A stretch of DNA of 64,000 nt from a bacterium Ga0077546 (lineage in GTDB: Bacteria > Cyanobacteriota > Vampirovibrionia > Obscuribacterales > Obscuribacteraceae), in assembly GCA_943370275.1 (NCBI GenBank), contig CALRQI020000005.1:1541-65540 (forward strand), in the 5' to 3' direction. The notes under the pieces are model-generated. The model did no database searches. It was not told where the DNA came from and saw nothing but the letters and a program-made list of their open reading frames with translations. The position numbers and the translations under genes were made by a program. Within the stretch, counting starts at the first letter, position 1. Every line of letters starts with the position of its first letter. Below, piece by piece: positions 1 through 64,000 of this stretch.

Positions 1-1316
1 CGCTCACCCTGGAAGACGTAAATGTCGACTGCTGTTTGGTTGTCATCAGCGGTCGAGAACACTTCAGTTTTGCGAGTTGGAATTGTAGTGTTGCGATCGA
101 CCAGTTTGGTCATGACACCACCCATGGTCTCAATACCGAGAGATAGAGGGGTAACGTCGAGAAGCACAACGCCCTTAACTTCACCGCCCAGTACACCGGC
201 TTGAATAGCAGCACCAACGGCAACCACTTCGTCAGGGTTAACGCTCTGGTTAGGCTCTTTACCGCCAGTTACTTGCTTAACAAGCTCTTGCACGGCTGGA
301 ATACGAGTAGAACCACCAACCAATACAACTTCATCGAGGTTGTCATAAGTCAGTTTGGCATCTTTAAGAGATTGTTCCATCGGCATGCGGCAACGCTCTA
401 CCAGATGTCTGGTGAGTTCGTTGAAGCGGGAGCGCGAGAGCTTCATCTCAAGGTGCTTAGGACCAGAAGCATCAGCGGTGATGAATGGCAGAGAAATATT
501 GGTTTCAGTAACGGAAGAGCATTCGATTTTGGCTTTCTCAGCGGCTTCAGTCAAACGTTGTAATGCTTGTCTGTCTTTGCGCAGGTCAATGCCTTCTAAG
601 TTCATGAACTCATCGGCCACCCAGGTCACTACACAATGGTCGAAGTCATCTCCGCCTAAGTGAGTGTCGCCTGATGTTGACTTAACTTCGAAGACGCCAT
701 CGCCCACTTCTAGAATAGAAACGTCGAAAGTACCGCCGCCCAAGTCAAATACAAGAATAGTTTCGTTGTCTTTTTTATCTAAACCGTAGGCAAGTGCTGC
801 CGCCGTAGGCTCGTTGATAATACGGAGAACTTCTAAGCCAGCAATTGTGCCAGCGTTCTTTGTTGATTGCCGTTGAGAGTCATTGAAGTAAGCAGGAACC
901 GTGATTACAGCTGACGTTACTTTTTCACCCAGATACTTCTCAGCATCTTCTTTCAACTTACGCAAAATCATCGCTGAAATTTCTTCTGGCGAATATTCCT
1001 TGCCTTGAATGGAAACCTTACATCCGCCGTCAGCGCCTTCCTTAACTTTGTAGGAAACAATCTTCTTCTCTGATTCAACTTCAGAGAAGCGACGTCCGAC
1101 GAAACGTTTAATTGAATAAACGGTGTTCTCCGGATTGAGCACCGCCTGACGACGAGCAAGCTGTCCAACGAGACGCTCACCAGATTTGGTGAAGGCGACC
1201 ACCGATGGAGTGGTTCGACCACCCTCGGCGTTGGAAACTACGGTCGGCTGACCACCTTCCATAACCGCGACCACTGAGTTGGTTGTGCCCAAATCAATGC
1301 CTACTGACTTACCCAT
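1..1316 (-). CDS. dnaK: Molecular chaperone DnaK (Hsp70), N-terminal ~438 codons; the 3' end runs off the window
   Basis: Reverse-strand translation from the ATG at 1316 reads [42 protein letters not shown]. It continues through DLGGGTFD and [10 protein letters not shown] Hsp70 signatures with no stop to position 1. It is absent from the ORF track because it is open at the edge. An AAGGGAG RBS lies upstream. Confidence 0.97.
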
Positions 1317-1372
1317 ATACTTTGAAACTCCCTTCGGACCTACTTGAAAGCTCAGGCTGGAGACCCCAAGAA

Positions 1373-1378
1373 ATTATA
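1373..1378 (-). promoter_or_regulatory. Candidate -10 box (TATAAT on the minus strand) for dnaK
   Basis: Perfect TATAAT about 55 nt upstream of the dnaK ATG. No good -35 was seen. I did not find a CIRCE or HAIR element. Confidence 0.3.
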
Positions 1379-1595
1379 CTTGGGATAGCCTCTTGAACTG
1401 AGTACCAAAACTACAGTTTTCCGCACGTTGAATTCTTAACAACCAAAAAAATGGCGATTTACCCAACGTAACTCTGGTAATAGTCCCATGATGCCAATTC
1501 GGCGGGGCTGTGAACTGAAACTTATACAAAGATTCATATTCGCTAATTCGACAAATTTCAAACGCCTATTTTGCCGAAATAATCATTTGATTTGC

Positions 1596-1618
1596 AAGTA
1601 CCGTTGCAAAGGGTACTT
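1596..1618 (-). terminator. Weak hairpin downstream of the 1630-3159 gene
   Basis: AAGTACC-N9-GGTACTT stem just after the stop codon. There is no strong U-tract. Confidence 0.25.
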
Positions 1619-1629
1619 TTACCGAGTTT

Positions 1630-3159
1630 CTACTGCGGTCTAGCTGGCTTAGCAATTGCCAACATCGCCCCTAAGCTGATGCAATCGTCAGGTACTGAAC
1701 CCACACCCACAGATGCCAGTACCGGACTGCCACCAAACTTGGCACTAAGCGGAGTAGTCATGAGCATTTCGGCCATCCGGCCAGCAAAATTGCGAGCTGA
1801 AGTACTTTCAGTTTCAGGCAATAGCAAGGCAAATCCAGAAGAGTCGTAGTGAGCAAATGAATCGGTCTTACGCTTCATTTTATTAACACGCTCAGCCACT
1901 TCTCGAATCGCACCCAGTGGAAGAGGTTGTGACGCGCCATTTGGGTCGGTTGAGCGAACACAAAGTTCAAGCAATATGACCGAAACTGGACGGCCAAAAC
2001 GTTCAAAGCGATGAAATTCTCGCTCAAGCAGATAAAGAAAGGCTTGCTGAGACAAAACACCGGTCTCGGCGCTCATTAATAAGCGCTCGGCTTCGCGAGC
2101 CTGATTCCAGTCAATATCTGCCTCTTGCATGGGCTTTTCTGATGAATCAGGCAGCTCATCGACAAAAGTTACCAGATTACAAGTGGCAAAATTGAAAATT
2201 ATCGGCACCCATTTCTGCTTATTGACATTGCACTTGCGCAAGATGTCGATCAGCCTACTTTTATTGTCAATTAGCTGATACATACGCTTTTGCAAGGTCA
2301 TGTCAGCTCCGGTGCCTTTTTCTAGCAATTGCTCGAAAAGTTGCTCCGTTATAGATGGATGGTTGCGCAGTAAATAACTCTCGTCACGAATATTTTTTTG
2401 CTTGAGCAATTGACGTTGGTCGTCAAGAGCCGCGCCTTCCATCAACATCATGTCGAGGCGCTTTTTGATAGTGACCGTTTCAAACTTAGCTTCTGGATAG
2501 AAGCGAAACTGACCTTCTTCCCAGCCCACTAGCTCAATCAAAGCGGGCGAGCCTTCTAAACTGCCAAGAACGCAGTGAATCGGATTGCCGTCGTCAAAAT
2601 AGACTGTAGCGTTTTCGCTTGTAGTCTCAACCTCAAGCCTGCCGGTGCCCTTGCTCATGCCCACAGATTGCAGGACATTGGGCATTTGCATGTTCTCTAA
2701 GTTACCTTCTAAGGTAGCTTTGCCACGAACGCGACCGCTAGTAGACTGACTCTCGAAGCTTTGAGTAACGGCTTGATCGCTCTTAGAAACGGCATCAAAT
2801 GACGGAAATTGAGCTGTAATTAACTGATGAATAAAAGCCGGATCTGCGGAAACTTGCTCCCAGACGAGCATCTTGTTGCCCTGGTCGCCGCGATAAAGGG
2901 TCCAGTGATAATCGCCCTTACCCCGATCTTTGAAAACAGCCAATGTCAATTCATCTGGCGCGTCGCCAAAAGGGAGCTGGGTGGTATGACCCGGTTCCTT
3001 GAGGCTTTCAGCCAACATATTTTGCAATTGTCTCAGTGCAGGCAAACTAATCTGTTTAGGCAGATTGGTTATGCTCCGCTCTTCGGGCTTCTTTCCGAGC
3101 ACGCTCTGTTTATCCAGTACCAAAGTAGTTTCTGTTTTAGTTTCTATTTCCAACGCCAA
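1630..3159 (-). CDS. DUF4388 (PatA-N-like) domain protein with a degenerate C-terminal GGDEF-like domain
   Basis: 509-aa ORF. The central block GNLENMQMPNVLQSV...GRLEVE...VYFDDGNPIHCV...GWEEGQFRF looks like DUF4388. The C-terminus (RFGRPVSVILLEL...FAHYDSSGFALLLPETE) has the GGDEF-domain layout, but the GG[DE]EF motif is replaced by DSSGF. Confidence 0.8.
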   Translation of the reverse strand: MALEIETKTETTLVLDKQSVLGKKPEERSITNLPKQISLPALRQLQNMLAESLKEPGHTTQLPFGDAPDELTLAVFKDRGKGDYHWTLYRGDQGNKMLVWEQVSADPAFIHQLITAQFPSFDAVSKSDQAVTQSFESQSTSGRVRGKATLEGNLENMQMPNVLQSVGMSKGTGRLEVETTSENATVYFDDGNPIHCVLGSLEGSPALIELVGWEEGQFRFYPEAKFETVTIKKRLDMMLMEGAALDDQRQLLKQKNIRDESYLLRNHPSITEQLFEQLLEKGTGADMTLQKRMYQLIDNKSRLIDILRKCNVNKQKWVPIIFNFATCNLVTFVDELPDSSEKPMQEADIDWNQAREAERLLMSAETGVLSQQAFLYLLEREFHRFERFGRPVSVILLELCVRSTDPNGASQPLPLGAIREVAERVNKMKRKTDSFAHYDSSGFALLLPETESTSARNFAGRMAEMLMTTPLSAKFGGSPVLASVGVGSVPDDCISLGAMLAIAKPARPQ

Positions 3160-3238
3160 CTTATGCCGAAACTGTTGTCAAAATTCTAACAACAGAAAGC
3201 TTAAGCCTATCTACCTTTTACCCGCTTTTCCCTGAAAA

Positions 3239-3958
3239 TCAGACAGCAGGTAAAACTTCGCCGATAGCCAATGCCCTAACATCGACCACTGAACCGGTGT
3301 CTCTAGCCAGGTTGAGCAAATCAGATGACTGATAACGAAAGAAAACTTGGTCTTTAAGAGGCTGCCAGTGCATAGGCACCAGTCTAGTTGCCTTGATTTC
3401 CTCAGCAATTCGCAACGCCTCTGCCGGCTTGGCTGTGGCGTACTTACCGCCAATTGGCAAAACAGCTGTATGAACAACTTTGCCGGCCAATGATTCAGCA
3501 ATAAGCGGCGTATAAATCGTGGCACCAGCATGATAGTAGCCACCAAAGTAGTAGCCGTTCACTGGTTTACCCGGGGCCCGGCTGCGTGCAAACAAAGCCA
3601 TAATGGTTTTGCCAAGACGGTTAAGAGGATGATGTGCTGGAATGGCTAAAATTTCCAATCCCTTGAAAACAATAGTCTCTCCGTGGTCAATGGCAATAAG
3701 TTTATCTAGCGGAATTTTGCGACGCTTGTGCAACCAGTGCATAAGCTTGGCCGGGCCAGCAAAATGACAGCCCCAAGTGTCATAAAGTTTGCGCGCCATC
3801 AAAGCACCGTGATCGAAGTGCCCATGGGAAAAAAGCACTAGATCAGCATGCGGTAATTTGGCTAGATCTACTGGCGCTTGTAAATAGGGATCGGTATAGA
3901 TACAAAGGTTGCCAATTTCAAACTTGACGGCGCTATGTCCTAGAAAGGTTAGATTCAA
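3239..3958 (-). CDS. MBL-fold metallo-hydrolase
   Basis: 239-aa ORF with the HxHxDH motif (SHGHFDHG) and downstream His/Asp ligand positions. Confidence 0.85.
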   Translation of the reverse strand: MNLTFLGHSAVKFEIGNLCIYTDPYLQAPVDLAKLPHADLVLFSHGHFDHGALMARKLYDTWGCHFAGPAKLMHWLHKRRKIPLDKLIAIDHGETIVFKGLEILAIPAHHPLNRLGKTIMALFARSRAPGKPVNGYYFGGYYHAGATIYTPLIAESLAGKVVHTAVLPIGGKYATAKPAEALRIAEEIKATRLVPMHWQPLKDQVFFRYQSSDLLNLARDTGSVVDVRALAIGEVLPAV

Positions 3959-4027
3959 AGCACTTCTCCAGAGGACTCCTCTTAGTACAATCAGAGCCTA
4001 TCAATTATCCACACCCTTTCAGGTTCT

Positions 4028-5659
4028 ATGACAATGAGAAGACCGCTAATTTTTCTTTCAGGCCTCCTAGCTCTCACGCCAATTGTATCCGCAACTTACG
4101 GTTGTAAGACAAGTGCGGCCGAAGCGGCCCCTCAACCCAAGGAGTGGGTCAAATATTTAAACCCGATGCCGCGCAAGAACTACAGCTTAAACGAAAGTCA
4201 AGATAGAGCAATTAAGAAGAAAGGTTTCAAAAGCGTAGCGATTGCTGGAGCAAAGCCAGTTGCCAATCGCGAATTAGGCTTTTTTGCCCTGCTCGATACT
4301 GCCACCGTAAATAGTGAACTGACAAACAGCACCGGCATGATCGAGAAGCTGCTTGACAAGCCAGAAGTCAACGGCCTTTCAGTAATTATTCCTTGGCGCG
4401 ACTTAGCACCAGAAGAAGAAAAATACGATTGGTCTAAAATCGAAAAACTGCTAGCGATTTGTAAGCAGAAAAACAAGACACTTATTCTTAGAGTCTCAAC
4501 CTGCGGCAGCGACAATAGCGCAGAATCAGACACGCCAAATTGGATTTACGAAGCCGGCGTGAAGTCCATCACTTATAAAGGCACCGACGGCAAAGACCAC
4601 AAGATGCCAATCTTCTGGGATTCGACCTATTTGGCTAAATGGGGCAACTTCGTCGCCGACCTTGGCGCCAAGTTCGACAAGAACGAGTCTCTACATAGCG
4701 TCGGCATCACTGGCGGTGGCGTCCTCGGAGGCACACCAGTGGTGCCTGAAATGAGCCAGCCACTGAACAAAGAAGCCTATAAAGCTCTCGAAGAAAAATT
4801 GACCAAAGAACACAATATGAGTCAGAGGCAATTGGTTGAGCACTGGAAGTATGTCGCTGACATTTTCCCAAAAGCTTTCCCTACCGCTCGTTTGAACTTC
4901 GACATCGACCCAACCACGCCTAACAGAGCCGGACAAGATAGTTTGGACGAAATCTCTGACTATCTGGTTTACCGCTACGGCCAACGTATTTATCTAACCA
5001 GACAAAATATTGGCGATGCCAAACACGGCTTTGATCAATATCGCGTCTTGCTCAAGTTCCATGCCGACACTTTGACTGGCTACCAATTGCTACCGACAGT
5101 CACCCCTGAAGAAATGACTAAATTGGCAAAGAACGCTTTAGACGATGGTGTCAGCTTTGTTGAAGTACCGCCAGCCTTGCTCAATTCCGATCAAGAACCA
5201 GTGAAGAAAGCCCTTGAAGACATTCGCTCGCACTTGGGCTACCAGCTGGTATCGCAGAAGGTGACGATTCCTGCTGAGGTCAAAGCTGGAGAGAAATTAA
5301 AAGCATCCTTTACTTTTAGCAACCTGGGCGCAGCCAGTGCACTTCGACCAGTACGCAACTTAGATCGCGACGTGCCATCTTCTTATATCGTGCAAATCGA
5401 ATTGCGTGACGCTAACGGCAAAGCCATTGCTTTGCTAAGACACACACCAGGCATGCCTACCAATAAATGGAAATCTGGTCAGCCAATTACCTGGGAATCT
5501 GAATTAGCGACTAAGTCAATCAAGCCAGGCGAATACACTGCCTATTTGTCTGTGATTGAACCTGACACTAAACGCAAGCTGCAAATACTCAATGCCATAT
5601 CGACCGAAACTCCTAGCCCAGAAACAGCAGTGAATGTCGGGAAGCTCAAAGTTCAGTAG
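4028..5659 (+). CDS. Lipoprotein with a glycoside-hydrolase-like TIM-barrel and a C-terminal beta-sandwich (resembles DUF4874/DUF4832-type proteins)
   Basis: 543-aa ORF. Signal peptide plus a Cys lipobox-like site (ATYGC). The block IIPWRDLAPEEEKYDWSKIEKLL...LILRV is GH42/GH5-like. It is followed by a strong terminator. Confidence 0.75.
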   Translation: MTMRRPLIFLSGLLALTPIVSATYGCKTSAAEAAPQPKEWVKYLNPMPRKNYSLNESQDRAIKKKGFKSVAIAGAKPVANRELGFFALLDTATVNSELTNSTGMIEKLLDKPEVNGLSVIIPWRDLAPEEEKYDWSKIEKLLAICKQKNKTLILRVSTCGSDNSAESDTPNWIYEAGVKSITYKGTDGKDHKMPIFWDSTYLAKWGNFVADLGAKFDKNESLHSVGITGGGVLGGTPVVPEMSQPLNKEAYKALEEKLTKEHNMSQRQLVEHWKYVADIFPKAFPTARLNFDIDPTTPNRAGQDSLDEISDYLVYRYGQRIYLTRQNIGDAKHGFDQYRVLLKFHADTLTGYQLLPTVTPEEMTKLAKNALDDGVSFVEVPPALLNSDQEPVKKALEDIRSHLGYQLVSQKVTIPAEVKAGEKLKASFTFSNLGAASALRPVRNLDRDVPSSYIVQIELRDANGKAIALLRHTPGMPTNKWKSGQPITWESELATKSIKPGEYTAYLSVIEPDTKRKLQILNAISTETPSPETAVNVGKLKVQ

Positions 5660-5690
5660 TTTTTTTTCGGTCCAATCTCAGCGATTTCAG

Positions 5691-5735
5691 AAAAGCCTGA
5701 TATCAAAGCCCTGTCTTTATATCAGGCTTTTGCTT
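5691..5735 (+). terminator. Rho-independent terminator
   Basis: 12-bp perfect stem AAAGCCTGATAT/ATATCAGGCTTT followed by T-rich sequence, about 30 nt after the stop at 5659. Confidence 0.7.
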
Positions 5736-5821
5736 AGCCGCTGGAAAATAAATATGGAACTATCACCAACTCGCCCCGTCTGAATATCGACACGGACAAA
5801 GACGGACAAAGGAAGAGTAAG

Positions 5822-6244
5822 ATGAGAAGCAAATTTCTAAAAATATCGAGTACCTTAATGGCGACTCTAGCTGTTGCAGGTATTGCATTCTCTGCTCCTG
5901 CAGAGTCTAAAAACAATGACCAACAGAAAGCTCTGAATGCCATTGCCATGCAAAACTATTTAAATCAACAAGCCCAAGCTGGGCCGCCCCAGAACCAATA
6001 CGATCTGAATATTTCCAACCTGCAGAAGGGTGGCTATCTGCCAAGCGGCAACCCAAACTATAACTATGGTGCCTACAACAACTATGGTGTCAACTATCGC
6101 CGCCAGGGTCACCGCAGGCCATATATCAACCCGAACTACACTAACGGCAACTATAACAACGGCTACTACAATAATGACTATTATAGAAATGCCAACAACA
6201 GCAATCTGGGCCAGAGAATTATCAACAAAGTACGCAGCTGGTAG
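5822..6244 (+). CDS. Secreted Asn/Tyr/Gly-rich low-complexity protein
   Basis: 140-aa ORF with a signal peptide (MRSKFLKISSTLMATLAVAGIAFSAPA). The C-terminal half is NYNYGAYNNYGVNY...NGNYNNGYYNNDYYRN. It is flanked by terminators. Confidence 0.7.
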   Translation: MRSKFLKISSTLMATLAVAGIAFSAPAESKNNDQQKALNAIAMQNYLNQQAQAGPPQNQYDLNISNLQKGGYLPSGNPNYNYGAYNNYGVNYRRQGHRRPYINPNYTNGNYNNGYYNNDYYRNANNSNLGQRIINKVRSW

Positions 6245-6301
6245 GCCGCAAGCCATAACCTTCTGCTGATCATGCCGAGCTAGCCAATTAGCGCCCTAGC
6301 A

Positions 6302-6339
6302 AAAAGAAAAAAGCGTGTATATACACGCTTTTTTCTTTT
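6302..6339. terminator. Bidirectional rho-independent terminator
   Basis: Palindrome AAAAGAAAAAAGCGTGTATATACACGCTTTTTTCTTTT, a GC stem flanked by A-run and T-run, between convergent genes. Confidence 0.75.
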
Positions 6340-6374
6340 CTAACCCAAACACTTTAGACAAGATTATCCTCTAG

Positions 6375-6409
6375 ACAAAATACTTGATTCCTCAAGTATT
6401 TTGTTTTTG
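6375..6409. terminator. Second hairpin between convergent genes
   Basis: 13-bp perfect stem ACAAAATACTTGA/TCAAGTATTTTGT with a 4-nt loop and a T-run on the plus strand. It lies about 20 nt beyond the stop of the minus-strand vWA gene. Confidence 0.5.
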
Positions 6410-6428
6410 CGAACCTAGAATTGAACTC

Positions 6429-9176
6429 CTAAATATTATTCTTCCAAAATGAAAGAAAATCGTTCTTGTTCTGAGGCGGTGCCGCACCTTTGACCTGGTC
6501 TATATAGCCGAGAGACAGATTGGCCACATAGGCTAAGTCACTTGAAGACAAATTAGCGCCATTAGTGTTGAGCAGCGAAGATAGAGCCGGTAAAACTTTC
6601 TCTAGCAGCAAGAAACAAATAATCGGGTGAGAATCAACCACCTGGTTGCGTCCCGATAAAGCTTCAAGAGCCACTTTGATCTTGCCAAACTCAATAAACT
6701 CTTTGCTCCAATCACCATCTCCACTGGTCATAATCTTCAACATCGACTCAAGTGCTTTTTGCAAACGCTCCATAATCACCATCAGCTTGCTCCAGTCTTT
6801 AGCAAGAGCATCTTTATTTGTTACCCACAAATCACTGCTGCCCTTTGCCCCGTCAGCCTCAGGCGGAGCTCCCATTGCCTCAAAAATTGCTTCAATAGAC
6901 TCTTCTGATTCTGGTACTCTGGCGCCAAGAGAATTAGCAGCACTGCCAGAGAATCCAGAAAACGAAGATCCTGGCGGTGGGCAGGCAGGCATCGGGCCAG
7001 CAGCCCCCCAGGCATCGTTTGAAGCAGAACCATCTCTAGAACCAGCAGACGGCGCTCCCCAGCCACCACCGCCGCCCCACATGCCCGTACTAGCAGATAT
7101 CTGTGAAGGTGAAGCAGGCTGGGTGGCCTGTCTCATTCTTATCAATGAACTAGCGGGAGCTGCTCCCCAAGCAGCACCAGCAGCAGGAAATTCTTTCCAT
7201 TGCGCCGGTGTCTCCACTGGCTGCACAAGCTTACGCAGATCGCCGCTGGGGTTAGCTATCTCACTATGATCAACAGCCAAGAAAGCCGTAAAACGCGTCA
7301 GCAAACTATGGGCCACAGACAACTCTACAATTTCTCGTTCATAAATCTGCCCTTCATTTGCAACAGAGTCGCGCATGAGATCTTCCAACTCACTAATACG
7401 CGCCTTGGCATAAAGCTGAGGCAAAGCGGCATTTGCAGTTGGGCGCAAAGAAATTTTCTCTTTGTACTTGCCACCACTGGCGAGGCGACCGACAACTTCT
7501 ATAGTTTGGGGAAGTTTATCGGGAGTGCATTGAAAATATATTGATACCGGCCGGCCTTCGAACAAATCAATTGTCTTGTGCGGCGCACAGGTTAATTGCT
7601 TATTGTCGACAATGTGCAAATCAGTAACTAACGGCACACCAATTTCGCGAGCAACATTTATCAAAGCATTTTCTAAGGCATCGCCTGGAGGCACAAAAGT
7701 AGACGTTCCCCCACCCAAACTTGCCAATCTTTTGAGGAAACCATCGTTAACAGCGGTATCGACACCGACGGTAAAGACACGAGTAGCATTGACACGCCCC
7801 TGAATAGTCTTGAGAATATGCGACTCATCAGCGACCTCACCATCGGTGATTAAGACAACAATGGCCTGCCGTTTTGCCTTTGTTTTTGATGTCGATTTTT
7901 CGGAAGCAGCAGCTTGCTCGATGACATCAAAACAGTCTTCTAGTGCCCCTTGCATTTCAGTGCTACCACGAGCATCAATGGAGCGCAAATAGCTCACGCC
8001 TCTTTCAATAGCCTTGAGAGAAGCAGGGAAGAATTTGTGCTGCCGACCACTATCTTCTAGCCATTCAAAAGTATTGTCGAAAGCACAAATGGCAAAGCGG
8101 TCATCGGGACGCAAAGTATTGAGCAAAATTATGAGGGCCCTGGCTGCTGAAGTCATTTTCAGACCATTCATTGAGCCTGAGCGATCAAGCAAGAAAACCA
8201 CATCGCGAGCCACAACTTTAGAAGAGGCTTGCTCTAAAGCCGGAGGATTGATAGAGACCATGCCATATTGGAAATCAACTTCCTTAATCGACACGGTTTT
8301 CTCAGTAACCAAGCCGTTCGAAGTCAGGTCGGCAGCAGCCAGCTTCCACGACAAAACGAAGTCACGGTCAAGGGGCTCGTCGTCGTTAACCAATCCTACT
8401 TTGATACCATTTTTGCCAAAGCCTGACTTGGTGGCATGCTGAGAACAAACTAAATCGGCCACCTGATCATCATCACCTAGCTCAATGTTGACAGTTAGAG
8501 ACAAAGAAACCTTCGGGTCAAATCCTGGGGCCAGGCGCGGTGGGGTAATGCGCGAAGCATCGCTGACCTTATCAGTGTCAGGCTCAACGCCATCACCAAC
8601 ACTATCGCGGTCTAATGGCACGCCAGCCACATAGCGAGGGGCCACCACTAAGGGCAAGCGAATCTCGGTGTGACCACTGGCGAAATAGGCCAAACGCTCG
8701 CTATAGACAATCGTGACAGTAATTTCTTCACCCGGCATGATATTGCCAACTTGAGCAGTGAAGACATCATCGCGTTCTTGTTCGAGGATGGCCGCCCTTT
8801 TACCCTCGTCAACGGCAGCTTGATACTCCTGCCGAGCGACGGCGCGCTCTTTAACCAGGCCTTCAATAACCCGCTCACCCACCTGCATCTGAAACTTGCT
8901 GACAGACGAGGAGCCAGCCAACGGAAAAATATAAACAGCCTCGATTGGCTCTTTGAGCTGATTAACAAACTTCTGCACCACGGTGACAGAGGCAATACGG
9001 TCTACCACATTGGCGCTGATTTCGACGCTAGCCAGAGGTAGAGCTGGTCGCCCCGATTCTCTCTTCTCATTTTCAAAGCAGCCAAACAAGCGCCGCGGCT
9101 CAGAGAAGGCATCAAGCAAATCGCGCTCCAGCAACGGTATTCTTTCTGAACTTTGACATCTTTCGCTATCACTCAT
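6429..9176 (-). CDS. Cytoplasmic VIT domain + von Willebrand factor type A domain protein with a G/A/S/W-rich linker and a helical C-terminal domain
   Basis: The N-terminal VIT-like block is VDRIASVTVVQKF...AVYIFPL...FQMQVGERVIEG. The vWA MIDAS motif is VVFLLDRSGSM. There is no signal peptide. The ORF track starts at 9194, but the ATG at 9176 has a GGAGAA RBS and sits 1 nt after the upstream gene's TGA. Confidence 0.9.
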   Translation of the reverse strand: MSDSERCQSSERIPLLERDLLDAFSEPRRLFGCFENEKRESGRPALPLASVEISANVVDRIASVTVVQKFVNQLKEPIEAVYIFPLAGSSSVSKFQMQVGERVIEGLVKERAVARQEYQAAVDEGKRAAILEQERDDVFTAQVGNIMPGEEITVTIVYSERLAYFASGHTEIRLPLVVAPRYVAGVPLDRDSVGDGVEPDTDKVSDASRITPPRLAPGFDPKVSLSLTVNIELGDDDQVADLVCSQHATKSGFGKNGIKVGLVNDDEPLDRDFVLSWKLAAADLTSNGLVTEKTVSIKEVDFQYGMVSINPPALEQASSKVVARDVVFLLDRSGSMNGLKMTSAARALIILLNTLRPDDRFAICAFDNTFEWLEDSGRQHKFFPASLKAIERGVSYLRSIDARGSTEMQGALEDCFDVIEQAAASEKSTSKTKAKRQAIVVLITDGEVADESHILKTIQGRVNATRVFTVGVDTAVNDGFLKRLASLGGGTSTFVPPGDALENALINVAREIGVPLVTDLHIVDNKQLTCAPHKTIDLFEGRPVSIYFQCTPDKLPQTIEVVGRLASGGKYKEKISLRPTANAALPQLYAKARISELEDLMRDSVANEGQIYEREIVELSVAHSLLTRFTAFLAVDHSEIANPSGDLRKLVQPVETPAQWKEFPAAGAAWGAAPASSLIRMRQATQPASPSQISASTGMWGGGGGWGAPSAGSRDGSASNDAWGAAGPMPACPPPGSSFSGFSGSAANSLGARVPESEESIEAIFEAMGAPPEADGAKGSSDLWVTNKDALAKDWSKLMVIMERLQKALESMLKIMTSGDGDWSKEFIEFGKIKVALEALSGRNQVVDSHPIICFLLLEKVLPALSSLLNTNGANLSSSDLAYVANLSLGYIDQVKGAAPPQNKNDFLSFWKNNI

Positions 9177-9177
9177 T

Positions 9178-9723
9178 TCAATTCTCCGTTGCATTTGATA
9201 AAACTTTCAGAGCAATCTCAATACGCTCTCTAAGAGCCTCGATACTGAGATTCGACTTGTATCCATCAGCTACCGTTAATTTCAAACCGGGTTCTAGAAT
9301 AATCTCTCGGTAAAGGCTAGCCACAGGCATCGCGGCCTGAGTCTGTTTTCGTTCTTTATTAGAAGAGGCTATCGACTGCAGTAAAGATTTAAGCTCAGAC
9401 TCAGTCAGGCCGTAGAGCTTTTCTTGGACACGGGCGAGAGGAAACTGCATGCTTTGCAATGCCTTCACAGCAAGTAATTGCAGCACATGGCGCTGGCCAT
9501 AACGAGCCTGCCGACCATCTATAAAAGGACGGTCGAGCAAGCCGAGAGTCGTGTAATAGCGAATAGTGCGAGCGTCGGGCAAAGAAGAAACTCGCTGGTC
9601 TTTAGCAGCCAATTCACTAACACCAAATTCTGCCTGCATAAGCCGCGCCACCTCTTGAGATAGCTGCTCAAGGCTCATTAATTCAGTATTTTTACTATAT
9701 TCAGTGCTCATAACAGTATTCAA
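9178..9723 (-). CDS. MerR-family HTH protein
   Basis: 181-aa ORF. DARTIRYYTTLGLLDRP...RQARYGQRHVLQLLAVKALQ is the MerR-type HTH/wing signature. Its stop abuts the vWA gene start. Confidence 0.85.
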   Translation of the reverse strand: MNTVMSTEYSKNTELMSLEQLSQEVARLMQAEFGVSELAAKDQRVSSLPDARTIRYYTTLGLLDRPFIDGRQARYGQRHVLQLLAVKALQSMQFPLARVQEKLYGLTESELKSLLQSIASSNKERKQTQAAMPVASLYREIILEPGLKLTVADGYKSNLSIEALRERIEIALKVLSNATEN

Positions 9724-9778
9724 TCAAATTACTGTCACGCTGTCAAGGTGCCAACCCTTCCGAATAAACTTACGTGAA

Positions 9779-9801
9779 AGAGGCAAGGCATTATTGCCTC
9801 T
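9779..9801. promoter_or_regulatory. Inverted repeat in the divergent promoter region (candidate operator)
   Basis: AGAGGCAA-N7-TTGCCTCT, followed by direct repeats GCCAAG x2 and CAAGAGT x2 (9803-9830), between the MerR-like gene and the 9883 gene. Confidence 0.3.
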
Positions 9802-9882
9802 GCAAGAGTTGCCAAGCCTGCCAAGAGTGTATATTTCACATCACATACTATTGATTGCCCCAACAGCCAAAGAGCCACACCT

Positions 9883-10377
9883 ATGCAAATGTTCGCGCGC
9901 ATACTCCGATTGATTTCACTGGCCATGCTTTTCGGTGGCTCTACCGCCACTGTCTTCGCCGCCATTACCCTGATCAGTGCGGCCAAAGCCCAAGGAGTTC
10001 CCGTTTCAGAAGCAGCGGCGACAAACGCTCCTGTATTCATCGAATTCAGTAAAGTGGCTCTCGCATTTGCTATTTCGCTTGTGGTGGCCGAAGCCATTGA
10101 GATTAAAGGTGATCTCAAAAGCCTAGAGAAGGGCACCCGCTGGCGCATGGCCCGCTATTTCTCATCAATAGTTTGTGCTATTTCAACCTTTATTTTTGCC
10201 TTAGCGATTGTTCCCCAAATGGAAGACGTGCGTGTCTTGATGAAGACAGACCCTGCCGCCAAGCAACAGTTTCAAAAGTTGCATGAAGCATCCCGACTGA
10301 TATTTACAGGCACGATCGTCTTCGCACTGGCATCTTTAGTGCTGCCAGTAATCTCGACCAAAAGAATTAGCGACTAA
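9883..10377 (+). CDS. Integral membrane protein (4 predicted TM segments, DUF4149-like)
   Basis: 164-aa hydrophobic ORF. The family call is tentative. Confidence 0.7.
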   Translation: MQMFARILRLISLAMLFGGSTATVFAAITLISAAKAQGVPVSEAAATNAPVFIEFSKVALAFAISLVVAEAIEIKGDLKSLEKGTRWRMARYFSSIVCAISTFIFALAIVPQMEDVRVLMKTDPAAKQQFQKLHEASRLIFTGTIVFALASLVLPVISTKRISD

Positions 10378-10392
10378 CACAGGAATTAGACC

Positions 10393-11619
10393 ATGCGTAA
10401 ACTGCTTCTATTAGCTGCTTCCGTTGCCATTTCTACTACATCTTTCTCTACATCTTTCAGCCCGGTCCAAGCCTATGTTGACCCAGCGTTCGATCGAGGC
10501 AAGGCCCTTATGGCAACTGGCGACTGGGACCAAGCAGCCACAGCATTTGGTGAATCTCTCGGCCTTAATGCCACAGACCCCAATGCCCTCTCGTTGAGGG
10601 GCCAATGCTTTTACAAAATGGGCAATTATCGCTTAGCCATTCAAGACTTAGACAGCTCGTTGCAATACGCTCCCAACAATCTCAAAGGTCTACTGCTGCG
10701 CGGCACCTGCCACAGCATTTTGGGTCACGACGCTATGGCTATCATCGACTACGAAGCAGCCATTCGCATGGACCCATCCCTGGCTAAGCGTTATTTTGCT
10801 AGCGCCAAAAACGACCTGCCCCATTCAGACCTGGACACCAAAACCGAGAATGGTCAAGGAAACACTCAGGCAGTTCAAAATTACAAAGAAGCCATGAATA
10901 ACGTTTATCCCAATGGCTACAAAGACGACAGCAATGTCGACAATACCCCCGGCTGGACAGGTAAACTAGGCTCCGGCTCGCCCAGCACCAGCACTGCTAC
11001 TGGTGGCACGAGAAAAAGAAGCAATGGCGGACAAATATCGGTGCGAAATCAGCCTGGCTCAGTAGGTGAAACCCAAGCTATTGCGCCTCCTGGTAAAGCC
11101 GGAACGGGCATGACAAATAACGACAACGGCATGCCATACATCAACAGCGACGCTCAAAATAACGCTGGCATGGAAAGCAACGATACGATTCCTGCGGCCA
11201 AAGACAAGCGTTTTGTCACCCCCCTTGACCAAGATCCAAACCGTGGCGAAATTGGCGCCCTAGCTGGCACTGGAGTGTTCGAAGGCGACGCCAAAAAAGC
11301 CATCATCGACTATAACCAGGCCCTTGGCCTTGACCCTACCAATGGTGAATATTACTTCCGCCGAGCCAAAGCCTATCAGAAGCTCAATAAAGTCAACGAA
11401 GCCATGGGCGACTTCTCATCAGCCATTTCGCAGGCCCCCAACAATGCTCGCTTCTACCTAGGCCGAGCCTCTTTGTATTATCAATTGGGCAAAACAGTCT
11501 TGCTCCAAGCTGATATTGAATCGGCCCGCAACTGCGATCCAGATCTGCCAGCAAAAATTCACTTCTATGTACCAGCTCTACCAAAAGGTACTAGCTGGGC
11601 AGGGGACGGCGCTAACTAG
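10393..11619 (+). CDS. Secreted TPR-repeat protein with a long low-complexity central linker
   Basis: 408-aa ORF with a signal peptide. TPR-like repeats sit at both ends (e.g. AIIDYNQALGLDPTNGEYYFRRAKAY). Confidence 0.85.
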   Translation: MRKLLLLAASVAISTTSFSTSFSPVQAYVDPAFDRGKALMATGDWDQAATAFGESLGLNATDPNALSLRGQCFYKMGNYRLAIQDLDSSLQYAPNNLKGLLLRGTCHSILGHDAMAIIDYEAAIRMDPSLAKRYFASAKNDLPHSDLDTKTENGQGNTQAVQNYKEAMNNVYPNGYKDDSNVDNTPGWTGKLGSGSPSTSTATGGTRKRSNGGQISVRNQPGSVGETQAIAPPGKAGTGMTNNDNGMPYINSDAQNNAGMESNDTIPAAKDKRFVTPLDQDPNRGEIGALAGTGVFEGDAKKAIIDYNQALGLDPTNGEYYFRRAKAYQKLNKVNEAMGDFSSAISQAPNNARFYLGRASLYYQLGKTVLLQADIESARNCDPDLPAKIHFYVPALPKGTSWAGDGAN

Positions 11620-11644
11620 TTATTTGCTCTCGGCTCCCCTCAGC

Positions 11645-12640
11645 TCAATCTATATTAGTCTTAGCCAGGCGCTCAAGCCTGGCTAAGCGAGCTAGCAAAT
11701 CGGCTCCTTCTAGACGCAGCTTTAGATCACGATAGAAGAGCCCATAAGCAGTAAACGAAATTGAGAAAGTAAATATATTGAACGGCACCTCGAGAGCAAT
11801 TTCGAGCAGATCAATCAGGTATGGTGTTTGCGATAGCTTAAAGCTGGCATGACTAGCTTGTTCAAACACCTGCAAAATGATCATCGGACTTTCAATCACA
11901 ACACAGACCAGGGCGATAGCAACTGCCAATAATGAGGTAAACGAACCACCTCGCATCATGCGCAGGCTCACCAGCAGCCAAGTGCGTTTCAATGACTCAA
12001 CAAAAGAAAGTTGTTCAAGAGTAACAATAGCCAAAAGCAATGAGCCAAAAAGGCCTGAAATCATGACTGAAATGGTCAGGGCGAAGCCGATTATGGCAAA
12101 AACCACAGCCCCGAAGGCCACTCGCTCAGAGCCACCCAAAGCAACATTCAAGGCCGCAGCGGCAGCAACTATAACAATCGCCCAGAAAATCAAACAAAGA
12201 GCCGGTGGCAGCAGGGCCAGATTGCAGGCGAAGAAAACTGTGCCTGAGCGCTTCTTCAAAATATTGAAACTATCTTTATAGGTCGGGTCAAGGCAAAGTA
12301 CAGCCCTGACTAGAGCGCAAGAGCGTAGACAAAGCTCCCAGGCACTGAAGAACCAGACCACCATGTACAAAAGCGACACTGCCATATGCAAGAGAAATGG
12401 CCCAGCAGCCAGTAACGAATTAGCAGCAATACTAACCCAGTGCTGCAAACTTAAGTAGGCACCATGACTAGCCAGTGAGCAAAAGAGAGCCGGCCAAAAC
12501 AAAGTTTTAAAATACAGTTTGTAATAAAGTCGAAATCGTCTGAAGGTCAAGCTGACGATATCGGCCAGAGAAAGCACTTTCTCAGGCAAGGGCGCCATTT
12601 GCGACTTAGGTCCTGGCTCTGTGACTAAATCTGGAAACAC
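11645..12640 (-). CDS. Polytopic integral membrane protein, unknown function
   Basis: 331-aa ORF with about 6-7 hydrophobic segments. Confidence 0.75.
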   Translation of the reverse strand: MFPDLVTEPGPKSQMAPLPEKVLSLADIVSLTFRRFRLYYKLYFKTLFWPALFCSLASHGAYLSLQHWVSIAANSLLAAGPFLLHMAVSLLYMVVWFFSAWELCLRSCALVRAVLCLDPTYKDSFNILKKRSGTVFFACNLALLPPALCLIFWAIVIVAAAAALNVALGGSERVAFGAVVFAIIGFALTISVMISGLFGSLLLAIVTLEQLSFVESLKRTWLLVSLRMMRGGSFTSLLAVAIALVCVVIESPMIILQVFEQASHASFKLSQTPYLIDLLEIALEVPFNIFTFSISFTAYGLFYRDLKLRLEGADLLARLARLERLAKTNID

Positions 12641-12703
12641 TTAACGACCCTAACTACAGTAAGGCCCAGTATAATATCTTTCACTTATACAAAGCGGACA
12701 GGC

Positions 12704-14026
12704 ATGCAAAGAGTTTCAAACAAGCGCACCTATCTAGATCCAATACACCAAGATATCGTTCTTGACAGATCTATACCAGCCGAGCGCCTCGTAGTCGACC
12801 TAATTGATGCAGTCGAATTTCAGCGCATGCGGCGCATTCACCAGCTCGGTGTGTCCTATTTCACATTTCAAGGTGCCGAGGGGTCTCGCTTTACCCACTC
12901 GGTAGGGGTCATGCATGTTGCCTCTCAGCTAAGCAACATTCTCTCTAGCCGTTGTGAATCGGCCGAAAAAGAGCGAGCCTTAATGCTCACATCGGCTCTT
13001 CTACACGACGTCGGCCACGGTCCATTTAGCCATGTTACCGAGAAAATTCTCAACTACGATCACGAAGACTGGTCCTGCAGGATAATCTCGGGCGACACTC
13101 AAATTCGTTCGATTCTAGACTCTTATGAAGAAGAGCCCGGTCTAGCCGACAAAATTGTTCAAGTTCTTAAAAAGACTTACAAACCAGCCTATGTTTCACA
13201 TGTTGTATCAAGCCAGCTTGACTGTGATCGCTTCGACTACTTACTGCGCGATAGCTATATGACCGGAACTGCTTATGGTCTGTTTGCCTTGCAACGCATT
13301 TTGCGTTCAATTGAAGTAGATGAAGAAAACGACCGCATGCTAGTGGTAGGAGAAAAAGGCCAAATAGCAGTTGAAGACTACCTCTTTGCCCGTTACTCAA
13401 TGTACGCCCAAGTTTATTATCATCGTAAAAATTTAGCGGCCCGCGCCCTGCTTGGCAAGCTTATCAAACGAGCCCTGCATGTAATTGACAAAGGGGCTGG
13501 CTCAATTGTCTTTATTGACGAAGCCACGGGAAAATGGCTCACAGGAGAGAAACTCACAGTTGAAGAGTATCTCAGCCTCGATGACATTCAGCTTGGTTAT
13601 CACATTAAGCGCTGGCTCAAAGACAAAGACCAGATACTGGCTGATCTTTCTCATCGCTTCTTAAACCGCCGCATCTTCAAAGCTTCGCGCATCAATACCC
13701 AAGTACAATCTGAAATTGATGACATCGAAAAGCAAGTAAGGCAGGCCGTCTCAAGCCTCGGCTTCGACCCTGATTATTATGTGGCGGTCGAGTCAACTGG
13801 TTTTGTCCCCTACGACTACTACCGACCAGATTCGGACCATCCCCAAACCAATATCGTGGTGCGCACCGATAACGGTGAAGTAAAAGAGTTATCTCAACTT
13901 TCTCTTGCTGTAGAAGCTCTAGTAAAGGGCAACCACACTTCCTACTGGCTTATATATCCACAAGAAGCAACTGAAGCCGTTGAAAAAATTCGCACCAAGT
14001 TAAACCTCGCTGTAAATACAAAATAA
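12704..14026 (+). CDS. HD-domain phosphohydrolase (dNTP triphosphohydrolase / SAMHD1-like family)
   Basis: 440-aa ORF. Motifs: RFTHSVGVMHVA, LLHDVGHGPFSH, DCDRFDYLLRDSY. Confidence 0.9.
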   Translation: MQRVSNKRTYLDPIHQDIVLDRSIPAERLVVDLIDAVEFQRMRRIHQLGVSYFTFQGAEGSRFTHSVGVMHVASQLSNILSSRCESAEKERALMLTSALLHDVGHGPFSHVTEKILNYDHEDWSCRIISGDTQIRSILDSYEEEPGLADKIVQVLKKTYKPAYVSHVVSSQLDCDRFDYLLRDSYMTGTAYGLFALQRILRSIEVDEENDRMLVVGEKGQIAVEDYLFARYSMYAQVYYHRKNLAARALLGKLIKRALHVIDKGAGSIVFIDEATGKWLTGEKLTVEEYLSLDDIQLGYHIKRWLKDKDQILADLSHRFLNRRIFKASRINTQVQSEIDDIEKQVRQAVSSLGFDPDYYVAVESTGFVPYDYYRPDSDHPQTNIVVRTDNGEVKELSQLSLAVEALVKGNHTSYWLIYPQEATEAVEKIRTKLNLAVNTK

Positions 14027-14060
14027 AAAAATCCGGTCCACATAATTAGGAACTTAAACC

Positions 14061-15578
14061 ATGTTCGACAACCTTACCGACAGACTGCAAGGCGCTTTTA
14101 GAACTCTCGCTGGCAACGACAAGTTGTCCCATGAGAATATCGAAGATGCTATTCGCGAAGTGCGTAAGTCGCTTCTGGAAGCAGATGTAAGCTTGAAGGT
14201 AGTAAAAATCTTCATCAGCAATGTGCGCCAGAAGGCGCTCGGCACAGAAGTTATCGACTCCGTTACTCCAGCCCAGCAATTCATAAAAGTGGTCAGCGAT
14301 GAGCTTGTCACCATACTTGGTGGCGAGAATGTACCGCTCAATCTCAAGGGCGCACCTGGCATCATCATGATGGTCGGCCTACAAGGCTCCGGTAAAACCA
14401 CAGCCTGCGGCAAACTAGCCCTAAAACTAAAAGGTGAAGGGCAAAATCCCCTGCTAGTGGCTTGTGACGTGCAAAGACCAGCAGCCATTCACCAGCTTCA
14501 AACTCTGGGCAAACAAGTAGATGTGCCTGTATTCACAATTGAAGCCAGCCAAGACGTGCAAGATATCGCCGAGAAAGCCATTGCTCTAGCCAAAGAGAAA
14601 GGCTACAACCCAGTTATCTTAGATACAGCCGGTCGTCTGCAAGTAGATACGCCACTGATGGCCGAGTTGCTCATCATCGACCGACTACTACAACCATCAG
14701 AAAAGATTCTAGTAGTAGACAGTATGACCGGCCAAGAAGCAGTCAACGTCGCCGAAACATTCAATACTCAACTAGATCTAACCGGCTTACTGCTAACCAA
14801 AATTGACGGCGATGCTAGAGGCGGAGCGGCGCTCTCCGTAAGAGAAGCCGTAGGCAAGCCAATCAAGTTCATCTCCACTGGCGAGAAGCTCGACAACCTT
14901 GAGACTTTCTATCCAGACCGCATGGCGAGCCGCATTCTCGGTATGGGTGACGTACTCTCTCTGGTTGAGAAAGCCCAGAAAAACATCAACGAAAAAGACG
15001 CTGAAAAAGCCGTGATGGACATGTTCCAAAACGATTTTTCTTTCGAACAGTTCGTCAACATGCAAAGCATGATGAAAAAAATGGGCAATATGGGCGACAT
15101 CATGAAAATGATGGGCGTGGGTGGCATGCTCGGCCTTTCTTCCGAAGATCAAAATAAAATCGCCACTGAAGGCGAAGCAATGATGAACAAGTACGAAATC
15201 GCCATCAATTCGATGACCATCGCCGAAAGACGCAAACCGGATCTTATAGACTTTCCAAGAAGACGCCGCATCGCCCGCGGCTCTGGTCTCAAAGAAAATG
15301 AGATAGGAAAAATGTTAAACGAGTTTGAGAAAATGCGCGAAGCAATGCGGCAAATGAAGGCCATGATGGGCGGGTTCGGAGGCGGTGGGCCTTTTGGCGG
15401 CGGCGGCGGACCTTTCGGTGGTCTCGGCGGCGGCGGTCTCTTTGGCGGCGGCGGCAAAATGCCTCCTATGCCCCCAGGCTTCAAAATGCCCCCCGGCATG
15501 GGCGGCATGCCTGGCTCCCCATCTAGACCAGGTTTTCAAAGCCCCTACGGCCTGAAAAAGAAAAAGAAGAAGAAGTAA
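14061..15578 (+). CDS. ffh: Signal recognition particle protein Ffh with a Gly/Pro-rich, poly-Lys C-terminal extension
   Basis: Motifs GLQGSGKTT, DTAGR, LTKIDGDARGG and a Met-rich M domain. The tail is GGFGGGGPFGGGGGPF...GLKKKKKKK. Confidence 0.97.
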   Translation: MFDNLTDRLQGAFRTLAGNDKLSHENIEDAIREVRKSLLEADVSLKVVKIFISNVRQKALGTEVIDSVTPAQQFIKVVSDELVTILGGENVPLNLKGAPGIIMMVGLQGSGKTTACGKLALKLKGEGQNPLLVACDVQRPAAIHQLQTLGKQVDVPVFTIEASQDVQDIAEKAIALAKEKGYNPVILDTAGRLQVDTPLMAELLIIDRLLQPSEKILVVDSMTGQEAVNVAETFNTQLDLTGLLLTKIDGDARGGAALSVREAVGKPIKFISTGEKLDNLETFYPDRMASRILGMGDVLSLVEKAQKNINEKDAEKAVMDMFQNDFSFEQFVNMQSMMKKMGNMGDIMKMMGVGGMLGLSSEDQNKIATEGEAMMNKYEIAINSMTIAERRKPDLIDFPRRRRIARGSGLKENEIGKMLNEFEKMREAMRQMKAMMGGFGGGGPFGGGGGPFGGLGGGGLFGGGGKMPPMPPGFKMPPGMGGMPGSPSRPGFQSPYGLKKKKKKK

Positions 15579-15754
15579 GAAGCACTGTCGCAAAAGCCCT
15601 GATTGCAGCCCAAGGCCCTTCTCGGGCCAAAGCGTATCGCCAGGTTAACAACATATACAGTACAGACATACGGCCAGAGCTAATGAGCTGATAGAATAAC
15701 GAATCGCACACAAGCACATAAGTACATAAGTACAGTTTGGAGAACATAGTCCCA

Positions 15755-16012
15755 GTGGTAAAGATACGGCTAAAGCGCGTCGGCCAGAAAAAAGCCCCGC
15801 ATTACAGAATCGTCGCCGTTGACTCTAGAAGTAGAAGAGACGGTATGCCAATCGAAGAGCTTGGCTACTACAACCCCCGTTCTAAAGAGTTGGTTGTCGA
15901 CAGAGAAGCGGTACAAAAATGGATGACACACGGCGCCCAGCAAAGCGAAACGGTAGCAAGCCTTTTAAAAAGGGCCCCTCACGCGGCAGACCAGGCGGCT
16001 TTGGGCGCGTAA
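15755..16012 (+). CDS. rpsP: 30S ribosomal protein S16
   Basis: (M)VKIRLKRVGQKKAPHYRIVAVDSRSRRDG...YYNP. A GTG start at 15755 lies behind a GGAGAA RBS. The ORF track begins at an upstream TTG (15737). Confidence 0.95.
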   Translation: MVKIRLKRVGQKKAPHYRIVAVDSRSRRDGMPIEELGYYNPRSKELVVDREAVQKWMTHGAQQSETVASLLKRAPHAADQAALGA

Positions 16013-16044
16013 GGCCCCAAGTTGATTCAACAGCGGCAGAAGAT

Positions 16045-16266
16045 TTGGCAGAGTACATTTTAAAGGTACTGGCCAAAGATCCTGACGCCCTGCAATTCGA
16101 AAGGGAAGCCCTAAACCCAGGGCGTTGCCGAGTAGCTGTGACCTGCGATCCGCTGGTCACCGGTAGACTAATTGGCAAAGACGGTAGGACAATTACCGCC
16201 TTACGTTCCTTGATACGCGCCGCAGCCAGCCGGTTTGGCAAGCGCGTAGACATCGAAATTACTTAA
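16045..16266 (+). CDS. KH-domain RNA-binding protein (YlqC/UPF0109-like)
   Basis: AEYILKVLAKDPDALQFE...GRLIGKDGRTITALRSLI...KRVDIEI, in the conserved position after rpsP. The start is uncertain: TTG at 16045 is the first in-frame start after the rpsP stop. The ATG at 15919 would overlap rpsP by 94 nt. Confidence 0.8.
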   Translation: MAEYILKVLAKDPDALQFEREALNPGRCRVAVTCDPLVTGRLIGKDGRTITALRSLIRAAASRFGKRVDIEIT

Positions 16267-16342
16267 TTAGGCCCTCCAAAAACTAGATAATCAGAAGCCG
16301 CAGTGTTGAATTGAATCTACACTGCGTTTTCGAGTATTGGCT

Positions 16343-16684
16343 ATGCAAACTCCGGAAAAAAACGAGAAAGACCTGCTTCAAGTGTTGATTGAAGCTCAGA
16401 TAATCTCACAGGCTCAGGCCCAACTGGCTCAGTCTGATAGTGAAAACATGAGCATGACTATCGATGAAGTGCTCTTAGCTCGTGGCTGGCTAGACGCCCC
16501 AACACTAAGAAAGCATGCCCCCTGGCTGTTTGCAGAAAAGAAGAGCGGCAGCGATAGCACTGAAATAAGCAGCGCCATGCGCAAATCTGGGCCACTGCAA
16601 ATTACAGATACCCAAGGCTCGTCCGATGACTACGGTACTAATCTTGCTCGCTATCGAGCCTTGATGCGCGATATCTTAGACTAG
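16343..16684 (+). CDS. Small protein with a T2SS-E N-terminal (MshEN)-like helical motif
   Basis: 113 aa. LLQVLIEAQIISQAQAQLAQ...IDEVLLARGWLD resembles GspE-N repeats. The family call is weak. Confidence 0.55.
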   Translation: MQTPEKNEKDLLQVLIEAQIISQAQAQLAQSDSENMSMTIDEVLLARGWLDAPTLRKHAPWLFAEKKSGSDSTEISSAMRKSGPLQITDTQGSSDDYGTNLARYRALMRDILD

Positions 16685-16705
16685 CGAGTCAGCTGCCACC
16701 ATAAT

Positions 16706-17986
16706 TTAGCGGCGCAAGAAGTGAATATAGCCGCGCTCATAATCAATAGTGTATTGATAGTCGTTGTAGAAAGTTTGGCCGAGAAGGCCAACTCCAGCGG
16801 CTTCACCGTCTGGCACCCAAACTTGAAAATCACGCTTAGTGATACCACCAAGCTTAATACTACTGACATTGAAAACTCGAGCGCGACTATCACCAGCGAT
16901 ACCGCTAACAGTCGCTATTTGTGCATCTTCTGGAATAGTGATACCGAGGGATCTGCACTGTTGCTTCGTCAAACTCACGACCTCAGCTCCAGTATCAAAA
17001 TACATTTTTGTCGGTTTACCATTTATTTCCACGGTAACAGCTAATTCGTTTCTCTCTCTGACGAATGGGACAGAATTAGGATCACGACTAACATCAGCAT
17101 AGATAGAACTGCTGTTTTTCCGTTTTTTAACGAAGTGAATGCTGTGAGCACCGTTATCGATGGTGTAGGTGAAATCTTGATAAAAGGTCTGTCCTAGCAA
17201 TGGGTGAAGCCCGAGCTGAGACTGCACCTTAATGGGAAAATGCTTACGCTCAATTGGCCCTAGCTTCAAATCCACACTCATATCCCAAATTGGCTGCTCA
17301 CCGCCGTCTCCAACTCCAACCGCGGCTCCAGTTGGCGGTCCTAAGGGCGGTTCGATACCAACAGCAGATAGGTTATTCTTTCCAAAAGCGCACATTGCGG
17401 CACCTGTATCAAATACCATTTTCATTGGTCGGCCATTGACATAAACGTCAACAATGAAGCTGTTGCCTTCCAGGGTGTAATAGATTCGGCACTCATCCGG
17501 TATTCTGTCATCAGCGCTATTTCGGCTTGAGCCAGACTGAGAAGCTTGAGTCTGGACAATCATTTGCGAGCCCGAGCTTATCTGTCTACCGGTAGCACTA
17601 GAAACTTGTTGACTATACTGCGACTGCGCCATGCGCGACGGTGGCAGTGTACTAAGTAAAACCGCATCAAGTTTAGCTAAAGCGGCTCTAGCATAATTGG
17701 CACCATTTGAATCTGGCATCATGCGAATCAACTCAGCATAAGCCTTAGTGGCACCAGCAATATCTTTGTTGTAATGCAAAGAGAGCGCATAATAATAACG
17801 AGCACTATCATTCTTAGGATTAGCTGCTATGGCCTTCTTAAAGTTCGCCGCAGCTAGCGGGTAAGTCTTAGCACCGAACTGTTTGACACCAAGAGCGTAG
17901 GCATCAACAGCTGCCTGAACTGGCAATGAGAAAGTACAAGCAGTTGAAATCAGCATTAAAGCTGCTGCCAATTTAGCCTTGCTCAT
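16706..17986 (-). CDS. Secreted TPR + tandem retropepsin-like (clan AA aspartic protease) domain protein, paralog A
   Basis: Signal peptide, an N-terminal TPR pair, a Ser/Gln linker and two Asp-protease-like modules, each with DTG(A) (MVFDTGAAMC, MYFDTGAEVV) and a closing LLGQTFY..YTID motif. The ATG at 17986 follows an AGGAAG RBS. Confidence 0.85.
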   Translation of the reverse strand: MSKAKLAAALMLISTACTFSLPVQAAVDAYALGVKQFGAKTYPLAAANFKKAIAANPKNDSARYYYALSLHYNKDIAGATKAYAELIRMMPDSNGANYARAALAKLDAVLLSTLPPSRMAQSQYSQQVSSATGRQISSGSQMIVQTQASQSGSSRNSADDRIPDECRIYYTLEGNSFIVDVYVNGRPMKMVFDTGAAMCAFGKNNLSAVGIEPPLGPPTGAAVGVGDGGEQPIWDMSVDLKLGPIERKHFPIKVQSQLGLHPLLGQTFYQDFTYTIDNGAHSIHFVKKRKNSSSIYADVSRDPNSVPFVRERNELAVTVEINGKPTKMYFDTGAEVVSLTKQQCRSLGITIPEDAQIATVSGIAGDSRARVFNVSSIKLGGITKRDFQVWVPDGEAAGVGLLGQTFYNDYQYTIDYERGYIHFLRR

Positions 17987-18776
17987 GGTCACTTCCTCTG
18001 TTGCTGTAGTTTTTTTTAGCTGCTAACTGCCTAAGATAAACAATCTTCTTACGTACATAGTCGCTATAAATTGCAGTAAGTCTAAAACCCAAAGCACCTT
18101 CCATGATACCGCCCCGAATCAAGTAGCGATATAAAAAAGTCAGACCCGGCTTCACTAACTCAGCAATGCGACTGGCTTTCCAACCATAGTTGCCTCGATT
18201 GAAAAACTCTTGGGCCGAAAGCCTAGCGTACTTGTCCATGGCAGCTGCAAAATCTTCGACCGTTTTATATGCATAATGGTGCATTGGCTCAGTCAGCATA
18301 GTAACCGGCCCATTCATTTTTATCGCTTCATGCACTAGACGTTCACCAAACTTGCCCTTACCACGCTTGAACAAGCGCAACTGTGCGTCTGGGTAGAAGC
18401 CGCCACGTGAAACTGCTTGATCGCCAATATAGAGAATACGCGGAATCTTGTAGCCATCGAATTGATCAAGATTAGGGCTCTTCAATAAAGTGGCGATTTC
18501 TGCCACCAATCGATCACTCAATATTTCATCGGCATCAAGGCTTAATACCCAATCAGATTTAGCTAAATCAATGGCGAAATTTTTCTGCTTAGCGAAACCA
18601 AGCCAATCTTGATGTTGAACAATTGCTCCTTTCTCTTGGGCAATCTCTTTGGTGCGGTCAGTTGAACCGGAATCAACCACAATAATTTCATCGACCAAAC
18701 TTTTAGCAGCATCAATCACCCGACCAATAGTGCGCTCCTCATCTTGAGCAACTATTACCAGTGATACCGTAGGCAT
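17973..18776 (-). CDS. Glycosyltransferase family 2
   Basis: VSLVIVAQDEERTI...IIVVDSGSTDRT...SLDADE. It overlaps the downstream gene start. Confidence 0.9.
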   Translation of the reverse strand: MPTVSLVIVAQDEERTIGRVIDAAKSLVDEIIVVDSGSTDRTKEIAQEKGAIVQHQDWLGFAKQKNFAIDLAKSDWVLSLDADEILSDRLVAEIATLLKSPNLDQFDGYKIPRILYIGDQAVSRGGFYPDAQLRLFKRGKGKFGERLVHEAIKMNGPVTMLTEPMHHYAYKTVEDFAAAMDKYARLSAQEFFNRGNYGWKASRIAELVKPGLTFLYRYLIRGGIMEGALGFRLTAIYSDYVRKKIVYLRQLAAKKNYSNRGSDHEQG

Positions 18777-18794
18777 AACTATTTATCTGTTCTA

Positions 18795-20078
18795 CTAGCG
18801 GCGAGTAAAGCGAATAACTTTCGCTTGATCATCGACGGTGTAGTTACTATCACCAAAGAAAGACTGACCTATTAACGGCAAAGGAAACGAGTAATTGTCG
18901 ACAACAGTGACATCGACATTATGCTTCTCAACCGGTCCAAGTTTCACGGTACGAATGGAGAACTTTTTTCCAGTCATACGCGCTGACGTACCGTTGATCA
19001 TAGTGTCAATCGCATCTTCAGGTACTGTCAATCCGAACCCCTTGGCGTGAGCGCTCGACATACACATAGTTGAGGCACCAGTGTCAAGATACATACGACC
19101 GGGCCGGCCATCAACAGAGACAGAAACAATTATTTGGTCATAGTTTTCATCACGTGTAAATGGCACGACATTTGGATCAGAGCTTGAACGTGAAGATCCA
19201 GAACTAGAAGCAACATTAGAAGATGCACCGGCCGTTTTCTTCACCAGTCTAATTGTTTGAGCATTATTGTCGATGGTATAAGTGAAATCTTTGAAGAAAG
19301 ACTGCCCAATTGATGGGCTGTCTAACATTGACTCTTTAATTACGACTGGAAAATTATTGCGCTCAATATTGCCTATCTTTATGTTCAATCGCATATCCCA
19401 AGTTTTTTGAGAGCTGCCAGCGCTAGTAGAGGTACCAGTTGGCTGCCCTGTAGGCTCAGGTAAACCCATGCTCTGCAAATGATTCTTTCCAAGAATTGTT
19501 CCCTGCGAGCCAGTATCAAACATAACCTTGAGCGGTCTGTTATTGAACTGCGCTTCAACCATCATGCAACCGACTTCTTTGGTGAAATTGAGCCGCGCTT
19601 CACTAGGAAAGCGATCTTCAGAAGAAGAAGAAGAATAGGAAGAACGAGAGCCGCTGATAATAGGGCTGCCGGCTTGCCTGGCCACTGGTGGTGCGGCCGT
19701 AAACAATTCAGGACTGAGCTTCTTCAGCAAAACCGGATCAAGCACCATCAATGCCCGACGAGAATGGTCGGCCGCCTGGCTTGAAGGAAATAGACGAATA
19801 ATTCGTCCATACTCGCCAATGGCACCCTTCATATCTTTGGAGTAGTGCAGAGCCAAGGCATGGTAGTAGTAAGCGTTATCGTTGCCAGGATTTTGCTTAA
19901 CCGAATCAGCAAAACACTTAACCGCTTTGACATACTTTTTCTCTTGAAAAAGCTTGGCTCCATCGGCATAAGAATCTGCTTGAGCTGGACCGATTGAAGC
20001 AAAACCAAAAACAGCCAAGCACAAGGGGAAAGCAGCTGAACGCAAAAGCCTCAGAGCAATACTTGATTTCTGCTTCAT
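18795..20078 (-). CDS. Secreted TPR + tandem retropepsin-like domain protein, paralog B
   Basis: Same architecture as 16706-17986: VMFDTGSQGT and MYLDTGASTM DTG motifs, SIGQSFFKDFTYTID and LIGQSFFGDSNYTVD closing motifs. Confidence 0.85.
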   Translation of the reverse strand: MKQKSSIALRLLRSAAFPLCLAVFGFASIGPAQADSYADGAKLFQEKKYVKAVKCFADSVKQNPGNDNAYYYHALALHYSKDMKGAIGEYGRIIRLFPSSQAADHSRRALMVLDPVLLKKLSPELFTAAPPVARQAGSPIISGSRSSYSSSSSEDRFPSEARLNFTKEVGCMMVEAQFNNRPLKVMFDTGSQGTILGKNHLQSMGLPEPTGQPTGTSTSAGSSQKTWDMRLNIKIGNIERNNFPVVIKESMLDSPSIGQSFFKDFTYTIDNNAQTIRLVKKTAGASSNVASSSGSSRSSSDPNVVPFTRDENYDQIIVSVSVDGRPGRMYLDTGASTMCMSSAHAKGFGLTVPEDAIDTMINGTSARMTGKKFSIRTVKLGPVEKHNVDVTVVDNYSFPLPLIGQSFFGDSNYTVDDQAKVIRFTRR

Positions 20079-20114
20079 TGCGCTCTACCCCTGCCTTGTA
20101 TTAGCTTGTTTTAT

Positions 20115-21257
20115 CTAAACGCCGAGCTCTTCTTTGAGAACTACCTTTTGCAACTCAGAGGTACCTTCGAATATTTCAGTGAGCTTACCGTCGCGGTAAA
20201 GCCTTTCTACCGGCGAGTCGGGGCTAGCTCCCAGCATACCGAATATTTGCACAGCTTCGCCACTGTGAACTCTGGCGACTTTGGTGGCAAACAGCTTAGC
20301 CATTGCCGCAAACTTGCGAAAATCACCAGGCTCTTCATCATGGCTCCAAGCGGCACGATATGTAAGCAAGCGGGCCGCTTGCGACTCAACTGAGTGATCG
20401 GCAAGCTTCCATTGAATACCTTGGAATTTAGAAATTGGCTGACCAAACTGCTCTCTAGTGCGAGCATGTTCAGCTGAGAATTTGAGAGCTTCTTCGGCAA
20501 TACCAACCGCTGCAGCAGCCACAACAGTTTTGCTCAAGTCAAGCACAGCATTCACCTGGGCCTCGACTTCAGCGCTAGTGGCGCTAGCTAGTTTATTCTC
20601 GCTAGTGGCTTTGTACTCTTTGAAAGTAATATCGCAAGTAGCCGCAGAGCGCAGGCCGAACTTAGCCTTATTAGCGCCAACTTCAATGGTAGAAGACGGC
20701 GTACCATCCACCAGGAAAATGCTTAATTGACCGTCAGCGCCAGTGCGAGCTAGCACAGCCATTAAACCGGCCATTTGACCGTTGACCACCCAGGTCTTCT
20801 CACCACTGAGCAGCCAACCAGCTGACGAATCAGCAGTAGCAGTAGTTTGCACAGCCTTAAAATCAGAACCAGCTTTTTCTTCGCCGAAAGCTTGGGCGCC
20901 AATCAAGTCGCCAGTAGCTAGCTGTGAAAGATAGCGAGATTTTTGCGTTTCAGAACCGAACTTGTTAATTAATTCGATAACACTGTAGTGACTGGCAAGG
21001 GCCAAAGAGAGTCCAGCCGAGGCGCCCGCGAGAGCTTCGGCAAAGAGAACCAACTCAGTGGCGCCAAGCCCCTGGCCGCCATATTCACGTGGAACGGTCA
21101 ATCCCATATAACCGCCTTTGGCTAGCAGAGTCAGAGCCTCTTTCGAGCTCACCCGCTCTGTATCAAGAGCCAGGGCTAGCGGAGCGATTTGCTCGGCAAC
21201 GAATTTTAAATACTGTTCTTGCAAGGTCAGTTGGCCGCTGCTTAAGAAGGTGTTCAC
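20115..21257 (-). CDS. Acyl-CoA dehydrogenase
   Basis: 380 aa with typical ACAD blocks, including the C-terminal IFEGTSELQ. Confidence 0.93.
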   Translation of the reverse strand: MNTFLSSGQLTLQEQYLKFVAEQIAPLALALDTERVSSKEALTLLAKGGYMGLTVPREYGGQGLGATELVLFAEALAGASAGLSLALASHYSVIELINKFGSETQKSRYLSQLATGDLIGAQAFGEEKAGSDFKAVQTTATADSSAGWLLSGEKTWVVNGQMAGLMAVLARTGADGQLSIFLVDGTPSSTIEVGANKAKFGLRSAATCDITFKEYKATSENKLASATSAEVEAQVNAVLDLSKTVVAAAAVGIAEEALKFSAEHARTREQFGQPISKFQGIQWKLADHSVESQAARLLTYRAAWSHDEEPGDFRKFAAMAKLFATKVARVHSGEAVQIFGMLGASPDSPVERLYRDGKLTEIFEGTSELQKVVLKEELGV

Positions 21258-21342
21258 GGAAACCCCCAGTAGAAAAGATAGATGAGAAAGGGTAATAAAA
21301 CCCTGATAAACTGCTGATCATAGCATTTACGGAACCAGAAGC

Positions 21343-23151
21343 ATGACCCTGCTTGCAAAGTGGCTAAAACGCGCCTCCACCATTTTTAGTGAAAAACCAG
21401 ACGTCAAAGTTGATGACTTCGGCCTCGAGCATTTTCTCGTCTATCACGGCCTGGTAGGCAGCAGCCCTGATAACCATCGTGAATTTAAAGATGTAAGGGC
21501 CGACATTGGCTCAGCAGTCAATCGCAGCAATTCGCACAATCTTTGCATCAACTTAAAACTTGCCCCGCTCTGGTGGGAAGACAAGCTGGTGCGGATATTC
21601 ACCGAACTCAAAGCCGCTTACCCTGAGCGCACCCTGGCCACTCTGCTGCCGCCAAAATCAGACGATTATGAAGTGCAAGATTATGACCCCCTGCGTCACC
21701 AAGACTGGCGAGTACGGGCTAATGCCGCTCTAATCTTGGCAGACTTGCAAGTCGCGCAAGCCCAAGAGGGCATTATTCGAGCCCTCGCCGCCACTGCCGA
21801 CAATACCACTCCTGCCTTTTGCCATATCTCTAGAGCCCTGGCCACCTTCCGCACCGAAGAAGCGAAGCAAGCACTAGTGCAACACCTCAACAACGATGAA
21901 CCCTGGATCAAGGTCGATGCAGTCAGTGCCTTGGCTCGCTGGCCAATCACCGAAGTCGGCAACGAAATCAGCAACGCTTTTAGCCAGCATCATCCCTTTA
22001 CCGATTATGCTGCAGTAGGCGTAGCGCGCCAACACAAGCCCCTAGAATTACTGGCACTCGAGGACGAAAAACTCGTTGACTTAGGCGCCGCATTAATTGT
22101 AGGCCTGATTGAGGCCTCTAAACAAACATTCTCAGGAGCGCCAGAGCTGCTTAACGAAGCCGGCGTGCAGCAATGCCTGCCTCTCCTTGTGCAAGCTCTA
22201 AAAGCTAAACCTAATGCTTTGCGACTGCGAGCACTACATCAACTAACTGACTGGCTCGATAGCAACTATCCAGAGCAGTCAACCAGCGATGCCAAAGCAC
22301 TTATTTCGGACAAAGAAATAAGAGAGAAAGTGGTTGCCGAAATCGAAAGCATGCTTCTTGCACTAAGCACAGGCAATAGTAAGATCTCCGATACGGCCGA
22401 TACCGCAGCTAACAGCGATGGCACCAAGAAAACCACCTCTAGCACTCTACGTCATGGCCTCAAGCTCACTGGCGAAATTGACCTCCAGGAAAATTGCCAA
22501 TTGCTTGCTTCTATGGTTGAAAACCCACAAGCCGCGCTTTACCGCAATGAAATGATTGAAGCACTTGGTCGCTTAGGCAATGGTAAATCGGCTCCACAAC
22601 TGATAAAGCTGGCAAAACAGCTGGTCAACGTTAGCGACCGCACACAAATGCCCTTAAGTGCCAGCCCAATACTAGAAGCCGATTTAGAAGCAGCCAACTC
22701 TTATTGGTACATCCTCAAAGCCCTGGCAAATTTGCCCCACAGCGAATCTCTAGAATTTTTGCTTCTGGCAATTGGCGACTATGCTTCAGACAAACGAGAA
22801 GAGGCCTTGGCCTCAGCAGTAAAACTTTGCGCCGCTAGTGATTTTAGCGCTGACAAAACAGCAATAAAGAGCGCTGTAGGCAAGGCTCTAAACGATCCAT
22901 CGACCCAGGTCAGACTACAGGCTCTTCAGGGTGTAGCAAAGCTCAACATAGAAGAGCTAATACAGCCCGTAGCTCGCATGATCAATGCTCAAGAAATATC
23001 GGTCTCAAAAGCTAGCTTCGACACCCTTTCCTCATTGGTTGAATCTGGCCATAAGACTTCGGTAGCTAACGCCTTAACTGATATCAAGAAGACCACTAGC
23101 AGCACAGTCAAAATCAAACGGATTGACGAATTTCTCAGTCAGAATTGCTAG
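21343..23151 (+). CDS. HEAT-repeat protein
   Basis: 602 aa with repeated DWRVRANAALILADL / EPWIKVDAVSALARW / STQVRLQALQGVAKL HEAT-like units. Confidence 0.8.
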   Translation: MTLLAKWLKRASTIFSEKPDVKVDDFGLEHFLVYHGLVGSSPDNHREFKDVRADIGSAVNRSNSHNLCINLKLAPLWWEDKLVRIFTELKAAYPERTLATLLPPKSDDYEVQDYDPLRHQDWRVRANAALILADLQVAQAQEGIIRALAATADNTTPAFCHISRALATFRTEEAKQALVQHLNNDEPWIKVDAVSALARWPITEVGNEISNAFSQHHPFTDYAAVGVARQHKPLELLALEDEKLVDLGAALIVGLIEASKQTFSGAPELLNEAGVQQCLPLLVQALKAKPNALRLRALHQLTDWLDSNYPEQSTSDAKALISDKEIREKVVAEIESMLLALSTGNSKISDTADTAANSDGTKKTTSSTLRHGLKLTGEIDLQENCQLLASMVENPQAALYRNEMIEALGRLGNGKSAPQLIKLAKQLVNVSDRTQMPLSASPILEADLEAANSYWYILKALANLPHSESLEFLLLAIGDYASDKREEALASAVKLCAASDFSADKTAIKSAVGKALNDPSTQVRLQALQGVAKLNIEELIQPVARMINAQEISVSKASFDTLSSLVESGHKTSVANALTDIKKTTSSTVKIKRIDEFLSQNC

Positions 23152-23221
23152 ATTGGCTATCTTTAGTGCTTCTATACTAAGATAGAATCCAATTAGCTTT
23201 TCCAATTAGGCAGCACAGATA

Positions 23222-23815
23222 GTGGACTCGGAAACTAGCGACACCAAAGAACACGTTTCAGCGATGGACAAGATCGCCGATTCTTTTCTGGCTGAAGTTG
23301 AAGCCAAAGAAAATGCCACAGCCGAACCGACCAATCAAAACGGTAAAGCCCAGCAAAAAACTTATAAGCATCCAATGGCAGTGGATATTTTGCTTGCCCT
23401 TGGTCTGCTCTTCGCCATGGCCGGTCTGACAGTGAGCTTTGTCAAGGGACTAACCACACACTCTGCCAAGACCAATATCATGCAAGGCAATTACAAAGCA
23501 GCCATTGGTATTTTGCGTAGCTCACCAATACCCGAATTCTTTGGCGGCACCAGTGCTGACAACAGCGAAGATTTGCTCAACCAGGCCCTCTATTTAGATG
23601 CCATGACCAAACTCGATGCCGACCGCAATGATCAAACAGCCGTGCAAGAGTTGGCAAAAATCTCGTCAGGTTCGAGATTTTACGACCTGGCCCAAGATCA
23701 GCTCAGGCAATTGGCTCAGCCAGAGGCTAATCCAGCCGAATCAAATCTGGATAATCCCGCTCTAGATAGATCAAGTCAAGAGCCGACCAGCGAAAAAGAA
23801 GCGGCAAATCAGTAG
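23222..23815 (+). CDS. Single-pass membrane protein, unknown function
   Basis: 197-aa ORF with a GTG start (an alternative ATG is at 23264) and one TM (ILLALGLLFAMAGLTVSFV). Confidence 0.55.
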   Translation: MDSETSDTKEHVSAMDKIADSFLAEVEAKENATAEPTNQNGKAQQKTYKHPMAVDILLALGLLFAMAGLTVSFVKGLTTHSAKTNIMQGNYKAAIGILRSSPIPEFFGGTSADNSEDLLNQALYLDAMTKLDADRNDQTAVQELAKISSGSRFYDLAQDQLRQLAQPEANPAESNLDNPALDRSSQEPTSEKEAANQ

Positions 23816-23858
23816 ATCTGCCGCTTCCCAATTTTCTTGTCGAACTTATCGCTCAGGC

Positions 23859-24242
23859 TTATTCGACGATGAACTTCTTGTAGTCTTCAGCACTCATCAG
23901 GGTTGCGACTTCAGCAGCATTCTCAATTTTCACTTTGATCATCCAGCCACCCTTGTAAGTATCTAGGTTGACAAGCTCTGGCTCAGAATTGAGATTCTCG
24001 TTTACCTCAGTGATCTCGCCAGCAATTGGCATGAACAAATCGGAAACAGACTTTACCGATTCAATTACACCGAACTTTTGCTCGGTCTTGAATTTTTCGC
24101 CTACTTTAGGCAGTTCTACAAATGTGACGTCGCCCAGCTGGTCGGCAGCAAAAGCCGTAATACCTATTGTAGCTACGTCGCCGTCGACACTCACGAACTC
24201 ATGGCTTTTTACGTACTTAAGGTCATCTGGATGACTCAGCAT
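23859..24242 (-). CDS. gcvH: Glycine cleavage system H protein
   Basis: 127 aa with the lipoyl-lysine motif VIESVKSVSD. Confidence 0.95.
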   Translation of the reverse strand: MLSHPDDLKYVKSHEFVSVDGDVATIGITAFAADQLGDVTFVELPKVGEKFKTEQKFGVIESVKSVSDLFMPIAGEITEVNENLNSEPELVNLDTYKGGWMIKVKIENAAEVATLMSAEDYKKFIVE

Positions 24243-24445
24243 TAAGGATCTCCCTTGTACTTCGAAACAAAATTACTCTCTAAAGAGTAATAGAGTTGGC
24301 ATCCCATTTGCATAACTTTATGCATGAATGTAACTTAAAAGAGTGGTCTTGAGAACTGTGCAATACGAGAATGCCAACCTGTAACTTTTGACTCGGGCTT
24401 GCGTATATATTCATGCAGCCTTCGCCAGAAAAGGAAGAGAAGAAT

Positions 24446-25450
24446 ATGCAGAACAAAGCGCACTCTCTGAAAGAGCCTCTATCGCCGAGTAGGTGTCAAA
24501 AATGGCTGGTAAGACTAATTGCTTTGCTCACGCTCTTTTACTCCTGCAACGCATCCCATAGCTCTTGGGCACAAGCTCCTCAATCTAGCAACTTAGCTGC
24601 CGGGGATGAAACGAGAACTCTCCAGGTCGGCCAATTGACACGCTCATACGTAATTCATAGGCCCGCAAACCTAAAAGCAGAAATTCTAAAGACGGGCAAG
24701 CGAGTGCCGCTGGTTATCGTTCTGCATGGTGGTGGGGGAAACTCCAGCAACGCGGCCTCTATGTCGCTAATGAGCGAAAAGAGTGATAAAGAGGGCTTTT
24801 TGGCCGTCTATCCCAACGGAACCGGGAGAACAACTAACATGCTCACATGGAATTCTGGCAACTGCTGTGCCTATGCCATGCGCAAAAATATCGATGATGT
24901 TGGTTTTACCAGAAAGCTTATCGAGACATTAGTAGCAACCGATAACGTTGATCCCAAACGCGTTTTTGTCACTGGTATTTCCAATGGTGGCATGATGTCG
25001 TTTAGATTAGCTTGTGAACTCTCAGATCTAATCGCAGCCGCAGCACCTGTAGCCGGCGCCCTCAGTGTTGACACTAAGCCAACCAATCCTGTCGCAATCA
25101 TTATGTTCAACGGCATGGCAGATGATCACGTCTTATACGAAGGAGGAACACCTAGAAAATCCTTCGAACCACGAGTGGATAAATCCGTTGCCTACGCCGT
25201 CAGTTTTTGGACAAAAAGAAATGACTGCGCTAGCAAACCAAAACGACAAGTAAATAGCAGCGGCAATGTAATAGTCGATACCTATAAAAGCCAAACTACC
25301 AATGCCGATGTTGTTCTCTGTACCATCAAGAACGGCCAACATTCTTGGCCTGGGGGCACGAAGCCACGAGCCCAGGGAGACGATCCATCAACTGAGGTTT
25401 CGGCCACAGACATGATGTGGGAATTTTTCAAAAATCACCCCAAGAAGTAA
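24446..25450 (+). CDS. Secreted PHB-depolymerase-family / CE1-like esterase
   Basis: VIVLHGGGGN and the nucleophile elbow GISNGGMM, with a signal peptide. The ATG at 24446 follows a GGAAGAG RBS. The ORF track starts at 24413. Confidence 0.8.
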   Translation: MQNKAHSLKEPLSPSRCQKWLVRLIALLTLFYSCNASHSSWAQAPQSSNLAAGDETRTLQVGQLTRSYVIHRPANLKAEILKTGKRVPLVIVLHGGGGNSSNAASMSLMSEKSDKEGFLAVYPNGTGRTTNMLTWNSGNCCAYAMRKNIDDVGFTRKLIETLVATDNVDPKRVFVTGISNGGMMSFRLACELSDLIAAAAPVAGALSVDTKPTNPVAIIMFNGMADDHVLYEGGTPRKSFEPRVDKSVAYAVSFWTKRNDCASKPKRQVNSSGNVIVDTYKSQTTNADVVLCTIKNGQHSWPGGTKPRAQGDDPSTEVSATDMMWEFFKNHPKK

Positions 25451-25490
25451 GCCCATGCTGAAAGCGCTTACTGCCTTTCTATCAATCTAT

Positions 25491-25958
25491 CTAAGCTGGA
25501 TTTTCAATTGACTCTTGAGTCAAGGCAGCAAGAAAACAACGATTGCTTTCGTTTACGAGCAAGTCAGCATCCTCAGACTTACCGCTCATAACCACATAAC
25601 TCCACTCAAGCTCGGTGGTTTTAGCGTCAAGCTTGTGAAAAAGCATGTTGAGCAAAATATCGACTGGTTGCTTGCCAGTTGCCTCTGTCGGAGTACCGTA
25701 GACTCTGGCTTGAAGACGTCCTTCACCAGCACGATCATAGGTAATACGCCAACGGCAACCAATCAACGGGCCTTGCAATATGGCGCGCACACGAGCCATC
25801 GCTTCTTCTTGTTCTAGATAGAAACTACGAGCTGGTGGTATGCGCCCTGAAGGGCTAGGTTTCTTGCTTATGCCTGAAAGAACAAACAAGGCAATAACTG
25901 ATAAGGCACCACCGGCCAAAAGACAAATAACTAAAAATGTAGTGCTCTCATCGGTCAA
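25491..25958 (-). CDS. Membrane-anchored hypothetical protein
   Basis: 155-aa ORF with an N-terminal TM. Confidence 0.55.
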   Translation of the reverse strand: MTDESTTFLVICLLAGGALSVIALFVLSGISKKPSPSGRIPPARSFYLEQEEAMARVRAILQGPLIGCRWRITYDRAGEGRLQARVYGTPTEATGKQPVDILLNMLFHKLDAKTTELEWSYVVMSGKSEDADLLVNESNRCFLAALTQESIENPA

Positions 25959-25987
25959 GAATACGGTCTCTCAATTGTCTGTCTAGA

Positions 25988-27091
25988 CTATTTCTTTCGC
26001 TTGTACCATGGTCGGCTCACGACAGAAGCTGGCACTTTAGTATCGCGAATACCAATTGAAAGCTCTGTTCCAATCTTGGTTAAAGCCATAGGCACTAAAG
26101 CAAAGGCTAGAGGATAGCCCACGAAAACGCCCGGAGCACCACTGGTCACTTTGCCCACTTCTTTATCGCCGTCAAAAACACTGTATCCTTGACGGGGAGC
26201 CGCTTTGCCAGTGCCCTTCAAGCAAACAATCTGACGCTCTAAGCCGCCCGCTTTTTGTTTAGCAAGAACTTCACGACCAATGAAATCACCTTTGTCTGGT
26301 TTAACGCTCCAGCCAAGACCCGATTCAATTGGTGTAATGTCGCGCTCTAGCTCATGACCATAAAGAGGCAAACCAGCCTCCAGGCGCAATGTATCACGAG
26401 CTCCCAAGCCACACGGCTCAATTCCTTTAGCTTGGCCGCGCTCCAGCAAGAGATTCCAAAGCCACTCAGATTTTGCCGCCGGTACAAAAATTTCGAAACC
26501 GTCTTCACCGGTATAACCAGTGCGACCAAAGCTGAAACTTGTGCCGTCGATAGTAGCTTCGCCATAACCAAAGGATGGCAACTGGCCAACCCAATCACCG
26601 ACAATTTCGCTCAACAGCGGCACAGCCTGGGGACCTTGCAAAGCAAGCAGTCCAAGCTGGTCAGAGATATTTGTCAATTTGACATCAAATTTTGCCGCAT
26701 GACTGTTAATCCACTCCCAGTCTTTATCAATGTTTGAGGCATTAACAACGAGAAGAAAATCTTCTTTGCGTCGATAAACAATCAAGTCATCAACGGTACC
26801 GCCATCTTCATAACAAAGTTGGGAGTAAAGCGCACGATCAGGAGTAGCCAACCGGTTAATATCATTAGCAATGATGTATTGCACGAAGTCATGAGCACCG
26901 GCGCCGGTAACGAGAAATTCACCCATGTGCGAGACGTCGAACAAGCCAATTTTTTCACGCGTTGCCATGTGCTCAGCGATAATACTTTTATACTGCACTG
27001 GCATATTCCAGCCAGCGAAATCGACCATCTTGGCTGCTAGCTTGCGGTGAGCAGAAGCTAACGGGGTTTCTCTAAGGGTGGACGTCGCCAT
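25988..27091 (-). CDS. gcvT: Glycine cleavage system aminomethyltransferase T
   Basis: MATSTLRETPLASAHRKLAAKMVDFAGWNMPVQY...GLFDVSHMGE. The internal ATG at 27091 fits the family N-terminus. The ORF track extends to 27160. Confidence 0.95.
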   Translation of the reverse strand: MATSTLRETPLASAHRKLAAKMVDFAGWNMPVQYKSIIAEHMATREKIGLFDVSHMGEFLVTGAGAHDFVQYIIANDINRLATPDRALYSQLCYEDGGTVDDLIVYRRKEDFLLVVNASNIDKDWEWINSHAAKFDVKLTNISDQLGLLALQGPQAVPLLSEIVGDWVGQLPSFGYGEATIDGTSFSFGRTGYTGEDGFEIFVPAAKSEWLWNLLLERGQAKGIEPCGLGARDTLRLEAGLPLYGHELERDITPIESGLGWSVKPDKGDFIGREVLAKQKAGGLERQIVCLKGTGKAAPRQGYSVFDGDKEVGKVTSGAPGVFVGYPLAFALVPMALTKIGTELSIGIRDTKVPASVVSRPWYKRKK

Positions 27092-27209
27092 GACAACCTC
27101 TTGTAGCGGAAAACTCTCTAACTGCAGAATAGGGGATAAAGATACCACCGCCCAGACCATGCATGTAGACTCAGATGCACTTAATGCCTTAAGAGAATGT
27201 AAAGAGCAG

Positions 27210-27755
27210 ATGAAAACAATATTTAGAACCCAATCTTATCTTGCCCAAATCGCTTTACTAGTGACCATTTGGAGCCTGAGCAACTTGCCAACCAGCGCCA
27301 AGGCTCTGATCGCCCCTTTAAGCGAAACTGGACTGCTCAATGGTCTTTGCAATGTCCCTACGGTATCAGAAGCGGGCAGCGAAACTGTGCAGTTTAAAGA
27401 GGGCAAAGCCGAGTGGAATGGCTGTCGGGGTGAAATCGTCAAAACCGCCATTGGAGACCTCAACGGTGATGGTATCAATGACGGTGCGTTTGTATTTACC
27501 TACAACTCAGGCGGTTCAGGCTATTTCACCTATCTATTGGTATTCGTCGCCAGTGAAAAAGGAGCTAAGCCCGTGGGCCAACGCGCCTTAGGCGACCGCT
27601 CACAAGCCAATAGCTTGAAGATTAGTCATGGCGCAATCACTCTTGATATTCTTGGCCACCGCAGCAAAGACAGTGCCAGCAGGCCAACGCAAAAGCGTAT
27701 CGTCAAATTTAAAGTAAAAGGCAATGCCTTAGTTGGGCCAGATAATCTGCAATAA
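27210..27755 (+). CDS. Secreted hypothetical protein with an FG-GAP-like GDLNGDGINDG motif
   Basis: The ATG at 27210 gives a signal peptide (MKTIFRTQSYLAQIALLVTIWSLS). The upstream extension to 27078 would overlap the gcvT start. Confidence 0.6.
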   Translation: MKTIFRTQSYLAQIALLVTIWSLSNLPTSAKALIAPLSETGLLNGLCNVPTVSEAGSETVQFKEGKAEWNGCRGEIVKTAIGDLNGDGINDGAFVFTYNSGGSGYFTYLLVFVASEKGAKPVGQRALGDRSQANSLKISHGAITLDILGHRSKDSASRPTQKRIVKFKVKGNALVGPDNLQ

Positions 27756-27841
27756 GAAAAACACTCAGCGCAGTCTGCGGTGGCTCACTCTTAGAAAAAC
27801 AAGCCAATATTCACATCGGCCTCGCTTTGATCTGGCGTTTC

Positions 27842-27882
27842 CGATCTTGTCTCATTTTTCTAGTGAAAATGAGACAAGATCG
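27842..27882. repeat. 17-bp perfect inverted repeat (hairpin) in a GATC-rich spacer
   Basis: CGATCTTGTCTCATTTT-tctagtg-AAAATGAGACAAGATCG. Four GATC sites lie between 27829 and 27904. Confidence 0.85.
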
Positions 27883-27933
27883 AAAGCCGCAAAAGAACGA
27901 GATCGAAACGGTCTTTGGGCAGTCCATAAGAGA

Positions 27934-27960
27934 AAAGCGAGAGGCTAGGCCTCTCGCTTT
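27934..27960 (-). terminator. Rho-independent terminator of the acidic-protein gene
   Basis: 12-bp stem AAAGCGAGAGGC/GCCTCTCGCTTT. On the minus strand it is followed by TTTTCTCTT, immediately after the stop at 27965. Confidence 0.7.
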
Positions 27961-27964
27961 CTGT

Positions 27965-28516
27965 CTAAGCAGCTTGCTGCTCGTCTTTGTCTTCAGATGG
28001 AGGCGCTTCTGCCTCAGCCTCTGCTGACTCTGCCGGAGCTTCTTCTTCAGCCGCTGGTTCTTCTTCAGTGGCCGCATCTTCCGCAGCTGCTTCTTCAGTA
28101 GCCTCTGCTACTGTTTCTTCTTCTTTAGCTTCTTCTTCTTTCGTTTCTTCTTGAGCTTCCTCGGCTTCAGCAACTTCTTCTTCGGCTGCTGCTTCTTCTT
28201 CTTTAGCTTCCTCAGCTTCAGCAACTTCTTCTTCGGCTGCTGCTTCTTCTTCTTTCGCTTCTTCGCATGTTTTGGCTTCTTCTGCCGCTTCTTCTGGAGC
28301 AGCTAGTGCTTCTTCTGTTTTTGCTTCGCACTCTTCGGTGGCGGCTGAACACTCTTCTGCTGTCGCCTCTTCTGCGGCAGCCTCAACGGCTTCAACAGCT
28401 TCCTCTGGCACAATGGTGACACTAGAAACTTCCACTTCGGTTTCGACTACTGGTTCAACGACTGGTGATACTACTGGTTCAGCTGCTTTGCTTGCGCCGT
28501 GCTTTTTCTTACTCAT
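27965..28516 (-). CDS. Extremely acidic Glu/Ala-rich intrinsically disordered protein
   Basis: The ATG at 28516 lies behind a GGGGAGAGAG RBS. MSKKKHGASKAAEP is followed by about 170 aa dominated by E/A with internal repeats. Confidence 0.7.
   Translation of the reverse strand: MSKKKHGASKAAEPVVSPVVEPVVETEVEVSSVTIVPEEAVEAVEAAAEEATAEECSAATEECEAKTEEALAAPEEAAEEAKTCEEAKEEEAAAEEEVAEAEEAKEEEAAAEEEVAEAEEAQEETKEEEAKEEETVAEATEEAAAEDAATEEEPAAEEEAPAESAEAEAEAPPSEDKDEQQAA
28155..28256. repeat. Tandem 51-nt duplication inside the acidic-protein gene
   Basis: Two adjacent 51-nt units differ at 2 positions. They encode EEAKEEEAAAEEEVAEA twice. Confidence 0.9.
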
Positions 28517-28930
28517 GGTCTCTCTCCCCTTCAACTATCAATGTACATTTCCCTCGTTAAGGCGCCTTGCGGGCCATTGTCAGATTCAACCAAAGTGAAA
28601 TTTCGCGTGCGGAGACGCGCCTAGAAACCAGCGTTCTAAGCAGGTAGCTAATCTGGCTCAAAGCACGATGCCGAGAGCCATTGATCACACTAAGTAGTCG
28701 TTCTTTCCTAAAGCAAAGCATTCGCCCAGATTGGCGTTAAATCACAGCCCCGGCAAACGAATTACGAGAGAGTTGAACCTTACTCTTCTATTCTTACAGA
28801 TCTCACGGCATTTCGCAGGGTTGTCAGGAAGAATTTTTGTTAAAACTTTTGCCCCGAATTTTTGCACCAGAATTGGTGGCGTCGAGGGCGCGAGAAAACC
28901 CTGAGCTAAGCGCAAGGAAAAAGCAAGAAA

Positions 28931-29638
28931 CTACTGCCCTTTCTGTTCCCGCTTTTTTAGATATATTATTGAACCTGGCTCTGTAAGCGCATTTGAAGTG
29001 TTTTCCTCGAGATTTTTCCTGTTCTCTACTTCAACTTTTCCGCTAGCACCCAGAGACCGATTTGCCTGGTCTTTTTCGTCGCCCGGATTTGACTCGGACT
29101 TAGCGGCACTCGCGCGAACTTCCGAGTCATTTGCCGCTGTTTCAAACCGACTAAAATCAACATTTTGCTGAAGGTGATCAAAGCTCTCAGCCGGAGTCAT
29201 CTCCCGCATCCTATAGTTAACCACATGTATTGTTCGCACAACAAAAAGCTGAGACTCCTGGCCAGCATTAAGCTCTTTCATATCAATAAATGCTTGAGCA
29301 TCCGCCAATTTATCACTAGCAGATAGTAATTTTTTCAAAGTATCATCGTACTTTTTAGACCAGTTAGCATCTCGATCTAAGCCTGAATACTTACTGATTT
29401 GATCAAGCTCATTGATCTGCTTCAACAATTCAGCTACTACCACTCTTAGTCGCTTTTGATAGACCAATAATCGATTGATGCGCGCTCGTTTTCGATCCCG
29501 AAAATATTTGTAGATGAACCATGCCAATACACAGAAAAAAATAAACGCGACAAAGAAACCGAAAAAGAGAAGAAGAGCAGTTAGAAGGAAAAGGAAAGGC
29601 ATGGAAGTCTCAAAAGAACTCTGCTCGAAGAGTAACAA
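28931..29638 (-). CDS. Membrane-anchored coiled-coil hypothetical protein
   Basis: 235-aa ORF with an N-terminal TM (FLFLLTALLLFFGFFVAFIFFCVLAWFIY). The start may be the ATG at 29602. Confidence 0.6.
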   Translation of the reverse strand: MLLFEQSSFETSMPFLFLLTALLLFFGFFVAFIFFCVLAWFIYKYFRDRKRARINRLLVYQKRLRVVVAELLKQINELDQISKYSGLDRDANWSKKYDDTLKKLLSASDKLADAQAFIDMKELNAGQESQLFVVRTIHVVNYRMREMTPAESFDHLQQNVDFSRFETAANDSEVRASAAKSESNPGDEKDQANRSLGASGKVEVENRKNLEENTSNALTEPGSIIYLKKREQKGQ

Positions 29639-29824
29639 ACGCTTAAATAGATCATAACCGGTTCACTACAAGAAAAATTGATGGCACCTTCCAGCAAAGA
29701 CCCCGACAAAGGTTCGGCTCAGATTACCAGTTAAGAAGGCAGCCACTTGACTACAAATTTAACTTCTTTTGCCTGTTTGGTCTATCTGCTTCTTTTCAAG
29801 CCTATGCTACACTCGTTCGAGATA

Positions 29825-30112
29825 ATGGCAACCCAAGGGAATCACCCTTCTAGAAGAGAACCACTGATGCCCGCGCCAAACTGCTCTACCGTGAAATCGG
29901 CCCTGACCGAACTCAAAGAAATTCTTAGCCGCTGTCAGCATGGCAATAACGCCAATCAAAGCCCATTAGAAACTGCCAACGTCTTTGCCGCCATAGCTGG
30001 CCTGGAGGCGACAATCAGTTCTATTGAAGAGAAGTCATTTGCTCGCGAAGACTTCACTGCTGACATGGGCGTGCCCATCATTACTGGTATGACCCAGCCG
30101 GTAGTTTCCTAA
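29825..30112 (+). CDS. Hypothetical small protein
   Basis: Open frame with an ATG at 29825. The ORF track starts at a TTG (29747). No recognisable motif. Confidence 0.35.
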   Translation: MATQGNHPSRREPLMPAPNCSTVKSALTELKEILSRCQHGNNANQSPLETANVFAAIAGLEATISSIEEKSFAREDFTADMGVPIITGMTQPVVS

Positions 30113-30119
30113 ACCACTC

Positions 30120-31271
30120 TTAAAGAGTTGGCTGAGGCACTACGCCTTGATAGGCGGCGCTAATTTCTTTCAACTGCTGCGCCAAAATCTTGGCGGCATC
30201 AGGTTTTCCGATTTCGGTCATGCGCTTGCGCATTTCCTGCAATCTGCTGTCGTCGCCAATTAAACCGGCAATATGGTTGTAGATTGTCTCCCCGGTGAGA
30301 TCTTCTTGCGGTATCACAATAGCGGCCTTCTGCGACTCCATATAGCGGGCGTTGTGAGTCTGGTGATCTTGGGCAGCATAAGGATAAGGCACGAAGATTG
30401 CTGGAGTTCCAGTCACAGCCAACTCAGCCACTGTCATGGCACCAGCTCTAGTAATAGCTAAATCAGACACAGCATAAGCAATAGAAAGGTCGTCAAAATA
30501 GGCCCGCAAATGATAACGCGGGCTAGGGGCCAGGCTCGGGTTGAGGCGTTCTTTGACATCATTGAGATTTTTATCACCACATTGATGCACAATTTGAATA
30601 TGGGGCTCAATTTCCAGCAGCCGCGGTAAAGCTGCCGCGACAGCCTCATTGAGGGCCTTGGCACCCTGAGAGCCGCCCGTAACCAAGACAGTTTTGAGAT
30701 CGGAGCGCAGACCAAGAATGGCACAACCTGAGTCTCTATGGCGTTCGGCCAGAAAACTCTTACGCACCGGATTGCCGTTAAAGACAATACGACCGCGTGG
30801 AGCATTGATTCGCGCAGCAGCTCCTTGCATTCCCAGCGAAACCAATTGGGCCCGGCGAGACAATAAGCGGTTTACCAGCCCTGGATGGGCATCCGGCTCG
30901 TGCACTGCAGTTGGCACACCAAGCGCGTTAGCCGCAGCCAGCGGAGGGGCCGACGCATAGCCACCAGTTCCCAGCACTACCGTAGGCCTAAACTGGCGTA
31001 AAACGTCCTTAGCGCGCTCAATAGCGTGCCACATTTGAAAAGGCCAAGTAATGAGGCGGGGAGACAAACTACGCGGCATGCCAGAGACATTCAGGCCGAT
31101 AAAATCAAGGCCATTGTCTCGCGCCAGTTTTTCTTCCGGATGACCATTGGCCCCTATATATAAGATGGCTTCAACCGAAGGGTCGTCCTTAAGCTGCTCA
31201 GCCACCGAAAGGGCTGGGTAAATGTGACCACCAGTGCCACCACCTGTTAGTACTATGCGATGACCAACCAT
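30120..31271 (-). CDS. murG: Undecaprenyldiphospho-muramoylpentapeptide beta-N-acetylglucosaminyltransferase
   Basis: LTGGGTGGHIYPAL at the N-terminus, GT28 layout, position after ftsW. Confidence 0.95.
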   Translation of the reverse strand: MVGHRIVLTGGGTGGHIYPALSVAEQLKDDPSVEAILYIGANGHPEEKLARDNGLDFIGLNVSGMPRSLSPRLITWPFQMWHAIERAKDVLRQFRPTVVLGTGGYASAPPLAAANALGVPTAVHEPDAHPGLVNRLLSRRAQLVSLGMQGAAARINAPRGRIVFNGNPVRKSFLAERHRDSGCAILGLRSDLKTVLVTGGSQGAKALNEAVAAALPRLLEIEPHIQIVHQCGDKNLNDVKERLNPSLAPSPRYHLRAYFDDLSIAYAVSDLAITRAGAMTVAELAVTGTPAIFVPYPYAAQDHQTHNARYMESQKAAIVIPQEDLTGETIYNHIAGLIGDDSRLQEMRKRMTEIGKPDAAKILAQQLKEISAAYQGVVPQPTL

Positions 31272-31286
31272 CTCTTTGAACAGTCC

Positions 31287-32606
31287 TTACAATGTGCTCA
31301 GGGCATTGGGAGAAAGCGAGGGCTTCGTGGGGGGAGCAGGAGGAGAAGGCTCAACTTCTTCTGCATCTTCATCGTCTTCAGCTACAGCGCCACGATCACG
31401 CGAGATCGAAAGCAAAATTCCAACCATAGATAAAGTAACAACTAGTGATGTGCCACCATAACTTATAAACGGCAGAGTGATACCGGTAACCGGCAGAAGA
31501 CCAGTAGTTACCATCATGTTAATAACAGCCTGGGTACAAATTTCGCTAGTGATACCGATGGCCAGGATGCGACCAAACAATGTCTTAGCAGAAAGCGCTG
31601 CCTTGTAGCCATAAACTCCAAACAGAGCAAACAGACCAATCAATAAGCAGCAACCAATCAAACCAAACTCTTCAGCTATAACAGCAAAAATAAAGTCGGC
31701 AAACTGTACAGGAAGATAGTAAAGCTTCTGCAGCGAGCGACCAAAACCTTGCCCCCAAAGGCCACCGGAGCCAATAGCGTACTGAGCTTGAATAATGTTC
31801 CAGCCTTCTTTCTGCGGATGAAGGTATGGATTCAACCAGGTTTCAATACGGGCCATTTGATAGGGATGCTTCTGTACATGCTGCCAGGCCAAAACAGCGG
31901 TGCCACCGAGGGCCCCGAGAAGAAGCAAGAAGTTGGTACCGCTGGCAAATAGTAGAGTGAGTAAGCTAGCAAGAATCATGCTGGCGCTGCCTAAGTCAGG
32001 CTGTTTGATGACGATACCAGCCATGGCAAGCACCACGACAATACGCAAAACAATCTGCGGATCTCTCCAGAAATATCGCGATAACCCTGAGGCTAGAAGC
32101 AGAATAGTAGCTACTTTAGCGACTTCAGATGGCTGGAATTGCAAGGGGCCAAGGGTGAGCCAGCGGCTAGAACCCATAGTTTGTACTGTCAAACCAGGAA
32201 TATTAACCAGAGTGATGCCGAGGGAAAACAAAGCAAAAAGCGAAAGAGGCCAGGCGAATTTCTTTAAGCGGCGATAGTCGTAGCGACTAACAGTAAACAT
32301 GACAAACAATCCAATGACAAAGGCCATGGTTTGTTTGCGCAAAAGCGTTGTTGAGTCGTGAAAACTTTGTTGTGCTTCCGGAGCCGAGGCTGAATAGACA
32401 GCCATCAATCCAAATCCACAAAGACTAAGGGTAATACCTACCAAGGTGCGATCAATGCCGCCTCTATATTCAGGAGCGGCTGGAGTTTTATCGCTTGAGT
32501 CCCCGCTATTGTCGCGGCGACGCCATCTCTCGCGCCCTTGCGCGGACAAGATCCTTGAAGACACGGCCTCTATCCTCGAAATCCCTGAACATATCGAAAC
32601 TGGCAC
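31287..32606 (-). CDS. ftsW: Peptidoglycan glycosyltransferase FtsW (SEDS family)
   Basis: MAVYSAS, PSE..K, GGLWGQGFG and LPFISYGGTS motifs. The start is uncertain: GTG 32606, GTG 32564 or TTG 32549, all overlapping the murD end. There is an acidic/Pro-rich C-terminal tail. Confidence 0.92.
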   Translation of the reverse strand: MPVSICSGISRIEAVSSRILSAQGRERWRRRDNSGDSSDKTPAAPEYRGGIDRTLVGITLSLCGFGLMAVYSASAPEAQQSFHDSTTLLRKQTMAFVIGLFVMFTVSRYDYRRLKKFAWPLSLFALFSLGITLVNIPGLTVQTMGSSRWLTLGPLQFQPSEVAKVATILLLASGLSRYFWRDPQIVLRIVVVLAMAGIVIKQPDLGSASMILASLLTLLFASGTNFLLLLGALGGTAVLAWQHVQKHPYQMARIETWLNPYLHPQKEGWNIIQAQYAIGSGGLWGQGFGRSLQKLYYLPVQFADFIFAVIAEEFGLIGCCLLIGLFALFGVYGYKAALSAKTLFGRILAIGITSEICTQAVINMMVTTGLLPVTGITLPFISYGGTSLVVTLSMVGILLSISRDRGAVAEDDEDAEEVEPSPPAPPTKPSLSPNALSTL

Positions 32607-33894
32607 AGGCAGGGGAAAGTAATACTGGTCCTTTTTTCAATTTACCGCCGATTTGAACAGCTTCCTCCATAGTAGCGGCAACGTATATATCGTTAAATCC
32701 GGCTTCACGCAACGCTCTCTCAAACCGCTCTTTTGCTTCACCAATAAGGATAACGCCCAAAGCGTATTTTTTTATCGATTGAATTAAATCAGACAGAGGA
32801 GTTCCTTTGTCCTTGCCACCAGCAATGAGGACGACGCTTTTCTCGGGAAAAGACTCAAGAGCTTTAATGGCTGAATCAGTATTAGTGGCCTTAGAGTCGT
32901 TGTAGAAATCAACGCCATCAACAGTTTCGACAAACTCAAGGCGATGCTCAAGGGCTTTAAATGTACATAGATGCTGTTCAATTTCTTTTTCAGTCAAGCC
33001 AGCTAGACAACAAGCCGATATAGCCGCCAGTGCATTCTCGATGTTGTGCTTACCAATTATTCGCAAATCATTTTGGTTACAGACTACTCGGGTGCGAGCA
33101 TTATGCGAATAGCAGAGGAAGCCATCTTCCAGATATGCACCCTGTATACCGCGATTAGCAGCAGGTAACAATGTAAAAGGAAATAGCTCGGCTTTTGTCC
33201 TGGTAGTTGCCACCACCGAATCATCCTGATTGAGAATGGCATAAGATTCCATCTCTTGATGGGCAAACATAGAGCGTTTTGCTTCTATATAGGGGTCAAG
33301 GCCACCATGCCAATCAAGATGGTCGGGAGTAAGGTTAAGCCAAATGCCAATGAAGGGCGCAAAGGTTGGCGAGTACTGCAGCTGGTAAGAACTAACCTCT
33401 ACTACAAGAAAGTCGAGGGGGCCGCTATCGAGGCGACTCAAAATTGGCACTCCGATATTGCCACAGGCTGGAGCAAGGCGGCCAGCCTTTTCTAGTATGT
33501 AGCTAATTAGTGCTGTGGTCGTAGACTTACCATTCGTGCCAGTCACAGCAATGAACGGAACTGTATCTTTGCACTCACGGTAAGCCAGCTCGACATCAGA
33601 AATAACTTCGCGCCGATGGGCTTTAGCCCTAAGCATTACATCAGCATGGGGCGGAATGCCCGGGCTTGTAATAACAAGTTCAGACCAGCTTAAACAGCGC
33701 TCACTATGAGCGCCAAATTCGCTTTCTACTGGCAGAGCATTCAGCTCAGCAAGTAACTTGGGATTGATCTTGTCTTTAGGCTGAGACTCGGAGACTAGAA
33801 CTTTAGCCCCGCGTTTAACCAGGTAGGAAGCGGCGGCGATGCCGCTTCTACCTAATCCTAAAATACTGACTTTCTTGTTATTCCAGTCTGCCAC
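32506..33894 (-). CDS. murD: UDP-N-acetylmuramoylalanine--D-glutamate ligase
   Basis: VSILGLGRSG and the GTNGKSTT P-loop, Mur ligase layout. Confidence 0.96.
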   Translation of the reverse strand: MADWNNKKVSILGLGRSGIAAASYLVKRGAKVLVSESQPKDKINPKLLAELNALPVESEFGAHSERCLSWSELVITSPGIPPHADVMLRAKAHRREVISDVELAYRECKDTVPFIAVTGTNGKSTTTALISYILEKAGRLAPACGNIGVPILSRLDSGPLDFLVVEVSSYQLQYSPTFAPFIGIWLNLTPDHLDWHGGLDPYIEAKRSMFAHQEMESYAILNQDDSVVATTRTKAELFPFTLLPAANRGIQGAYLEDGFLCYSHNARTRVVCNQNDLRIIGKHNIENALAAISACCLAGLTEKEIEQHLCTFKALEHRLEFVETVDGVDFYNDSKATNTDSAIKALESFPEKSVVLIAGGKDKGTPLSDLIQSIKKYALGVILIGEAKERFERALREAGFNDIYVAATMEEAVQIGGKLKKGPVLLSPACASFDMFRDFEDRGRVFKDLVRARAREMASPRQ

Positions 33895-33920
33895 TCGACA
33901 ATTGTAACAGAAAGACCGCT

Positions 33921-35840
33921 CTAACCTCTTTGGCGCTCTTTCTCTTTTTGTTCAAGCTTGTAAGCCTTCTCTGAGAGATTAGCAATCTTCTTGTTCATCT
34001 TCTCGACTTCTTTAGGAGGCATATTGGGAGTTAGAGCCATGTAGGCCTTGTACTGAACCACTGCTTCTTTAAGATCTTTTGAGGCTTCTGGCTTCAATCG
34101 CTCCAGCGTTTTACCAATGCCCATACGAGCATCAGCAATCTTTGGATTGTCGTATATAGAGGCATGATATTTATCGATAGCACTGGCCAACTGGCTACGA
34201 CGAGCAAGATCATCACCTAGAGTCAGCTCTTGCCGAGCTAGATCTTTTTGCTTAGCGACCAAATTAAGACCGCGCTTAGCCCGCTCTTCACCACCAGGGA
34301 AACTGGAGGCTTTTTTGTAGGCAGCTTCAGCACTAGGAAGGTCTTTGATCATCAATGCCAAATCGCCAACAGCAAAGGTTTGCTTAGCATCAGAGGCATT
34401 AGCAATGACGGTGTTCATCTGCTGATCAGATTCACTAAATTTGTTCTGAGCAAGAAGAGCCTCAGCATAAGCCACTCTTTCACCATCATTGGTTGGTGTG
34501 CCAATGCTAGCAAGATCAACTGGCACGCCAGCCATAGAACGCAACTTAGCTTGTGCCAGCCTCAACTCCATATCATTAGGATTCATCTTCACAGCTTGAT
34601 CAATCATGCGTTGAGCTGATTCGTACTCGTTTGAGACAAAGAAAGCACCAGTTGCTTCCTTGTTAGCTTTTAGATAATAGGCTCTGGTTAAGCCTTTTGC
34701 TGCAGCCGAATTTTGTGGATTAGCATCAAGCACTGTGCGGTATTCCTTGACGGCATCATCAAGCTTTTCCAGTTGCAAACTTTGATCGGCAACACGCAAA
34801 TGCAAATCGGGATTGTTAGGCATCATTTCTAAACCAGAACGAAGCTCAGCAATCGACATTTCGAGGTCACCACGACCCTGTCTAATATCAGCAATGTGCA
34901 AGTAAGCATCAGGGTTCTCTGGCTTGATGCTGATCGACTTTTGCAATTGTTGAATGGCCGCTACGGTATTACCCTGGGCAGCGTAAACATCGCCCATGGT
35001 CTGGTGCACAGGAGCGCTGTTGCGGTTTTGGTACAAGGAAGTATTCAGCTCTTTCAAGGCTTCGTCGTATAGGCCTTGCTTATAGTAGGCCCGACCTAAG
35101 CCATAGTGAGCAGTTGAATTGCCAGAATTAAGTGAGACAGCCTGTTTGAACGAAGCAACAGCATCAGCGTATTGTTCTTTGTTTAGCTTAGCTATGCCGA
35201 GCTGACCGTAAGCTTCTGAGTTTTTAGGATCGAGACGAGTGGCTTCTTTGTACTCATTGATCGCTTCGTCTAAGCGACCCTGTTCCTTATATATGTTTCC
35301 CAAAGTGATATGAGCTTCGGGCATACCAGGATCAATACTGATTGCTTGCTTGGCTTCAGCCTCGGCGTTGCGCAAGGTAGCGTCTTTGTTTTTGATTACG
35401 GTGCCAGACGAAGAAGTAAGGCGATTCAACATCACCATTGCCTTACCAGCGTGAGCCATGGCATTCATTGGGTCGTTGGCCAAAACTTTGGCAAAATTCT
35501 CTTCGGCAGCATCTAACTTGAATTGCTTAGCCAAAGCCATTCCATAGCCAACAGCAGCTGCTGTGCTCTTTGGACTTCTGGTCATCTCGCCTTTATAGAG
35601 ATCGGCAGCCTCAGTGAATTTACCTTGCATCATGAGCTGATCAGCTCTGACGGTCTCGCGAGTAATGCGAATTTGATAGGTCTTGTTAGCGGCAATTTGG
35701 AGACCCGAAATCGAATCGGAACTACCACGAGCTGAAGCCTCAACATTCCAGGCAAAATTGGAGCCGACAGAAATAGATGCAGCTAAGGCAAAAGTGAAAA
35801 TTCTGAACGAGTTTCTAATAGTCATAGAGTTCTCCGTCAA
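33921..35840 (-). CDS. Secreted multi-TPR repeat protein
   Basis: 639 aa with a signal peptide and more than 10 TPR-like units (e.g. AINEYKEATRLDPKNSEAYGQLGIA). Confidence 0.88.
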   Translation of the reverse strand: MTENSMTIRNSFRIFTFALAASISVGSNFAWNVEASARGSSDSISGLQIAANKTYQIRITRETVRADQLMMQGKFTEAADLYKGEMTRSPKSTAAAVGYGMALAKQFKLDAAEENFAKVLANDPMNAMAHAGKAMVMLNRLTSSSGTVIKNKDATLRNAEAEAKQAISIDPGMPEAHITLGNIYKEQGRLDEAINEYKEATRLDPKNSEAYGQLGIAKLNKEQYADAVASFKQAVSLNSGNSTAHYGLGRAYYKQGLYDEALKELNTSLYQNRNSAPVHQTMGDVYAAQGNTVAAIQQLQKSISIKPENPDAYLHIADIRQGRGDLEMSIAELRSGLEMMPNNPDLHLRVADQSLQLEKLDDAVKEYRTVLDANPQNSAAAKGLTRAYYLKANKEATGAFFVSNEYESAQRMIDQAVKMNPNDMELRLAQAKLRSMAGVPVDLASIGTPTNDGERVAYAEALLAQNKFSESDQQMNTVIANASDAKQTFAVGDLALMIKDLPSAEAAYKKASSFPGGEERAKRGLNLVAKQKDLARQELTLGDDLARRSQLASAIDKYHASIYDNPKIADARMGIGKTLERLKPEASKDLKEAVVQYKAYMALTPNMPPKEVEKMNKKIANLSEKAYKLEQKEKERQRG

Positions 35841-36121
35841 TGGGGCTATGCCACGTGTGTATACAAGACGTTATGCGCTTGAAAAGCCGACTGCCTTGCT
35901 TTATCTCAAAATAGTCGCAAATTGTAGCAACCAAACCACAAGCAATAAAGGTTAAGTAGCTGTCTTTTGTACCTAGACTGTGCACGTGGGACAATTTAAG
36001 TTATTGAAGTGAAAAAAGCAGTTGTCAGTTGTCAACCGCAAAGGCGACACTTGCCAAATTGCATTCTATATATAAGGAAGTATTTTTCCTTTATTGCTAT
36101 CTCAAAAGTGAGGATTTTAAA

Positions 36122-36880
36122 GTGTCAGGTCATTCAAAATGGGCCACCATCAAAAGACACAAAGCTGTCGTTGATCAAAAGCGTGGGGTGATGTACGCCA
36201 AGATGTCGCGCGAAATCATCATCGCCACCAAACTTGGCGGCAGCGATCCCAATGCCAATTTTCGCTTACGCCAGGCAATAGACAGAGCCAAAGCCGAAGG
36301 TGTACCTAACGACAATATTCAGAGAGCCATCGAAAAGGGCTCTGGAACTGGCGCTCAGGATAATTTCGAAGAGCTCGTTTATGAAGGATATGGCCCAGGA
36401 GGAGTTGCCCTTCTGGTCAAATGCACAACCGACAACCGCAACAGAACAGCCGGCGATGTGCGCATGTACTTTTCGAAATTTGGCGGCAACATGGGCGATA
36501 GTGGCTGTGTTGGCTGGATGTTTAGAGAGCGCGGCGAAGTACTTCTAGAAAAAGGGACTCAGTTTGACGAAGACGCACTGCTAACAGCCGCTCTAGATGC
36601 CGGTGCAGAAGATTTAGATACCTCGATGGAAGCTGAAGCGTTAGTGATTTGCAGCCCCGAGCAATTAGAAAAAGTGCGCGACGGACTATCTAAAGCTGGC
36701 TACAAGGTTTCTTCAGCAGAGAACGCCATGATTCCGAGCACCACTGTCGAGATAGACAGCCCTGAAACCGCAAGACTGTTGCTACGACTGATAGATAGCC
36801 TAGAGAATCACGACGACGTGCAGTCGGTTTTTGCCAACTTCGAAATGAATCAAGACTGGATGCAAGAGTTCTTGAACTAG
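36122..36880 (+). CDS. yebC: YebC/PmpR-family transcriptional regulator
   Basis: (M)SGHSKWATIKRHKAVVDQKRG from the GTG at 36122 behind an AGGA RBS. The ORF track begins upstream at 36029. Confidence 0.95.
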   Translation: MSGHSKWATIKRHKAVVDQKRGVMYAKMSREIIIATKLGGSDPNANFRLRQAIDRAKAEGVPNDNIQRAIEKGSGTGAQDNFEELVYEGYGPGGVALLVKCTTDNRNRTAGDVRMYFSKFGGNMGDSGCVGWMFRERGEVLLEKGTQFDEDALLTAALDAGAEDLDTSMEAEALVICSPEQLEKVRDGLSKAGYKVSSAENAMIPSTTVEIDSPETARLLLRLIDSLENHDDVQSVFANFEMNQDWMQEFLN

Positions 36881-37062
36881 AGCCTAGAGAGCCATTTCAG
36901 CGGCCGATACTACTGGCAGTGCCTGATAATCTTGATTAATGTCAGCAAGGGTGACAGCTCGTAGTCGAGCAAATGTCTCTCCACAACACAATATTTGACG
37001 AAGAAAGTTTAAGATCCCGATCGATATACAGAGGTCGAAGCAAAAGTAGCCAAAGGCAAACT

Positions 37063-37084
37063 GGCGCGAGCGATCGCGCCTTTG
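37063..37084 (+). terminator. Weak candidate terminator
   Basis: GGCGCG-agcgat-CGCGCC followed by TTTG, about 180 nt after the yebC stop. Confidence 0.25.
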
Positions 37085-37527
37085 TGAAATGCTAATAACT
37101 TAGCAGATGAGATAAATAGGCAGCGTTTAACAAAGGTTTTACAGAGCGTTACGCAGCGCTACTGACAACGGCTTTCAAGAAGCAAGGTTAGCTCGCGCTA
37201 ATCTTGGCCGTCTCAAAGCCAGTAAGGAAACCACACCACCCGACAAGGGGGCAGCAGCCTTGCAGATTTTTGTCAACAGAACCTTTCTTAGTTTTCTCCA
37301 ATAAATCTTAAACCTCAAACCAGCGCAGAAAAATCGAACTTGTCAGCGGATCTTTGACGTGCCACCAAGTCTTCTGTTACCTTTTCGCCTGCTTCGAAAG
37401 ACCTGGCCGGAAGTTATCTATCGCATATACGCAGCTAGCTGCGATGAATGGAAAAACGGTTCTCCTACTAGAGAGAACGCATCAGCAAATCGCCTGGCCC
37501 AGGCACTAGAGAGAGTGATCAATTCAA

Positions 37528-38400
37528 ATGATCTCGATGACCCTTCAACCTAACTACAAAAAGGTCGCCCTGGCTCTCAGCCTCGTGGCAGCGATGTTCA
37601 GTAGTGCTAGCTCGCAAGCTATGGCCGCAGACAACGTAGACCTAGACCCCGAAGTCGAATCAAATGTTTGGGAAGAGAACGATCAAGAATGCGCTTCCGT
37701 TACTCTTAACGGTAAAGAACTCATCACCTATCGCGGAGAGACCCCTGCTGGCTCAGCAGAAGACCGCGCCGAAGATCTGGCCGATAGACTACAAGACCTA
37801 CTCAAAGGCGAAAAGCTCGACCCCTCTAAGCTAGTTCCCGCATGCGAAGGACAGCTAGCGGCAATTCGTGTAGATGGCAGCACTGTAGTGAAGCTCGAAG
37901 TGCCTGAGAGCAGTAAGTGTTCAGCCCTCGAATACAGCCTTAAGCTGGTCAACAGTATTCGCACCATTCTGGGTGCACAACAAATTCCAGCGAACTTCCT
38001 CAAGTTAGCTGAAAGCCAATCGCCAGAACAAGCACTGACAGCTTGCCTCAACCACACAGCTCTACCAAGCCTCAATATAGCTCCAGACAATTTTTCACCG
38101 AACTTCAGTGGTCATGCCTCATGGTATGGCGGCAAGTTCCACGGCCGCCGCACCTCCAATGGCGATCGCTTTGACATGCACGGCCTGACAGCCGCCCACC
38201 GCACACTACCCTTCGGCACCAAGCTTTTGGTTATGAACCGTCGCACCGGTGCTTCATGTGTAGTGCAAGTAAACGACCGCGGACCTTTTGTGGACGACCG
38301 CGTCATAGACCTTTCACGTGGCGCTGCTGAGAAGCTGAACATGCTCTCATCAGGCGTGGCCATGGTTGACTGCATGGTTATTAACCCCGCTGATCGCTAA
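37528..38400 (+). CDS. RlpA-like lytic transglycosylase (DPBB domain) with an N-terminal extension
   Basis: Signal peptide. C-terminal block SGHASWYGGKFHGRRTSNGDRFDMHGLTAAHRTLPFGTKLLVMN...VVQVNDRGPFVDDRVIDLS. Confidence 0.88.
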   Translation: MISMTLQPNYKKVALALSLVAAMFSSASSQAMAADNVDLDPEVESNVWEENDQECASVTLNGKELITYRGETPAGSAEDRAEDLADRLQDLLKGEKLDPSKLVPACEGQLAAIRVDGSTVVKLEVPESSKCSALEYSLKLVNSIRTILGAQQIPANFLKLAESQSPEQALTACLNHTALPSLNIAPDNFSPNFSGHASWYGGKFHGRRTSNGDRFDMHGLTAAHRTLPFGTKLLVMNRRTGASCVVQVNDRGPFVDDRVIDLSRGAAEKLNMLSSGVAMVDCMVINPADR

Positions 38401-38402
38401 GT

Positions 38403-38446
38403 GATGCGCTAGTTTGCGCTAGATTTGCGGTAGCCTAGCGCTAGAA
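38403..38446. repeat. Phased direct repeats of TGCGCTAG-like motifs
   Basis: TGCGCTAGTT / TGCGCTAGATT / TGCGGTAGCC / TAGCGCTAGAAG at 10-11-nt spacing. It includes the 10-bp palindrome CTAGCGCTAG (38435-38444) and lies between rlpA-like and gltX. Confidence 0.6.
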
Positions 38447-38498
38447 GTGTAAAGCACGTCAAGAGCTAAAGCTTGTTCAGCCGAACCTTAGTGCTAAA

Positions 38499-39962
38499 AT
38501 GCCTCTGGTTATGAAAACGGATGTCCGAGTTCGAATAGCGCCAAGCCCAACAGGCAATTTGCATGTTGGTACTGCTCGCACAGCTCTTTACAATTACTTG
38601 TACGCCAAGAGACATAACGGCACCTTTATTCTTCGCCTTGAAGACACCGACGAAGAACGCTCAAAAGAGACTTACACCAAAGACATCATCGATGGTTTGA
38701 AGTGGTTAGGTTTGAACTGGGATGAAGGTCTCGATACTGGTGGCCCGTATGCACCATACCGCCAGACTGAAAAGATTGACCACTACAGCACCATGGCCAA
38801 TCACTTGATCAGCAGTGGCAAAGCCTATTTGTGCTATGCCACCCAAGAAGAATTGGCCGCTCTCAAAGAAGAGCAAAAAGCAACCAATGCTGCCCCTCGC
38901 TATGACAATCGCGGCAGAGAAACTAGCGCTGAACAGGCTAAGCAATTTGAAGAAGAAGGACGCATCCCCTCGGTTCGCTTCATCGTAGAAGAACCACAGG
39001 TGGTGTCGTGGCACGATCACATCAAAGGTGAAATTGCCATTGACACGTCAGACCTGGGCGGCGACATGGTGATAGTAAAATCTAACGGAGTCGCCATCTA
39101 CAACTTCGCCGTTGTCATCGACGATATCGACATGAAAATGACCCATGTCATTCGTGGCGAAGACCACATTCACAACACCGCCAAGCAACTGCTGATCTAT
39201 GAGGCCATGAATCAAAAGGCCCCAGAATTCGCCCATGCACCTTTGATATTTGATATAGAACATCAGAAGCTCTCCAAGCGCAAACACGGCGAAACCGTGC
39301 ACATTGATTATTACCGCGCCCAGGGCTACATGCCTGAAGCCATCGTCAACTATCTAGCGCAGATGAGCTTTACCCACCCAGAAGGCAAAGAAATCTACGA
39401 CCTTGAAGAAGCTGCCGCAGTCTTCGATTTAGACAAAGTTTCGAAAAGCCCAGCGGTATTCGATGTTGCCAGGCTAAATTGGTTCAACAGTCACTACATT
39501 CGCAGCCTGCCTCTAGACTTAATTGTCGAGAGAGCAACGCCATTTCTCACCGCCTACGATACCAGCACTTATTCAGCAGCACAGCTTGCTGCCATAGTAG
39601 CCTCAGTGCGAGACGGTCTAACCACACTGTCTGAGCTAACTGCAGCAGTCAAATTCTACTTTGACCCACTATCTATCCCCGCTGAAGTAGCTCAAGACGT
39701 ACTAAGCTCTGATAACGCCAAGAAAGTTCTCAACACCATGTTAGATGCCCTTGGCACAATGCCATGGGACGACCATCAAGGATGTAAAAAGGCGGTAGAC
39801 GCCTTCGGTAAAGAAATTTCCCTCAAAGGAAAAGAACTCTACTGGCCCGTTCGAGCCGCCTTATCCGGAAAAACTCAAGGTCCAGACCTGGGTTCAATTA
39901 TTTCAATACTAGGCGCCGAGCGAGTAAAATCCCGTCTGGAAGCGGCCCTGACTCACAAGTAA
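38499..39962 (+). CDS. gltX: Glutamate--tRNA ligase
   Basis: HIGH-type motif PSPTGNLHVGTAR and KLSKRK (KMSKS). The start may be the ATG at 38511. Confidence 0.96.
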   Translation: MPLVMKTDVRVRIAPSPTGNLHVGTARTALYNYLYAKRHNGTFILRLEDTDEERSKETYTKDIIDGLKWLGLNWDEGLDTGGPYAPYRQTEKIDHYSTMANHLISSGKAYLCYATQEELAALKEEQKATNAAPRYDNRGRETSAEQAKQFEEEGRIPSVRFIVEEPQVVSWHDHIKGEIAIDTSDLGGDMVIVKSNGVAIYNFAVVIDDIDMKMTHVIRGEDHIHNTAKQLLIYEAMNQKAPEFAHAPLIFDIEHQKLSKRKHGETVHIDYYRAQGYMPEAIVNYLAQMSFTHPEGKEIYDLEEAAAVFDLDKVSKSPAVFDVARLNWFNSHYIRSLPLDLIVERATPFLTAYDTSTYSAAQLAAIVASVRDGLTTLSELTAAVKFYFDPLSIPAEVAQDVLSSDNAKKVLNTMLDALGTMPWDDHQGCKKAVDAFGKEISLKGKELYWPVRAALSGKTQGPDLGSIISILGAERVKSRLEAALTHK

Positions 39963-39974
39963 GCAGCTAAATCT

Positions 39975-41390
39975 ATGAATAAGATTCAAGTCTTCAATAC
40001 TCTTTCCGGCACGAAAGAAGAATTTGTTCCACTGCAGGACAACGTCGTCAGAATGTACGCCTGCGGCCCAACCGTCTATGATTTGAGCCACCTCGGTCAT
40101 GCCCGCATGGCCATAGTCTGGGATGTAGTGCAACGCTATCTGCGCTTTGTCGGCTACGACGTTATCTATGTGCGCAATATCACCGATGTCGATGACAAAA
40201 TCATCAAGCGCGCCAAAGAGTTAGGTATTACACCAGAGAAGCTCTCACGCCAATACACCTATGCCTTCTGGCACGACATGCACTCACTCAATGTCGAATC
40301 ACCAGATTTCGAGCCAAGAGCGACCGAGTACATCACCCAGATGATTGCCTTCACCCAGGGTCTGATTGATGGTGGCCATGCCTATGAAGCTGGTGGCGAT
40401 GTCTATTTTGACGTGGCTTCTTTCAAAGACTATGGCAAATTAGGCAAGCAAAACTTAGAGCAACTGCTAGTGGGCTCGCGCGAGCAAGCTGTGGCTCAAG
40501 AAACCCTGGCCCACTTGAAAAAGAGCCCGGTTGATTTTGCCTTGTGGAAGTCTGCCGATGCTAGTGAACTGGGTTGGCCTAGCCCATGGGGCAGAGGCCG
40601 TCCGGGCTGGCACCTGGAATGCTCAGCCATGGTCAAGCGCATACTGGGCGAAACCATCGACATTCACTGCGGAGGAGAAGACCTTGTTTTCCCTCACCAT
40701 GAAAACGAAATCGCTCAGTCAGAAGCTCTACATGGCCAACCCATGGCACGCTATTGGCTGCACAATAGCTTTGTGCAAACCAATTCAGAGAAAATGGCCA
40801 AGTCACTGGGCAATTTCAAAACTATTAGAGACTTGCTGGCAACATTTTCGGCCGATACCATTCGCCTCTTTATTCTGCAATCGCATTATCGAAATCCGAT
40901 TGACTTCACCATTGAAAGCTTGCAGGCCACCAGCACGGGAATTCAACGCTTGCTGCGAGCCGCCAGTTTCGAACACGGATTAAATGAGAATGAAGCTGTT
41001 GCCCCGAGCGAGGCGGCACAAAAAACTGCTGACACATTCAAAGATGAATTTGCCTCAGCCATGAACAACGACTTTAATACAGCTATTGCCATTTCGCATC
41101 TCTATCAGTTGGCAGATGGCATCACTCAGACCAAATCAGCAGCCGATAAGCAGTATCTAGCCAGCACTCTGGTTCACTATGCCAAAGTATTAGGCTTGAC
41201 CATGACTGACACAAGACAAGAGTTAGACACCGCCACCGGTGCAAAGTTAATCGACTTGATTCTTACCTTGCGCAAAGAAGCACGAGAAAGAAAAGACTAT
41301 GCCTCCTCAGATCTGATTCGCAAGAGTCTGACTGAAATTGGCGTAAATGTTATGGACAGCGCCGATGGAGCTACTTGGGAAAAGATATAG
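39975..41390 (+). CDS. cysS: Cysteine--tRNA ligase
   Basis: CGPTVYDLSHLGHAR and KMAKSLGN motifs. Confidence 0.96.
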   Translation: MNKIQVFNTLSGTKEEFVPLQDNVVRMYACGPTVYDLSHLGHARMAIVWDVVQRYLRFVGYDVIYVRNITDVDDKIIKRAKELGITPEKLSRQYTYAFWHDMHSLNVESPDFEPRATEYITQMIAFTQGLIDGGHAYEAGGDVYFDVASFKDYGKLGKQNLEQLLVGSREQAVAQETLAHLKKSPVDFALWKSADASELGWPSPWGRGRPGWHLECSAMVKRILGETIDIHCGGEDLVFPHHENEIAQSEALHGQPMARYWLHNSFVQTNSEKMAKSLGNFKTIRDLLATFSADTIRLFILQSHYRNPIDFTIESLQATSTGIQRLLRAASFEHGLNENEAVAPSEAAQKTADTFKDEFASAMNNDFNTAIAISHLYQLADGITQTKSAADKQYLASTLVHYAKVLGLTMTDTRQELDTATGAKLIDLILTLRKEARERKDYASSDLIRKSLTEIGVNVMDSADGATWEKI

Positions 41391-41421
41391 ATTTACAGCA
41401 ATCTCTTAGCTAAACTTGTGG

Positions 41422-41670
41422 CTAACTTGGACGCGGGCCCCAGTAGCTGCAAGCGTTGCATTTCACCATGTTATCGGTGACTGTCCAGTCGCAGGCCGAA
41501 ATACAAGTTTTCGACGACCGCAGCTTCACTTCCACTTCGAACGGCCCTTCGATTAAGGTTCTAAAAATTTGTTCGCAGAAAGAACATCTCATTACCTGAT
41601 AATTGCCCTCGATACCGAGTACCGGCCCGTAATGCTTGCTGCCGCATAATTTTAAGTCGAAATCGTCCAA
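41422..41670 (-). CDS. Small Cys-rich (zinc-ribbon-like) protein
   Basis: 82 aa with CSFC...CNAC pairs plus three further Cys. It lies immediately downstream of the glycosylation operon on the same strand. Confidence 0.5.
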   Translation of the reverse strand: MDDFDLKLCGSKHYGPVLGIEGNYQVMRCSFCEQIFRTLIEGPFEVEVKLRSSKTCISACDWTVTDNMVKCNACSYWGPRPS

Positions 41671-41737
41671 AGAGCTTTCCTGATTGCGCTAAAACTAAAT
41701 TGTATTGGCACAGCTCAAGTTTGGCTAGCACCGAGAT

Positions 41738-43441
41738 TTACTTCGGGTCTTTACTGTGACGCTCATAAACGTTATAGCGATAATTCCAATCGGCAAATTC
41801 TTTAGCACCGACGCAGCGTGAGTGATAGCGGGCCTCGCCCTGGCATTCATATTCAGCCAAAATTCGACCAATAATGCCAGCCTTTTCTAAACCATCGAAG
41901 GTCTGACCGCCTTCAACCACAATTACACCCGGTCGATTTCTATCAATATCGCTGCGCAACCGATCGAACATCATTTTCTTCGTGGCAGCAATCCAACCAA
42001 AGGGCTTGCCGACCATGTGATCCGCTAAATTATGAGCCTCGATATTTGCCAATGAGCTAAAAGCCTCAGTACTGATGAAATAGCCAGCAATTGGTTTCTC
42101 TGCCAGAGTATAGAGAGGAAAACCAGGCAGCAGTCGGCCATTGAGAATCATAATCGAATCGCCAGGCTGACAATATTTAGGAAAAACATCAGCCAATTCA
42201 ATATAAGTTGGATCGATCGCATTTGGCCCTGTCAAACAATTAACGTTATCACGGCGCTGCATTATCTCAAGAGAAATTAGAGTCAAGATAGCAATAGAAC
42301 AGGCAACCGCAAGAGAGACTGACTGCACCCTAGGCAGGCGACTATAGGAGAGCTTAGGATAACGTCGAGAGATGCTAGAGAAGAAACTACTCTCAAGCAA
42401 ATATAAAAACTGCACAGAAAAGCACATGCAAGTAGCCCAAATCACTAGCAAGATGTCGCTACTCAAGCCGCTCATGCCCATTTGATAGAGAACAAAGCCG
42501 GCCATCATCAATGCCATAATAGGTCGCAATGAAGGCAGACGATTAACAATACCAAAGCTGACAATGGCTGCTGCCGTGCAGGCATAAATCACATCACGAC
42601 GGTCAGGGGTGGCGCCCAGGCCAAAATAAGCAATTTGATCTAAATAGTAGCTGGTAATTTTAAGAGGAATGATCCAATCGAAAAGCTCTTTGAGAGCAGC
42701 TTGATTGAGCTGCAACAAATAAGACCAGGAGAGGAGAAATGAGATTAAAAGCCAAAAGAACTCATCTGCAACTGAGTTTGCTTTACCAAGTAAACGGAGA
42801 CTAAGAAATTCTGCCGCCTCAATTGTAATGGGCACGATTATAAACAGCGGATCTAGAGAAGCAGCAAAACCAGCAAGAATTCCAGCGAAAAAGCCAGGCC
42901 AGTGATTACTAGTTTTGCTCAAACTAACGCCAGGCGAAAGCCAGGCAGTGAGACGCAAGAAAAAGTATGGGCTTAGCAGCAAGCTAAAGATATGCTGAGC
43001 GCAACCATAAGAGAAACCCATAGCAAAATTAGCTATCGAAAAGCCAATCAGGGCAAACCACAATTGCATTTGTCTGCGCTGCTCTAACCTGCTGGTGACA
43101 ATTATATAGATACAAAGAGCAAACGAAAGCGTCGCCAGTAGTGACACTTCAACAAATGAAGCTAAAGCAATGGCATTGAAAGGGAGCACAGCAGCGCTGC
43201 TGTGGGCTGAAAGCAACTGAGCCAACAAAACAGCTGGCATACGCAAGAAAACAAGAGTGAGTGGTGCATCAAAATAGAAATCACGAAAGGGAACTTGACC
43301 ATGAAGCATGCGATTGGCCGCTTCTATTTCGTAACAGATCGAACCAGCAAGATCATCCAGAAAAAAGGCTCGAACAACTATGCTCAGGGCAAAAACAGCC
43401 AGAGCAGTGCAAACTACAAATAAATTTTGCTTACTAGTCAT
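41738..43441 (-). CDS. GT-C-like polytopic membrane protein with a C-terminal globular domain, paralog 1
   Basis: 567 aa with about 11 TM. The first-loop motif is HGQVPFRDFYFDAPL. It overlaps the upstream gene stop by 8 nt. Confidence 0.85.
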   Translation of the reverse strand: MTSKQNLFVVCTALAVFALSIVVRAFFLDDLAGSICYEIEAANRMLHGQVPFRDFYFDAPLTLVFLRMPAVLLAQLLSAHSSAAVLPFNAIALASFVEVSLLATLSFALCIYIIVTSRLEQRRQMQLWFALIGFSIANFAMGFSYGCAQHIFSLLLSPYFFLRLTAWLSPGVSLSKTSNHWPGFFAGILAGFAASLDPLFIIVPITIEAAEFLSLRLLGKANSVADEFFWLLISFLLSWSYLLQLNQAALKELFDWIIPLKITSYYLDQIAYFGLGATPDRRDVIYACTAAAIVSFGIVNRLPSLRPIMALMMAGFVLYQMGMSGLSSDILLVIWATCMCFSVQFLYLLESSFFSSISRRYPKLSYSRLPRVQSVSLAVACSIAILTLISLEIMQRRDNVNCLTGPNAIDPTYIELADVFPKYCQPGDSIMILNGRLLPGFPLYTLAEKPIAGYFISTEAFSSLANIEAHNLADHMVGKPFGWIAATKKMMFDRLRSDIDRNRPGVIVVEGGQTFDGLEKAGIIGRILAEYECQGEARYHSRCVGAKEFADWNYRYNVYERHSKDPK

Positions 43442-45113
43442 TACGCTTATAAATACTTATGCCGCCTTTCTCATCTATTTTTTTGTAGTTAGCCATGCGC
43501 GTATTGATAAAATCAACATCGCCGAAAACCCAACTCATAGGATTGTCTTGAATGTAAATTAGCTTCGGTCTATTTTTCTCAATATCCTCTGTATACCAGT
43601 CAATAACTTGCTTCTTGTAGCCCTTAAATTTCTCCTTGGCCCTGGCATCAAGCTCCGGTTTATCAATAATGAACGACAATATGGGCAGCATCATGCCGTG
43701 CAAAAATCGCGAAGCGGCCTTTCTTTCAGTCTGCAAAAGCACTGGATAGCCAGGAGCCATTGAGGCACAAATAAACAGAACAAAGTCGCCCTTACTGCTA
43801 TGTTCTAAGCACGAGCCAACAAACCAGTCCATGTCATCTACAGAGCCCATACCCCATTCAGGGTATCCGACCTGCACCAGGGGGTACGGTTGTCGGTTGC
43901 GCATCTCTTCGTCTTCACCTACTTGCACCGAATTCAAATAGATGCCACCACCAATAACAGAAGCAGCCGCCACAGCAACCGCCATGCCTGTCAATTTAGG
44001 TCGCCCCAAACCAATTGCCTTAAGCGGCAATAGCTGGTAGAGCAAAGCAGCTTCTACGGCAAGTGCCATGGTGTTTCCCATGCGCACAGCAATCATGTGG
44101 CAAGACCAGGCCTGACCGGCAAGAACAAAAACCACCGCCGACATAAACGAAAAAGCACAAAGTGCCAAAGGCAAGCTCGACGACTGAGCCAAGACTACAG
44201 CTAACAAAGAGGCAAGGGCTAAAAGAAGAAAATCAATTCGCCAAAAACTGGCCATATTGAATATGGGCGAAGTGACGTAATACTCGTAGCCTTCTTTATA
44301 GATTGGTACAACAAAATTGAAAAAGGCTCTTAGTTCTTGGGCTGGCAGGAAAATAAAATGCACAAGATAGACAGCAATCACCGCTACTGCAGCCAACACC
44401 TCAGGCGCAATGAAAGGTTTAAACTGACGCGTGCGCAGCCACCAAACAATTTCCGGTGCAGTAGCCATCAGCATAAAGTGCGGCTTAAGCGCAAGACCAA
44501 TACCGGCCAAAACTCCAGCAGCAATGCAAGGCCAACGACCAAGCTTAACGCCTTGCCAGCGCAAATAACGCAGCAAGAGAAAAGGAGCATAAGTAATGCA
44601 GAAAATATGTTCTCTTTGGCCAAAGTCAAGGCGCTGAATCTGATTGAAATAAGCAAAACCAATCAAGGCACATACACCGAGCACAAGTGCCCCAGTGCGC
44701 CTTGCTGCCACAAGAACCCAAAGCACAATAAAGCAACTAAGAAATTCAAGTAGAGAAACATAAATGGAAAAACTCAGTGGTATCGGCATATGGCACAGGC
44801 GAGAAAGCAACACAGGCAAAACCTGAATATAGATAGCCAAAGGCGGATTAACATCGAACATGTCTACATAAGGCACTTTGCCTTCAAGGAGAAGCTGGGC
44901 CATATGAACAAACAGACCTTGATCACAAAAGATCAACATCGGATGAGCAAACCACCAGCGTAGAGCCATAACAAGAAGCACAAGAGTGAGGGAGCCAGCC
45001 GCCAACAAGACCACAATCGACAAATCGCTAGGCATGGGCTGACCGTCTACATTCTTGTAATCGTGCAGCTCTTGCTGTTCAAGCTCATTTGCTTCTTCGC
45101 CTAGCAAGGCCAT
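43434..45113 (-). CDS. GT-C-like polytopic membrane protein with a C-terminal globular domain, paralog 2
   Basis: The loop motif is CDQGLFVHMAQLLLEGKVPYVDMFDVNPPL. The ATG at 45113 lies 1 nt after the upstream stop. The ORF track extension to 45206 would overlap the upstream gene by 92 nt. Confidence 0.85.
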   Translation of the reverse strand: MALLGEEANELEQQELHDYKNVDGQPMPSDLSIVVLLAAGSLTLVLLVMALRWWFAHPMLIFCDQGLFVHMAQLLLEGKVPYVDMFDVNPPLAIYIQVLPVLLSRLCHMPIPLSFSIYVSLLEFLSCFIVLWVLVAARRTGALVLGVCALIGFAYFNQIQRLDFGQREHIFCITYAPFLLLRYLRWQGVKLGRWPCIAAGVLAGIGLALKPHFMLMATAPEIVWWLRTRQFKPFIAPEVLAAVAVIAVYLVHFIFLPAQELRAFFNFVVPIYKEGYEYYVTSPIFNMASFWRIDFLLLALASLLAVVLAQSSSLPLALCAFSFMSAVVFVLAGQAWSCHMIAVRMGNTMALAVEAALLYQLLPLKAIGLGRPKLTGMAVAVAAASVIGGGIYLNSVQVGEDEEMRNRQPYPLVQVGYPEWGMGSVDDMDWFVGSCLEHSSKGDFVLFICASMAPGYPVLLQTERKAASRFLHGMMLPILSFIIDKPELDARAKEKFKGYKKQVIDWYTEDIEKNRPKLIYIQDNPMSWVFGDVDFINTRMANYKKIDEKGGISIYKRND

Positions 45114-45114
45114 G

Positions 45115-45708
45115 CTAAGCACTCCAAAGGTCGATATTGTATTGCTTGGTACAGATGGCATCCATAACAATGTCATCGGCAGCCATCTGTTTTTTGTAGG
45201 CCGCAATATCCTCAGGCCGACCTTGAAGTTCAGGCGAAACCAGGCAGAGCTTGAAATTAGCTTCTTTCAAGCGTTTATAGTCTTTCTTATCTAGAGACAA
45301 ACGAGTGAAGCAATCAATCCAAACCCACTCAACTAAGCCCGAAAAGTTGAGAACCGTTTCTATGGTCTCAAACTCTGAATAACGCAGAGCAATGCGCTTC
45401 TCTCCGCGCTTAGTCAGATTGACAATCATGGGCAGGGATGAATCAAGGAAGAAATAGTTCTCGATTTTATACTTCTGCATCAAAGGCAAAATCGTCTCTT
45501 CTATGCGCTCGCTTTTAACATTCAAAATCAGAGTGCCATGATTGTTGTACTCAGCGAAGAAAGGCTCGGCATCCTCACCATCCTTAAAGGGGTCATGCTG
45601 TAAAATCAAACGTTCACCACGGTCACGCAAATCAATCTCGCAACCAAACTGAGCCGGAACCTGACGCAATGCTTCTAGTTGATTAATGCGATGGGCAATG
45701 AAGTGCAT
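45115..45708 (-). CDS. GDPD / PLC-like phosphodiesterase superfamily protein
   Basis: 197 aa. IAHRIN...GCEIDLRDRGERLILQHDP matches the HR...E.D...HD catalytic layout of glycerophosphodiester phosphodiesterases. Confidence 0.7.
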   Translation of the reverse strand: MHFIAHRINQLEALRQVPAQFGCEIDLRDRGERLILQHDPFKDGEDAEPFFAEYNNHGTLILNVKSERIEETILPLMQKYKIENYFFLDSSLPMIVNLTKRGEKRIALRYSEFETIETVLNFSGLVEWVWIDCFTRLSLDKKDYKRLKEANFKLCLVSPELQGRPEDIAAYKKQMAADDIVMDAICTKQYNIDLWSA

Positions 45709-46452
45709 TCAAATTTCCTTTGCTGAGTGACTAAGCGAGTGCTTCAGTTTGATACTAAAATCGATGGTGCGTTTGATGAATTTTACTTTCGACTTAAAGC
45801 CTGTGTTCCACTTAGACTCGCCGTGAATGCGGGGAGGAAAGACCACGTCAAAGCGGACGATATTGAGATTCTTTTGCCTGGCCATGTAATAGGCATACAG
45901 ATCTAAAGCAAAGTCATTGGGCGGCTGAGTCCACGACTGAAAGAAAGAACGATGAAAAATATTAGGCTGAGCATTGATATCCCAGAGATTGGTGCCCATG
46001 AAACAAGTCTCGAATAGACTCATGCCGCCGGTAAAAAACGAGTCAGATAGAGGTCTACCACGGCGCAAACCCTTAACGTAAATATCTTCAGGGTAGTTGG
46101 CTTGCCTAATTAGATCAATGGCTTTGACAATATCACTGGGATCGGTCTGCATATCGGCGTGAGTCCAACCGATATAATCACTCTGGCAAGCACGCAAACC
46201 TTCCAGTATGCCAAAGCCATAACCTTGATTAACAGGCACTCTTAGTGACCGGGCAAAAGAAAACTGTGGCAGCTGACTGGCTAAAGTAGCTGGGCTATCA
46301 TCAGTAGAGCCGTTATCAACTAAAAGTAGCTCAACTTGCGAACTATCATTGGCAGTGATTTTCTCAAAACGACTGAGAATCAGCGGAATATTTTTCGACT
46401 CGTTATAACATGGCATTACCACAGTAAAGGTCTGATTCTTTGAATTTGTCAT
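45709..46452 (-). CDS. Glycosyltransferase family 2, Dpm1/ArnC-like (polyprenyl-phosphate sugar synthase type)
   Basis: VVMPCYNESKNI, LLVDNGSTDDS and HADMQTDP motifs. No C-terminal TM. Confidence 0.88.
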   Translation of the reverse strand: MTNSKNQTFTVVMPCYNESKNIPLILSRFEKITANDSSQVELLLVDNGSTDDSPATLASQLPQFSFARSLRVPVNQGYGFGILEGLRACQSDYIGWTHADMQTDPSDIVKAIDLIRQANYPEDIYVKGLRRGRPLSDSFFTGGMSLFETCFMGTNLWDINAQPNIFHRSFFQSWTQPPNDFALDLYAYYMARQKNLNIVRFDVVFPPRIHGESKWNTGFKSKVKFIKRTIDFSIKLKHSLSHSAKEI

Positions 46453-48119
46453 GCCTGAATCTTGCTGACCTCCTTCTTATACTCATGCCATGAGCACTTA
46501 CGGAAAAACGACTGCCAGTAAGCAAAGGTCTTAAGATCATTGGGTATGCCAAATGAGATGTAGTCGATTACTTCAAAGACCACGCATTTGAGGCCAGAAT
46601 CAGCTAAGACACCAACCATACTATCAACATAAAACTCGCCGTTGACACGAATATCTTGTTCAAGCATCACCTTCATTGCTTGATCAAAATATTTTGCCTT
46701 GCGAAAGAAAAAGGCACCAACAATGGCATGATCAGCGCGCGGATTATCTGATATTGCCTTCTTCACCGAAACACCAGTGATAACAGGAAATTCAACTGGG
46801 GCACTCTCATCTGCAGGCGCAACTTTAAGCCAACCAAACATCTGCGGGTTTCGTTCACTAGATGGATGATTACGGAAACTAAAAGCAGCCATATCGATAG
46901 ATTGATCTGCCATCAGGGCTTGCCACTTACTGTGGTCGTAAACAATACCGTTATCGCAGGCACCAATCAACAAACTGGCCTCAGGGTCAATAGCTGGATC
47001 AGCTCCATCAATGCCGAGCTTACAAGAAGAAGCCTGGCCGGCAGTGATACCATCGATAGCTACCACACTAACATTAGGAAACTGCTCAGTCAGTATCCCT
47101 TTCAATTGCGAATTATCAAGGTGCTCTTTCTGTGCGACGAAGACATAACGAGTCGCTGGCGGCAAATTATCGCAAGCAAGCACCACCATGGGCTTGTTGG
47201 AAACAGGAATTAGTGGCTTGGGCGTTAAATAGCCCACATCGGCAAAACGAGAGCCTTTGCCCGCCATTGGAATAAGACAGGTGTTAACTAGAAGAGAATC
47301 TTTGGCTGTGGCCGGGCGATTCTTTCGCCCTGTGCGCGGCTCGTCTTCTGAACCTTCATGGGCCAGTCTTGTGAAATAGTCAGACCAGTGTTGATACTCT
47401 TCGAGATCACGAGGAGTGCCCCATTGCAGCATGTAGTCAACTTCGTAGACTGAGACACGAAGACCATCGGCCACCATGAGGTTGTAAATCATACTGACAT
47501 AGTATTCACCATTGACCTGAATATCTTGCTTCATCAACTCTTGGAAGTAGTGCTTGACGTACTCTCCCCGGGCAAAATAATACGTACCGTTTGAGGCAAA
47601 CTCAGCCATGCGATTATCAGTAAATGGCTTCTTCTCTTGAATCGCTTCCAACCAAAGGTTCTTCTCTTTGATAAAGGCATAGTTATCAGTGCCAAGCATA
47701 TGCGGATGAAAGTTGCGGTAAGCTGGAACTGAGCCGGCAGCTTTTCGACTACGCGTCTTAGCTAAGAAGTCAGAGTAGTGCCAATAGGAATAGAAATCAC
47801 AATAGTTGACGATTGTCTCTTCGCTCGAATCTATTCGATCTAAACACTGCCCAACGGCATAAACAGGACCTTTGCGATGGGTATTAATGGTAATTATTTC
47901 AGCCTGCGGAGCAATACGATTGAGTACCTCTGCTAAATTTGTCTCAGTCATATGCTCGCAGTTGCAGACAAAAGTAAACTTATCGGCAGGAGAAAACATT
48001 GAGACCACATGCTCAATCATCGGCTTGCCGTCTACTTCGATTAATGGTTTAGGCAGCTTGTAGCCAGCTTTTATAAAGCGCTCACCAAGTCCAGACATAG
48101 GAATTACAACATGGGTCAT
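46449..48119 (-). CDS. Tandem double sugar-phosphate nucleotidyltransferase
   Basis: 556 aa with two homologous halves. Each starts with a nucleotidyltransferase signature (VIPMSGLGERFIKAGYKLPKPLIEVDGKPMIEH; LIPMAGKGSRFADVGYLTPKPLIPVSNKPMVV). Each ends with the VNGEYYV...(10-11 aa)...(D)GL motif. Confidence 0.85.
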   Translation of the reverse strand: MTHVVIPMSGLGERFIKAGYKLPKPLIEVDGKPMIEHVVSMFSPADKFTFVCNCEHMTETNLAEVLNRIAPQAEIITINTHRKGPVYAVGQCLDRIDSSEETIVNYCDFYSYWHYSDFLAKTRSRKAAGSVPAYRNFHPHMLGTDNYAFIKEKNLWLEAIQEKKPFTDNRMAEFASNGTYYFARGEYVKHYFQELMKQDIQVNGEYYVSMIYNLMVADGLRVSVYEVDYMLQWGTPRDLEEYQHWSDYFTRLAHEGSEDEPRTGRKNRPATAKDSLLVNTCLIPMAGKGSRFADVGYLTPKPLIPVSNKPMVVLACDNLPPATRYVFVAQKEHLDNSQLKGILTEQFPNVSVVAIDGITAGQASSCKLGIDGADPAIDPEASLLIGACDNGIVYDHSKWQALMADQSIDMAAFSFRNHPSSERNPQMFGWLKVAPADESAPVEFPVITGVSVKKAISDNPRADHAIVGAFFFRKAKYFDQAMKVMLEQDIRVNGEFYVDSMVGVLADSGLKCVVFEVIDYISFGIPNDLKTFAYWQSFFRKCSWHEYKKEVSKIQA

Positions 48120-49252
48120 AGGCTCTGCCTGTATTTCTCAGCTTCCCAATTGCTCAAATAATCGACTTCTTCTTGGGCCAGATAGGTCATGTCATAAAGC
48201 TCCCCACCCATTTGTAGCATGACGTGGGAGCGCAAGACTTCTTCACTTTCTCGACACTTGCGCAAACTCTGCCCGAGAAGCAAAATATGCTCGCCCGAAA
48301 TGATCACCTTAGGCGGATGGCCAAACTTCTGCAAATAATCAGCCACAGATTGCACCGCTGAGGCACTATCAAAGTCAGCCAGAGCCAATCCACTAGCACC
48401 ACAGTAAACCAGTTGATCGGGCGTGGCACATGGGGCCAGCAAATAGGCGGAATTGCGCCTCAGGGCATCTTGGAGAATATGGTCATCACTTAAATAGGCT
48501 AACCACTTGGTGCCACAAACTTGATTAACGAGAGCAGAGGCAAAATTAACTAGTTTATAGCGATAAAGGTTGAAAGCCAGCTCGTTGGCCAGTTTGTCTA
48601 CCACTTCATTGGTAATCTGCATCACCACTTGCTTATTGGCACCAGCCACAATCAGGCCATGGTTCTCTAGAAATACAATGGCTAGACTGGCCTTATCAGT
48701 GCTAGCAGGTTGCCAGTTCTTCTCTCTGAGCTGCTGCTGAAGAGCCACAGCTAAGGCTGGCCCTGGAGTTTTATAAGAAACAAGAAAGAGTGAATCTTGA
48801 TACTGCGGAAACTCACTAGCAAAAATATCTGTCACTATCTTCTGCCAATTCTTGCGACAAACCAGGGCAGCCACAGCTATTGGATGGGTGTGAAGAGTAT
48901 ATTTTCCCAGTAAGCAATGCAGGAGCGCTTCAATCGATGGCCGTCTACTACTAGAAGCAACTGGCGTAAGAGCAGCAGCCACAGCGACTTTGGCCTGGGC
49001 CTCAAGCGCTTCAACTGAAAGATTAGCATCACAAGCAGACAAGAACTGCAGCAAAGGAGGCCATTGCAACAAGCAAAAATCAGCCTCAGAGCCGACTTCG
49101 CTCAGTGCCATACCAGAAGCTTTAACAAAAATGCGGCCATCGTCGAGCTTGACTGATGTGTTACCGCCACCGGCTTGTACCAGATCGAAACGCTCTCCAG
49201 CAAAACGCGATACTTCTATGAGATCTGCTATTTCAGTTTCTATGGCGTTCAT
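48116..49252 (-). CDS. Class II aldolase/adducin-fold protein (aldolase or sugar-phosphate epimerase-like)
   Basis: VQAGGGNTSVKLDDGRIFVKASG and LHTHPIAV motifs. ATGA overlaps at both ends. Confidence 0.75.
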   Translation of the reverse strand: MNAIETEIADLIEVSRFAGERFDLVQAGGGNTSVKLDDGRIFVKASGMALSEVGSEADFCLLQWPPLLQFLSACDANLSVEALEAQAKVAVAAALTPVASSSRRPSIEALLHCLLGKYTLHTHPIAVAALVCRKNWQKIVTDIFASEFPQYQDSLFLVSYKTPGPALAVALQQQLREKNWQPASTDKASLAIVFLENHGLIVAGANKQVVMQITNEVVDKLANELAFNLYRYKLVNFASALVNQVCGTKWLAYLSDDHILQDALRRNSAYLLAPCATPDQLVYCGASGLALADFDSASAVQSVADYLQKFGHPPKVIISGEHILLLGQSLRKCRESEEVLRSHVMLQMGGELYDMTYLAQEEVDYLSNWEAEKYRQSL

Positions 49253-49941
49253 TTTTTTACCAACTCGAGCAACTGAAGAAAATCATCGAAAATAGTAACA
49301 CCGCGCATGTCGGCAATGGTCTGAATACTTCCAGTTTCAGTATTGAGCCAATAGCAGTCAAGACCAAGTTTGCGGGCACCTTCGATATCACGCTCAAAGC
49401 TATCACCAATCATACAAAGAGCGGTCAAGGGCAAGTCGAGCTTCTGCGCAGCCAATTCAAATATGCGCCGGTGCGGTTTTTCGTGGCCGCTCTCTTCACT
49501 GGTAACAATAGCCTGCAAATAAGTGGCAATTTTCAAGTGAGCAATTTTGTCAAACTGAACCCTTGCTGTTAAATCAGTGACTATAGCAATTGGCAAACCT
49601 ACCGACTGAAGAAAAGCAAGACAGCCAGGACGCAGCTGCATATTGTCAAAAAACGTTCGCCAATAGAGATCTTCAGCAGCTCCTGCTAATAAATGAGGGA
49701 AGCGGCCAAAGGCCTCGGCTATGCCTTGAAAATAAAGCAATCTACTGTGGGAAGAAGCCAAGCCGTGCAGACTCTTATTGACTCGACTGCGGCAAGCAAC
49801 ATACTGAGCCTCTACCGCTTCAAGCCCCTGCTCAAGCTCTGCAGCCAGCCACTGCAAAGCAGCAGCAATAGCCGGTTCGTGAGCCTGTTTATAGTCATAG
49901 ACTGTATTATCGAGATCAAGGAGAATGCCTTTAGGCTTCAT
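49249..49941 (-). CDS. HAD-superfamily hydrolase (phosphatase)
   Basis: Motif I LLDLDNTVYDY, motif II VTDLT, motif IV GDSFERDIEGA. Confidence 0.88.
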   Translation of the reverse strand: MKPKGILLDLDNTVYDYKQAHEPAIAAALQWLAAELEQGLEAVEAQYVACRSRVNKSLHGLASSHSRLLYFQGIAEAFGRFPHLLAGAAEDLYWRTFFDNMQLRPGCLAFLQSVGLPIAIVTDLTARVQFDKIAHLKIATYLQAIVTSEESGHEKPHRRIFELAAQKLDLPLTALCMIGDSFERDIEGARKLGLDCYWLNTETGSIQTIADMRGVTIFDDFLQLLELVKK

Positions 49942-52153
49942 GCATTTCTTCCTTGTCTTTCATCAAGTCGTTGATGATAAGCAAAATAATCAACTGCACA
50001 AAGCCACGCAAATCTTCTGCCCACTCAATTTTATTCTCGACTAACTCTTCTAAATTAGGAATCATGTCACTAGCTAATTTTTGCAATAACGCTGGTGGCA
50101 CTGGTTCTGAGAGAGTCAAATCTTGCTTTGATAGATTCTCGCTGTAGTCCCAATGTAAAAGCAAGCCATTAGCCATAAGCTCTTGCACTAAATCTTCGAG
50201 ATGAATACTTGAACTTAGGGACAACTTGAGCGACAGCTTAGCCTGAGCTGTTAAAGAGCCTTCATCAAGCAAAGCCTGAGGATAATAGCGAATACAGAGA
50301 TCGGCAAACTCTCTCTGGGGAGAAATAAATTTGTCGGCGTCATTTTTTCGGCGATTGATCTGAGCATTAGCCTGCTTCTCGCTATAGCCTCGTTCGCGGT
50401 GATCGCGACTGACTTTCCAAAAAGTCTTAAGCTCTGCTTCTGGATCCATGAAAATTTTCAGATCAATTACTTTTCGCGACTTAGGCAAATAGAAAGTGTG
50501 TAAGCCAGAAAGGACAATAAAATCGTTGGGCTCAATCACCCGAGCGCTTGTAAAGGCACCAGTTGAGTGATCATAGTCAACACGCTCAACACTGCGTCCG
50601 CGCTTCAAATTGAAGAGTGTATCGGCCTGCCTGTGGAGGAAATTGGCTTTTGGATCAAGATGGGTAATGTCTTTTTTCCAATTTTCGTCGTGGCGAGCCC
50701 ATTTATGATCAGCGTCACCTTCAAGCTCAACCACGCGATTCTGCAGTAAGGCCTTTATGTCTTTGAGCAGTGTCGACTTACCAGCACCACTATCTCCACC
50801 AATACCAATGACGATAGCTCTTTCGCGCTTATAAATTGAATTACTGCGCACACCAGTACGATAGCAAAGCACGATATTGGCAAGCAAGGTTGCTTCAAGC
50901 AGAGTAAAGGCCAGAGAAGAAAGGTGCTCGCCAGGAATGCCTAAATTCCAAACATTACCGCAAAACATAATGGCCGGATAATCGAAGTGATGGAAAAAGA
51001 GAAAATAGAAAAGATAGAAGCAAGAAAGGGCCATACCAGCCGGCACAATGCGGCTGTCACGGCGGCTATATTTGATCATGAAAATGCTGAGAAAAGGCAC
51101 AATCCAAACGTACCAGCCGGGCGCAGGCACAATTAGAGCGACAAATAAAGCAAAGACAATATTGAGGAAGGCATCTAGTAAGTCAAGATTGATTTTGGGA
51201 TAGAGGGCAAAGCGCACATAGGTGCTGCACACCGCCAGAACTGGCAAGAAAATATGCATTGAGCCAATGCTAATGTAAGACTCAAAGATCTGGCTCTGCT
51301 TGGGATTATGCAAAACTATGGCCTGAAAACCGGCCGAAAACAAAAAGGGATAAACCCAGAAGATAAGCATGAGAAGCGAACAGACGAGATAGAGCCCGGC
51401 CATCTTGGGCTTCTGATTGCGATAGATATAAGTGATACACAGGGGCAGGGCTGCCGCCACGTGCGACTTTGTCGCCAGAGCCAAACCAAAAAGTAGTGCC
51501 GATTTAAGCGTGTCGTTTTTGCGCAAGAAATAAACAGCAGAAAACAGTATCGCCGTTGGTATCAAATCTAGCTGTGAGTGAATGTAGCAGGCATAAAATA
51601 TGATTGGCGAAAGAAAGTAATACCAGAATACTTTGTTGACTCTTGCTGGAAACATTTTGACCAAGAGGAAGGCAATCAAAATATCGCTAAGAAGAGTGGG
51701 CAATTTCATAAAGAAATTGACCAAATAGGTATTTTCGAAACCAACAAGTTTCAGAGGCAGACAAAAGAAAGCGACAATATAAAGCATCAGCGGCTGATAA
51801 GGAAATTGATCACGCTGTGTGGTGGTTTGAAAATAGAAATCCCAAGGGTTGTCAAAGTGACTGATAAAGTGCTGAACAAACGGCACAAATAGCTGGTTCA
51901 TATAACCAGACGAAAAAAGCACCATCAGCAAAACCTTGGCAAAAACCACAAGCGCAAAAGCGCTGAGGCCAATTGGGGCCACAGACTTGAGAGCAGCGCC
52001 TGCTGTGGCGCCGTCGAGCTTATCTGCTGGATTCAAAATCGGTTTTGCTTTTGCTTCCATCAACCCTGCTTGATCACTTTCTATTTTGATATGCCCGCTC
52101 TTTGGCGGCGGACCACTACTTACAACCACATCAAAACAATCGACTGCGGCCAA
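49931..52153 (-). CDS. Fusion protein: GT-C/DUF2029-like polytopic membrane domain + C-terminal uridine kinase/phosphoribulokinase-family P-loop kinase
   Basis: 740 aa with about 12 TM in the first 440 aa (loop motif RDQFPYQPLMLYI). This is followed by AIVIGIGGDSGAGKSTLLKDI and a Udk/PRK-like body. The track uses a TTG start (52153); an alternative ATG is at 52060. Confidence 0.85.
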   Translation of the reverse strand: MAAVDCFDVVVSSGPPPKSGHIKIESDQAGLMEAKAKPILNPADKLDGATAGAALKSVAPIGLSAFALVVFAKVLLMVLFSSGYMNQLFVPFVQHFISHFDNPWDFYFQTTTQRDQFPYQPLMLYIVAFFCLPLKLVGFENTYLVNFFMKLPTLLSDILIAFLLVKMFPARVNKVFWYYFLSPIIFYACYIHSQLDLIPTAILFSAVYFLRKNDTLKSALLFGLALATKSHVAAALPLCITYIYRNQKPKMAGLYLVCSLLMLIFWVYPFLFSAGFQAIVLHNPKQSQIFESYISIGSMHIFLPVLAVCSTYVRFALYPKINLDLLDAFLNIVFALFVALIVPAPGWYVWIVPFLSIFMIKYSRRDSRIVPAGMALSCFYLFYFLFFHHFDYPAIMFCGNVWNLGIPGEHLSSLAFTLLEATLLANIVLCYRTGVRSNSIYKRERAIVIGIGGDSGAGKSTLLKDIKALLQNRVVELEGDADHKWARHDENWKKDITHLDPKANFLHRQADTLFNLKRGRSVERVDYDHSTGAFTSARVIEPNDFIVLSGLHTFYLPKSRKVIDLKIFMDPEAELKTFWKVSRDHRERGYSEKQANAQINRRKNDADKFISPQREFADLCIRYYPQALLDEGSLTAQAKLSLKLSLSSSIHLEDLVQELMANGLLLHWDYSENLSKQDLTLSEPVPPALLQKLASDMIPNLEELVENKIEWAEDLRGFVQLIILLIINDLMKDKEEMHEA

Positions 52154-52202
52154 ATAGCTGTATCAAGTGGCCACAATGCAAACAGAGTCAATTTTATCGT
52201 TA

Positions 52203-52682
52203 CTACTTAGAGCCAGTGCCTTCTGGATAGTAAAGGAAATCGCAGCGGAATGGCGCAGGAGCTTCTTTGAAATCAGCAGGCAAAGGAGCAAAGGGAGACT
52301 GTGTTTTGACCGAGTCAACAGTTCTCTCAATAGCCCGTTGACCACCGGTGGCACTGACCGTATGAACATCGGTGCAAAGGCCTGGTCGAGTAATTAGAAA
52401 TTCAACGGCTACGCTGTAGCGGTGGTCAGACTTAAGTGGCCGCCAACCCTCTGCCAGGCGGTTCTGCAAATCGATGCAGTAGCGCTGCTGTTCAGGGGTA
52501 TAGCTGTGTTCGCTCACTGGCGAAACCATGACTTTGTGAGGACCAACTGGCTTGCTCGGCTCGGCACTAGTTGTAGTTGTGGTAGTGGTGGTCTTGTCTC
52601 CAACTTTATCGGTCTTACTGCATCCAGTCACTATGACAGCCGCAGGGATAAGCAATGAACACAAGAGAACCGACAGGCGCAT
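52203..52682 (-). CDS. Lipoprotein with a poly-Thr linker and a TonB/TolA C-terminal-like domain
   Basis: Lipobox VTGC, a TTTTTTTT linker and a C-terminal ...FAPLPADF... pattern. The family call is tentative. Confidence 0.65.
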   Translation of the reverse strand: MRLSVLLCSLLIPAAVIVTGCSKTDKVGDKTTTTTTTTSAEPSKPVGPHKVMVSPVSEHSYTPEQQRYCIDLQNRLAEGWRPLKSDHRYSVAVEFLITRPGLCTDVHTVSATGGQRAIERTVDSVKTQSPFAPLPADFKEAPAPFRCDFLYYPEGTGSK

Positions 52683-52838
52683 GGTAAGACCTCGAATAAG
52701 ATAGACCCATTCTACACGAGGGCGAATAAGTCATGTATCAACTGAAAGCTCTCAGCAACTGTAAAAATCCGGTAAGCACAAAATAGTCGAGCGAGAAGGA
52801 AAGAAATAAAGAAAGAAATCAGCCCAAGAAATAGGGAC

Positions 52839-53288
52839 CTAATGCTCCATAGCTTCCACCGGTCGCCTAATTTGAGCGCCAACGCAAAGGCCGTCATTAA
52901 AATCGAGGTCGAGATATGCCTCTTTCAGCCCCCGGCTCATGACATAGCTCAACTGCACAACTTTGTTGTCAATCACTTTCTTCTCACACAGACGAGTGCC
53001 TAGTAGCTTTTCAAGCTGTTGAACATCTTTGCCGATCAGTCGTCCCGAGCCAATCAAGTCGTGAACCATTGAATAGCGTGTCGGACCAACCCCAAAATCC
53101 CAAATCTCGCTATTAAAAGGCAACGGTGTGGGATCTTGCACGAACGAAATAGCCAGTACTGCGATGGCAATCAAGAGAATTAACTCTATGGCCAACAACC
53201 ACTTAAATATAGGCCGAGTCTGCCACAAAGTTTTGAAGTCAAGTTTACTCAAGGTCTGCTGCCCAAGTCCTATCATGCAATTCATCAC
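52839..53288 (-). CDS. Membrane-anchored hypothetical protein
   Basis: 149-aa ORF with one TM (WLLAIELILLIAIAVLAISFV). Confidence 0.55.
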   Translation of the reverse strand: MMNCMIGLGQQTLSKLDFKTLWQTRPIFKWLLAIELILLIAIAVLAISFVQDPTPLPFNSEIWDFGVGPTRYSMVHDLIGSGRLIGKDVQQLEKLLGTRLCEKKVIDNKVVQLSYVMSRGLKEAYLDLDFNDGLCVGAQIRRPVEAMEH

Positions 53289-53309
53289 CGACTGGTAATT
53301 ATAGGGGTA

Positions 53310-53347
53310 TTGACATAGTCACCATATTTTGATATTTGTACAAATAT
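53310..53347 (+). promoter_or_regulatory. Candidate ars promoter (TTGACA-N17-TATTTG) with an overlapping 16-bp perfect palindrome ATATTTGTACAAATAT
   Basis: The -35 hexamer is at 53310-53315. The palindrome at 53332-53347 overlaps the -10 region, the position expected for an ArsR operator. Confidence 0.45.
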
Positions 53348-53412
53348 TAAAATACAAATATTGAAATACGGATTTTGAAGTACGAATATTGAAATGCAAA
53401 ATATGGAAATAC
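53342..53412. repeat. Five tandem ~14-bp AT-rich repeats spanning the arsR 5' region and start codon
   Basis: AAATATTAAAATAC | AAATATTGAAATAC | GGATTTTGAAGTAC | GAATATTGAAATGC | AAAATATGGAAATAC. Both candidate arsR ATGs (53394, 53403) lie inside the array. Confidence 0.8.
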
Positions 53413-53780
53413 AATCGGTACTAAACGCCTTTGGCGCTCTTTCGCAAGAATCGCGCTTAAACGTCTTTCGCCTTTTAGTACAACGCGGCCCTGACGGTCT
53501 GGCCGCTGGCACAATAGCCGCTCAGTTGGGCATAACACCGGCCACCATGTCACACCACCTAGAGCAATTGAGCCAAGCCGGGCTTGTTTCTTCAAGACGG
53601 GAAGGACGCTCAATCATCTACAGCGCCAAGTACGACACGATGCAAAGTCTCATCAATTTCCTCATGGAAAATTGCTGCGAGGGAAAAATTGACTGCTGCA
53701 GCGAAACTAATACCTGTGATGAACCCAATATCTGCAACGAGAAAACTAGCTACAACGCAACCGTTGAGGAAAAAACTTGA
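53394..53780 (+). CDS. arsR: ArsR-family metalloregulator with a Cys-rich C-terminal tail
   Basis: ESRLNVFRLL...TMSHHLEQLSQAGLVSSRREGRSIIY HTH. There is no CVC in the alpha3 position. The tail is ENCCEGKIDCCSETNTCDEPNIC. Confidence 0.9.
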   Translation: MQNMEIQSVLNAFGALSQESRLNVFRLLVQRGPDGLAAGTIAAQLGITPATMSHHLEQLSQAGLVSSRREGRSIIYSAKYDTMQSLINFLMENCCEGKIDCCSETNTCDEPNICNEKTSYNATVEEKT

Positions 53781-54181
53781 AACTAATCTTCGCCTGCGTC
53801 CACAATGCTGGGCGCTCACAAATGGCTGCCGCCTACTTCAATCAATACAGTGACAGCAGTAAGGCCTGTGCTGTATCAGCTGGTACTAATCCTGGTGCAA
53901 CGGTGCACCCAGAAGTGCTGCAAATAATGAAAGAGGATGGTATCGATCTCTCTGAAGCTAAACCGCAACTGCTCACCGACGCTCTCGCAGCAGACGCTGA
54001 TATGCTCATCACCATGGGCTGTGGCGAAACCTGCCCTATGATTCCAGGACTAAAAAAAGTCGACTGGGCTTTGCAAGATCCCAAAGGGCAATCTATTGAG
54101 CGCGTTCGAGAAATTCGAGACGAAGTGAAACAACTTGTACAAAATCTTGTCAAAGAATTAGGCGTTGCCAATGAGCGCTAA
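53777..54181 (+). CDS. arsC: Arsenate reductase, LMW-PTP (thioredoxin-coupled) type
   Basis: CX5R(S) loop FACVHNAGRSQMA. The TTG start overlaps the arsR stop. Confidence 0.9.
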   Translation: MKLIFACVHNAGRSQMAAAYFNQYSDSSKACAVSAGTNPGATVHPEVLQIMKEDGIDLSEAKPQLLTDALAADADMLITMGCGETCPMIPGLKKVDWALQDPKGQSIERVREIRDEVKQLVQNLVKELGVANER

Positions 54182-55259
54182 AAAACTCCAAGGCGCAGAC
54201 AACGACACAAGCCAGCCGAGCATAGGTTTCTTTGAGCGCTGGCTCACAGTCTGGGTTTTTCTCTGCATTGGTGCAGGGATAACCCTGGGGCAATTAATGC
54301 CAGGGCCAATGAGGTTAATCGGCTCACTTGAGATCGCCAGAGTAAACATACCTGTTGGTCTCTTAATCTGGCTCATGATTGTGCCTATGCTTTTAAAGAT
54401 TGACTTTGGCTCCCTTGGGCAGGTCAAAAGTCACTGGAAAGGCATAGCAGTGACCCTTTTCATTAACTGGGCGGTGAAACCATTTTCGATGGCCTTGCTT
54501 GCCTATATATTTATTCGTGTAATTTTCGCCCCATACCTTCCCCCTGCACAGATTGACAGCTATGTCGCCGGACTAATCCTACTGGCGGCAGCACCATGCA
54601 CAGCCATGGTCTTTGTCTGGAGCCAGCTGACAAAGGGTGATCCCTACTTCACTCTTTCGCAAGTAGCAGTGAACGATCTGATCATGATATTTGCCTTCGC
54701 ACCAATTGTCGGTCTGCTGCTCGGCCTATCCTCAATAACCGTTCCCTGGGACACCTTGCTGATCTCGGTTGGTCTGTACATTGTCATACCAGTGCTGCTT
54801 GCCCAAGCGTGGCGAAGCATATTGCTAAAGCAAGGGCAGGAAAGCTTTGACAAGACTCTTGAAATGCTGCACCCGCTTTCACTTGCGGCGCTACTCACTA
54901 CCCTAATTTTGCTCTTTGCCTTTCAAGGCGAAGCGATTCTCAAGCAGCCACTTGTAATAGCAATGCTGGCAGTGCCGATTTTGATTCAAGTCTTTCTCAA
55001 CTCCACTTTTGCCTACTTACTGAACAAGCATTTCGGAGTTGCTCACTGTGTCGCCGGCCCCTCGGCCCTAATCGGAGCGAGCAACTTCTTTGAACTAGCG
55101 GTGGCTACTGCCATCAGCCTATTTGGCTTCAATTCAGGGGCAGCGCTCGCCACCGTAGTTGGTGTATTAATTGAAGTGCCAGTAATGCTTGCCGTTGTCA
55201 AAATCGTCAACAGCAGCAAAAGCTGGTACGAAAAAGGCCTTCCAGAAAATCAAAGTTAA
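54165..55259 (+). CDS. acr3: Arsenite efflux permease, ACR3 family
   Basis: 364 aa with about 10 TM. The ERWLTVWVF...AAAPCTAMVFVW motif is typical of Acr3. Confidence 0.93.
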   Translation: MPMSAKKLQGADNDTSQPSIGFFERWLTVWVFLCIGAGITLGQLMPGPMRLIGSLEIARVNIPVGLLIWLMIVPMLLKIDFGSLGQVKSHWKGIAVTLFINWAVKPFSMALLAYIFIRVIFAPYLPPAQIDSYVAGLILLAAAPCTAMVFVWSQLTKGDPYFTLSQVAVNDLIMIFAFAPIVGLLLGLSSITVPWDTLLISVGLYIVIPVLLAQAWRSILLKQGQESFDKTLEMLHPLSLAALLTTLILLFAFQGEAILKQPLVIAMLAVPILIQVFLNSTFAYLLNKHFGVAHCVAGPSALIGASNFFELAVATAISLFGFNSGAALATVVGVLIEVPVMLAVVKIVNSSKSWYEKGLPENQS

Positions 55260-55326
55260 ATACTTGCAAGCAAGGAACAGAGACTAAACTCAAGAGTCTT
55301 TCCAATACAGCGACAGGAGCAAAGCC

Positions 55327-55791
55327 ATGAAAATTCAAGTATTCGACCCACCAATGTGCTGCTCAACAGGAATTTGCGGACCAGGCGTAGACCCAGCTCT
55401 AGTAAATTTCACCGCCGATCTCGACTGGCTCAAACGCCAGGGCATTGAAGTGGAACGCTACAATCTCTCGCAGCAAACCCAGGCTTTTGTAAGCAATGCA
55501 ACCGTGGCCGCGGCCCTGAAGAAAGACGGTAATGAGTGCCTACCACTTATTCTTGTTGACGGTAAAATCGCAGCCCAGGGCGTATACCTAACAAGAGAAA
55601 AGCTAGCAGAGCTTACTAATTTAGAATACTCAGCCAGCGAAACCCCAAAACAAACGAACAGTGGCCTGAAATTTACTGTTCAGCAGGCCCAGCCTACCGC
55701 TTCAGAAGCTACAAAAACCTCAGCCCCTTCAGGGTGCTGTAGCTCACCTGTCGAGAAGGAAGAAGCAGACAAGAAGTCGACCTGTTGCTAA
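55327..55791 (+). CDS. arsD: Arsenical resistance operon metallochaperone/repressor ArsD
   Basis: MKIQVFDPPMCCSTGICGP N-terminus. Confidence 0.93.
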   Translation: MKIQVFDPPMCCSTGICGPGVDPALVNFTADLDWLKRQGIEVERYNLSQQTQAFVSNATVAAALKKDGNECLPLILVDGKIAAQGVYLTREKLAELTNLEYSASETPKQTNSGLKFTVQQAQPTASEATKTSAPSGCCSSPVEKEEADKKSTCC

Positions 55792-55805
55792 TTAAAGGAG
55801 CGGCC

Positions 55806-57578
55806 ATGAACCTGGTTGAACAAGCCACTAAATATATGTTCTTCACCGGCAAGGGCGGGGTTGGTAAAACTTCGGTATCATGCGCTGTGGCCATCGCCCT
55901 GGCAGACAAAGGCAAGAGAGTTCTGCTAGTCAGCACCGACCCAGCCTCAAACCTTGATGAAGTACTTCACGTCACTCTCAGCGGCTCGCCCACTGCTGTG
56001 CCTGACGTGCATGGCCTCGACGCTCTCAACATCGACCCCGAAGCAGCGGCCTGCGAATACCGCAATAGATTGATAGAACCATATCGCGGCCTCCTACCCG
56101 AGGCTAGCCTAAAGAGTATGGAAGAGCAGCTCTCTGGCTCATGCACCACCGAAATCGCTGCCTTCGACGAATTTGCCAAATTGCTTGGTGATGAAGAAAA
56201 AACAGCCAACTACAACCACGTTATTTTCGATACCGCCCCAACCGGCCATACAATGCGTCTGCTCTCCCTACCAAAATCATGGTCAAGCTTCATTGAGAGT
56301 AATACCACTGGCACCTCTTGCCTTGGCCCACTAGCCGGACTGCAACAACAAGAAAATATATATGCTTCCTCAGTGAGCACACTGATGGATGCCACCCGTA
56401 CAACTCTTGTACTGGTGGCTCGCCCTGAACAATCAGCCTTAAGAGAAGCAGCCAATACAAGCAGAGAACTGCGTGCCATTGGAGTTGCCAATCAATGTCT
56501 TATCCTCAATGGTATTTTGAAGAACGATACTACTGGCGATGCCATAGCCTCAGCGTTCTCTAAGCGTGAGCAAACAGCACGAACCTCAATGCCAGCGGAA
56601 TTATCCGAACTGCCCCGCCAGGAGATATTACTGAGCGCCAAGGCCCTGCTTGGCGTTGCCGCACTAAGAAATATGTTTCAGGGCACAGCAGCGACGACTA
56701 GTCAATGCGCAGACTCTGCTGCAACGACCCAACTTCCACCGCCACTTTTGAGTGTTGTCAATGAACTAGAAACATCCGGGAAAGGCGTCATCATGACCAT
56801 GGGCAAAGGTGGTGTTGGCAAAACCAGCATCGCTGCAGCTATAGCTGTAGAGCTTGCCAAAAGAGGCCACGCCGTGCGCCTAAGCACCACAGATCCAGCC
56901 GCTCATTTGTTATGGGTGGTAGAAAATCCAGTGCCGAACTTGACCATTAGTCGCATTGATCCTGCCGCCGAAACTAAGTCTTACCAAAGAGAAGTAATGG
57001 CAAGTGCTGGCGAAAATCTCGACGAGCAAGGTCGAGCACTACTAGACGAAGATTTGCGCTCACCCTGCACCGAAGAAGTAGCTGTTTTCAGAAGCTTCGC
57101 CAATATTGTGGCTGAAGGGCAAGACGGTTTCGTGGTACTCGATACCGCCCCAACAGGGCACACAATTTTGCTACTAGATGCAGCCCAGGCCTATCACAAA
57201 GAAGTCTTGCGCCAATCTAGCAATATGCCAGACGCTGTCATAAATCTACTGCCCCGACTACGGGACCCTGATTTTACTCGGATACTACTTATCACCTTGC
57301 CAGAAGCGACTCCCGTGCATGAGGCTAAACACTTGCAAGAAGACCTGGCTAGAGCCGATATACATCCATTTGCCTGGATTATCAATCAATCGCTATCGGC
57401 AGCGCAAACAACTAACCCGGTCTTGCAAGCCCGCCGTGACAACGAACGAGAATACATTGCCGAAGTTGAGCAGCTAAGCAAACGGGTCGCCGTGGTGCCA
57501 TGGCTAGCTGAGCCACCTAGCGATACGTCTGGACTAGAAAAAATGCTAGGCAGCGCGCCCCAGGCTCTAATTCGATAG
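55806..57578 (+). CDS. arsA: Arsenite-transporting ATPase ArsA (two-domain)
   Basis: Two GKGGVGKTS P-loops and two DTAPTGHT signature motifs. The ATG at 55806 follows an AAGGAG RBS. Confidence 0.96.
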   Translation: MNLVEQATKYMFFTGKGGVGKTSVSCAVAIALADKGKRVLLVSTDPASNLDEVLHVTLSGSPTAVPDVHGLDALNIDPEAAACEYRNRLIEPYRGLLPEASLKSMEEQLSGSCTTEIAAFDEFAKLLGDEEKTANYNHVIFDTAPTGHTMRLLSLPKSWSSFIESNTTGTSCLGPLAGLQQQENIYASSVSTLMDATRTTLVLVARPEQSALREAANTSRELRAIGVANQCLILNGILKNDTTGDAIASAFSKREQTARTSMPAELSELPRQEILLSAKALLGVAALRNMFQGTAATTSQCADSAATTQLPPPLLSVVNELETSGKGVIMTMGKGGVGKTSIAAAIAVELAKRGHAVRLSTTDPAAHLLWVVENPVPNLTISRIDPAAETKSYQREVMASAGENLDEQGRALLDEDLRSPCTEEVAVFRSFANIVAEGQDGFVVLDTAPTGHTILLLDAAQAYHKEVLRQSSNMPDAVINLLPRLRDPDFTRILLITLPEATPVHEAKHLQEDLARADIHPFAWIINQSLSAAQTTNPVLQARRDNEREYIAEVEQLSKRVAVVPWLAEPPSDTSGLEKMLGSAPQALIR

Positions 57579-57606
57579 CTTCCAAGAAAGGAAAAGGCTG
57601 ATCAAT

Positions 57607-58731
57607 CTACCAGTTGTTGTTGGCTAACTTCTTCAAACGCAGCAAACGATGGGCCTCAGGAGCGGACAGAGACTGTTCGTTGACCACAGTTATCAGAGTG
57701 GCTGACCGACGTGAAGAGTGGTCGGCCCTGAGCCAAGCAAGCATTTTCTCTAATAAGGCTGGTGAAAAATTTCCTTCCTCAAGCAGAATATGCTCGCCTT
57801 TAGCATCAATCAGAAACTCTTTACTTCTAGCAGGAATATCACCGAACAGTTCAGCTACGGCCTTTGGCGAGACTAGATGGTCACCGAGCCCCTGAATCAC
57901 CAGCACCGGCATCTCAAGTTTTCGTGCATACCTATCTGTCTTTGAAACAAAACTCACGAAGTCAAAAGCTTCTTTGCGTGAAAGTTTCATTTTGTGAGAC
58001 TGACCAGTTAGCCAGTGCTCTGCTAGCTCATGGTCGCTGGTAGCTTGATTAATCACACCGCGTGAAGCAATACCAGGGCGATGGCTGCGAAAGATATAGA
58101 GCTCAAAGACACCTTTGACAGCAGTGCTTTTTATCTTTAGCAACTTCCAAGCAGGAGCAGAACAAACCACCCCGTCAACGAGATCGGCATTCTCTGCAGC
58201 AGCTCTTATTGCCAGAGCCCCGCCCATAGACTCCCCAACTAAAAACACTTTGTAGTCAGGATATTGTTTGTGAATGTCGACCAACAACTTGCCGATATCA
58301 CCAACGGTATCAATACAATTTAACTTTGCCAGTTCCGCCTTATCTCTATCAGGTCCAAAACCGCGAACGTTTATGCTATAGCCATCAATTCCCGTGTCTG
58401 AAAATTGTTTCGCCAAGGATTTATAGGCCATGGCGCAAAGACCTAGACCATGAATGCATACCACCACAATCTTTGCTGGTGTCTTACTTTTCCATTCAAG
58501 AATATGGCTATTGCCTACAACTACACAGGCTGGCTCGGCAAGACAAGGTGAACCGATGTCACAAGTGTCGGCAGCCTGCACAGGCCTAATAAACAAACTA
58601 AGTTCAGCCGTCTGCGCAAAAATCGCAATTAGAGCGCAGACAGCTAGCCCGCGACTAAACTTAGTCGACTTTACTCGCCTGCTTGCCGCTACCAGAGTTT
58701 GACTCAATTGATTCTTGCTGCACAAATTCAT
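57607..58731 (-). CDS. Secreted alpha/beta hydrolase (lysophospholipase/monoacylglycerol-lipase-like)
   Basis: HGLG oxyanion region and the GESMGG nucleophile elbow, with a signal-like N-terminus. Confidence 0.85.
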   Translation of the reverse strand: MNLCSKNQLSQTLVAASRRVKSTKFSRGLAVCALIAIFAQTAELSLFIRPVQAADTCDIGSPCLAEPACVVVGNSHILEWKSKTPAKIVVVCIHGLGLCAMAYKSLAKQFSDTGIDGYSINVRGFGPDRDKAELAKLNCIDTVGDIGKLLVDIHKQYPDYKVFLVGESMGGALAIRAAAENADLVDGVVCSAPAWKLLKIKSTAVKGVFELYIFRSHRPGIASRGVINQATSDHELAEHWLTGQSHKMKLSRKEAFDFVSFVSKTDRYARKLEMPVLVIQGLGDHLVSPKAVAELFGDIPARSKEFLIDAKGEHILLEEGNFSPALLEKMLAWLRADHSSRRSATLITVVNEQSLSAPEAHRLLRLKKLANNNW

Positions 58732-58789
58732 CTTGCTTTGGTTCTGCTGTTTTTGTCTTGGGCTGCTCGACCGAGCAGCTGCGGGACAT

Positions 58790-58879
58790 TCAGGTAGGGA
58801 TGCCTAGTTTCGGCAATATATAAAGCTGCAAGGCGAAGTACAAGAGTACGAAGCCCACCATCCAAATCATGTTTTCCAT
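58790..58879 (-). CDS. Candidate 29-aa hydrophobic micro-protein
   Basis: ATG preceded by an AGGACGG RBS-like sequence. It encodes MENMIWMVGFVLLYFALQLYILPKLGIPT, between the CoADR-rhodanese and hydrolase genes. It is below the ORF-track length cutoff. Confidence 0.3.
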   Translation of the reverse strand: MENMIWMVGFVLLYFALQLYILPKLGIPT

Positions 58880-58975
58880 TGCTTGCCGTCCTTTATTGGG
58901 CATATTCGTTGCCTTAATCATATTCTATTCTTCCAGTCTAATTTCTTAGTCGAGTGATTGATATTCAACAGCCTT

Positions 58976-60760
58976 TCAACTGACTAGAGCTGCCGCTACT
59001 TGCTCTTGCCAAATGGCATGCTTGCCAGCGCTGTTGTGCATGGAACTCCAAGTTAGATATCCACCAGACAGATTCTTCACCCTGAAACCATTTTGCTTCA
59101 ATAAGCAGGCGGCATTATAAGAGCGCTGTCCACTTTGACAATAAGTGATAATTTGTTTCTCTGCTGGTATTTCAGAAATTCGCAGTCTCAAATCAGGCAG
59201 CGGAATATGGATACTTCCAGGGATGAAGCCGTGCTCTCGCTCGCCCTTGCTACGCACATCAATGATGCAGTAACCGGCTCGGCCCAACTCATCGATTTGA
59301 TGCCATTGCACCTGCTCACTGAAACCATCTAAAACATTAGTACCAGTCATGCCCGCCAAATTTATGGCATCCTTGGCTGAACCAAATGGTGGTGCGTAGG
59401 CTAACTCCAACTCTGCCAGGTCACGGATGCTCAGCCCCGCCTTCATCGCGGTGGCGAGAACGTCGATGCGCTTGTCTACGCCTTCTTGTCCAACAATCTG
59501 AGCCCCAAGCAAGCGGCCGGTTTCTTTATGGAAAAGAACTTTGATATTGAGGCGCTCGGCGCCAGGGTAGTAGCCCGCATGTTGAGTAGGATGAACATGG
59601 ACAGCATCATAAACGATGTTGCTGAGCTTCAACTGCATCTCATTGAGACCAACGGATGCGACTGTTAAATCGAATACGCGCAAAATAGCCGTACCTAAAG
59701 TACCTTTATATTTTTCATTGGCGCCCAGAATATTGTCTGCCACAATGCGACCCTGGCGATTGGCGGGACCACCTAAAGCAATCATTGTATAGGAGCCACT
59801 GACTGGGTTACGCACTTCAATCGCATCACCGACGGCCCAAATATTAGCCACACTCGTCCGTAAATTTTCATCCACCCGAATGCCACCACGCTCACCAATG
59901 GTTACTCCAGCATTGCGCGCAAGAGCTACTTCTGGTCGAATTCCCAGCCCGAGAATGACAATATCGGCATGAATTGGCTTGTGCTGACCAGCTAAGACCC
60001 AGCACGATTTTGGGGTGTGCTCAGCAGCAATTGCGGCACTTTTCTCAGTAGATTCGCCTTCGGTAGCTTGGGCACCGGGAGCAAGGAAACCATTGATCGC
60101 CTGGCCAAGGATAATTTTCACACCTTGCTTGGCTAACTCTTTGTGCACAAGCTCTGCCATTTCAATATCAAGTGGTGCTAAGACCTGATCTTTACTATCG
60201 ACTAGCGTCACATCAAGACCACGGCGTACAAGCTGCTCAGCCATTTCCAGGCCAATGAAACCACCACCAGCGACTACGGCAGTGCGCGGATTGTGAGCCT
60301 CAAACCATGCTTGGATAGACTCCACATCCTCAATGTTGCGCAGAGCAACGAGCCCAGGAAAATCAATTCCTGGCACAGTTGGTTTAATGGCAGCAGCACC
60401 CATAGCCAAAACTAGGTGATCATAACTTTCTTGGTAAGTCGTCTCGCCTAGTCTATCTTTGACTGTAACTAGCTTCGCCTCGGCATCAATAGAGACAACC
60501 TCTTGGTTGATGCGAATATCGAGATTGAGCTTCTTCTTCAACCCTTCGGGTGTGGCCACCAGTAGCTGATCTTGGGACTCGATTTCTCCGCCGACAAAGT
60601 ATGGTAACCCGCAATTGGCGTAGGAGACAAAACCACTACGTTCAAAAACGATGATCTCAGAACCTTCGGAAAGGCGCCGGGCGCGAGCGGCTGCACTCAT
60701 TCCGCCAGCCACACCGCCGACAATTACAATCTTATGGGCCTTAACTGACGACACTTTCAT
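58976..60760 (-). CDS. CoA-disulfide reductase / NADH-dependent persulfide reductase with a C-terminal rhodanese domain
   Basis: IVIVGGVAGG FAD motif, redox Cys in SYANCGLPY and the rhodanese active loop YCQSGQRS. The ATG at 60760 follows a TAGGAGGG RBS. Confidence 0.92.
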   Translation of the reverse strand: MKVSSVKAHKIVIVGGVAGGMSAAARARRLSEGSEIIVFERSGFVSYANCGLPYFVGGEIESQDQLLVATPEGLKKKLNLDIRINQEVVSIDAEAKLVTVKDRLGETTYQESYDHLVLAMGAAAIKPTVPGIDFPGLVALRNIEDVESIQAWFEAHNPRTAVVAGGGFIGLEMAEQLVRRGLDVTLVDSKDQVLAPLDIEMAELVHKELAKQGVKIILGQAINGFLAPGAQATEGESTEKSAAIAAEHTPKSCWVLAGQHKPIHADIVILGLGIRPEVALARNAGVTIGERGGIRVDENLRTSVANIWAVGDAIEVRNPVSGSYTMIALGGPANRQGRIVADNILGANEKYKGTLGTAILRVFDLTVASVGLNEMQLKLSNIVYDAVHVHPTQHAGYYPGAERLNIKVLFHKETGRLLGAQIVGQEGVDKRIDVLATAMKAGLSIRDLAELELAYAPPFGSAKDAINLAGMTGTNVLDGFSEQVQWHQIDELGRAGYCIIDVRSKGEREHGFIPGSIHIPLPDLRLRISEIPAEKQIITYCQSGQRSYNAACLLKQNGFRVKNLSGGYLTWSSMHNSAGKHAIWQEQVAAALVS

Positions 60761-60888
60761 GATCCCTCCTAAGCGTGTGTTCTCCTGCACGACCGCTGGT
60801 TACTCATTGAGTTCCATGTAATTGCCGTACAGAGATAATCTGCAATCTATATAAATTTTCTACGGCCTCGGCCTGAGCCAAGCCGAAT

Positions 60889-61497
60889 CTAGCTACAGCA
60901 ACCACCCTTGGACTTGGGTTCTCCACCTTTAGCCTGTGGTTGGTCGCATTTAGCTGGAGCGACACTAATCGGCAACTGGTTCCAAGGCGCTTTCATCAAT
61001 AGAAGGCCAAGAGCACAGGTGCCGGAAAGGCCGGCAAAAGTAAGCCCGGCGCCAAAGAACCCAGGAATAACGAGAAACCAGGGATTGACCAGAACCCCAA
61101 GAAGCACCCCGGTCAATACTCCAACGCCAACCACTAACTGAATCTGACGCTCAATTGGCAGCATTTTCTTGCCTTCCTTGACCGGCAAGCCAGCTTTGCG
61201 CCAGGCAACCATGCCGCCCTCAAGAACCTGAGGCTGAAAACCTTGACCCATTAGAGCGTATGCACCGCGCTCGGCGCGCTTGCCCGATCTACATATAACA
61301 ACCAGCTGGCCCTTTCGCGGCACTTCCTCAAAACGAGCCTCAAGCTCATTCAAGGGCACATTTATGGAGTTGGCAATGTGTTCGGTTTCGAACTCGATTG
61401 GGCTGCGCACATCTAGCAGAACCGAATCTGCCACTTTCGCAGCCAGTTCGGCGCAGGCCACTTGCTGACAGGTTGCGGTATTTGACAGTTCTGACAT
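60889..61497 (-). CDS. Rhodanese domain + DUF2892 (YgaP-like) membrane protein
   Basis: Rhodanese loop VVICRSGKRA, C-terminal two-TM region with GLSGTCALG, and a Cys-rich end KGGCCS. Confidence 0.88.
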   Translation of the reverse strand: MSELSNTATCQQVACAELAAKVADSVLLDVRSPIEFETEHIANSINVPLNELEARFEEVPRKGQLVVICRSGKRAERGAYALMGQGFQPQVLEGGMVAWRKAGLPVKEGKKMLPIERQIQLVVGVGVLTGVLLGVLVNPWFLVIPGFFGAGLTFAGLSGTCALGLLLMKAPWNQLPISVAPAKCDQPQAKGGEPKSKGGCCS

Positions 61498-61540
61498 ATA
61501 TAAGCCCTCTTGCTAATAAATCTCGTGCAGTAAAAATACT

Positions 61541-61560
61541 ATATCACCAATTGGTTATAT
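61541..61560. promoter_or_regulatory. 20-bp near-perfect palindrome in the divergent promoter (candidate operator of the ArsR-family regulator)
   Basis: ATATCACCAA|TTGGTTATAT (1 mismatch), midway between the divergent starts at 61497 and 61638. Confidence 0.45.
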
Positions 61561-61637
61561 GGCGAATCACTCTTAAGGTTGATTGCTCAATTAACCATAC
61601 GGTTGTAAACTGGAAATAATTACCAGGGTTTCTCATC

Positions 61638-61976
61638 GTGAAAGACAAGAACAAACTTCTATCAAGGCCAGCACTAGAAATAGTCGCGGCTCGCTTTCGT
61701 GCCCTTTCCGACGCCTCTAGATTGCAAATACTGCAACATCTATTTAATGGTGAACAATCGGTGCAAGCCCTTTGCGAACTGAGTGGCATGAGCCAGGCCA
61801 ATGTTAGCAAGCACCTCTCAGTGCTAGCAGAGCAGGGCATAGTGCAAAAGCGTAGGCAAGGTCTTTTTGTTTATTACAGCATTGGAGACGAGACCATTTA
61901 TCAGCTGTGCGATATCGTATGCGGTGCCGTTGGTAAGCGCTACGGCCAAGTGATGATGGAATTTGCAGAGCACTAA
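61638..61976 (+). CDS. ArsR/SmtB-family transcriptional regulator (possible thiol/persulfide sensor)
   Basis: FRALSDASRLQILQHL...QANVSKHLSVLAEQGIVQKRRQGLFVYY HTH, with three Cys (ALCEL, QLCDIVC). GTG start. Confidence 0.88.
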   Translation: MKDKNKLLSRPALEIVAARFRALSDASRLQILQHLFNGEQSVQALCELSGMSQANVSKHLSVLAEQGIVQKRRQGLFVYYSIGDETIYQLCDIVCGAVGKRYGQVMMEFAEH

Positions 61977-63556
61977 CGTTGGCCCTTATCCGCTGGCACC
62001 TTAGTGCGCAGGTAGCTAATGGCGGCATTGATCTGGCCGTCTTTGATGGTGTTGTATAGCTGCGGTGTTGGATTATCCACTACCAGATTTGGCTGCAAGC
62101 CAATGCGCGAATCATGACCATCGCCGGGCCAAAAGCCTGATGGTGTGTAATATCTAAAGGTAGTTATCTTAGTGGCACCTTTCTCAAAGCGATCAGGAAA
62201 AACTGATTGGCCAATTCCTTTGCCAAAAGTCGGCGTGCCAACAACATACGCTCCATCAGAATCTTTCAGAGCGCCAGCAAGAATTTCTGCTGCCGACGCT
62301 GTGCCTTGATCGACTAGCACCACCACAGGCTTATGAACGCTGTCTGGATGCCGATCGAAGTATGGGAGGGGCTTTTGGTCATTGATAGTTTTGGTGATGC
62401 CATTTGGGCCGATGCGATAAACATCAGTTTCGTATAAAGGACGGGCTGGATCAGAATCCAATCGTGTCTTAATAGTAGCGACCTTGCCATCCTTCATGAA
62501 GACCGATGCTGAAGTAAAAGCCTGGTCAAGCAATCCGCCGCCGTTGTGCCGCAAATCAAGAATATAACCTTTAGCATCTGGGTTATCGATTATGGCCTGC
62601 TCTATCTGTGCTGAGGTATCGTCGGTCATAAAAGTGCGCACTTTAATATGAGCAAACTTGCCATCAACCATTTTACTGCTTACATTTGCTGGCTCTTCGT
62701 TAGTACGGGTAAGTACAACATCGCTAACCTTGCCATCGCGCAAAATGCGCAAATTTACCGGTGTACCGTCGGCTCCACCCAAGGCTCTAGCTCCATCGCG
62801 CCAGCTCTTGCCTTGCATGTCTTCGCCGTTAATTGCCAAAACCTGATCTCCAGGCTGCAATCCACGGCCTCGTGCAGCTGTGCCATCGAAACTTTGCACA
62901 ATAAGAGGGGGATTAATGCCGTTCTTATCGTCAGCTGCTGTGGGCATGACAAACTCCACGCCTACTCCGACGACCTCTCCTTTTTGAGCTTTCTGAAACT
63001 TGGCAAAGTCATCGGGAGTGATGTAGGTAGTGTAAGGATCTTTATCATCTACATCCAGGGCCAATTTCACGTACTTAATTGGGTCTTTACTGCGCTGAAT
63101 ATCACAGTTGTACTTAGTTTTCAGTTCATTCAAATCACCAAGTGTGGTCGGGTCAAAAATGCGGCGCGCCACGGCATCGATACGCCGTTCATATTCCGCC
63201 GAGGTTGGACAAGCTGCTGCAGCGCCTTCAGGCGGAGCTTTGGCACTACCCGGGGAAGCAACCGTTTTGCCCTGGTCTTGCTTAGATTGCCTTGATTGCT
63301 TCGCTTCATTATCTAAGGCAATGACATCGAGAAAACTCAGTGCCTGTTCAACGGGCCGCTGATTGGCTCTGTCGCCAGCTCTTTCAGCAGTGTTTGCGCT
63401 ATTTGAATCGCTGTTTGATTCTAAAGGCTGGCCTTGCATTAACGCCTCAACTTGCTCGTCTATAGATGACCACAATACGTTCCGCCAGGTAGTCAAGCAA
63501 TCGGGAAAATACGTAGTTACCCCCAGCATTTCGGGTAGGATGGCTGTATAGCCCAC
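61973..63556 (-). CDS. S41-family C-terminal processing peptidase with a PDZ domain
   Basis: PDZ block GLQPGDQVLAINGEDM, catalytic region VLVDQGTASAAEILAGAL and GTPTFGKG. I saw no obvious signal peptide at the annotated start. Confidence 0.9.
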   Translation of the reverse strand: MGYTAILPEMLGVTTYFPDCLTTWRNVLWSSIDEQVEALMQGQPLESNSDSNSANTAERAGDRANQRPVEQALSFLDVIALDNEAKQSRQSKQDQGKTVASPGSAKAPPEGAAAACPTSAEYERRIDAVARRIFDPTTLGDLNELKTKYNCDIQRSKDPIKYVKLALDVDDKDPYTTYITPDDFAKFQKAQKGEVVGVGVEFVMPTAADDKNGINPPLIVQSFDGTAARGRGLQPGDQVLAINGEDMQGKSWRDGARALGGADGTPVNLRILRDGKVSDVVLTRTNEEPANVSSKMVDGKFAHIKVRTFMTDDTSAQIEQAIIDNPDAKGYILDLRHNGGGLLDQAFTSASVFMKDGKVATIKTRLDSDPARPLYETDVYRIGPNGITKTINDQKPLPYFDRHPDSVHKPVVVLVDQGTASAAEILAGALKDSDGAYVVGTPTFGKGIGQSVFPDRFEKGATKITTFRYYTPSGFWPGDGHDSRIGLQPNLVVDNPTPQLYNTIKDGQINAAISYLRTKVPADKGQR

Positions 63557-63572
63557 TCAGTCGAAGATTTCA

Positions 63573-64000
63573 ATGAAAGTTTTACAGAGCGCTAGTAGAG
63601 CATTTTCCGGCCAATCCCGCTGGCCTATTCCCCTTATGCTCGCTCTATTGCTTAGCATTAACGCCTCATTTGGCCTCCATGCAGCGGACGAAAGGGAGTT
63701 CTGGTATTGCCCGCCTCATTTAGCATCACTGAAAAGGCAGATAGAGAGCCAAACTCAAAACGATAACTTCGATACTGTAGTTAGCCTTGCCACAAAGGCA
63801 ATCGCTGCCAGCCCTAAAACAGCAAGCTTTTACGCCAAACGAGCAGAGGCCTACCTAATATTAAACAAACCCGACCTGGCAATGGCAGACTTAACCACCG
63901 CCGCAAAACTGCAGCCGAAGATAGGATGGCCACTAATCGCCAGAGGTCGTATCTATGATAGCCAGGGCAAAGACGCACTGGCATTGGCCGATTACAACCG
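63573..64000 (+). CDS. Secreted TPR-repeat protein, N-terminal part (runs off the window)
   Basis: The frame is open from the ATG at 63573 to the window end. It has a signal-like MKVLQSASRAFSGQSRWPIPLMLALLLSINASFGLHA and a TPR unit AKRAEAYLILNKPDLAMADLTTAAKLQP. It is not in the ORF track because it is open-ended. Confidence 0.75.
   Translation, partial: MKVLQSASRAFSGQSRWPIPLMLALLLSINASFGLHAADEREFWYCPPHLASLKRQIESQTQNDNFDTVVSLATKAIAASPKTASFYAKRAEAYLILNKPDLAMADLTTAAKLQPKIGWPLIARGRIYDSQGKDALALADYN

Follow-up and report, generated by a model that had tools for sequence, protein, structure and literature searches.

Within the 64,000-nucleotide stretch of DNA that was analyzed (the window), positions 41738 to 52153 hold an eight-gene operon whose core appears to be a so far undescribed gene cassette. 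On balance we think that this self-contained, horizontally mobile cassette uses a lipid carrier to add a rare sugar to an envelope glycan. The best reading of the sequences is a Gtr/Arn-type polyprenyl-phosphate/GT-C glycan modification with a new precursor route, which would lead from ribulose-5-phosphate (Ru5P) through ribulose-1,5-bisphosphate (RuBP) and ribulose-1-phosphate (Ru1P) to a nucleotide-activated pentose or pentulose. The cassette thus appears to bring a Calvin-cycle-type kinase into the synthesis of an unusual activated five-carbon sugar for the cell envelope.

All eight open reading frames (O1 to O8) lie on the minus strand, to which all gene coordinates below refer. Their coordinates and junction sequences were re-derived and reproduce the overlaps of 11, 4, 4, 4, and 8 nt and the gaps of 0 to 1 nt given in the initial annotation. 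O1 and O2 overlap by 11 nt; the O2/O3, O3/O4, and O4/O5 junctions are the three predicted 4-nt overlaps, each reading ATGA; O5 and O6 abut with a 0-nt gap; O6 and O7 are 1 nt apart, counted with ATG 45113 and not the longest possible TTG 45206 as the O7 start; and O7 and O8 overlap by 8 nt. Independent gene calls for the same locus on three metagenome contigs gave the identical eight genes. The start of O1 is ambiguous (TTG 52153 yields 740 aa and ATG 52060 yields 709 aa), and the first ~30 residues are unconserved, with a pLDDT of <50. A convergent CysRS gene lies 347 nt downstream of the operon.

The core consists of six genes, encoding a membrane-domain/phosphoribulokinase (PRK) fusion, a HAD phosphatase, a class II aldolase-fold protein, a tandem nucleotidyltransferase, a short GT2, and a 197-aa GDPD-fold protein. 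Of the 49 related loci flanked by 6 kb or more on either side, 40 carry these first six genes on one strand, 30 of them in the order seen here, an arrangement that is not due to chance. The proposed eight-gene set therefore holds for its six-gene core, whose neighborhood is conserved, but not for the O7/O8 pair, which is confined to Obscuribacterales relatives. Hosts of the core belong to Cyanobacteriota (Obscuribacterales and Gastranaerophilales), Bacteroidota, Campylobacterota, Bacillota, Acidobacteriota, Planctomycetota, Nitrospirota, Omnitrophota, SAR324, TM6, and Gammaproteobacteria. Complete cassettes are present beside IS26 on the Escherichia coli IncR plasmid NZ_CP145712.1 and on an Azospirillum brasilense plasmid, and a Hirschia baltica plasmid has a full-length O4 match; a DNA-level search of 5426 complete E. 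coli genomes, which is insensitive, returned two plasmids only and no chromosomal match. Judging from this distribution, the cassette is widespread and horizontally mobile. In Flavobacterium, Halobacillus, and Azospirillum it is enclosed by polysaccharide clusters (O-antigen/EPS context). Of 57 cassettes, 25 include GtrA and 40 have one or more additional large polytopic membrane proteins, some of them PMT_2-like; no GtrA was found within the window. Some loci lack a member of the core: O3 is missing from three otherwise complete cassettes (L078, L079, and L084), the HAD gene from three loci, and O6 from two TM6-like loci that keep the PRK, HAD, aldolase, and nucleotidyltransferase genes. Co-conservation across phyla, the GtrA and GT-C-like neighbors, and the O-antigen/EPS surroundings agree with the earlier assignment of one coupled unit to an unassigned nucleotide-sugar/polyprenyl-phosphate/GT-C envelope glycosylation pathway. 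That the set maps to no described pathway also stands: our searches gave no characterized cluster with this gene content, and the literature search found no paper describing this gene set.

The domain content that had been read from motifs in O1 to O6 was confirmed by Pfam, NCBIfam, PDB sequence matches, and Foldseek. O1 (49931..52153; Pfam PRK, 124.9 bits) is, as annotated, a polytopic membrane domain fused to a kinase, and the fusion is kept in ~66 orthologs across phyla (AF2 model pLDDT, 85). Its membrane domain (50831..51973, ~residues 30 to 410 of the 709-aa form) resembles PIG-M/ALG3/GT87 proteins. The first loop of this domain has a conserved F-P-Y-x-P-L motif, D126, D165, and K198 are invariant, its profile matched GPI mannosyltransferase 1 (23gx_B; E value, 3.5e-4; 154 residues) among PDB sequences, and O1 homologs matched Pfam ALG3 (25.7 and 24.9 bits; cut-off, 23.6) and GT87 (24.2 bits). 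By this similarity the membrane domain is itself GT-C-like (PIG-M/ALG3), a feature absent from the initial annotation. JGI names a fusion homolog “uridine kinase/Gpi18-like mannosyltransferase,” and both NCBI and JGI use the label “uridine kinase.”

The kinase domain (49931..50815) had been placed in the uridine-kinase/PRK family; it proved to be PRK-like and not generically uridine-kinase-like, scoring 193 bits against the NCBIfam model PRK07429 (cut-off of 236 not reached) versus 72 bits for uridine kinase. PRKs were matched among PDB sequences (E values, 1e-34 to 1e-25) and were the best Foldseek matches (target-normalized TM scores, 0.61 to 0.78). The kinase shares with PRKs the motifs D-x-x-H...R, LDP(K/R)AN, Y(D/N)HxTG, GLH, and WKxxRDxxERG, and the catalytic Asp/His dyad of PRK (PMC9978339) aligns with O1 D449/H498, both invariant in the homolog alignment. 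Motifs, dyad, and fold thus characterize it as phosphoribulokinase-like, with Ru5P as the predicted substrate. A Calvin-cycle role is unlikely in E. coli, one of the cassette hosts.

O2 (49249..49941) is the HAD-superfamily phosphatase claimed initially, with a DxDxT motif and Pfam Hydrolase/HAD_2 matches; its HAD motifs are conserved among orthologs. The best NCBIfam match is NF053830, the haloarchaeal RuBP 5-phosphatase (145.8 bits; E value, 1.5e-42; cut-off of 330 not reached). As the O1 kinase and O2 both score under the NCBIfam cut-offs, their substrates could differ, for example, being another ketose phosphate. Together, a PRK-like kinase and a HAD protein closest to RuBP 5-phosphatase suggest a concrete entry point into the pathway, namely, Ru5P, which the initial annotation did not give. 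In haloarchaea, the RuBP phosphatase that yields Ru1P shares an operon with a FucA-type aldolase for Ru1P (PMC9700705), and an equivalent trio logic seems to recur in the cassette. O3 (48116..49252) has the class II aldolase fold deduced before from GGGNTSVK and HTHP (Pfam Aldolase_II, 55.6 bits); its metal site is intact, and ~170 aa extend it at the C terminus. The aldolase half of bifunctional rhamnulose-1-phosphate aldolase/SDR proteins is its closest match (67 bits, below the equivalog cut-off). The motifs GGGNTS, PSIE, HTH, and NHG are conserved in 69 orthologs, and the metal ligands and phosphate-binding motif of ketose-1-phosphate aldolases are retained. Since three otherwise complete cassettes lack it, O3 more probably acts as a modifier (epimerase) than as a required step.

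O4 (46449..48119) consists, as noted initially, of two nucleotidyltransferase halves (N half, 47307 to 48119; C half, 46449 to 47306), which match Pfam NTP_transf_3 in two stretches and are 28% identical to each other (E value, 8e-40). GxGxRF...KPL is invariant in both halves in the homolog alignment, and the catalytic signatures are intact. The closest structure is 4evw; IspD-type models match weakly. O4 is found without the kinase in cyanophages and two loci. O5 (45709..46452; Pfam Glycos_transf_2, 67.3 bits) is a short GT2 of the polyprenyl-phosphate glycosyltransferase type with a conserved H-A-D-M-Q-T-D-P motif. The earlier view of it as a soluble Dpm1/ArnC-type enzyme was upheld: ArnC was the best match among PDB sequences, followed by chondroitin synthase, DPMS, GpgS, and GtrB, and no hydrophobic segment was detected. 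O6 (45115..45708, 197 aa), which gave no Pfam match, is modeled as a minimal TIM barrel with a GDPD/PI-PLC-like phosphodiesterase fold (AF2 pLDDT, 93.7). The best Foldseek matches were the GDPDs 3ks6/1zcc (E value, 5e-6; TM score, 0.71), in line with the GDPD/PLC-like assignment. Its H6, R7, E24, D26, and H38 are invariant and its mean column identity is 64% across phyla; it is soluble, without a membrane segment, and adjoins the GT2 in 56 of 65 loci.

O7 (43434..45113) is a 559-aa polytopic membrane protein with ~7 hydrophobic segments, a conserved G-x-x-P-Y-x-D...NPPL after TM1, and a C-terminal soluble domain; its family numbers 2089 representatives at E values of ≤1e-3. O8 (41738..43441, 567 aa) is its paralog (BLASTP, 23% identity over 487 aa; E value, 1e-19). 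Of the initial description as paralogous GT-C-like proteins, the paralogy is borne out, while the GT-C assignment is not, O7 having no Pfam or PDB match. We regard O7 as a possible lipid-carrier-dependent transferase whose family lacks annotation.

In our model, the PRK domain of O1 would phosphorylate Ru5P at C1 on the cytoplasmic side, and O2 would remove the 5-phosphate from the resulting RuBP to leave Ru1P. The net effect would be a phosphate shifted from C5 to C1, following the logic of HldE/GmhB heptose activation. O3 may then reversibly open or epimerize the ketose-1-phosphate, e.g., towards the xylulose configuration, a step that is presumably optional because some cassettes lack O3. 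O4 would make the nucleotide-activated form, the role of its second half being a guess, and O5 would load the sugar on polyprenyl phosphate. Because the phosphate of a ketose-1-phosphate is not anomeric, the step from NDP-sugar to GT2 should need extra chemistry; the adjacent O6 might process an intermediate or a by-product of the GT2 step, either a phosphodiester or a cyclic phosphate, which is likewise a guess. Flipping of the lipid-linked sugar would fall to GtrA in many other hosts and to some other protein here. The GT-C-like domain of O1 would then transfer the sugar to the envelope acceptor, as O7 and O8 probably would in Obscuribacterales. The putative topology places the O1 kinase inside and the catalytic loop outside.

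How Ru1P becomes a glycosyl donor can be envisaged in several ways. A specific version of our best explanation, which we consider unlikely in this form, is a “phosphate walk” to a ketopentofuranose donor. One O4 half would activate Ru1P, or its O3-made epimer, to NDP-1-pentulose; PI-PLC-like O6 would let the anomeric 2-OH attack the phosphate, giving NMP and a pentulofuranose 1,2-cyclic phosphate that is opened to the 2-phosphate; and the other O4 half would form NDP-2-pentulofuranose, a true glycosyl donor from which O5 makes polyprenyl-P-ribulo- or xylulofuranose. This scheme rests wholly on inference. It is the sole one to employ every core protein, including both intact O4 sites and O6 with its invariant H-R/E-D/H, and it accounts for the need for a C1 phosphate and for a C5-OH free for furanose closure. 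In O3-less cassettes the HAD product would pass directly to the nucleotidyltransferase, and cassette L005 contains in addition an IMPase and a gene of the 2H/DUF1045 cyclic-phosphodiesterase family. Ru1P has been observed in cyclized form (PMC9700705), and D-xylulofuranose occurs in several bacterial glycans (PMC8707391), for which the literature searched gave no biosynthetic route. However, O6 is linked with the GT2 and not with the nucleotidyltransferase, and the two TM6-like cassettes do without it. Xylulose in known glycans is moreover part of the main chain and not a Gtr-type side branch (PMC8707391), and E. coli O95 contains xylulose, yet the insensitive DNA-level search gave no chromosomal match for the cassette, although O95 perhaps lies outside the set searched. 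An aldopentofuranose donor, which we hold to be unlikely, would explain why some lineages can do without O6. There, O3 or O4 would turn Ru1P into a ribo- or arabino-configured aldopentofuranose-1-phosphate, O4 would form an unstable NDP-pentofuranose, and O5 would yield polyprenyl-P-pentofuranose, a PRPP-independent counterpart of decaprenyl-P-arabinose; O6 would have a repair function, reopening the furanose 1,2-cyclic phosphate that arises from nucleotide-sugar decay, a role that also fits the second cyclic-phosphodiesterase-family gene in L005. GT-C enzymes classically use polyprenyl-P-pentofuranoses (Emb/Aft; MtxS/MtxT for methylthioxylose), and O5 is similar to ArnC, DPMS, and GtrB. But to our knowledge ketose-1-phosphates are isomerized to aldose-1-phosphates by the MtnA/R15P-isomerase family, not by class II aldolases; O3-less cassettes would miss the key step, two active nucleotidyltransferase halves are left without a reason, and ribose-1-phosphate is cheaper from nucleosides.

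Phosphate migration is unnecessary if the product of O4 is an NDP-(pentulose-1-phosphate) donor comparable to CDP-ribitol or CDP-glucitol. O6 would then serve as a phosphotransferase, placing pentulose-phosphate on a common sugar that O5 has loaded on polyprenyl phosphate, and the GT-C protein would deliver the product. Cytidylyltransferases for ketose- or alditol-phosphates exist (e.g., for CDP-6-D-fructose and CDP-glucitol in Campylobacter jejuni HS:5; PMC10918830). The weak IspD-type matches of O4 and the adjacency of O6 to the GT2 agree with this phosphodiester decoration, which we nevertheless judge very unlikely, with two nucleotidyltransferase halves unexplained and O6 soluble. GDPD-fold enzymes are hydrolases or lyases, and we know of none that serves as such a transferase. 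Least probable, in our view, is that ribulose phosphates are not the substrates of the kinase, phosphatase, and aldolase, which would instead use a nucleoside, a lipid-linked intermediate, or some other ketose phosphate, or that the three make up a catabolic shunt of the pentose-bisphosphate type that happens to lie beside glycosylation genes. The PRK and RuBP-phosphatase scores below curated cut-offs, the “uridine kinase” label of the databases, and the kinase-free occurrences of O4 would fit; the PRK-specific motifs, dyad, and fold of the O1 kinase and its PRK-over-uridine-kinase score speak against it, and the fusion to a GT-C-like domain and co-conservation with the GT2 and nucleotidyltransferase across phyla argue against accidental co-location.

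The preferred reading, lipid-carrier-based decoration from Ru5P, has its closest parallels in Gtr (GtrA/GtrB/GtrC), ArnC/ArnT, and PpgS/Rv3779, where a Dpm1/GtrB/ArnC-like GT2 loads polyprenyl phosphate and a polytopic GT-C-type enzyme transfers the sugar outside. The parallel with Gtr O-antigen glucosylation extends to GtrA inside related cassettes, to mobility (plasmids and IS26), and to a location in or near O-antigen clusters. Unlike these systems, which draw on a housekeeping or separately made UDP-sugar, the cassette has its own four-enzyme precursor route and a GDPD-like enzyme, its GT2 is short and without C-terminal membrane helices, and the enzyme for the first step carries a fused GT-C-like domain; the window has no GtrA. 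In the haloarchaeal non-carboxylating pentose bisphosphate pathway (Sato et al. 2022, PMC9700705), too, the genes for a HAD phosphatase and a class II aldolase-family protein neighbor that of an enzyme forming RuBP, with Ru1P as the intermediate common to that pathway and the proposed route. That pathway is catabolic, obtains RuBP from R15P isomerase, and ends in DHAP and glycolaldehyde (PMC9700705). In the cassette, by contrast, RuBP would come from PRK, the genes are joined to nucleotidyltransferase, GT2, and GT-C genes, O2 and O3 fall under the equivalog cut-offs, and O3 is nearer to rhamnulose-1-phosphate aldolase domains.

As in the GmhA/HldE/GmhB route to ADP-heptose, the order of kinase, phosphatase, and nucleotidyltransferase would move a phosphate to the nucleotide-bearing position, although all enzyme families differ and the phosphate would end on the non-anomeric C1 of a ketose, requiring further chemistry. 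Mycobacterial decaprenyl-phospho-arabinose and MtxS/MtxT offer a polyprenyl-phosphate-borne five-carbon sugar with GT-C delivery and a short Dpm1-like GT2 gene beside a GT-C gene; their precursors are PRPP or methylthioadenosine, and, unlike the cassette, they have no PRK, tandem nucleotidyltransferase, or GDPD-like protein. The O1 kinase itself agrees with Calvin-cycle PRK in motifs, in the catalytic dyad, and in a fold that extends to the C-terminal sheet domain, the closest solved structure being the “cyanobacteria-specific PRK” paralog (PDB 9qkn/9qko). It differs from the Calvin-cycle enzyme in scoring under the curated family cut-off, in its fusion to a 400-aa membrane domain within a glycosylation operon, and in its occurrence in non-autotrophs and on plasmids.

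The operon consists of eight minus-strand ORFs, O1 to O8, which encode in order a fusion of a membrane domain to a kinase (O1, 49931-52153), a HAD phosphatase (O2, 49249-49941), a class II aldolase-fold protein (O3, 48116-49252), a tandem nucleotidyltransferase (O4, 46449-48119), a short soluble GT2 (O5, 45709-46452), a GDPD-fold protein (O6, 45115-45708), a polytopic membrane protein (O7, 43434-45113), and its paralogue (O8, 41738-43441). Read from the sequence, O1 and O2 overlap by 11 nt, the O2/O3, O3/O4, and O4/O5 junctions are ATGA overlaps, the gap between O5 and O6 is 0 nt, O6 and O7 are 1 nt apart when the ATG at 45113 is taken as the O7 start, and O7 and O8 overlap by 8 nt. Gene calls on independent metagenome contigs yield the identical eight-gene set; the succession of coupled ORFs described in the initial annotation was accurate. 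O1 starts either at a TTG (52153) or at an ATG (52060), its ~30 N-terminal residues being unconserved and modeled with low confidence. A promoter and terminator scan across the operon gave promoter-like sites at chance level and 24 terminator-like sites against 14.8 ± 3.4 expected, which are weak and scattered within genes.

Convergent GluRS and CysRS genes lie downstream of the operon, while two small unannotated ORFs and then a divergently oriented ars operon lie upstream. The small ORFs (52203-52682 and 52839-53288) are on the cassette strand (minus) just upstream of O1, and neither has a Pfam match; the former combines a lipoprotein-like signal (…VTGC) with a stretch of eight threonines. 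According to Pfam annotations of an identical contig, the arsenic-resistance operon is complete (53394-57578, plus strand) and encodes ArsR (53394-53780), an LMW-phosphatase-type ArsC (53777-54181), an Acr3/SBF permease (54165-55259), ArsD (55327-55791), and ArsA (55785-57578), all on the plus strand. The window contains no tRNA genes or Rfam matches, and no GtrA is encoded among the eight ORFs or the adjoining ones.

A profile of O4 was scanned against one genome per GTDB species, which gave 198 loci; 80 were retrieved and searched with the window proteins by tblastn, and co-occurrence was counted. Of the 49 loci flanked by no less than 6 kb on each side, 40 carry all of O1 to O6 on one strand. 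The window gene order is kept in 30 of these 40 complete loci, and in nine, all from Flavobacteriaceae, the kinase fusion has shifted to the end. The fusion itself is conserved among the related loci, and the GT2 and O6 genes adjoin in 56 of 65. Neighborhood conservation of the eight-gene set had been proposed as a check; co-conservation holds for the six-gene core, but not for O7 and O8, which were found in Obscuribacterales relatives only. Near-identical loci (97 to 99% identity) come from “Candidatus Obscuribacteraceae” and Obscuribacterales metagenome-assembled genomes, non-photosynthetic relatives of Cyanobacteria.

The six-gene module is widespread, with a full-length O4 relative in at least 198 GTDB species representatives and thousands of 90%-identity protein clusters in metagenomes. 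Its hosts include non-photosynthetic orders of Cyanobacteriota, Bacteroidota, Campylobacterota, Acidobacteriota, Planctomycetota, Nitrospirota, Bacillota (Paenibacillus, Halobacillus, Virgibacillus, and Fusibacter), Omnitrophota, SAR324, TM6, Bacteriovoracales, and Gammaproteobacteria. The module is also plasmid-mobile. A complete cassette (L087), which also encodes GtrA and a membrane protein of 586 aa, resides beside IS26 on a 33-kb IncR plasmid of Escherichia coli S1-CAM-01-A (NZ_CP145712.1, 6022-14984); its genes are listed as nucleotidyltransferase, GtrA, GT2, GDPD-like, membrane-PRK, HAD, aldolase-like, and 586-aa membrane protein. An identical copy is carried by a plasmid of the bullfrog isolate E. 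coli ES3; these two plasmid copies are the only occurrences in 5426 complete E. coli genomes. An Azospirillum brasilense plasmid harbors a complete cassette flanked by gmd/fcl, ABC-transporter, and glycosyltransferase genes, and a Hirschia baltica plasmid has a full-length O4 match.

Accessory genes vary. GtrA is encoded inside 25 of 57 related cassettes, extra large polytopic membrane proteins, including PMT_2-like and DUF6798-containing ones, in 40 of the 57, and TylF-like methyltransferases and Acyl_transf_3 acyltransferases also occur. Six Flavobacteriaceae loci (L037, L040, L043, L045, L059, and L060), permuted with the kinase fusion last, carry two further genes: one for a 524- to 560-aa membrane protein ahead of the nucleotidyltransferase gene, and one for a TylF-like O-methyltransferase between the latter and the GT2 gene. 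Among core genes, the HAD gene is absent from three cassettes and O6 from two TM6-like loci. Candidates for an O6 substitute in the latter were the neighboring ORFs, which encode RecT, a metallo-beta-lactamase-fold protein, a GNAT, an APH, and unannotated proteins; the metallo-beta-lactamase-fold ORF was rejected as a stand-in, as hhalign aligned it to the O6 profile with a probability of 0.04%. In a locus of a 3.7-Mb genome (L005, 8445-10004), genes of the 2H/DUF1045 family (cyclic phosphodiesterases) and the inositol-monophosphatase family are inserted between the aldolase-like and nucleotidyltransferase genes, an arrangement that might point to an intermediate with a cyclic phosphate or two phosphates (a bisphosphate).

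O4 without the remaining core genes was seen in two loci and in some cyanophages. Synechococcus phage S-SM2 (L089, 8995-12303) and phage Bellamy encode a full-length tandem nucleotidyltransferase with 40 to 43% identity to O4. In these T4-like cyanophages a class II aldolase gene is a few genes away, within an LPS-like block with carbohydrate kinase, transketolase-like, phosphoheptose isomerase, and GT11/GT25 genes; the phages lack the kinase fusion, the GT2, and O6. A second, remoter O4-like family (26 to 32% identity over the full length), represented by plasmid matches H6 to H17 from Rhizobium, Azospirillum, Pseudomonas, and Acetobacter, is common on alphaproteobacterial plasmids, where its members carry the label [quoted passage not shown]

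The kinase domain of O1 matches PF00485 (phosphoribulokinase, PRK) at 124.9 bits (cut-off, 22), and its P-loop reads GGDSGAGKST. It scores 193 bits with NCBIfam PRK07429, under the cut-off of 236, and 72 bits with the uridine kinase model. Every strong PDB sequence match is a PRK, and an alignment including 6gve and 6hzk revealed the common motifs D-x-x-H-x-x-x-R, LDP(K/R)AN, Y(D/N)HxTG, GLH, and WKxxRDxxERG. The catalytic Asp/His dyad of PRK has been defined in a review (PMC9978339); its O1 counterparts, D449 and H498, are invariant in an alignment of 25 diverse homologues. An AF2 model of O1 (pLDDT 85) has the PRK fold, including the C-terminal domain, and the top 19 Foldseek hits are PRKs (E values of 1e-17 to 1e-11; target-normalized TM scores of 0.61 to 0.78). 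Of the earlier designation “uridine-kinase/PRK-family,” the PRK half is borne out by score, motifs, and fold, while the uridine-kinase half is not. By motif and model, the O1 kinase is phosphoribulokinase-like, not uridine-kinase-like, and is predicted to convert ribulose-5-phosphate (Ru5P) to ribulose-1,5-bisphosphate (RuBP). Among solved structures, those closest to this domain (49931-50815) are 9qkn and 9qko/9qkp, paralogues of recent release labeled “cyanobacteria-specific PRK,” and not the Calvin-cycle PRKs. A search of the open-access literature found no paper on 9qkn or 9qko; the physiological role of these paralogues might be related to the cassette.

O2 is matched by Pfam HAD models and conserves the DxDxT nucleophile motif as DLDNT. 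Its best NCBIfam match is ribulose-1,5-bisphosphate 5-phosphatase (NF053830), at 145.8 bits under a cut-off of 330, leading its other NCBIfam matches by about 47 bits. O3 matches PF00596 (class II aldolase/adducin; 55.6 bits, cut-off 22.2), and the motifs GGGNTS, PSIE, HTH, and NHG are conserved among 69 orthologues. It retains metal ligands (E, H, H, and H) and a phosphate-binding G-x-N-x-S, which we take to correspond to the metal and phosphate site of FucA. The nearest relatives of O3 are the aldolase halves of rhamnulose-1-phosphate aldolase/SDR fusions, although no equivalog cut-off is reached, and its sole solved relative is 3m4r (E value of 6e-4).

Taken together, the entry steps Ru5P to RuBP to ribulose-1-phosphate (Ru1P) appear, by analogy, well grounded: the PRK domain would phosphorylate Ru5P, and the HAD phosphatase would then release the 5-phosphate. 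The combined result of kinase and phosphatase would be a phosphate on C1 instead of C5, with the C5 hydroxyl free for furanose closure. A haloarchaeal trio of an RuBP-forming enzyme, an RuBP 5-phosphatase, and a class II aldolase-family enzyme has been characterized experimentally (PMC9700705). The cassette resembles it in that O2 is nearest to the RuBP 5-phosphatase and the class II aldolase-family O3 adjoins. An obligatory cleavage of Ru1P by O3 was rejected, since three complete cassettes lack O3; moreover, dihydroxyacetone phosphate is ubiquitous, so that PRK and HAD steps would be pointless if O3 split Ru1P. Because complete cassettes would otherwise lack an essential enzyme, we read O3 as a non-obligatory modifier of the epimerase type, and flux from Ru1P would instead proceed to the nucleotidyltransferase.

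O4 is an internal duplication, with halves 28% identical (E value of 8e-40) and PF12804 matches in two stretches. Each half has an NTP_transferase-type fold and the signature G-x-G-x-R...K, invariant as G10, G12, R14, and K24 in the N-terminal half and G287, G289, R291, and K301 in the C-terminal half. O6, of 197 aa, has no Pfam or NCBIfam match even at E values up to 10, and its profile retrieved nothing from PDB sequences; it is extremely conserved, with a mean column identity of 64% across phyla. Its family assignment came solely from AF2 and Foldseek: the model is a compact TIM barrel (pLDDT 93.7), nearest to the glycerophosphodiester phosphodiesterases 3ks6 and 1zcc (E value of 5e-6, TM score of 0.71). 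The invariant H6, R7, E24, D26, and H38 form an H-R/E-x-D/H catalytic pattern, and several homologues bear GDPD/PI-PLC-like phosphodiesterase names at NCBI. Fold and catalytic pattern thus agree with the initial annotation of O6 as GDPD/PLC-like, despite the lack of a Pfam match; no Pfam model covers this 197-aa GDPD-fold family.

O5 matches PF00535 (67.3 bits). Its top PDB sequence match is ArnC (3e-8), DPMS, GtrB, chondroitin synthase, and GpgS match as well, and it scores 42.6 bits with the ArnC equivalog model, against a cut-off of 529. It is short and soluble, without C-terminal membrane helices. Its proposed kinship to Dpm1/ArnC-type enzymes stands. In its metal motif, H-A-D-M-Q-T-D-P, a conserved His takes the place of the first Asp of D-x-D-x-Q-x-x-P.

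The N-terminal part of O1 is a polytopic membrane domain of ~400 aa. Pfam and NCBIfam yielded no match from its sequence alone, even at relaxed E values. A 23-member profile of the domain matched GPI mannosyltransferase 1 (PIG-M, 23gx_B) among PDB sequences (E value of 3.5e-4) over the first loop and the following helices; Pfam ALG3 is above cut-off in two O1 homologues, GT87 is just under it, and JGI labels one homologue “uridine kinase/Gpi18-like mannosyltransferase.” With the conserved acidic/aromatic first loop, these matches give a weak but consistent signal that the domain is GT-C-like. The AF2 model has 12 or 13 spans of ambiguous orientation, and the top 50 Foldseek hits of the full model are all kinases, leaving that search silent on the membrane domain. 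It is unusual for the first cytoplasmic enzyme to be joined to what would be the last transferase outside the membrane, and such a fusion suggests a coupling of supply and transfer.

Direct comparison of O7 with O8 confirmed the paralogy claimed for them. They belong to a large family of unannotated membrane proteins (2089 representative clusters) for which no Pfam model exists, and neither single sequences nor 14- and 46-member profiles gave a Pfam or PDB match; Pfam and NCBIfam searches with O7 and O8 stayed empty at relaxed E values too. Their architecture and a G-x-x-P-Y-x-D...PPL loop motif are the features that fit GT-C enzymes, making them GT-C candidates. An hhalign alignment of this family with the O1 membrane domain is in register, but its probability of 2 to 4% led us to reject it as evidence.

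We consider the type of system secure: like Gtr and Arn, the operon would modify glycans through a lipid carrier, with a polyprenyl-phosphate-loading GT2, GtrA in many versions, and GT-C-like transferases, and it carries its own precursor pathway. The originally proposed coupled nucleotide-sugar/polyprenyl-phosphate/GT-C unit is supported, and sharpened to a mobile six-gene core with PRK/RuBP entry and a GT-C-kinase fusion. A second active half of O4 and the GDPD/PLC-like O6, both peculiar to this cassette, probably supply the conversion of the ketose-1-phosphate to a glycosyl donor. Several bacterial glycans are known to contain xylulofuranose, and organisms with known ketopentose glycans are Devosia submarina KMM 9415, C. 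jejuni RM1221, E. coli O95, Y. enterocolitica O:10, and Lachnoanaerobaculum saburreum T15. The proposal that explains most, which we rate as unlikely to be correct, is that the cassette is the missing route to ketopentofuranose (ribulose or xylulose) residues. After the kinase and phosphatase steps, one O4 half and the PI-PLC-like O6 would shift the phosphate from C1 to the anomeric C2 via a 1,2-cyclic phosphate, the second O4 half would form an NDP-2-ketofuranose, and the sugar would pass to polyprenyl phosphate and on to the GT-C domain of the O1 fusion. Alternatively, the donor could be an aldopentofuranose and O6 could serve to repair cyclic phosphates, or the product could be a phosphodiester-linked pentulose-phosphate decoration. 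A link to the xylulose-containing E. coli O95 was sought by distant blastn in the 5426 complete E. coli genomes, the queries being the cassette from the E. coli plasmid and an O4 gene of gammaproteobacterial origin; no chromosomal O-antigen cluster matched and only the two identical plasmids were found, a search that is insensitive below about 65% DNA identity and thus not decisive.

PRK is otherwise regarded as an enzyme of the Calvin cycle and the archaeal RuBisCO pathway. The cassette would give it a second role in heterotrophs, the supply of RuBP and Ru1P to surface-glycan synthesis. It may also explain how rare pentose or ketopentose residues, which influence serotype as well as recognition by phages and the immune system, enter O-antigens and capsules. 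The copy on the 33-kb E. coli plasmid makes product and acceptor directly determinable in a tractable host.

We found no described counterpart of the precursor module, and a search of the open-access literature gave no papers that describe either this set of genes or how a ketopentose donor is made. The overall logic of the cassette matches that of GtrABC, ArnC/ArnT, PpgS/Rv3779, and the mycobacterial polyprenyl-phosphate-pentose pathways. It differs from the three-component Gtr system in that the window cassette is without GtrA, whereas 25 of the 57 related cassettes carry it.

Follow-up and report, generated by a model that had tools for sequence, protein, structure and literature searches.

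The window analysed here, a 64,000-nucleotide stretch of the genome of bacterium Ga0077546 (GCA_943370275.1, CALRQI020000005.1:1541-65540), contains on its minus strand a gene that joins a predicted GT-C-fold membrane domain to a phosphoribulokinase (PRK)-type kinase domain, together with the following genes and features:

49931..52060, minus strand: fusion gene, 709 aa from the ATG at 52060 (open reading frame and alignment of 31 homologues)
50825..52060, minus strand: predicted GT-C-fold membrane domain of the fusion, aa 1-412 (domain model, Foldseek)
49934..50824, minus strand: PRK-type P-loop kinase domain of the fusion, aa 413-709, including the C-terminal beta-sheet region (Pfam, NCBIfam, PDB, Foldseek)
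49249..49941, minus strand: HAD-IA phosphatase, 230 aa, candidate ribulose-1,5-bisphosphate (RuBP) 5-phosphatase (Pfam Hydrolase/HAD_2)
48116..49252, minus strand: class II aldolase-fold protein, 378 aa (Pfam Aldolase_II, E 8e-15)
46449..48119, minus strand: double sugar-phosphate nucleotidyltransferase, 556 aa (Pfam NTP_transf_3 and NTP_transferase)
45709..46452, minus strand: short soluble GT2 of the ArnC/PpgS/GtrB type, 247 aa, candidate polyprenyl-phosphate sugar synthase (Pfam Glycos_transf_2)
45115..45708, minus strand: PI-PLC/GDPD-like protein, 197 aa (motif set IAHR...E.D.RD...H(D/E)PF)
41738..45206, minus strand: two paralogous polytopic membrane proteins, 590 and 567 aa, candidate acceptor-specific transferases (open reading frames)

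The interval 49931-52153 is a single unbroken open reading frame, as the sequence-only reading had it; that reading omitted the strand (minus), and both of the motifs it cited, RDQFPYQPLMLYI and AIVIGIGGDSGAGKSTLL, were found in the frame. The longest form encodes 740 aa from a TTG start at 52153; a 709-aa product from the internal ATG at 52060 (MEAKAKP...) is likely, because this is where 31 homologues begin aligning. A whole-protein AF2 model of the fusion reached a pLDDT of 87.7 and a pTM of 0.85. The gene 5' of the fusion on the same strand ends at 52203, and the genes 3' of it overlap by 4-11 nt or abut: the HAD start overlaps the fusion stop by 11 nt, and overlaps of 4 nt lie at the HAD/aldolase, aldolase/nucleotidyltransferase and nucleotidyltransferase/GT2 boundaries. 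With this arrangement the fusion gene plausibly heads a translationally coupled operon, in keeping with the first position that had been assigned to it.

The C-terminal part of the protein had been described as a Udk/PRK-like body, and the HMM search proposed as a check on this placed it firmly in the PRK/Udk family: Pfam PRK (PF00485) is hit at aa 448-627 in the 740-aa form, with an E-value of 4.6e-36 and 125 bits, well above the cut-off of 22, and is also matched by all 32 aligned homologues. Within the family, the PRK half of the description stood and the Udk half did not. NCBIfam PRK07429 (NF005655) scores 193 bits on the kinase, under its cut-off of 236, over profile positions 4-223 of 326, and the udk models score 72 bits (NF004018, cut-off 180) and 70 bits (TIGR00235, cut-off 220); PDB sequence searches returned PRKs at E ~1e-32 versus Udk at 1e-12. 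The best Foldseek matches of the kinase are to structures labelled 'cyanobacteria specific PRK' (9qko/9qkn, TMt 0.78), with canonical PRKs ranking next, and the PRK structures as a whole are matched at TMt 0.74-0.80 over ~305 columns with the C-terminal sheet included. PRK and PRK-like structures align over ~305-350 columns and Udk structures over ~180-190; the kinase carries the PRK-type C-terminal region of ~110 aa. Its Walker A motif is GIGGDSGAGKST. By alignment to 6gve, the T. elongatus PRK, D449 and H498 correspond to Asp43 and His91 of the catalytic dyad, and R456, K549, D553 and R571 to Arg50, Lys142, Asp146 and Arg164; all six are invariant in 32 sequences. The dyad is Asp57/His105 in CrPRK (PMC9978339), and the four further T. 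elongatus positions are active-site residues (PMC6800369).

A uridine/cytidine kinase acting as a local nucleotide supply for the adjacent nucleotidyltransferase would agree with the source annotations, which say 'uridine kinase', and PF00485 takes in both enzymes; this identity is nevertheless very improbable in view of the udk scores, the PDB E-values and the C-terminal region, and of a second, short PF00485 match elsewhere in the genome (234-aa open frame, 30.9 bits). From these comparisons the kinase is taken to be PRK-like and clearly not a uridine kinase, with ribulose 5-phosphate (Ru5P) as its predicted substrate, and the 'uridine kinase' label in most databases appears to be wrong. With plant and cyanobacterial PRK (9QKN/9QKO/9QKP) the fusion shares the whole fold, the C-terminal sheet, the Walker A motif, the Asp/His dyad and the Arg/Lys residues; it differs by its attached membrane domain, by the missing regulatory P-loop cysteine (GDSGAGKST versus GDSGCGKST), by its score under the NCBIfam PRK cut-off and by its genomic background. 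Because no RuBisCO was found in the 94%-complete genome, the fusion kinase is, on gene content, not a Calvin-cycle enzyme.

The membrane domain was modelled as a polytopic helical bundle (pLDDT 87.4), and the top 10 Foldseek matches of this model in the PDB all have the GT-C fold (E 1e-4 to 3e-2, TM 0.46-0.64). The best solved matches are GPI-mannosyltransferase I (GPI-MT-I, 9wno, TM 0.64), ArnT, ALG3 and PimE, with PIG-U, ALG6 and ALG9 also present; most of the ten are enzymes with polyprenyl-phosphate-monosaccharide donors, and PIG-U, which is without transferase activity, is listed three times. On the strength of the model the domain has a GT-C fold, as had been suspected earlier. In Pfam, the N-terminal ~410 aa of the window protein had no match of their own, and the 32 homologues gave ALG3 in five cases, GT87 in five, EpsG in one and PIG-U in one, mostly near or below cut-offs; precomputed PF26314 MptA_B_family matches were weak. 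The cross-phylum identity of the domain is 43-47%, about the same as that of the kinase.

Seven polar residues of the membrane domain are invariant, namely K119, D126, Q163, D165 (HSQLDLIP), K198, Q255 (NPKQ) and N291. Most characterised GT-C enzymes have a conserved acidic residue in the first periplasmic loop. No invariant D or E was found in the TM1-TM2 loop in the 32-sequence alignment, where both the D before the FPY motif (residues 86-88) and the D of FDNPW vary; the invariant acidic residues, D126 and D165, lie outside that loop. The loop motif that had been read as a GT-C sign is present, but its D before FPY cannot be taken as the catalytic residue because it is not invariant in the family. 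Topology was judged from helix positions and charges rather than from coordinates; this suggests ~12 TM helices with both termini in the cytoplasm, would put the kinase on the cytoplasmic side, the point for which a topology check had been advised, and would place the conserved polar residues inside the membrane or towards the periplasm.

These features bear on the earlier suggestion that the kinase phosphorylates a lipid-linked or membrane-bound substrate (polyprenol, polyprenyl-P-sugar or lipid-linked glycan) shown to it by the membrane domain. Tethering to a lipid-handling domain speaks for the suggestion, as does the confident single-chain model, whose pTM of 0.85 suggests that the domains pack together. 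However, the PRK catalytic and sugar-phosphate-binding residues are all invariant, the next gene is most like a RuBP 5-phosphatase, and the conserved GT-C residues would face the periplasm or the membrane interior with the kinase in the cytoplasm; moreover, known polyprenol kinases belong to the DgkA and dolichol-kinase families and not to the PRK family. The suggestion found no support and is distinctly unlikely.

According to the sequence-only reading, kinases of this type are not normally tethered to a GT-C-like domain; the domain-architecture survey that it called for instead returned a large family. At least 289 full-length fusion homologues were found at 41-97% identity, the architecture occurs in more than 150 protein clusters and in at least 157 species genomes from many phyla, and the top 150 representatives of 50%-identity clusters, down to 32% identity, are nearly all 660-840 aa long with both domains matched. 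Each of the 80 loci retrieved from named genomes, which include isolates and a complete Virgibacillus chromosome, matches over both domains, and the orphan paralogues (L029-L031) also retain both. The same continuous frame recurs at 91-99% identity in independent assemblies (loci L009-L021), and the junction between the two domains is conserved in sequence (RSNSIYKR in the 32-sequence alignment). Homologue searches and the 80 fetched loci yielded no genuine split form; an Allohahella protein of 309 aa, annotated as 'standalone', was rejected as one, being in fact part of a continuous 687-aa open reading frame. The danger had been raised that a frameshift or a faulty assembly had merged two separate genes, which would make the fusion artefactual; no point in favour of this was found, and the continuity of the frame across independent assemblies and 80 of 80 loci in many phyla, with the conserved junction, leaves it virtually no probability. 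Judging from these homologues, the two domains are obligately fused, and the family is a large and unstudied one rather than a rare one.

The fusion, HAD phosphatase, class II aldolase-like, double nucleotidyltransferase, GT2 and PI-PLC/GDPD-like genes form a six-gene cassette, with identical gene order in Paenibacillus, Nitrospirae and Omnitrophica and 35-61% identity per partner. Among the 47 loci flanked by 8 kb or more on either side, 41 have the HAD, 41 the aldolase and 41 the GT2, 44 have the nucleotidyltransferase and 40 the PLC-like protein, and 34 combine all five partners. Cassette carriers include Obscuribacterales, Gastranaerophilales, Paenibacillus, Virgibacillus, Clostridia/Lachnospiraceae of the gut, Leptospiraceae, Omnitrophota, Nitrospirae, Babeliales and Chlamydiae. 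An E. coli IncR plasmid bears the cassette as well, and on an Azospirillum plasmid it adjoins an ABC-transporter O-antigen-type cluster. The top NCBIfam model of the HAD protein is NF053830 (ribulose-1,5-bisphosphate 5-phosphatase), at 146 bits and under the equivalog cut-off of 330; this model is matched by 19 of 19 HAD orthologues and has the lowest best E-value among families (1.6e-54, a comparison of families and not a ranking per orthologue), and the DxDxT and GD...D motifs are conserved in the orthologues. The aldolase-fold protein, closest in NCBIfam to the N-terminal domain of RhaD-type bifunctional enzymes, has a C-terminal extension of ~150 aa and intact Zn-site residues (PSIE, LHTHP, ENHG), with motifs conserved in 70 orthologues. 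Both nucleotidyltransferase modules retain the GxGxRF...KP loop, conserved in 61 orthologues, and the protein matches PDB 4evw at E 5e-13. The top NCBIfam similarities of the GT2 are ArnC and PpgS, all under cut-offs; the enzyme shares 53-61% identity with orthologues from three other phyla, and it and the PI-PLC/GDPD-like protein (54-59% across phyla, motifs conserved in 64 orthologues) are the two best conserved cassette members. The 197-aa PI-PLC/GDPD-like protein itself had no Pfam or PDB sequence match, and its E. coli and Azospirillum orthologues carry the RefSeq name 'phosphatidylinositol-specific phospholipase C/glycerophosphodiester phosphodiesterase family protein'.

The 590- and 567-aa polytopic proteins match each other (E ~1e-17) and otherwise only Obscuribacterales neighbours, not counterparts in other cassettes, and are lineage-specific; they had no Pfam match, and hhalign gave no significant similarity to the fusion membrane domain. 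In 55 of 77 loci an additional, variable polytopic protein that could be the real transferase lies near the cassette, with none nearby in the other 22; these neighbours fall in many unrelated clusters, one of them being a Wzx-type Polysacc_synt protein. The flippase GtrA (PF04138) had no match in the 94%-complete genome, and it is present in 19 of 47 cassettes and absent from 28.

It appears reasonably, if not strongly, probable that the cassette makes a lipid-carried sugar from Ru5P for an envelope glycan, with the GT-C domain and/or the variable polytopic proteins carrying out the transfer. In the predicted order of steps, the kinase domain would convert Ru5P and ATP into RuBP as the committed step of a dedicated donor pathway, and the HAD enzyme would remove the 5-phosphate to give ribulose 1-phosphate (Ru1P), which is able to cyclise. 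The aldolase-fold protein may then epimerise or otherwise rearrange the ketose 1-phosphate, the double nucleotidyltransferase would provide nucleotide activation, during which the PI-PLC/GDPD-like protein would process a phosphodiester intermediate, and the GT2 would pass the sugar to polyprenyl phosphate. After flipping, the sugar would be added to an outer-face envelope glycan by the fusion GT-C domain, if catalytically competent, and/or by the nearby polytopic proteins, so that the proposed route runs from Ru5P through RuBP, Ru1P, NDP-sugar and polyprenyl-P-sugar to periplasmic transfer. That the GT-C domain may use a polyprenyl-phosphate-linked donor is suggested by context, through the ArnC/PpgS-type GT2 present in 41 of 47 loci. 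Joining the enzyme of the first cytoplasmic step to a membrane enzyme that would handle the lipid-linked product may serve to fix their stoichiometry and to have RuBP made at the membrane, and could couple precursor supply to donor use. The other option of the sequence-only reading, a phosphorylated soluble precursor supplied or channelled at the membrane, fits this scheme, given the conserved HAD, aldolase-II and nucleotidyltransferase neighbours and the RuBP-5-phosphatase-like character of the first. The C1 of a ketose is not anomeric. For this reason a plain route from Ru1P through an NDP-sugar to the GT2 gives no glycosyl donor by itself, and the aldolase-like and PLC-like proteins are therefore assumed to contribute extra chemistry. 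The position of the kinase under the NCBIfam PRK cut-off (193 versus 236 bits) counts against the pathway, as does the GtrA distribution given above.

It is possible, though doubtful, that the kinase acts as proposed while the GT-C domain is an anchor, a donor binder or sensor regulating the kinase, or the missing flippase, with the 590- and 567-aa neighbours performing the transfer as GtrC does in Gtr systems. The first periplasmic loop without an invariant acidic residue and the presence of PIG-U, a GT-C-fold subunit without transferase activity, among the top matches both count against a catalytic domain, and conservation across phyla at the level of the kinase and the donor-synthesis enzymes would be odd for an acceptor-specific transferase; the spread of neighbouring polytopic proteins over many unrelated clusters and the lack of GtrA here and in 28 of 47 cassettes point the same way. 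Conversely, the nearest structures are catalytic (GPI-MT-I, ArnT, ALG3, PimE), and the seven invariant polar residues, located inside the membrane or bordering it, are what an active site would be expected to show. No GT-C signature was detectable in the extra polytopic proteins, some of which are products of ordinary cluster genes, the Wzx-type protein for instance, and 22 of 77 loci have none nearby; additionally, the orphan paralogues keep both domains.

No published description of this fusion-cassette system was found in the literature, and by comparison with known systems the cassette is an undescribed variant of three-component (Gtr/Arn-type) glycosylation. With the systems GtrA/GtrB/GtrC, ArnC/ArnEF/ArnT, PpgS/Rv3632/Rv3779 and CsbB/GtcA/YfhO it shares an ArnC/PpgS-type short GT2, a GT-C-fold membrane protein, a GtrA-family protein in many cassettes, and a location in or beside glycan gene clusters, on plasmids too. 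Those systems use ordinary nucleotide sugars, whereas the cassette would bring its own four- or five-enzyme donor pathway starting with PRK; it differs further by the PRK-GT-C fusion, by the missing GtrA in this genome and usually by a second variable polytopic protein. NDP-heptose activation employs the HldE/HddA kinase, the GmhB HAD phosphatase and the HldE/HddC nucleotidyltransferase, and the proposed logic is the same: a kinase yields a bisphosphate, a HAD enzyme removes the distal phosphate and a nucleotidyltransferase activates the remainder. The kinase families differ (PRK here, ribokinase/GHMP there), and the heptose kinase acts on the anomeric C1 of an aldose; further steps would be needed in the cassette because PRK phosphorylates the non-anomeric C1 of a ketose.

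PRPP-based pentofuranose systems comprise a polyprenyl phosphoribose synthase, a MATE flippase and GT136 (Kelly et al. 2024, PMC11127046). Common to these systems, mycobacterial DPA/arabinan synthesis and the proposed pathway would be a lipid-linked five-carbon donor from a pentose-phosphate-pathway metabolite, GT-C transfer outside the cytoplasm, HAD 5-phosphate removal and auxiliary epimerases that diversify the sugar. In the known systems a UbiA-type synthase works with PRPP directly on the lipid and nucleotide sugars play no part, whereas the cassette encodes a kinase, nucleotidyltransferases and a GT2 but lacks any PRPP-dependent enzyme. In haloarchaea, one operon encodes both a RuBP phosphatase and a class II aldolase that uses Ru1P (Sato et al. 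2022, PMC9700705). This non-carboxylating pentose bisphosphate pathway shares with the cassette the adjacent HAD and class II aldolase-fold pair, the cassette HAD fitting the RuBP 5-phosphatase model best, and RuBP use without RuBisCO would be common to both. The haloarchaeal pathway is catabolic, with RuBP derived from ribose 1,5-bisphosphate and a FucA-like aldolase, whereas the cassette aldolase-fold protein is larger, RhaD-N-terminal-like and part of a predicted glycan-building cassette.

A more specific reading, considered rather unlikely, is that the cassette is the missing route to ketopentofuranose side chains, xylulofuranose or ribulofuranose. The ketopentofuranose precursor genes of E. 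coli O95/O97 have been reported as unknown (PMC7685785), and the Yersinia O:10 transferases for such sugars are still unassigned (PMC11380512). On this reading, PRK and the HAD enzyme would shift the phosphate from C5 to C1 and allow ring closure, the first nucleotidyltransferase module would form an NDP-1-pentulose, the PI-PLC/GDPD-like enzyme would form a 1,2-cyclic phosphate that opens to the anomeric 2-phosphate, and the second module would produce the true NDP-2-ketofuranose donor. The aldolase-fold enzyme would set the stereochemistry (ribulose or xylulose), and the fusion would link the opening cytoplasmic reaction to consumption of the lipid-linked product in the periplasm, perhaps as a form of feedback control.

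To our knowledge, RuBP is otherwise known almost only as the substrate of RuBisCO. If the pathway holds, RuBP would be a committed glycan precursor in non-autotrophs, and a Calvin-cycle enzyme would have been recruited as a membrane-tethered domain that starts an envelope-glycan pathway without CO2 fixation. The product would be a surface sugar never described and, from the broad distribution of the cassette across phyla and plasmids, therefore a widespread one; if it is a ketose, the acid work-up that is standard for polysaccharides would lose it, a possible reason for the lack of description. The source of xylulofuranose and similar residues would become a directly testable question, and the fusion would be a rare case of the first and a late enzyme of one pathway residing on opposite sides of the membrane within a single polypeptide.

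The fusion gene occupies an uninterrupted reading frame at 49931..52153 on the minus strand; the sequence-only reading had claimed this frame and left its strand unstated, and the plus-strand translation of the same interval is full of stops. Both motifs quoted in that reading are present in the product. The longest form is 740 aa from a TTG start; however, 31 homologues align from an internal ATG at 52060 (MEAKAKP...), so the protein is likely to be 709 aa, and residue numbers refer to this form. The minus-strand genes 3' of the fusion overlap by 4-11 nt or abut down to 41738, and the nearest same-strand upstream gene ends at 52203; therefore, the earlier placement of the fusion as the first gene of an operon is reasonable. 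A scan for consensus promoters and terminators gave a result no better than shuffled sequence.

The joining of a membrane domain to a kinase was seen across a wide range of genomes. A word-indexed search recovered at least 289 full-length relatives. When the 50%-identity representatives were searched exhaustively, 759 matches fell below 1e-30, of which the best 150 are nearly all 660-840 aa long with both domains aligned, at identities down to 32%. At least 157 genomes carried the fusion in a species scan (one genome per species, two short peptide patterns). Carriers include isolates of Paenibacillus, Virgibacillus, Clostridium sp. LS, Allohahella and Velocimicrobium in addition to many uncultured lineages. 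The match spans both domains in 80/80 fetched loci. The window belongs to Candidatus Obscuribacterales, at 99% identity to locus L009. A search for split, kinase-only forms yielded two candidates, neither of which stood up: P0269 is cut short by the end of its contig, and P0285, a 309-aa 'phosphoribulokinase' of Allohahella marinimesophila (locus L070, 9971-12034), is an internal-start miscall in a continuous 687-aa fusion ORF. These results argue against a frameshift or an assembly join, and the fusion is real and, within the sample examined, obligate. Given the L070 miscall, kinase-only database entries of this family are to be distrusted. No full-length homologue was found in the phage collection. 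Some Obscuribacterales encode an orphan paralogue of the fusion (about 50% identity; L029 9905-12130, L030 and L031) with no cassette genes nearby, and one genome with such a paralogue has a full cassette too (L027).

The kinase half had been described as of uridine kinase/phosphoribulokinase (PRK) type; the family assignment held, with the domain PRK-like rather than uridine-kinase-like. The domain matches Pfam PF00485 (E 4e-36), and its top NCBIfam model is the cyanobacterial-type phosphoribulokinase, at 193 bits against a cut-off of 236, whereas the uridine kinase models reach only 70-72 bits. The best PDB sequence match is 9qkn, a 321-aa 'cyanobacteria specific PRK' (E 2.5e-34), and the canonical PRKs 6gve, 6hzk and 6kev are also among the best matches (E about 1e-32), in contrast to 1e-12 at best for PDB uridine kinases. 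The AlphaFold model of the whole fusion is confident (pLDDT 87.7, pTM 0.85); its Foldseek alignments with solved PRKs cover about 305 columns (TMt 0.74-0.80), including the C-terminal sheet that is missing from uridine kinases. The kinase was aligned to T. elongatus PRK (6gve) and interpreted through published active-site residues, as listed below.

Correspondence of fusion kinase residues with PRK active-site residues
D449: T. elongatus Asp43, catalytic dyad (CrPRK Asp57; PMC9978339)
H498: T. elongatus His91, catalytic dyad (CrPRK His105; PMC9978339)
R456: T. elongatus Arg50, active-site residue (PMC6800369)
K549: T. elongatus Lys142, active-site residue (PMC6800369)
D553: T. elongatus Asp146, active-site residue (PMC6800369)
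R571: T. elongatus Arg164, active-site residue (PMC6800369)

None of the six residues varies among 32 diverse family members, nor does the Walker A loop. As modelled, the kinase is a structurally complete PRK, and the name 'uridine kinase', common for this family in databases, is not supported by the sequence comparisons. Unlike plant-type PRK, which has a redox-regulatory cysteine in the P-loop, the fusion kinase has an alanine at this position. RuBisCO was not found in the source genome (6.29 Mb, 94% complete), so this PRK would lack a Calvin cycle in which to act. Among solved structures, the 'cyanobacteria specific PRK' entries PDB 9QKN, 9QKO and 9QKP, released in April 2026, are nearest to the kinase domain; the literature searches returned no paper on them, and their function may bear on the fusion family.

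For the membrane half, Pfam and NCBIfam gave no match to the window's own domain, and the homologous domains gave weak matches, all of them to GT-C clan families (ALG3, GT87, EpsG, PIG-U, MptA_B). Since the top 50 Foldseek matches of the whole protein were to the kinase only, residues 1-412 were modelled alone (pLDDT 87.4). The ten best PDB matches of this model are all GT-C-fold proteins, with GPI mannosyltransferase I (TM 0.64), ArnT, ALG3, PIG-U, PimE, ALG6 and ALG9 represented; therefore, the GT-C-like character proposed from the sequence is sound as a fold assignment. Helix positions and charge distribution in the model, rather than coordinates, suggest 12 transmembrane helices with both ends cytoplasmic, which would place the kinase on the ATP side. 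The FSS...NPW...FPY loop, HSQLD in a broken helix, K198 and NPKQ would then lie at the outer face or within the membrane. The invariant polar residues of the domain are K119, D126, Q163, D165, K198, Q255 and N291, and no acidic position of the first outer loop is invariant in the alignment of family members. The structural matches include PIG-U, which lacks transferase activity. Catalytic competence of the modelled domain is plausible. Combined, these results confirm the observation made in the sequence-only reading and partly support its interpretation.

The fusion recurs with five further genes. Their products are a phosphatase of the HAD-IA type, a class II aldolase-fold protein that retains its Zn site, a double nucleotidyltransferase in which both G-loops are conserved, a short GT2 of the ArnC/PpgS type and a protein of about 197 aa. 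The cassette members and associated membrane proteins discussed by position are as follows.

46449-48119, minus strand: double nucleotidyltransferase with an internal duplication
45115-45708, minus strand: 197-aa PLC-like protein with a PI-PLC/GDPD motif set
41738-45206, minus strand: additional polytopic proteins of 590 and 567 aa, paralogues of each other

Gene order is shared by Paenibacillus, Nitrospirae and Omnitrophica, with each partner at 35-61% identity among them. In the 47 loci flanked on each side by 8 kb or more, the nucleotidyltransferase is present in 44, the HAD, aldolase-fold protein and GT2 in 41 each, the PLC-like protein in 40 and GtrA in 19; all five partners (GtrA excluded from the count) occur together in 34/47. 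Each partner keeps its catalytic motifs, as seen in 61-70 orthologues. All 19 HAD orthologues compared match the haloarchaeal ribulose-1,5-bisphosphate (RuBP) 5-phosphatase model, each below its strict cut-off; this model has the best E-value among NCBIfam families for the HAD set as a whole, and is the top match of the window's own HAD. The haloarchaeal enzyme is RuBP-specific and yields cyclised ribulose 1-phosphate (Ru1P); its gene shares an operon with that of a class II aldolase that acts on Ru1P (PMC9700705). Of the two nucleotidyltransferase modules, the N-terminal is far better conserved, but the GxGxRF...KP nucleotide-binding loop is retained in each of them in 61 orthologues, so the protein may have two active sites. 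The 197-aa protein and the GT2 are the two most conserved cassette members, the former at 54-59% identity across phyla. It had no Pfam, NCBIfam or PDB sequence match, and a PDB profile search with its family gave nothing significant; its HR...E.D...H(D/E) motif set is consistent with the PI-PLC/GDPD superfamily, to which RefSeq assigns the E. coli and Azospirillum orthologues. Proteins of this kind are unusual in sugar-donor pathways.

The most economical reading of the cassette is a lipid-linked glycosylation pathway started from ribulose 5-phosphate (Ru5P); its folds, motifs and gene associations are observed, and every substrate is inferred. The fusion kinase would convert Ru5P to RuBP, the HAD would convert RuBP to Ru1P, and the aldolase-fold protein would rearrange or epimerise Ru1P to another ketose phosphate. 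The double nucleotidyltransferase would then form an NDP-sugar, a step in which the PLC-like enzyme would act on a phosphodiester, and the GT2 would pass the sugar to polyprenyl phosphate for flipping and extracytoplasmic transfer by a GT-C protein. The succession of kinase, HAD and nucleotidyltransferase follows the logic of NDP-heptose synthesis, and the donor would feed glycosylation of the Gtr/Arn type. C1 of a ketose is not the anomeric carbon; therefore, non-trivial chemistry would be required of the aldolase-fold and PLC-like proteins.

The purpose of the fusion is the least certain part of this reading. A universal transferase is ranked first for the fused domain, because its nearest structures are catalytic enzymes and its invariant polar residues resemble an active site. 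Substantial weight is also given to roles as a flippase or as a kinase regulator that binds the donor, against which the same two features count. Conservation of the membrane domain equals that of the enzymes for donor synthesis. By contrast, 55/77 loci have an additional polytopic protein, drawn from many unrelated families, a pattern resembling Gtr systems, in which the donor is made by the conserved components and transfer falls to a variable GtrC. GtrA (PF04138), found in cassettes elsewhere, is missing from the whole 94%-complete source genome, which also favors the regulator or flippase. The 590- and 567-aa paralogues occur only in Obscuribacterales-type cassettes, their equivalents in other phyla forming unrelated clusters; they had no Pfam or NCBIfam match, and hhalign between them and the fusion membrane domain was not significant.

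Full-text literature searches returned no paper that describes the fusion or the cassette. Among published systems, a three-component pentofuranose pathway based on PRPP comes nearest; its chemistry differs from the route proposed here (PMC11127046). According to reviews, the xylulofuranose precursor genes of E. coli O95/O97 are unknown (PMC7685785), and the xylulofuranose transferases of Yersinia O:10 are unassigned (PMC11380512). Our analysis points to a three-component glycosylation cassette with a PRK-started donor pathway, the first enzyme of which is fused to a late membrane enzyme.

The cassette is also carried on plasmids. An E. coli IncR plasmid of 33 kb from human stool has a whole copy adjoining IS26 (L007, NZ_CP145712.1, 6022-14984), in the permuted order nucleotidyltransferase, GtrA, GT2, PLC-like protein, fusion, HAD, aldolase and a 586-aa membrane protein, and the copy in a bullfrog isolate of E. 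coli is identical. Only 2/5,426 complete E. coli genomes have the cassette, each on a small plasmid nearly identical to the other, and a link with serogroups whose glycans contain xylulose gained no support from these genomes. On an Azospirillum brasilense plasmid (L089, NZ_CP032350.1, 5480-12864), the cassette directly adjoins an O-antigen-type cluster with a Wzm/Wzt-type ABC transporter, gmd, a GDP-fucose-synthase-like reductase and GT1 genes, suggesting that it may decorate a 6-deoxyhexan O antigen.
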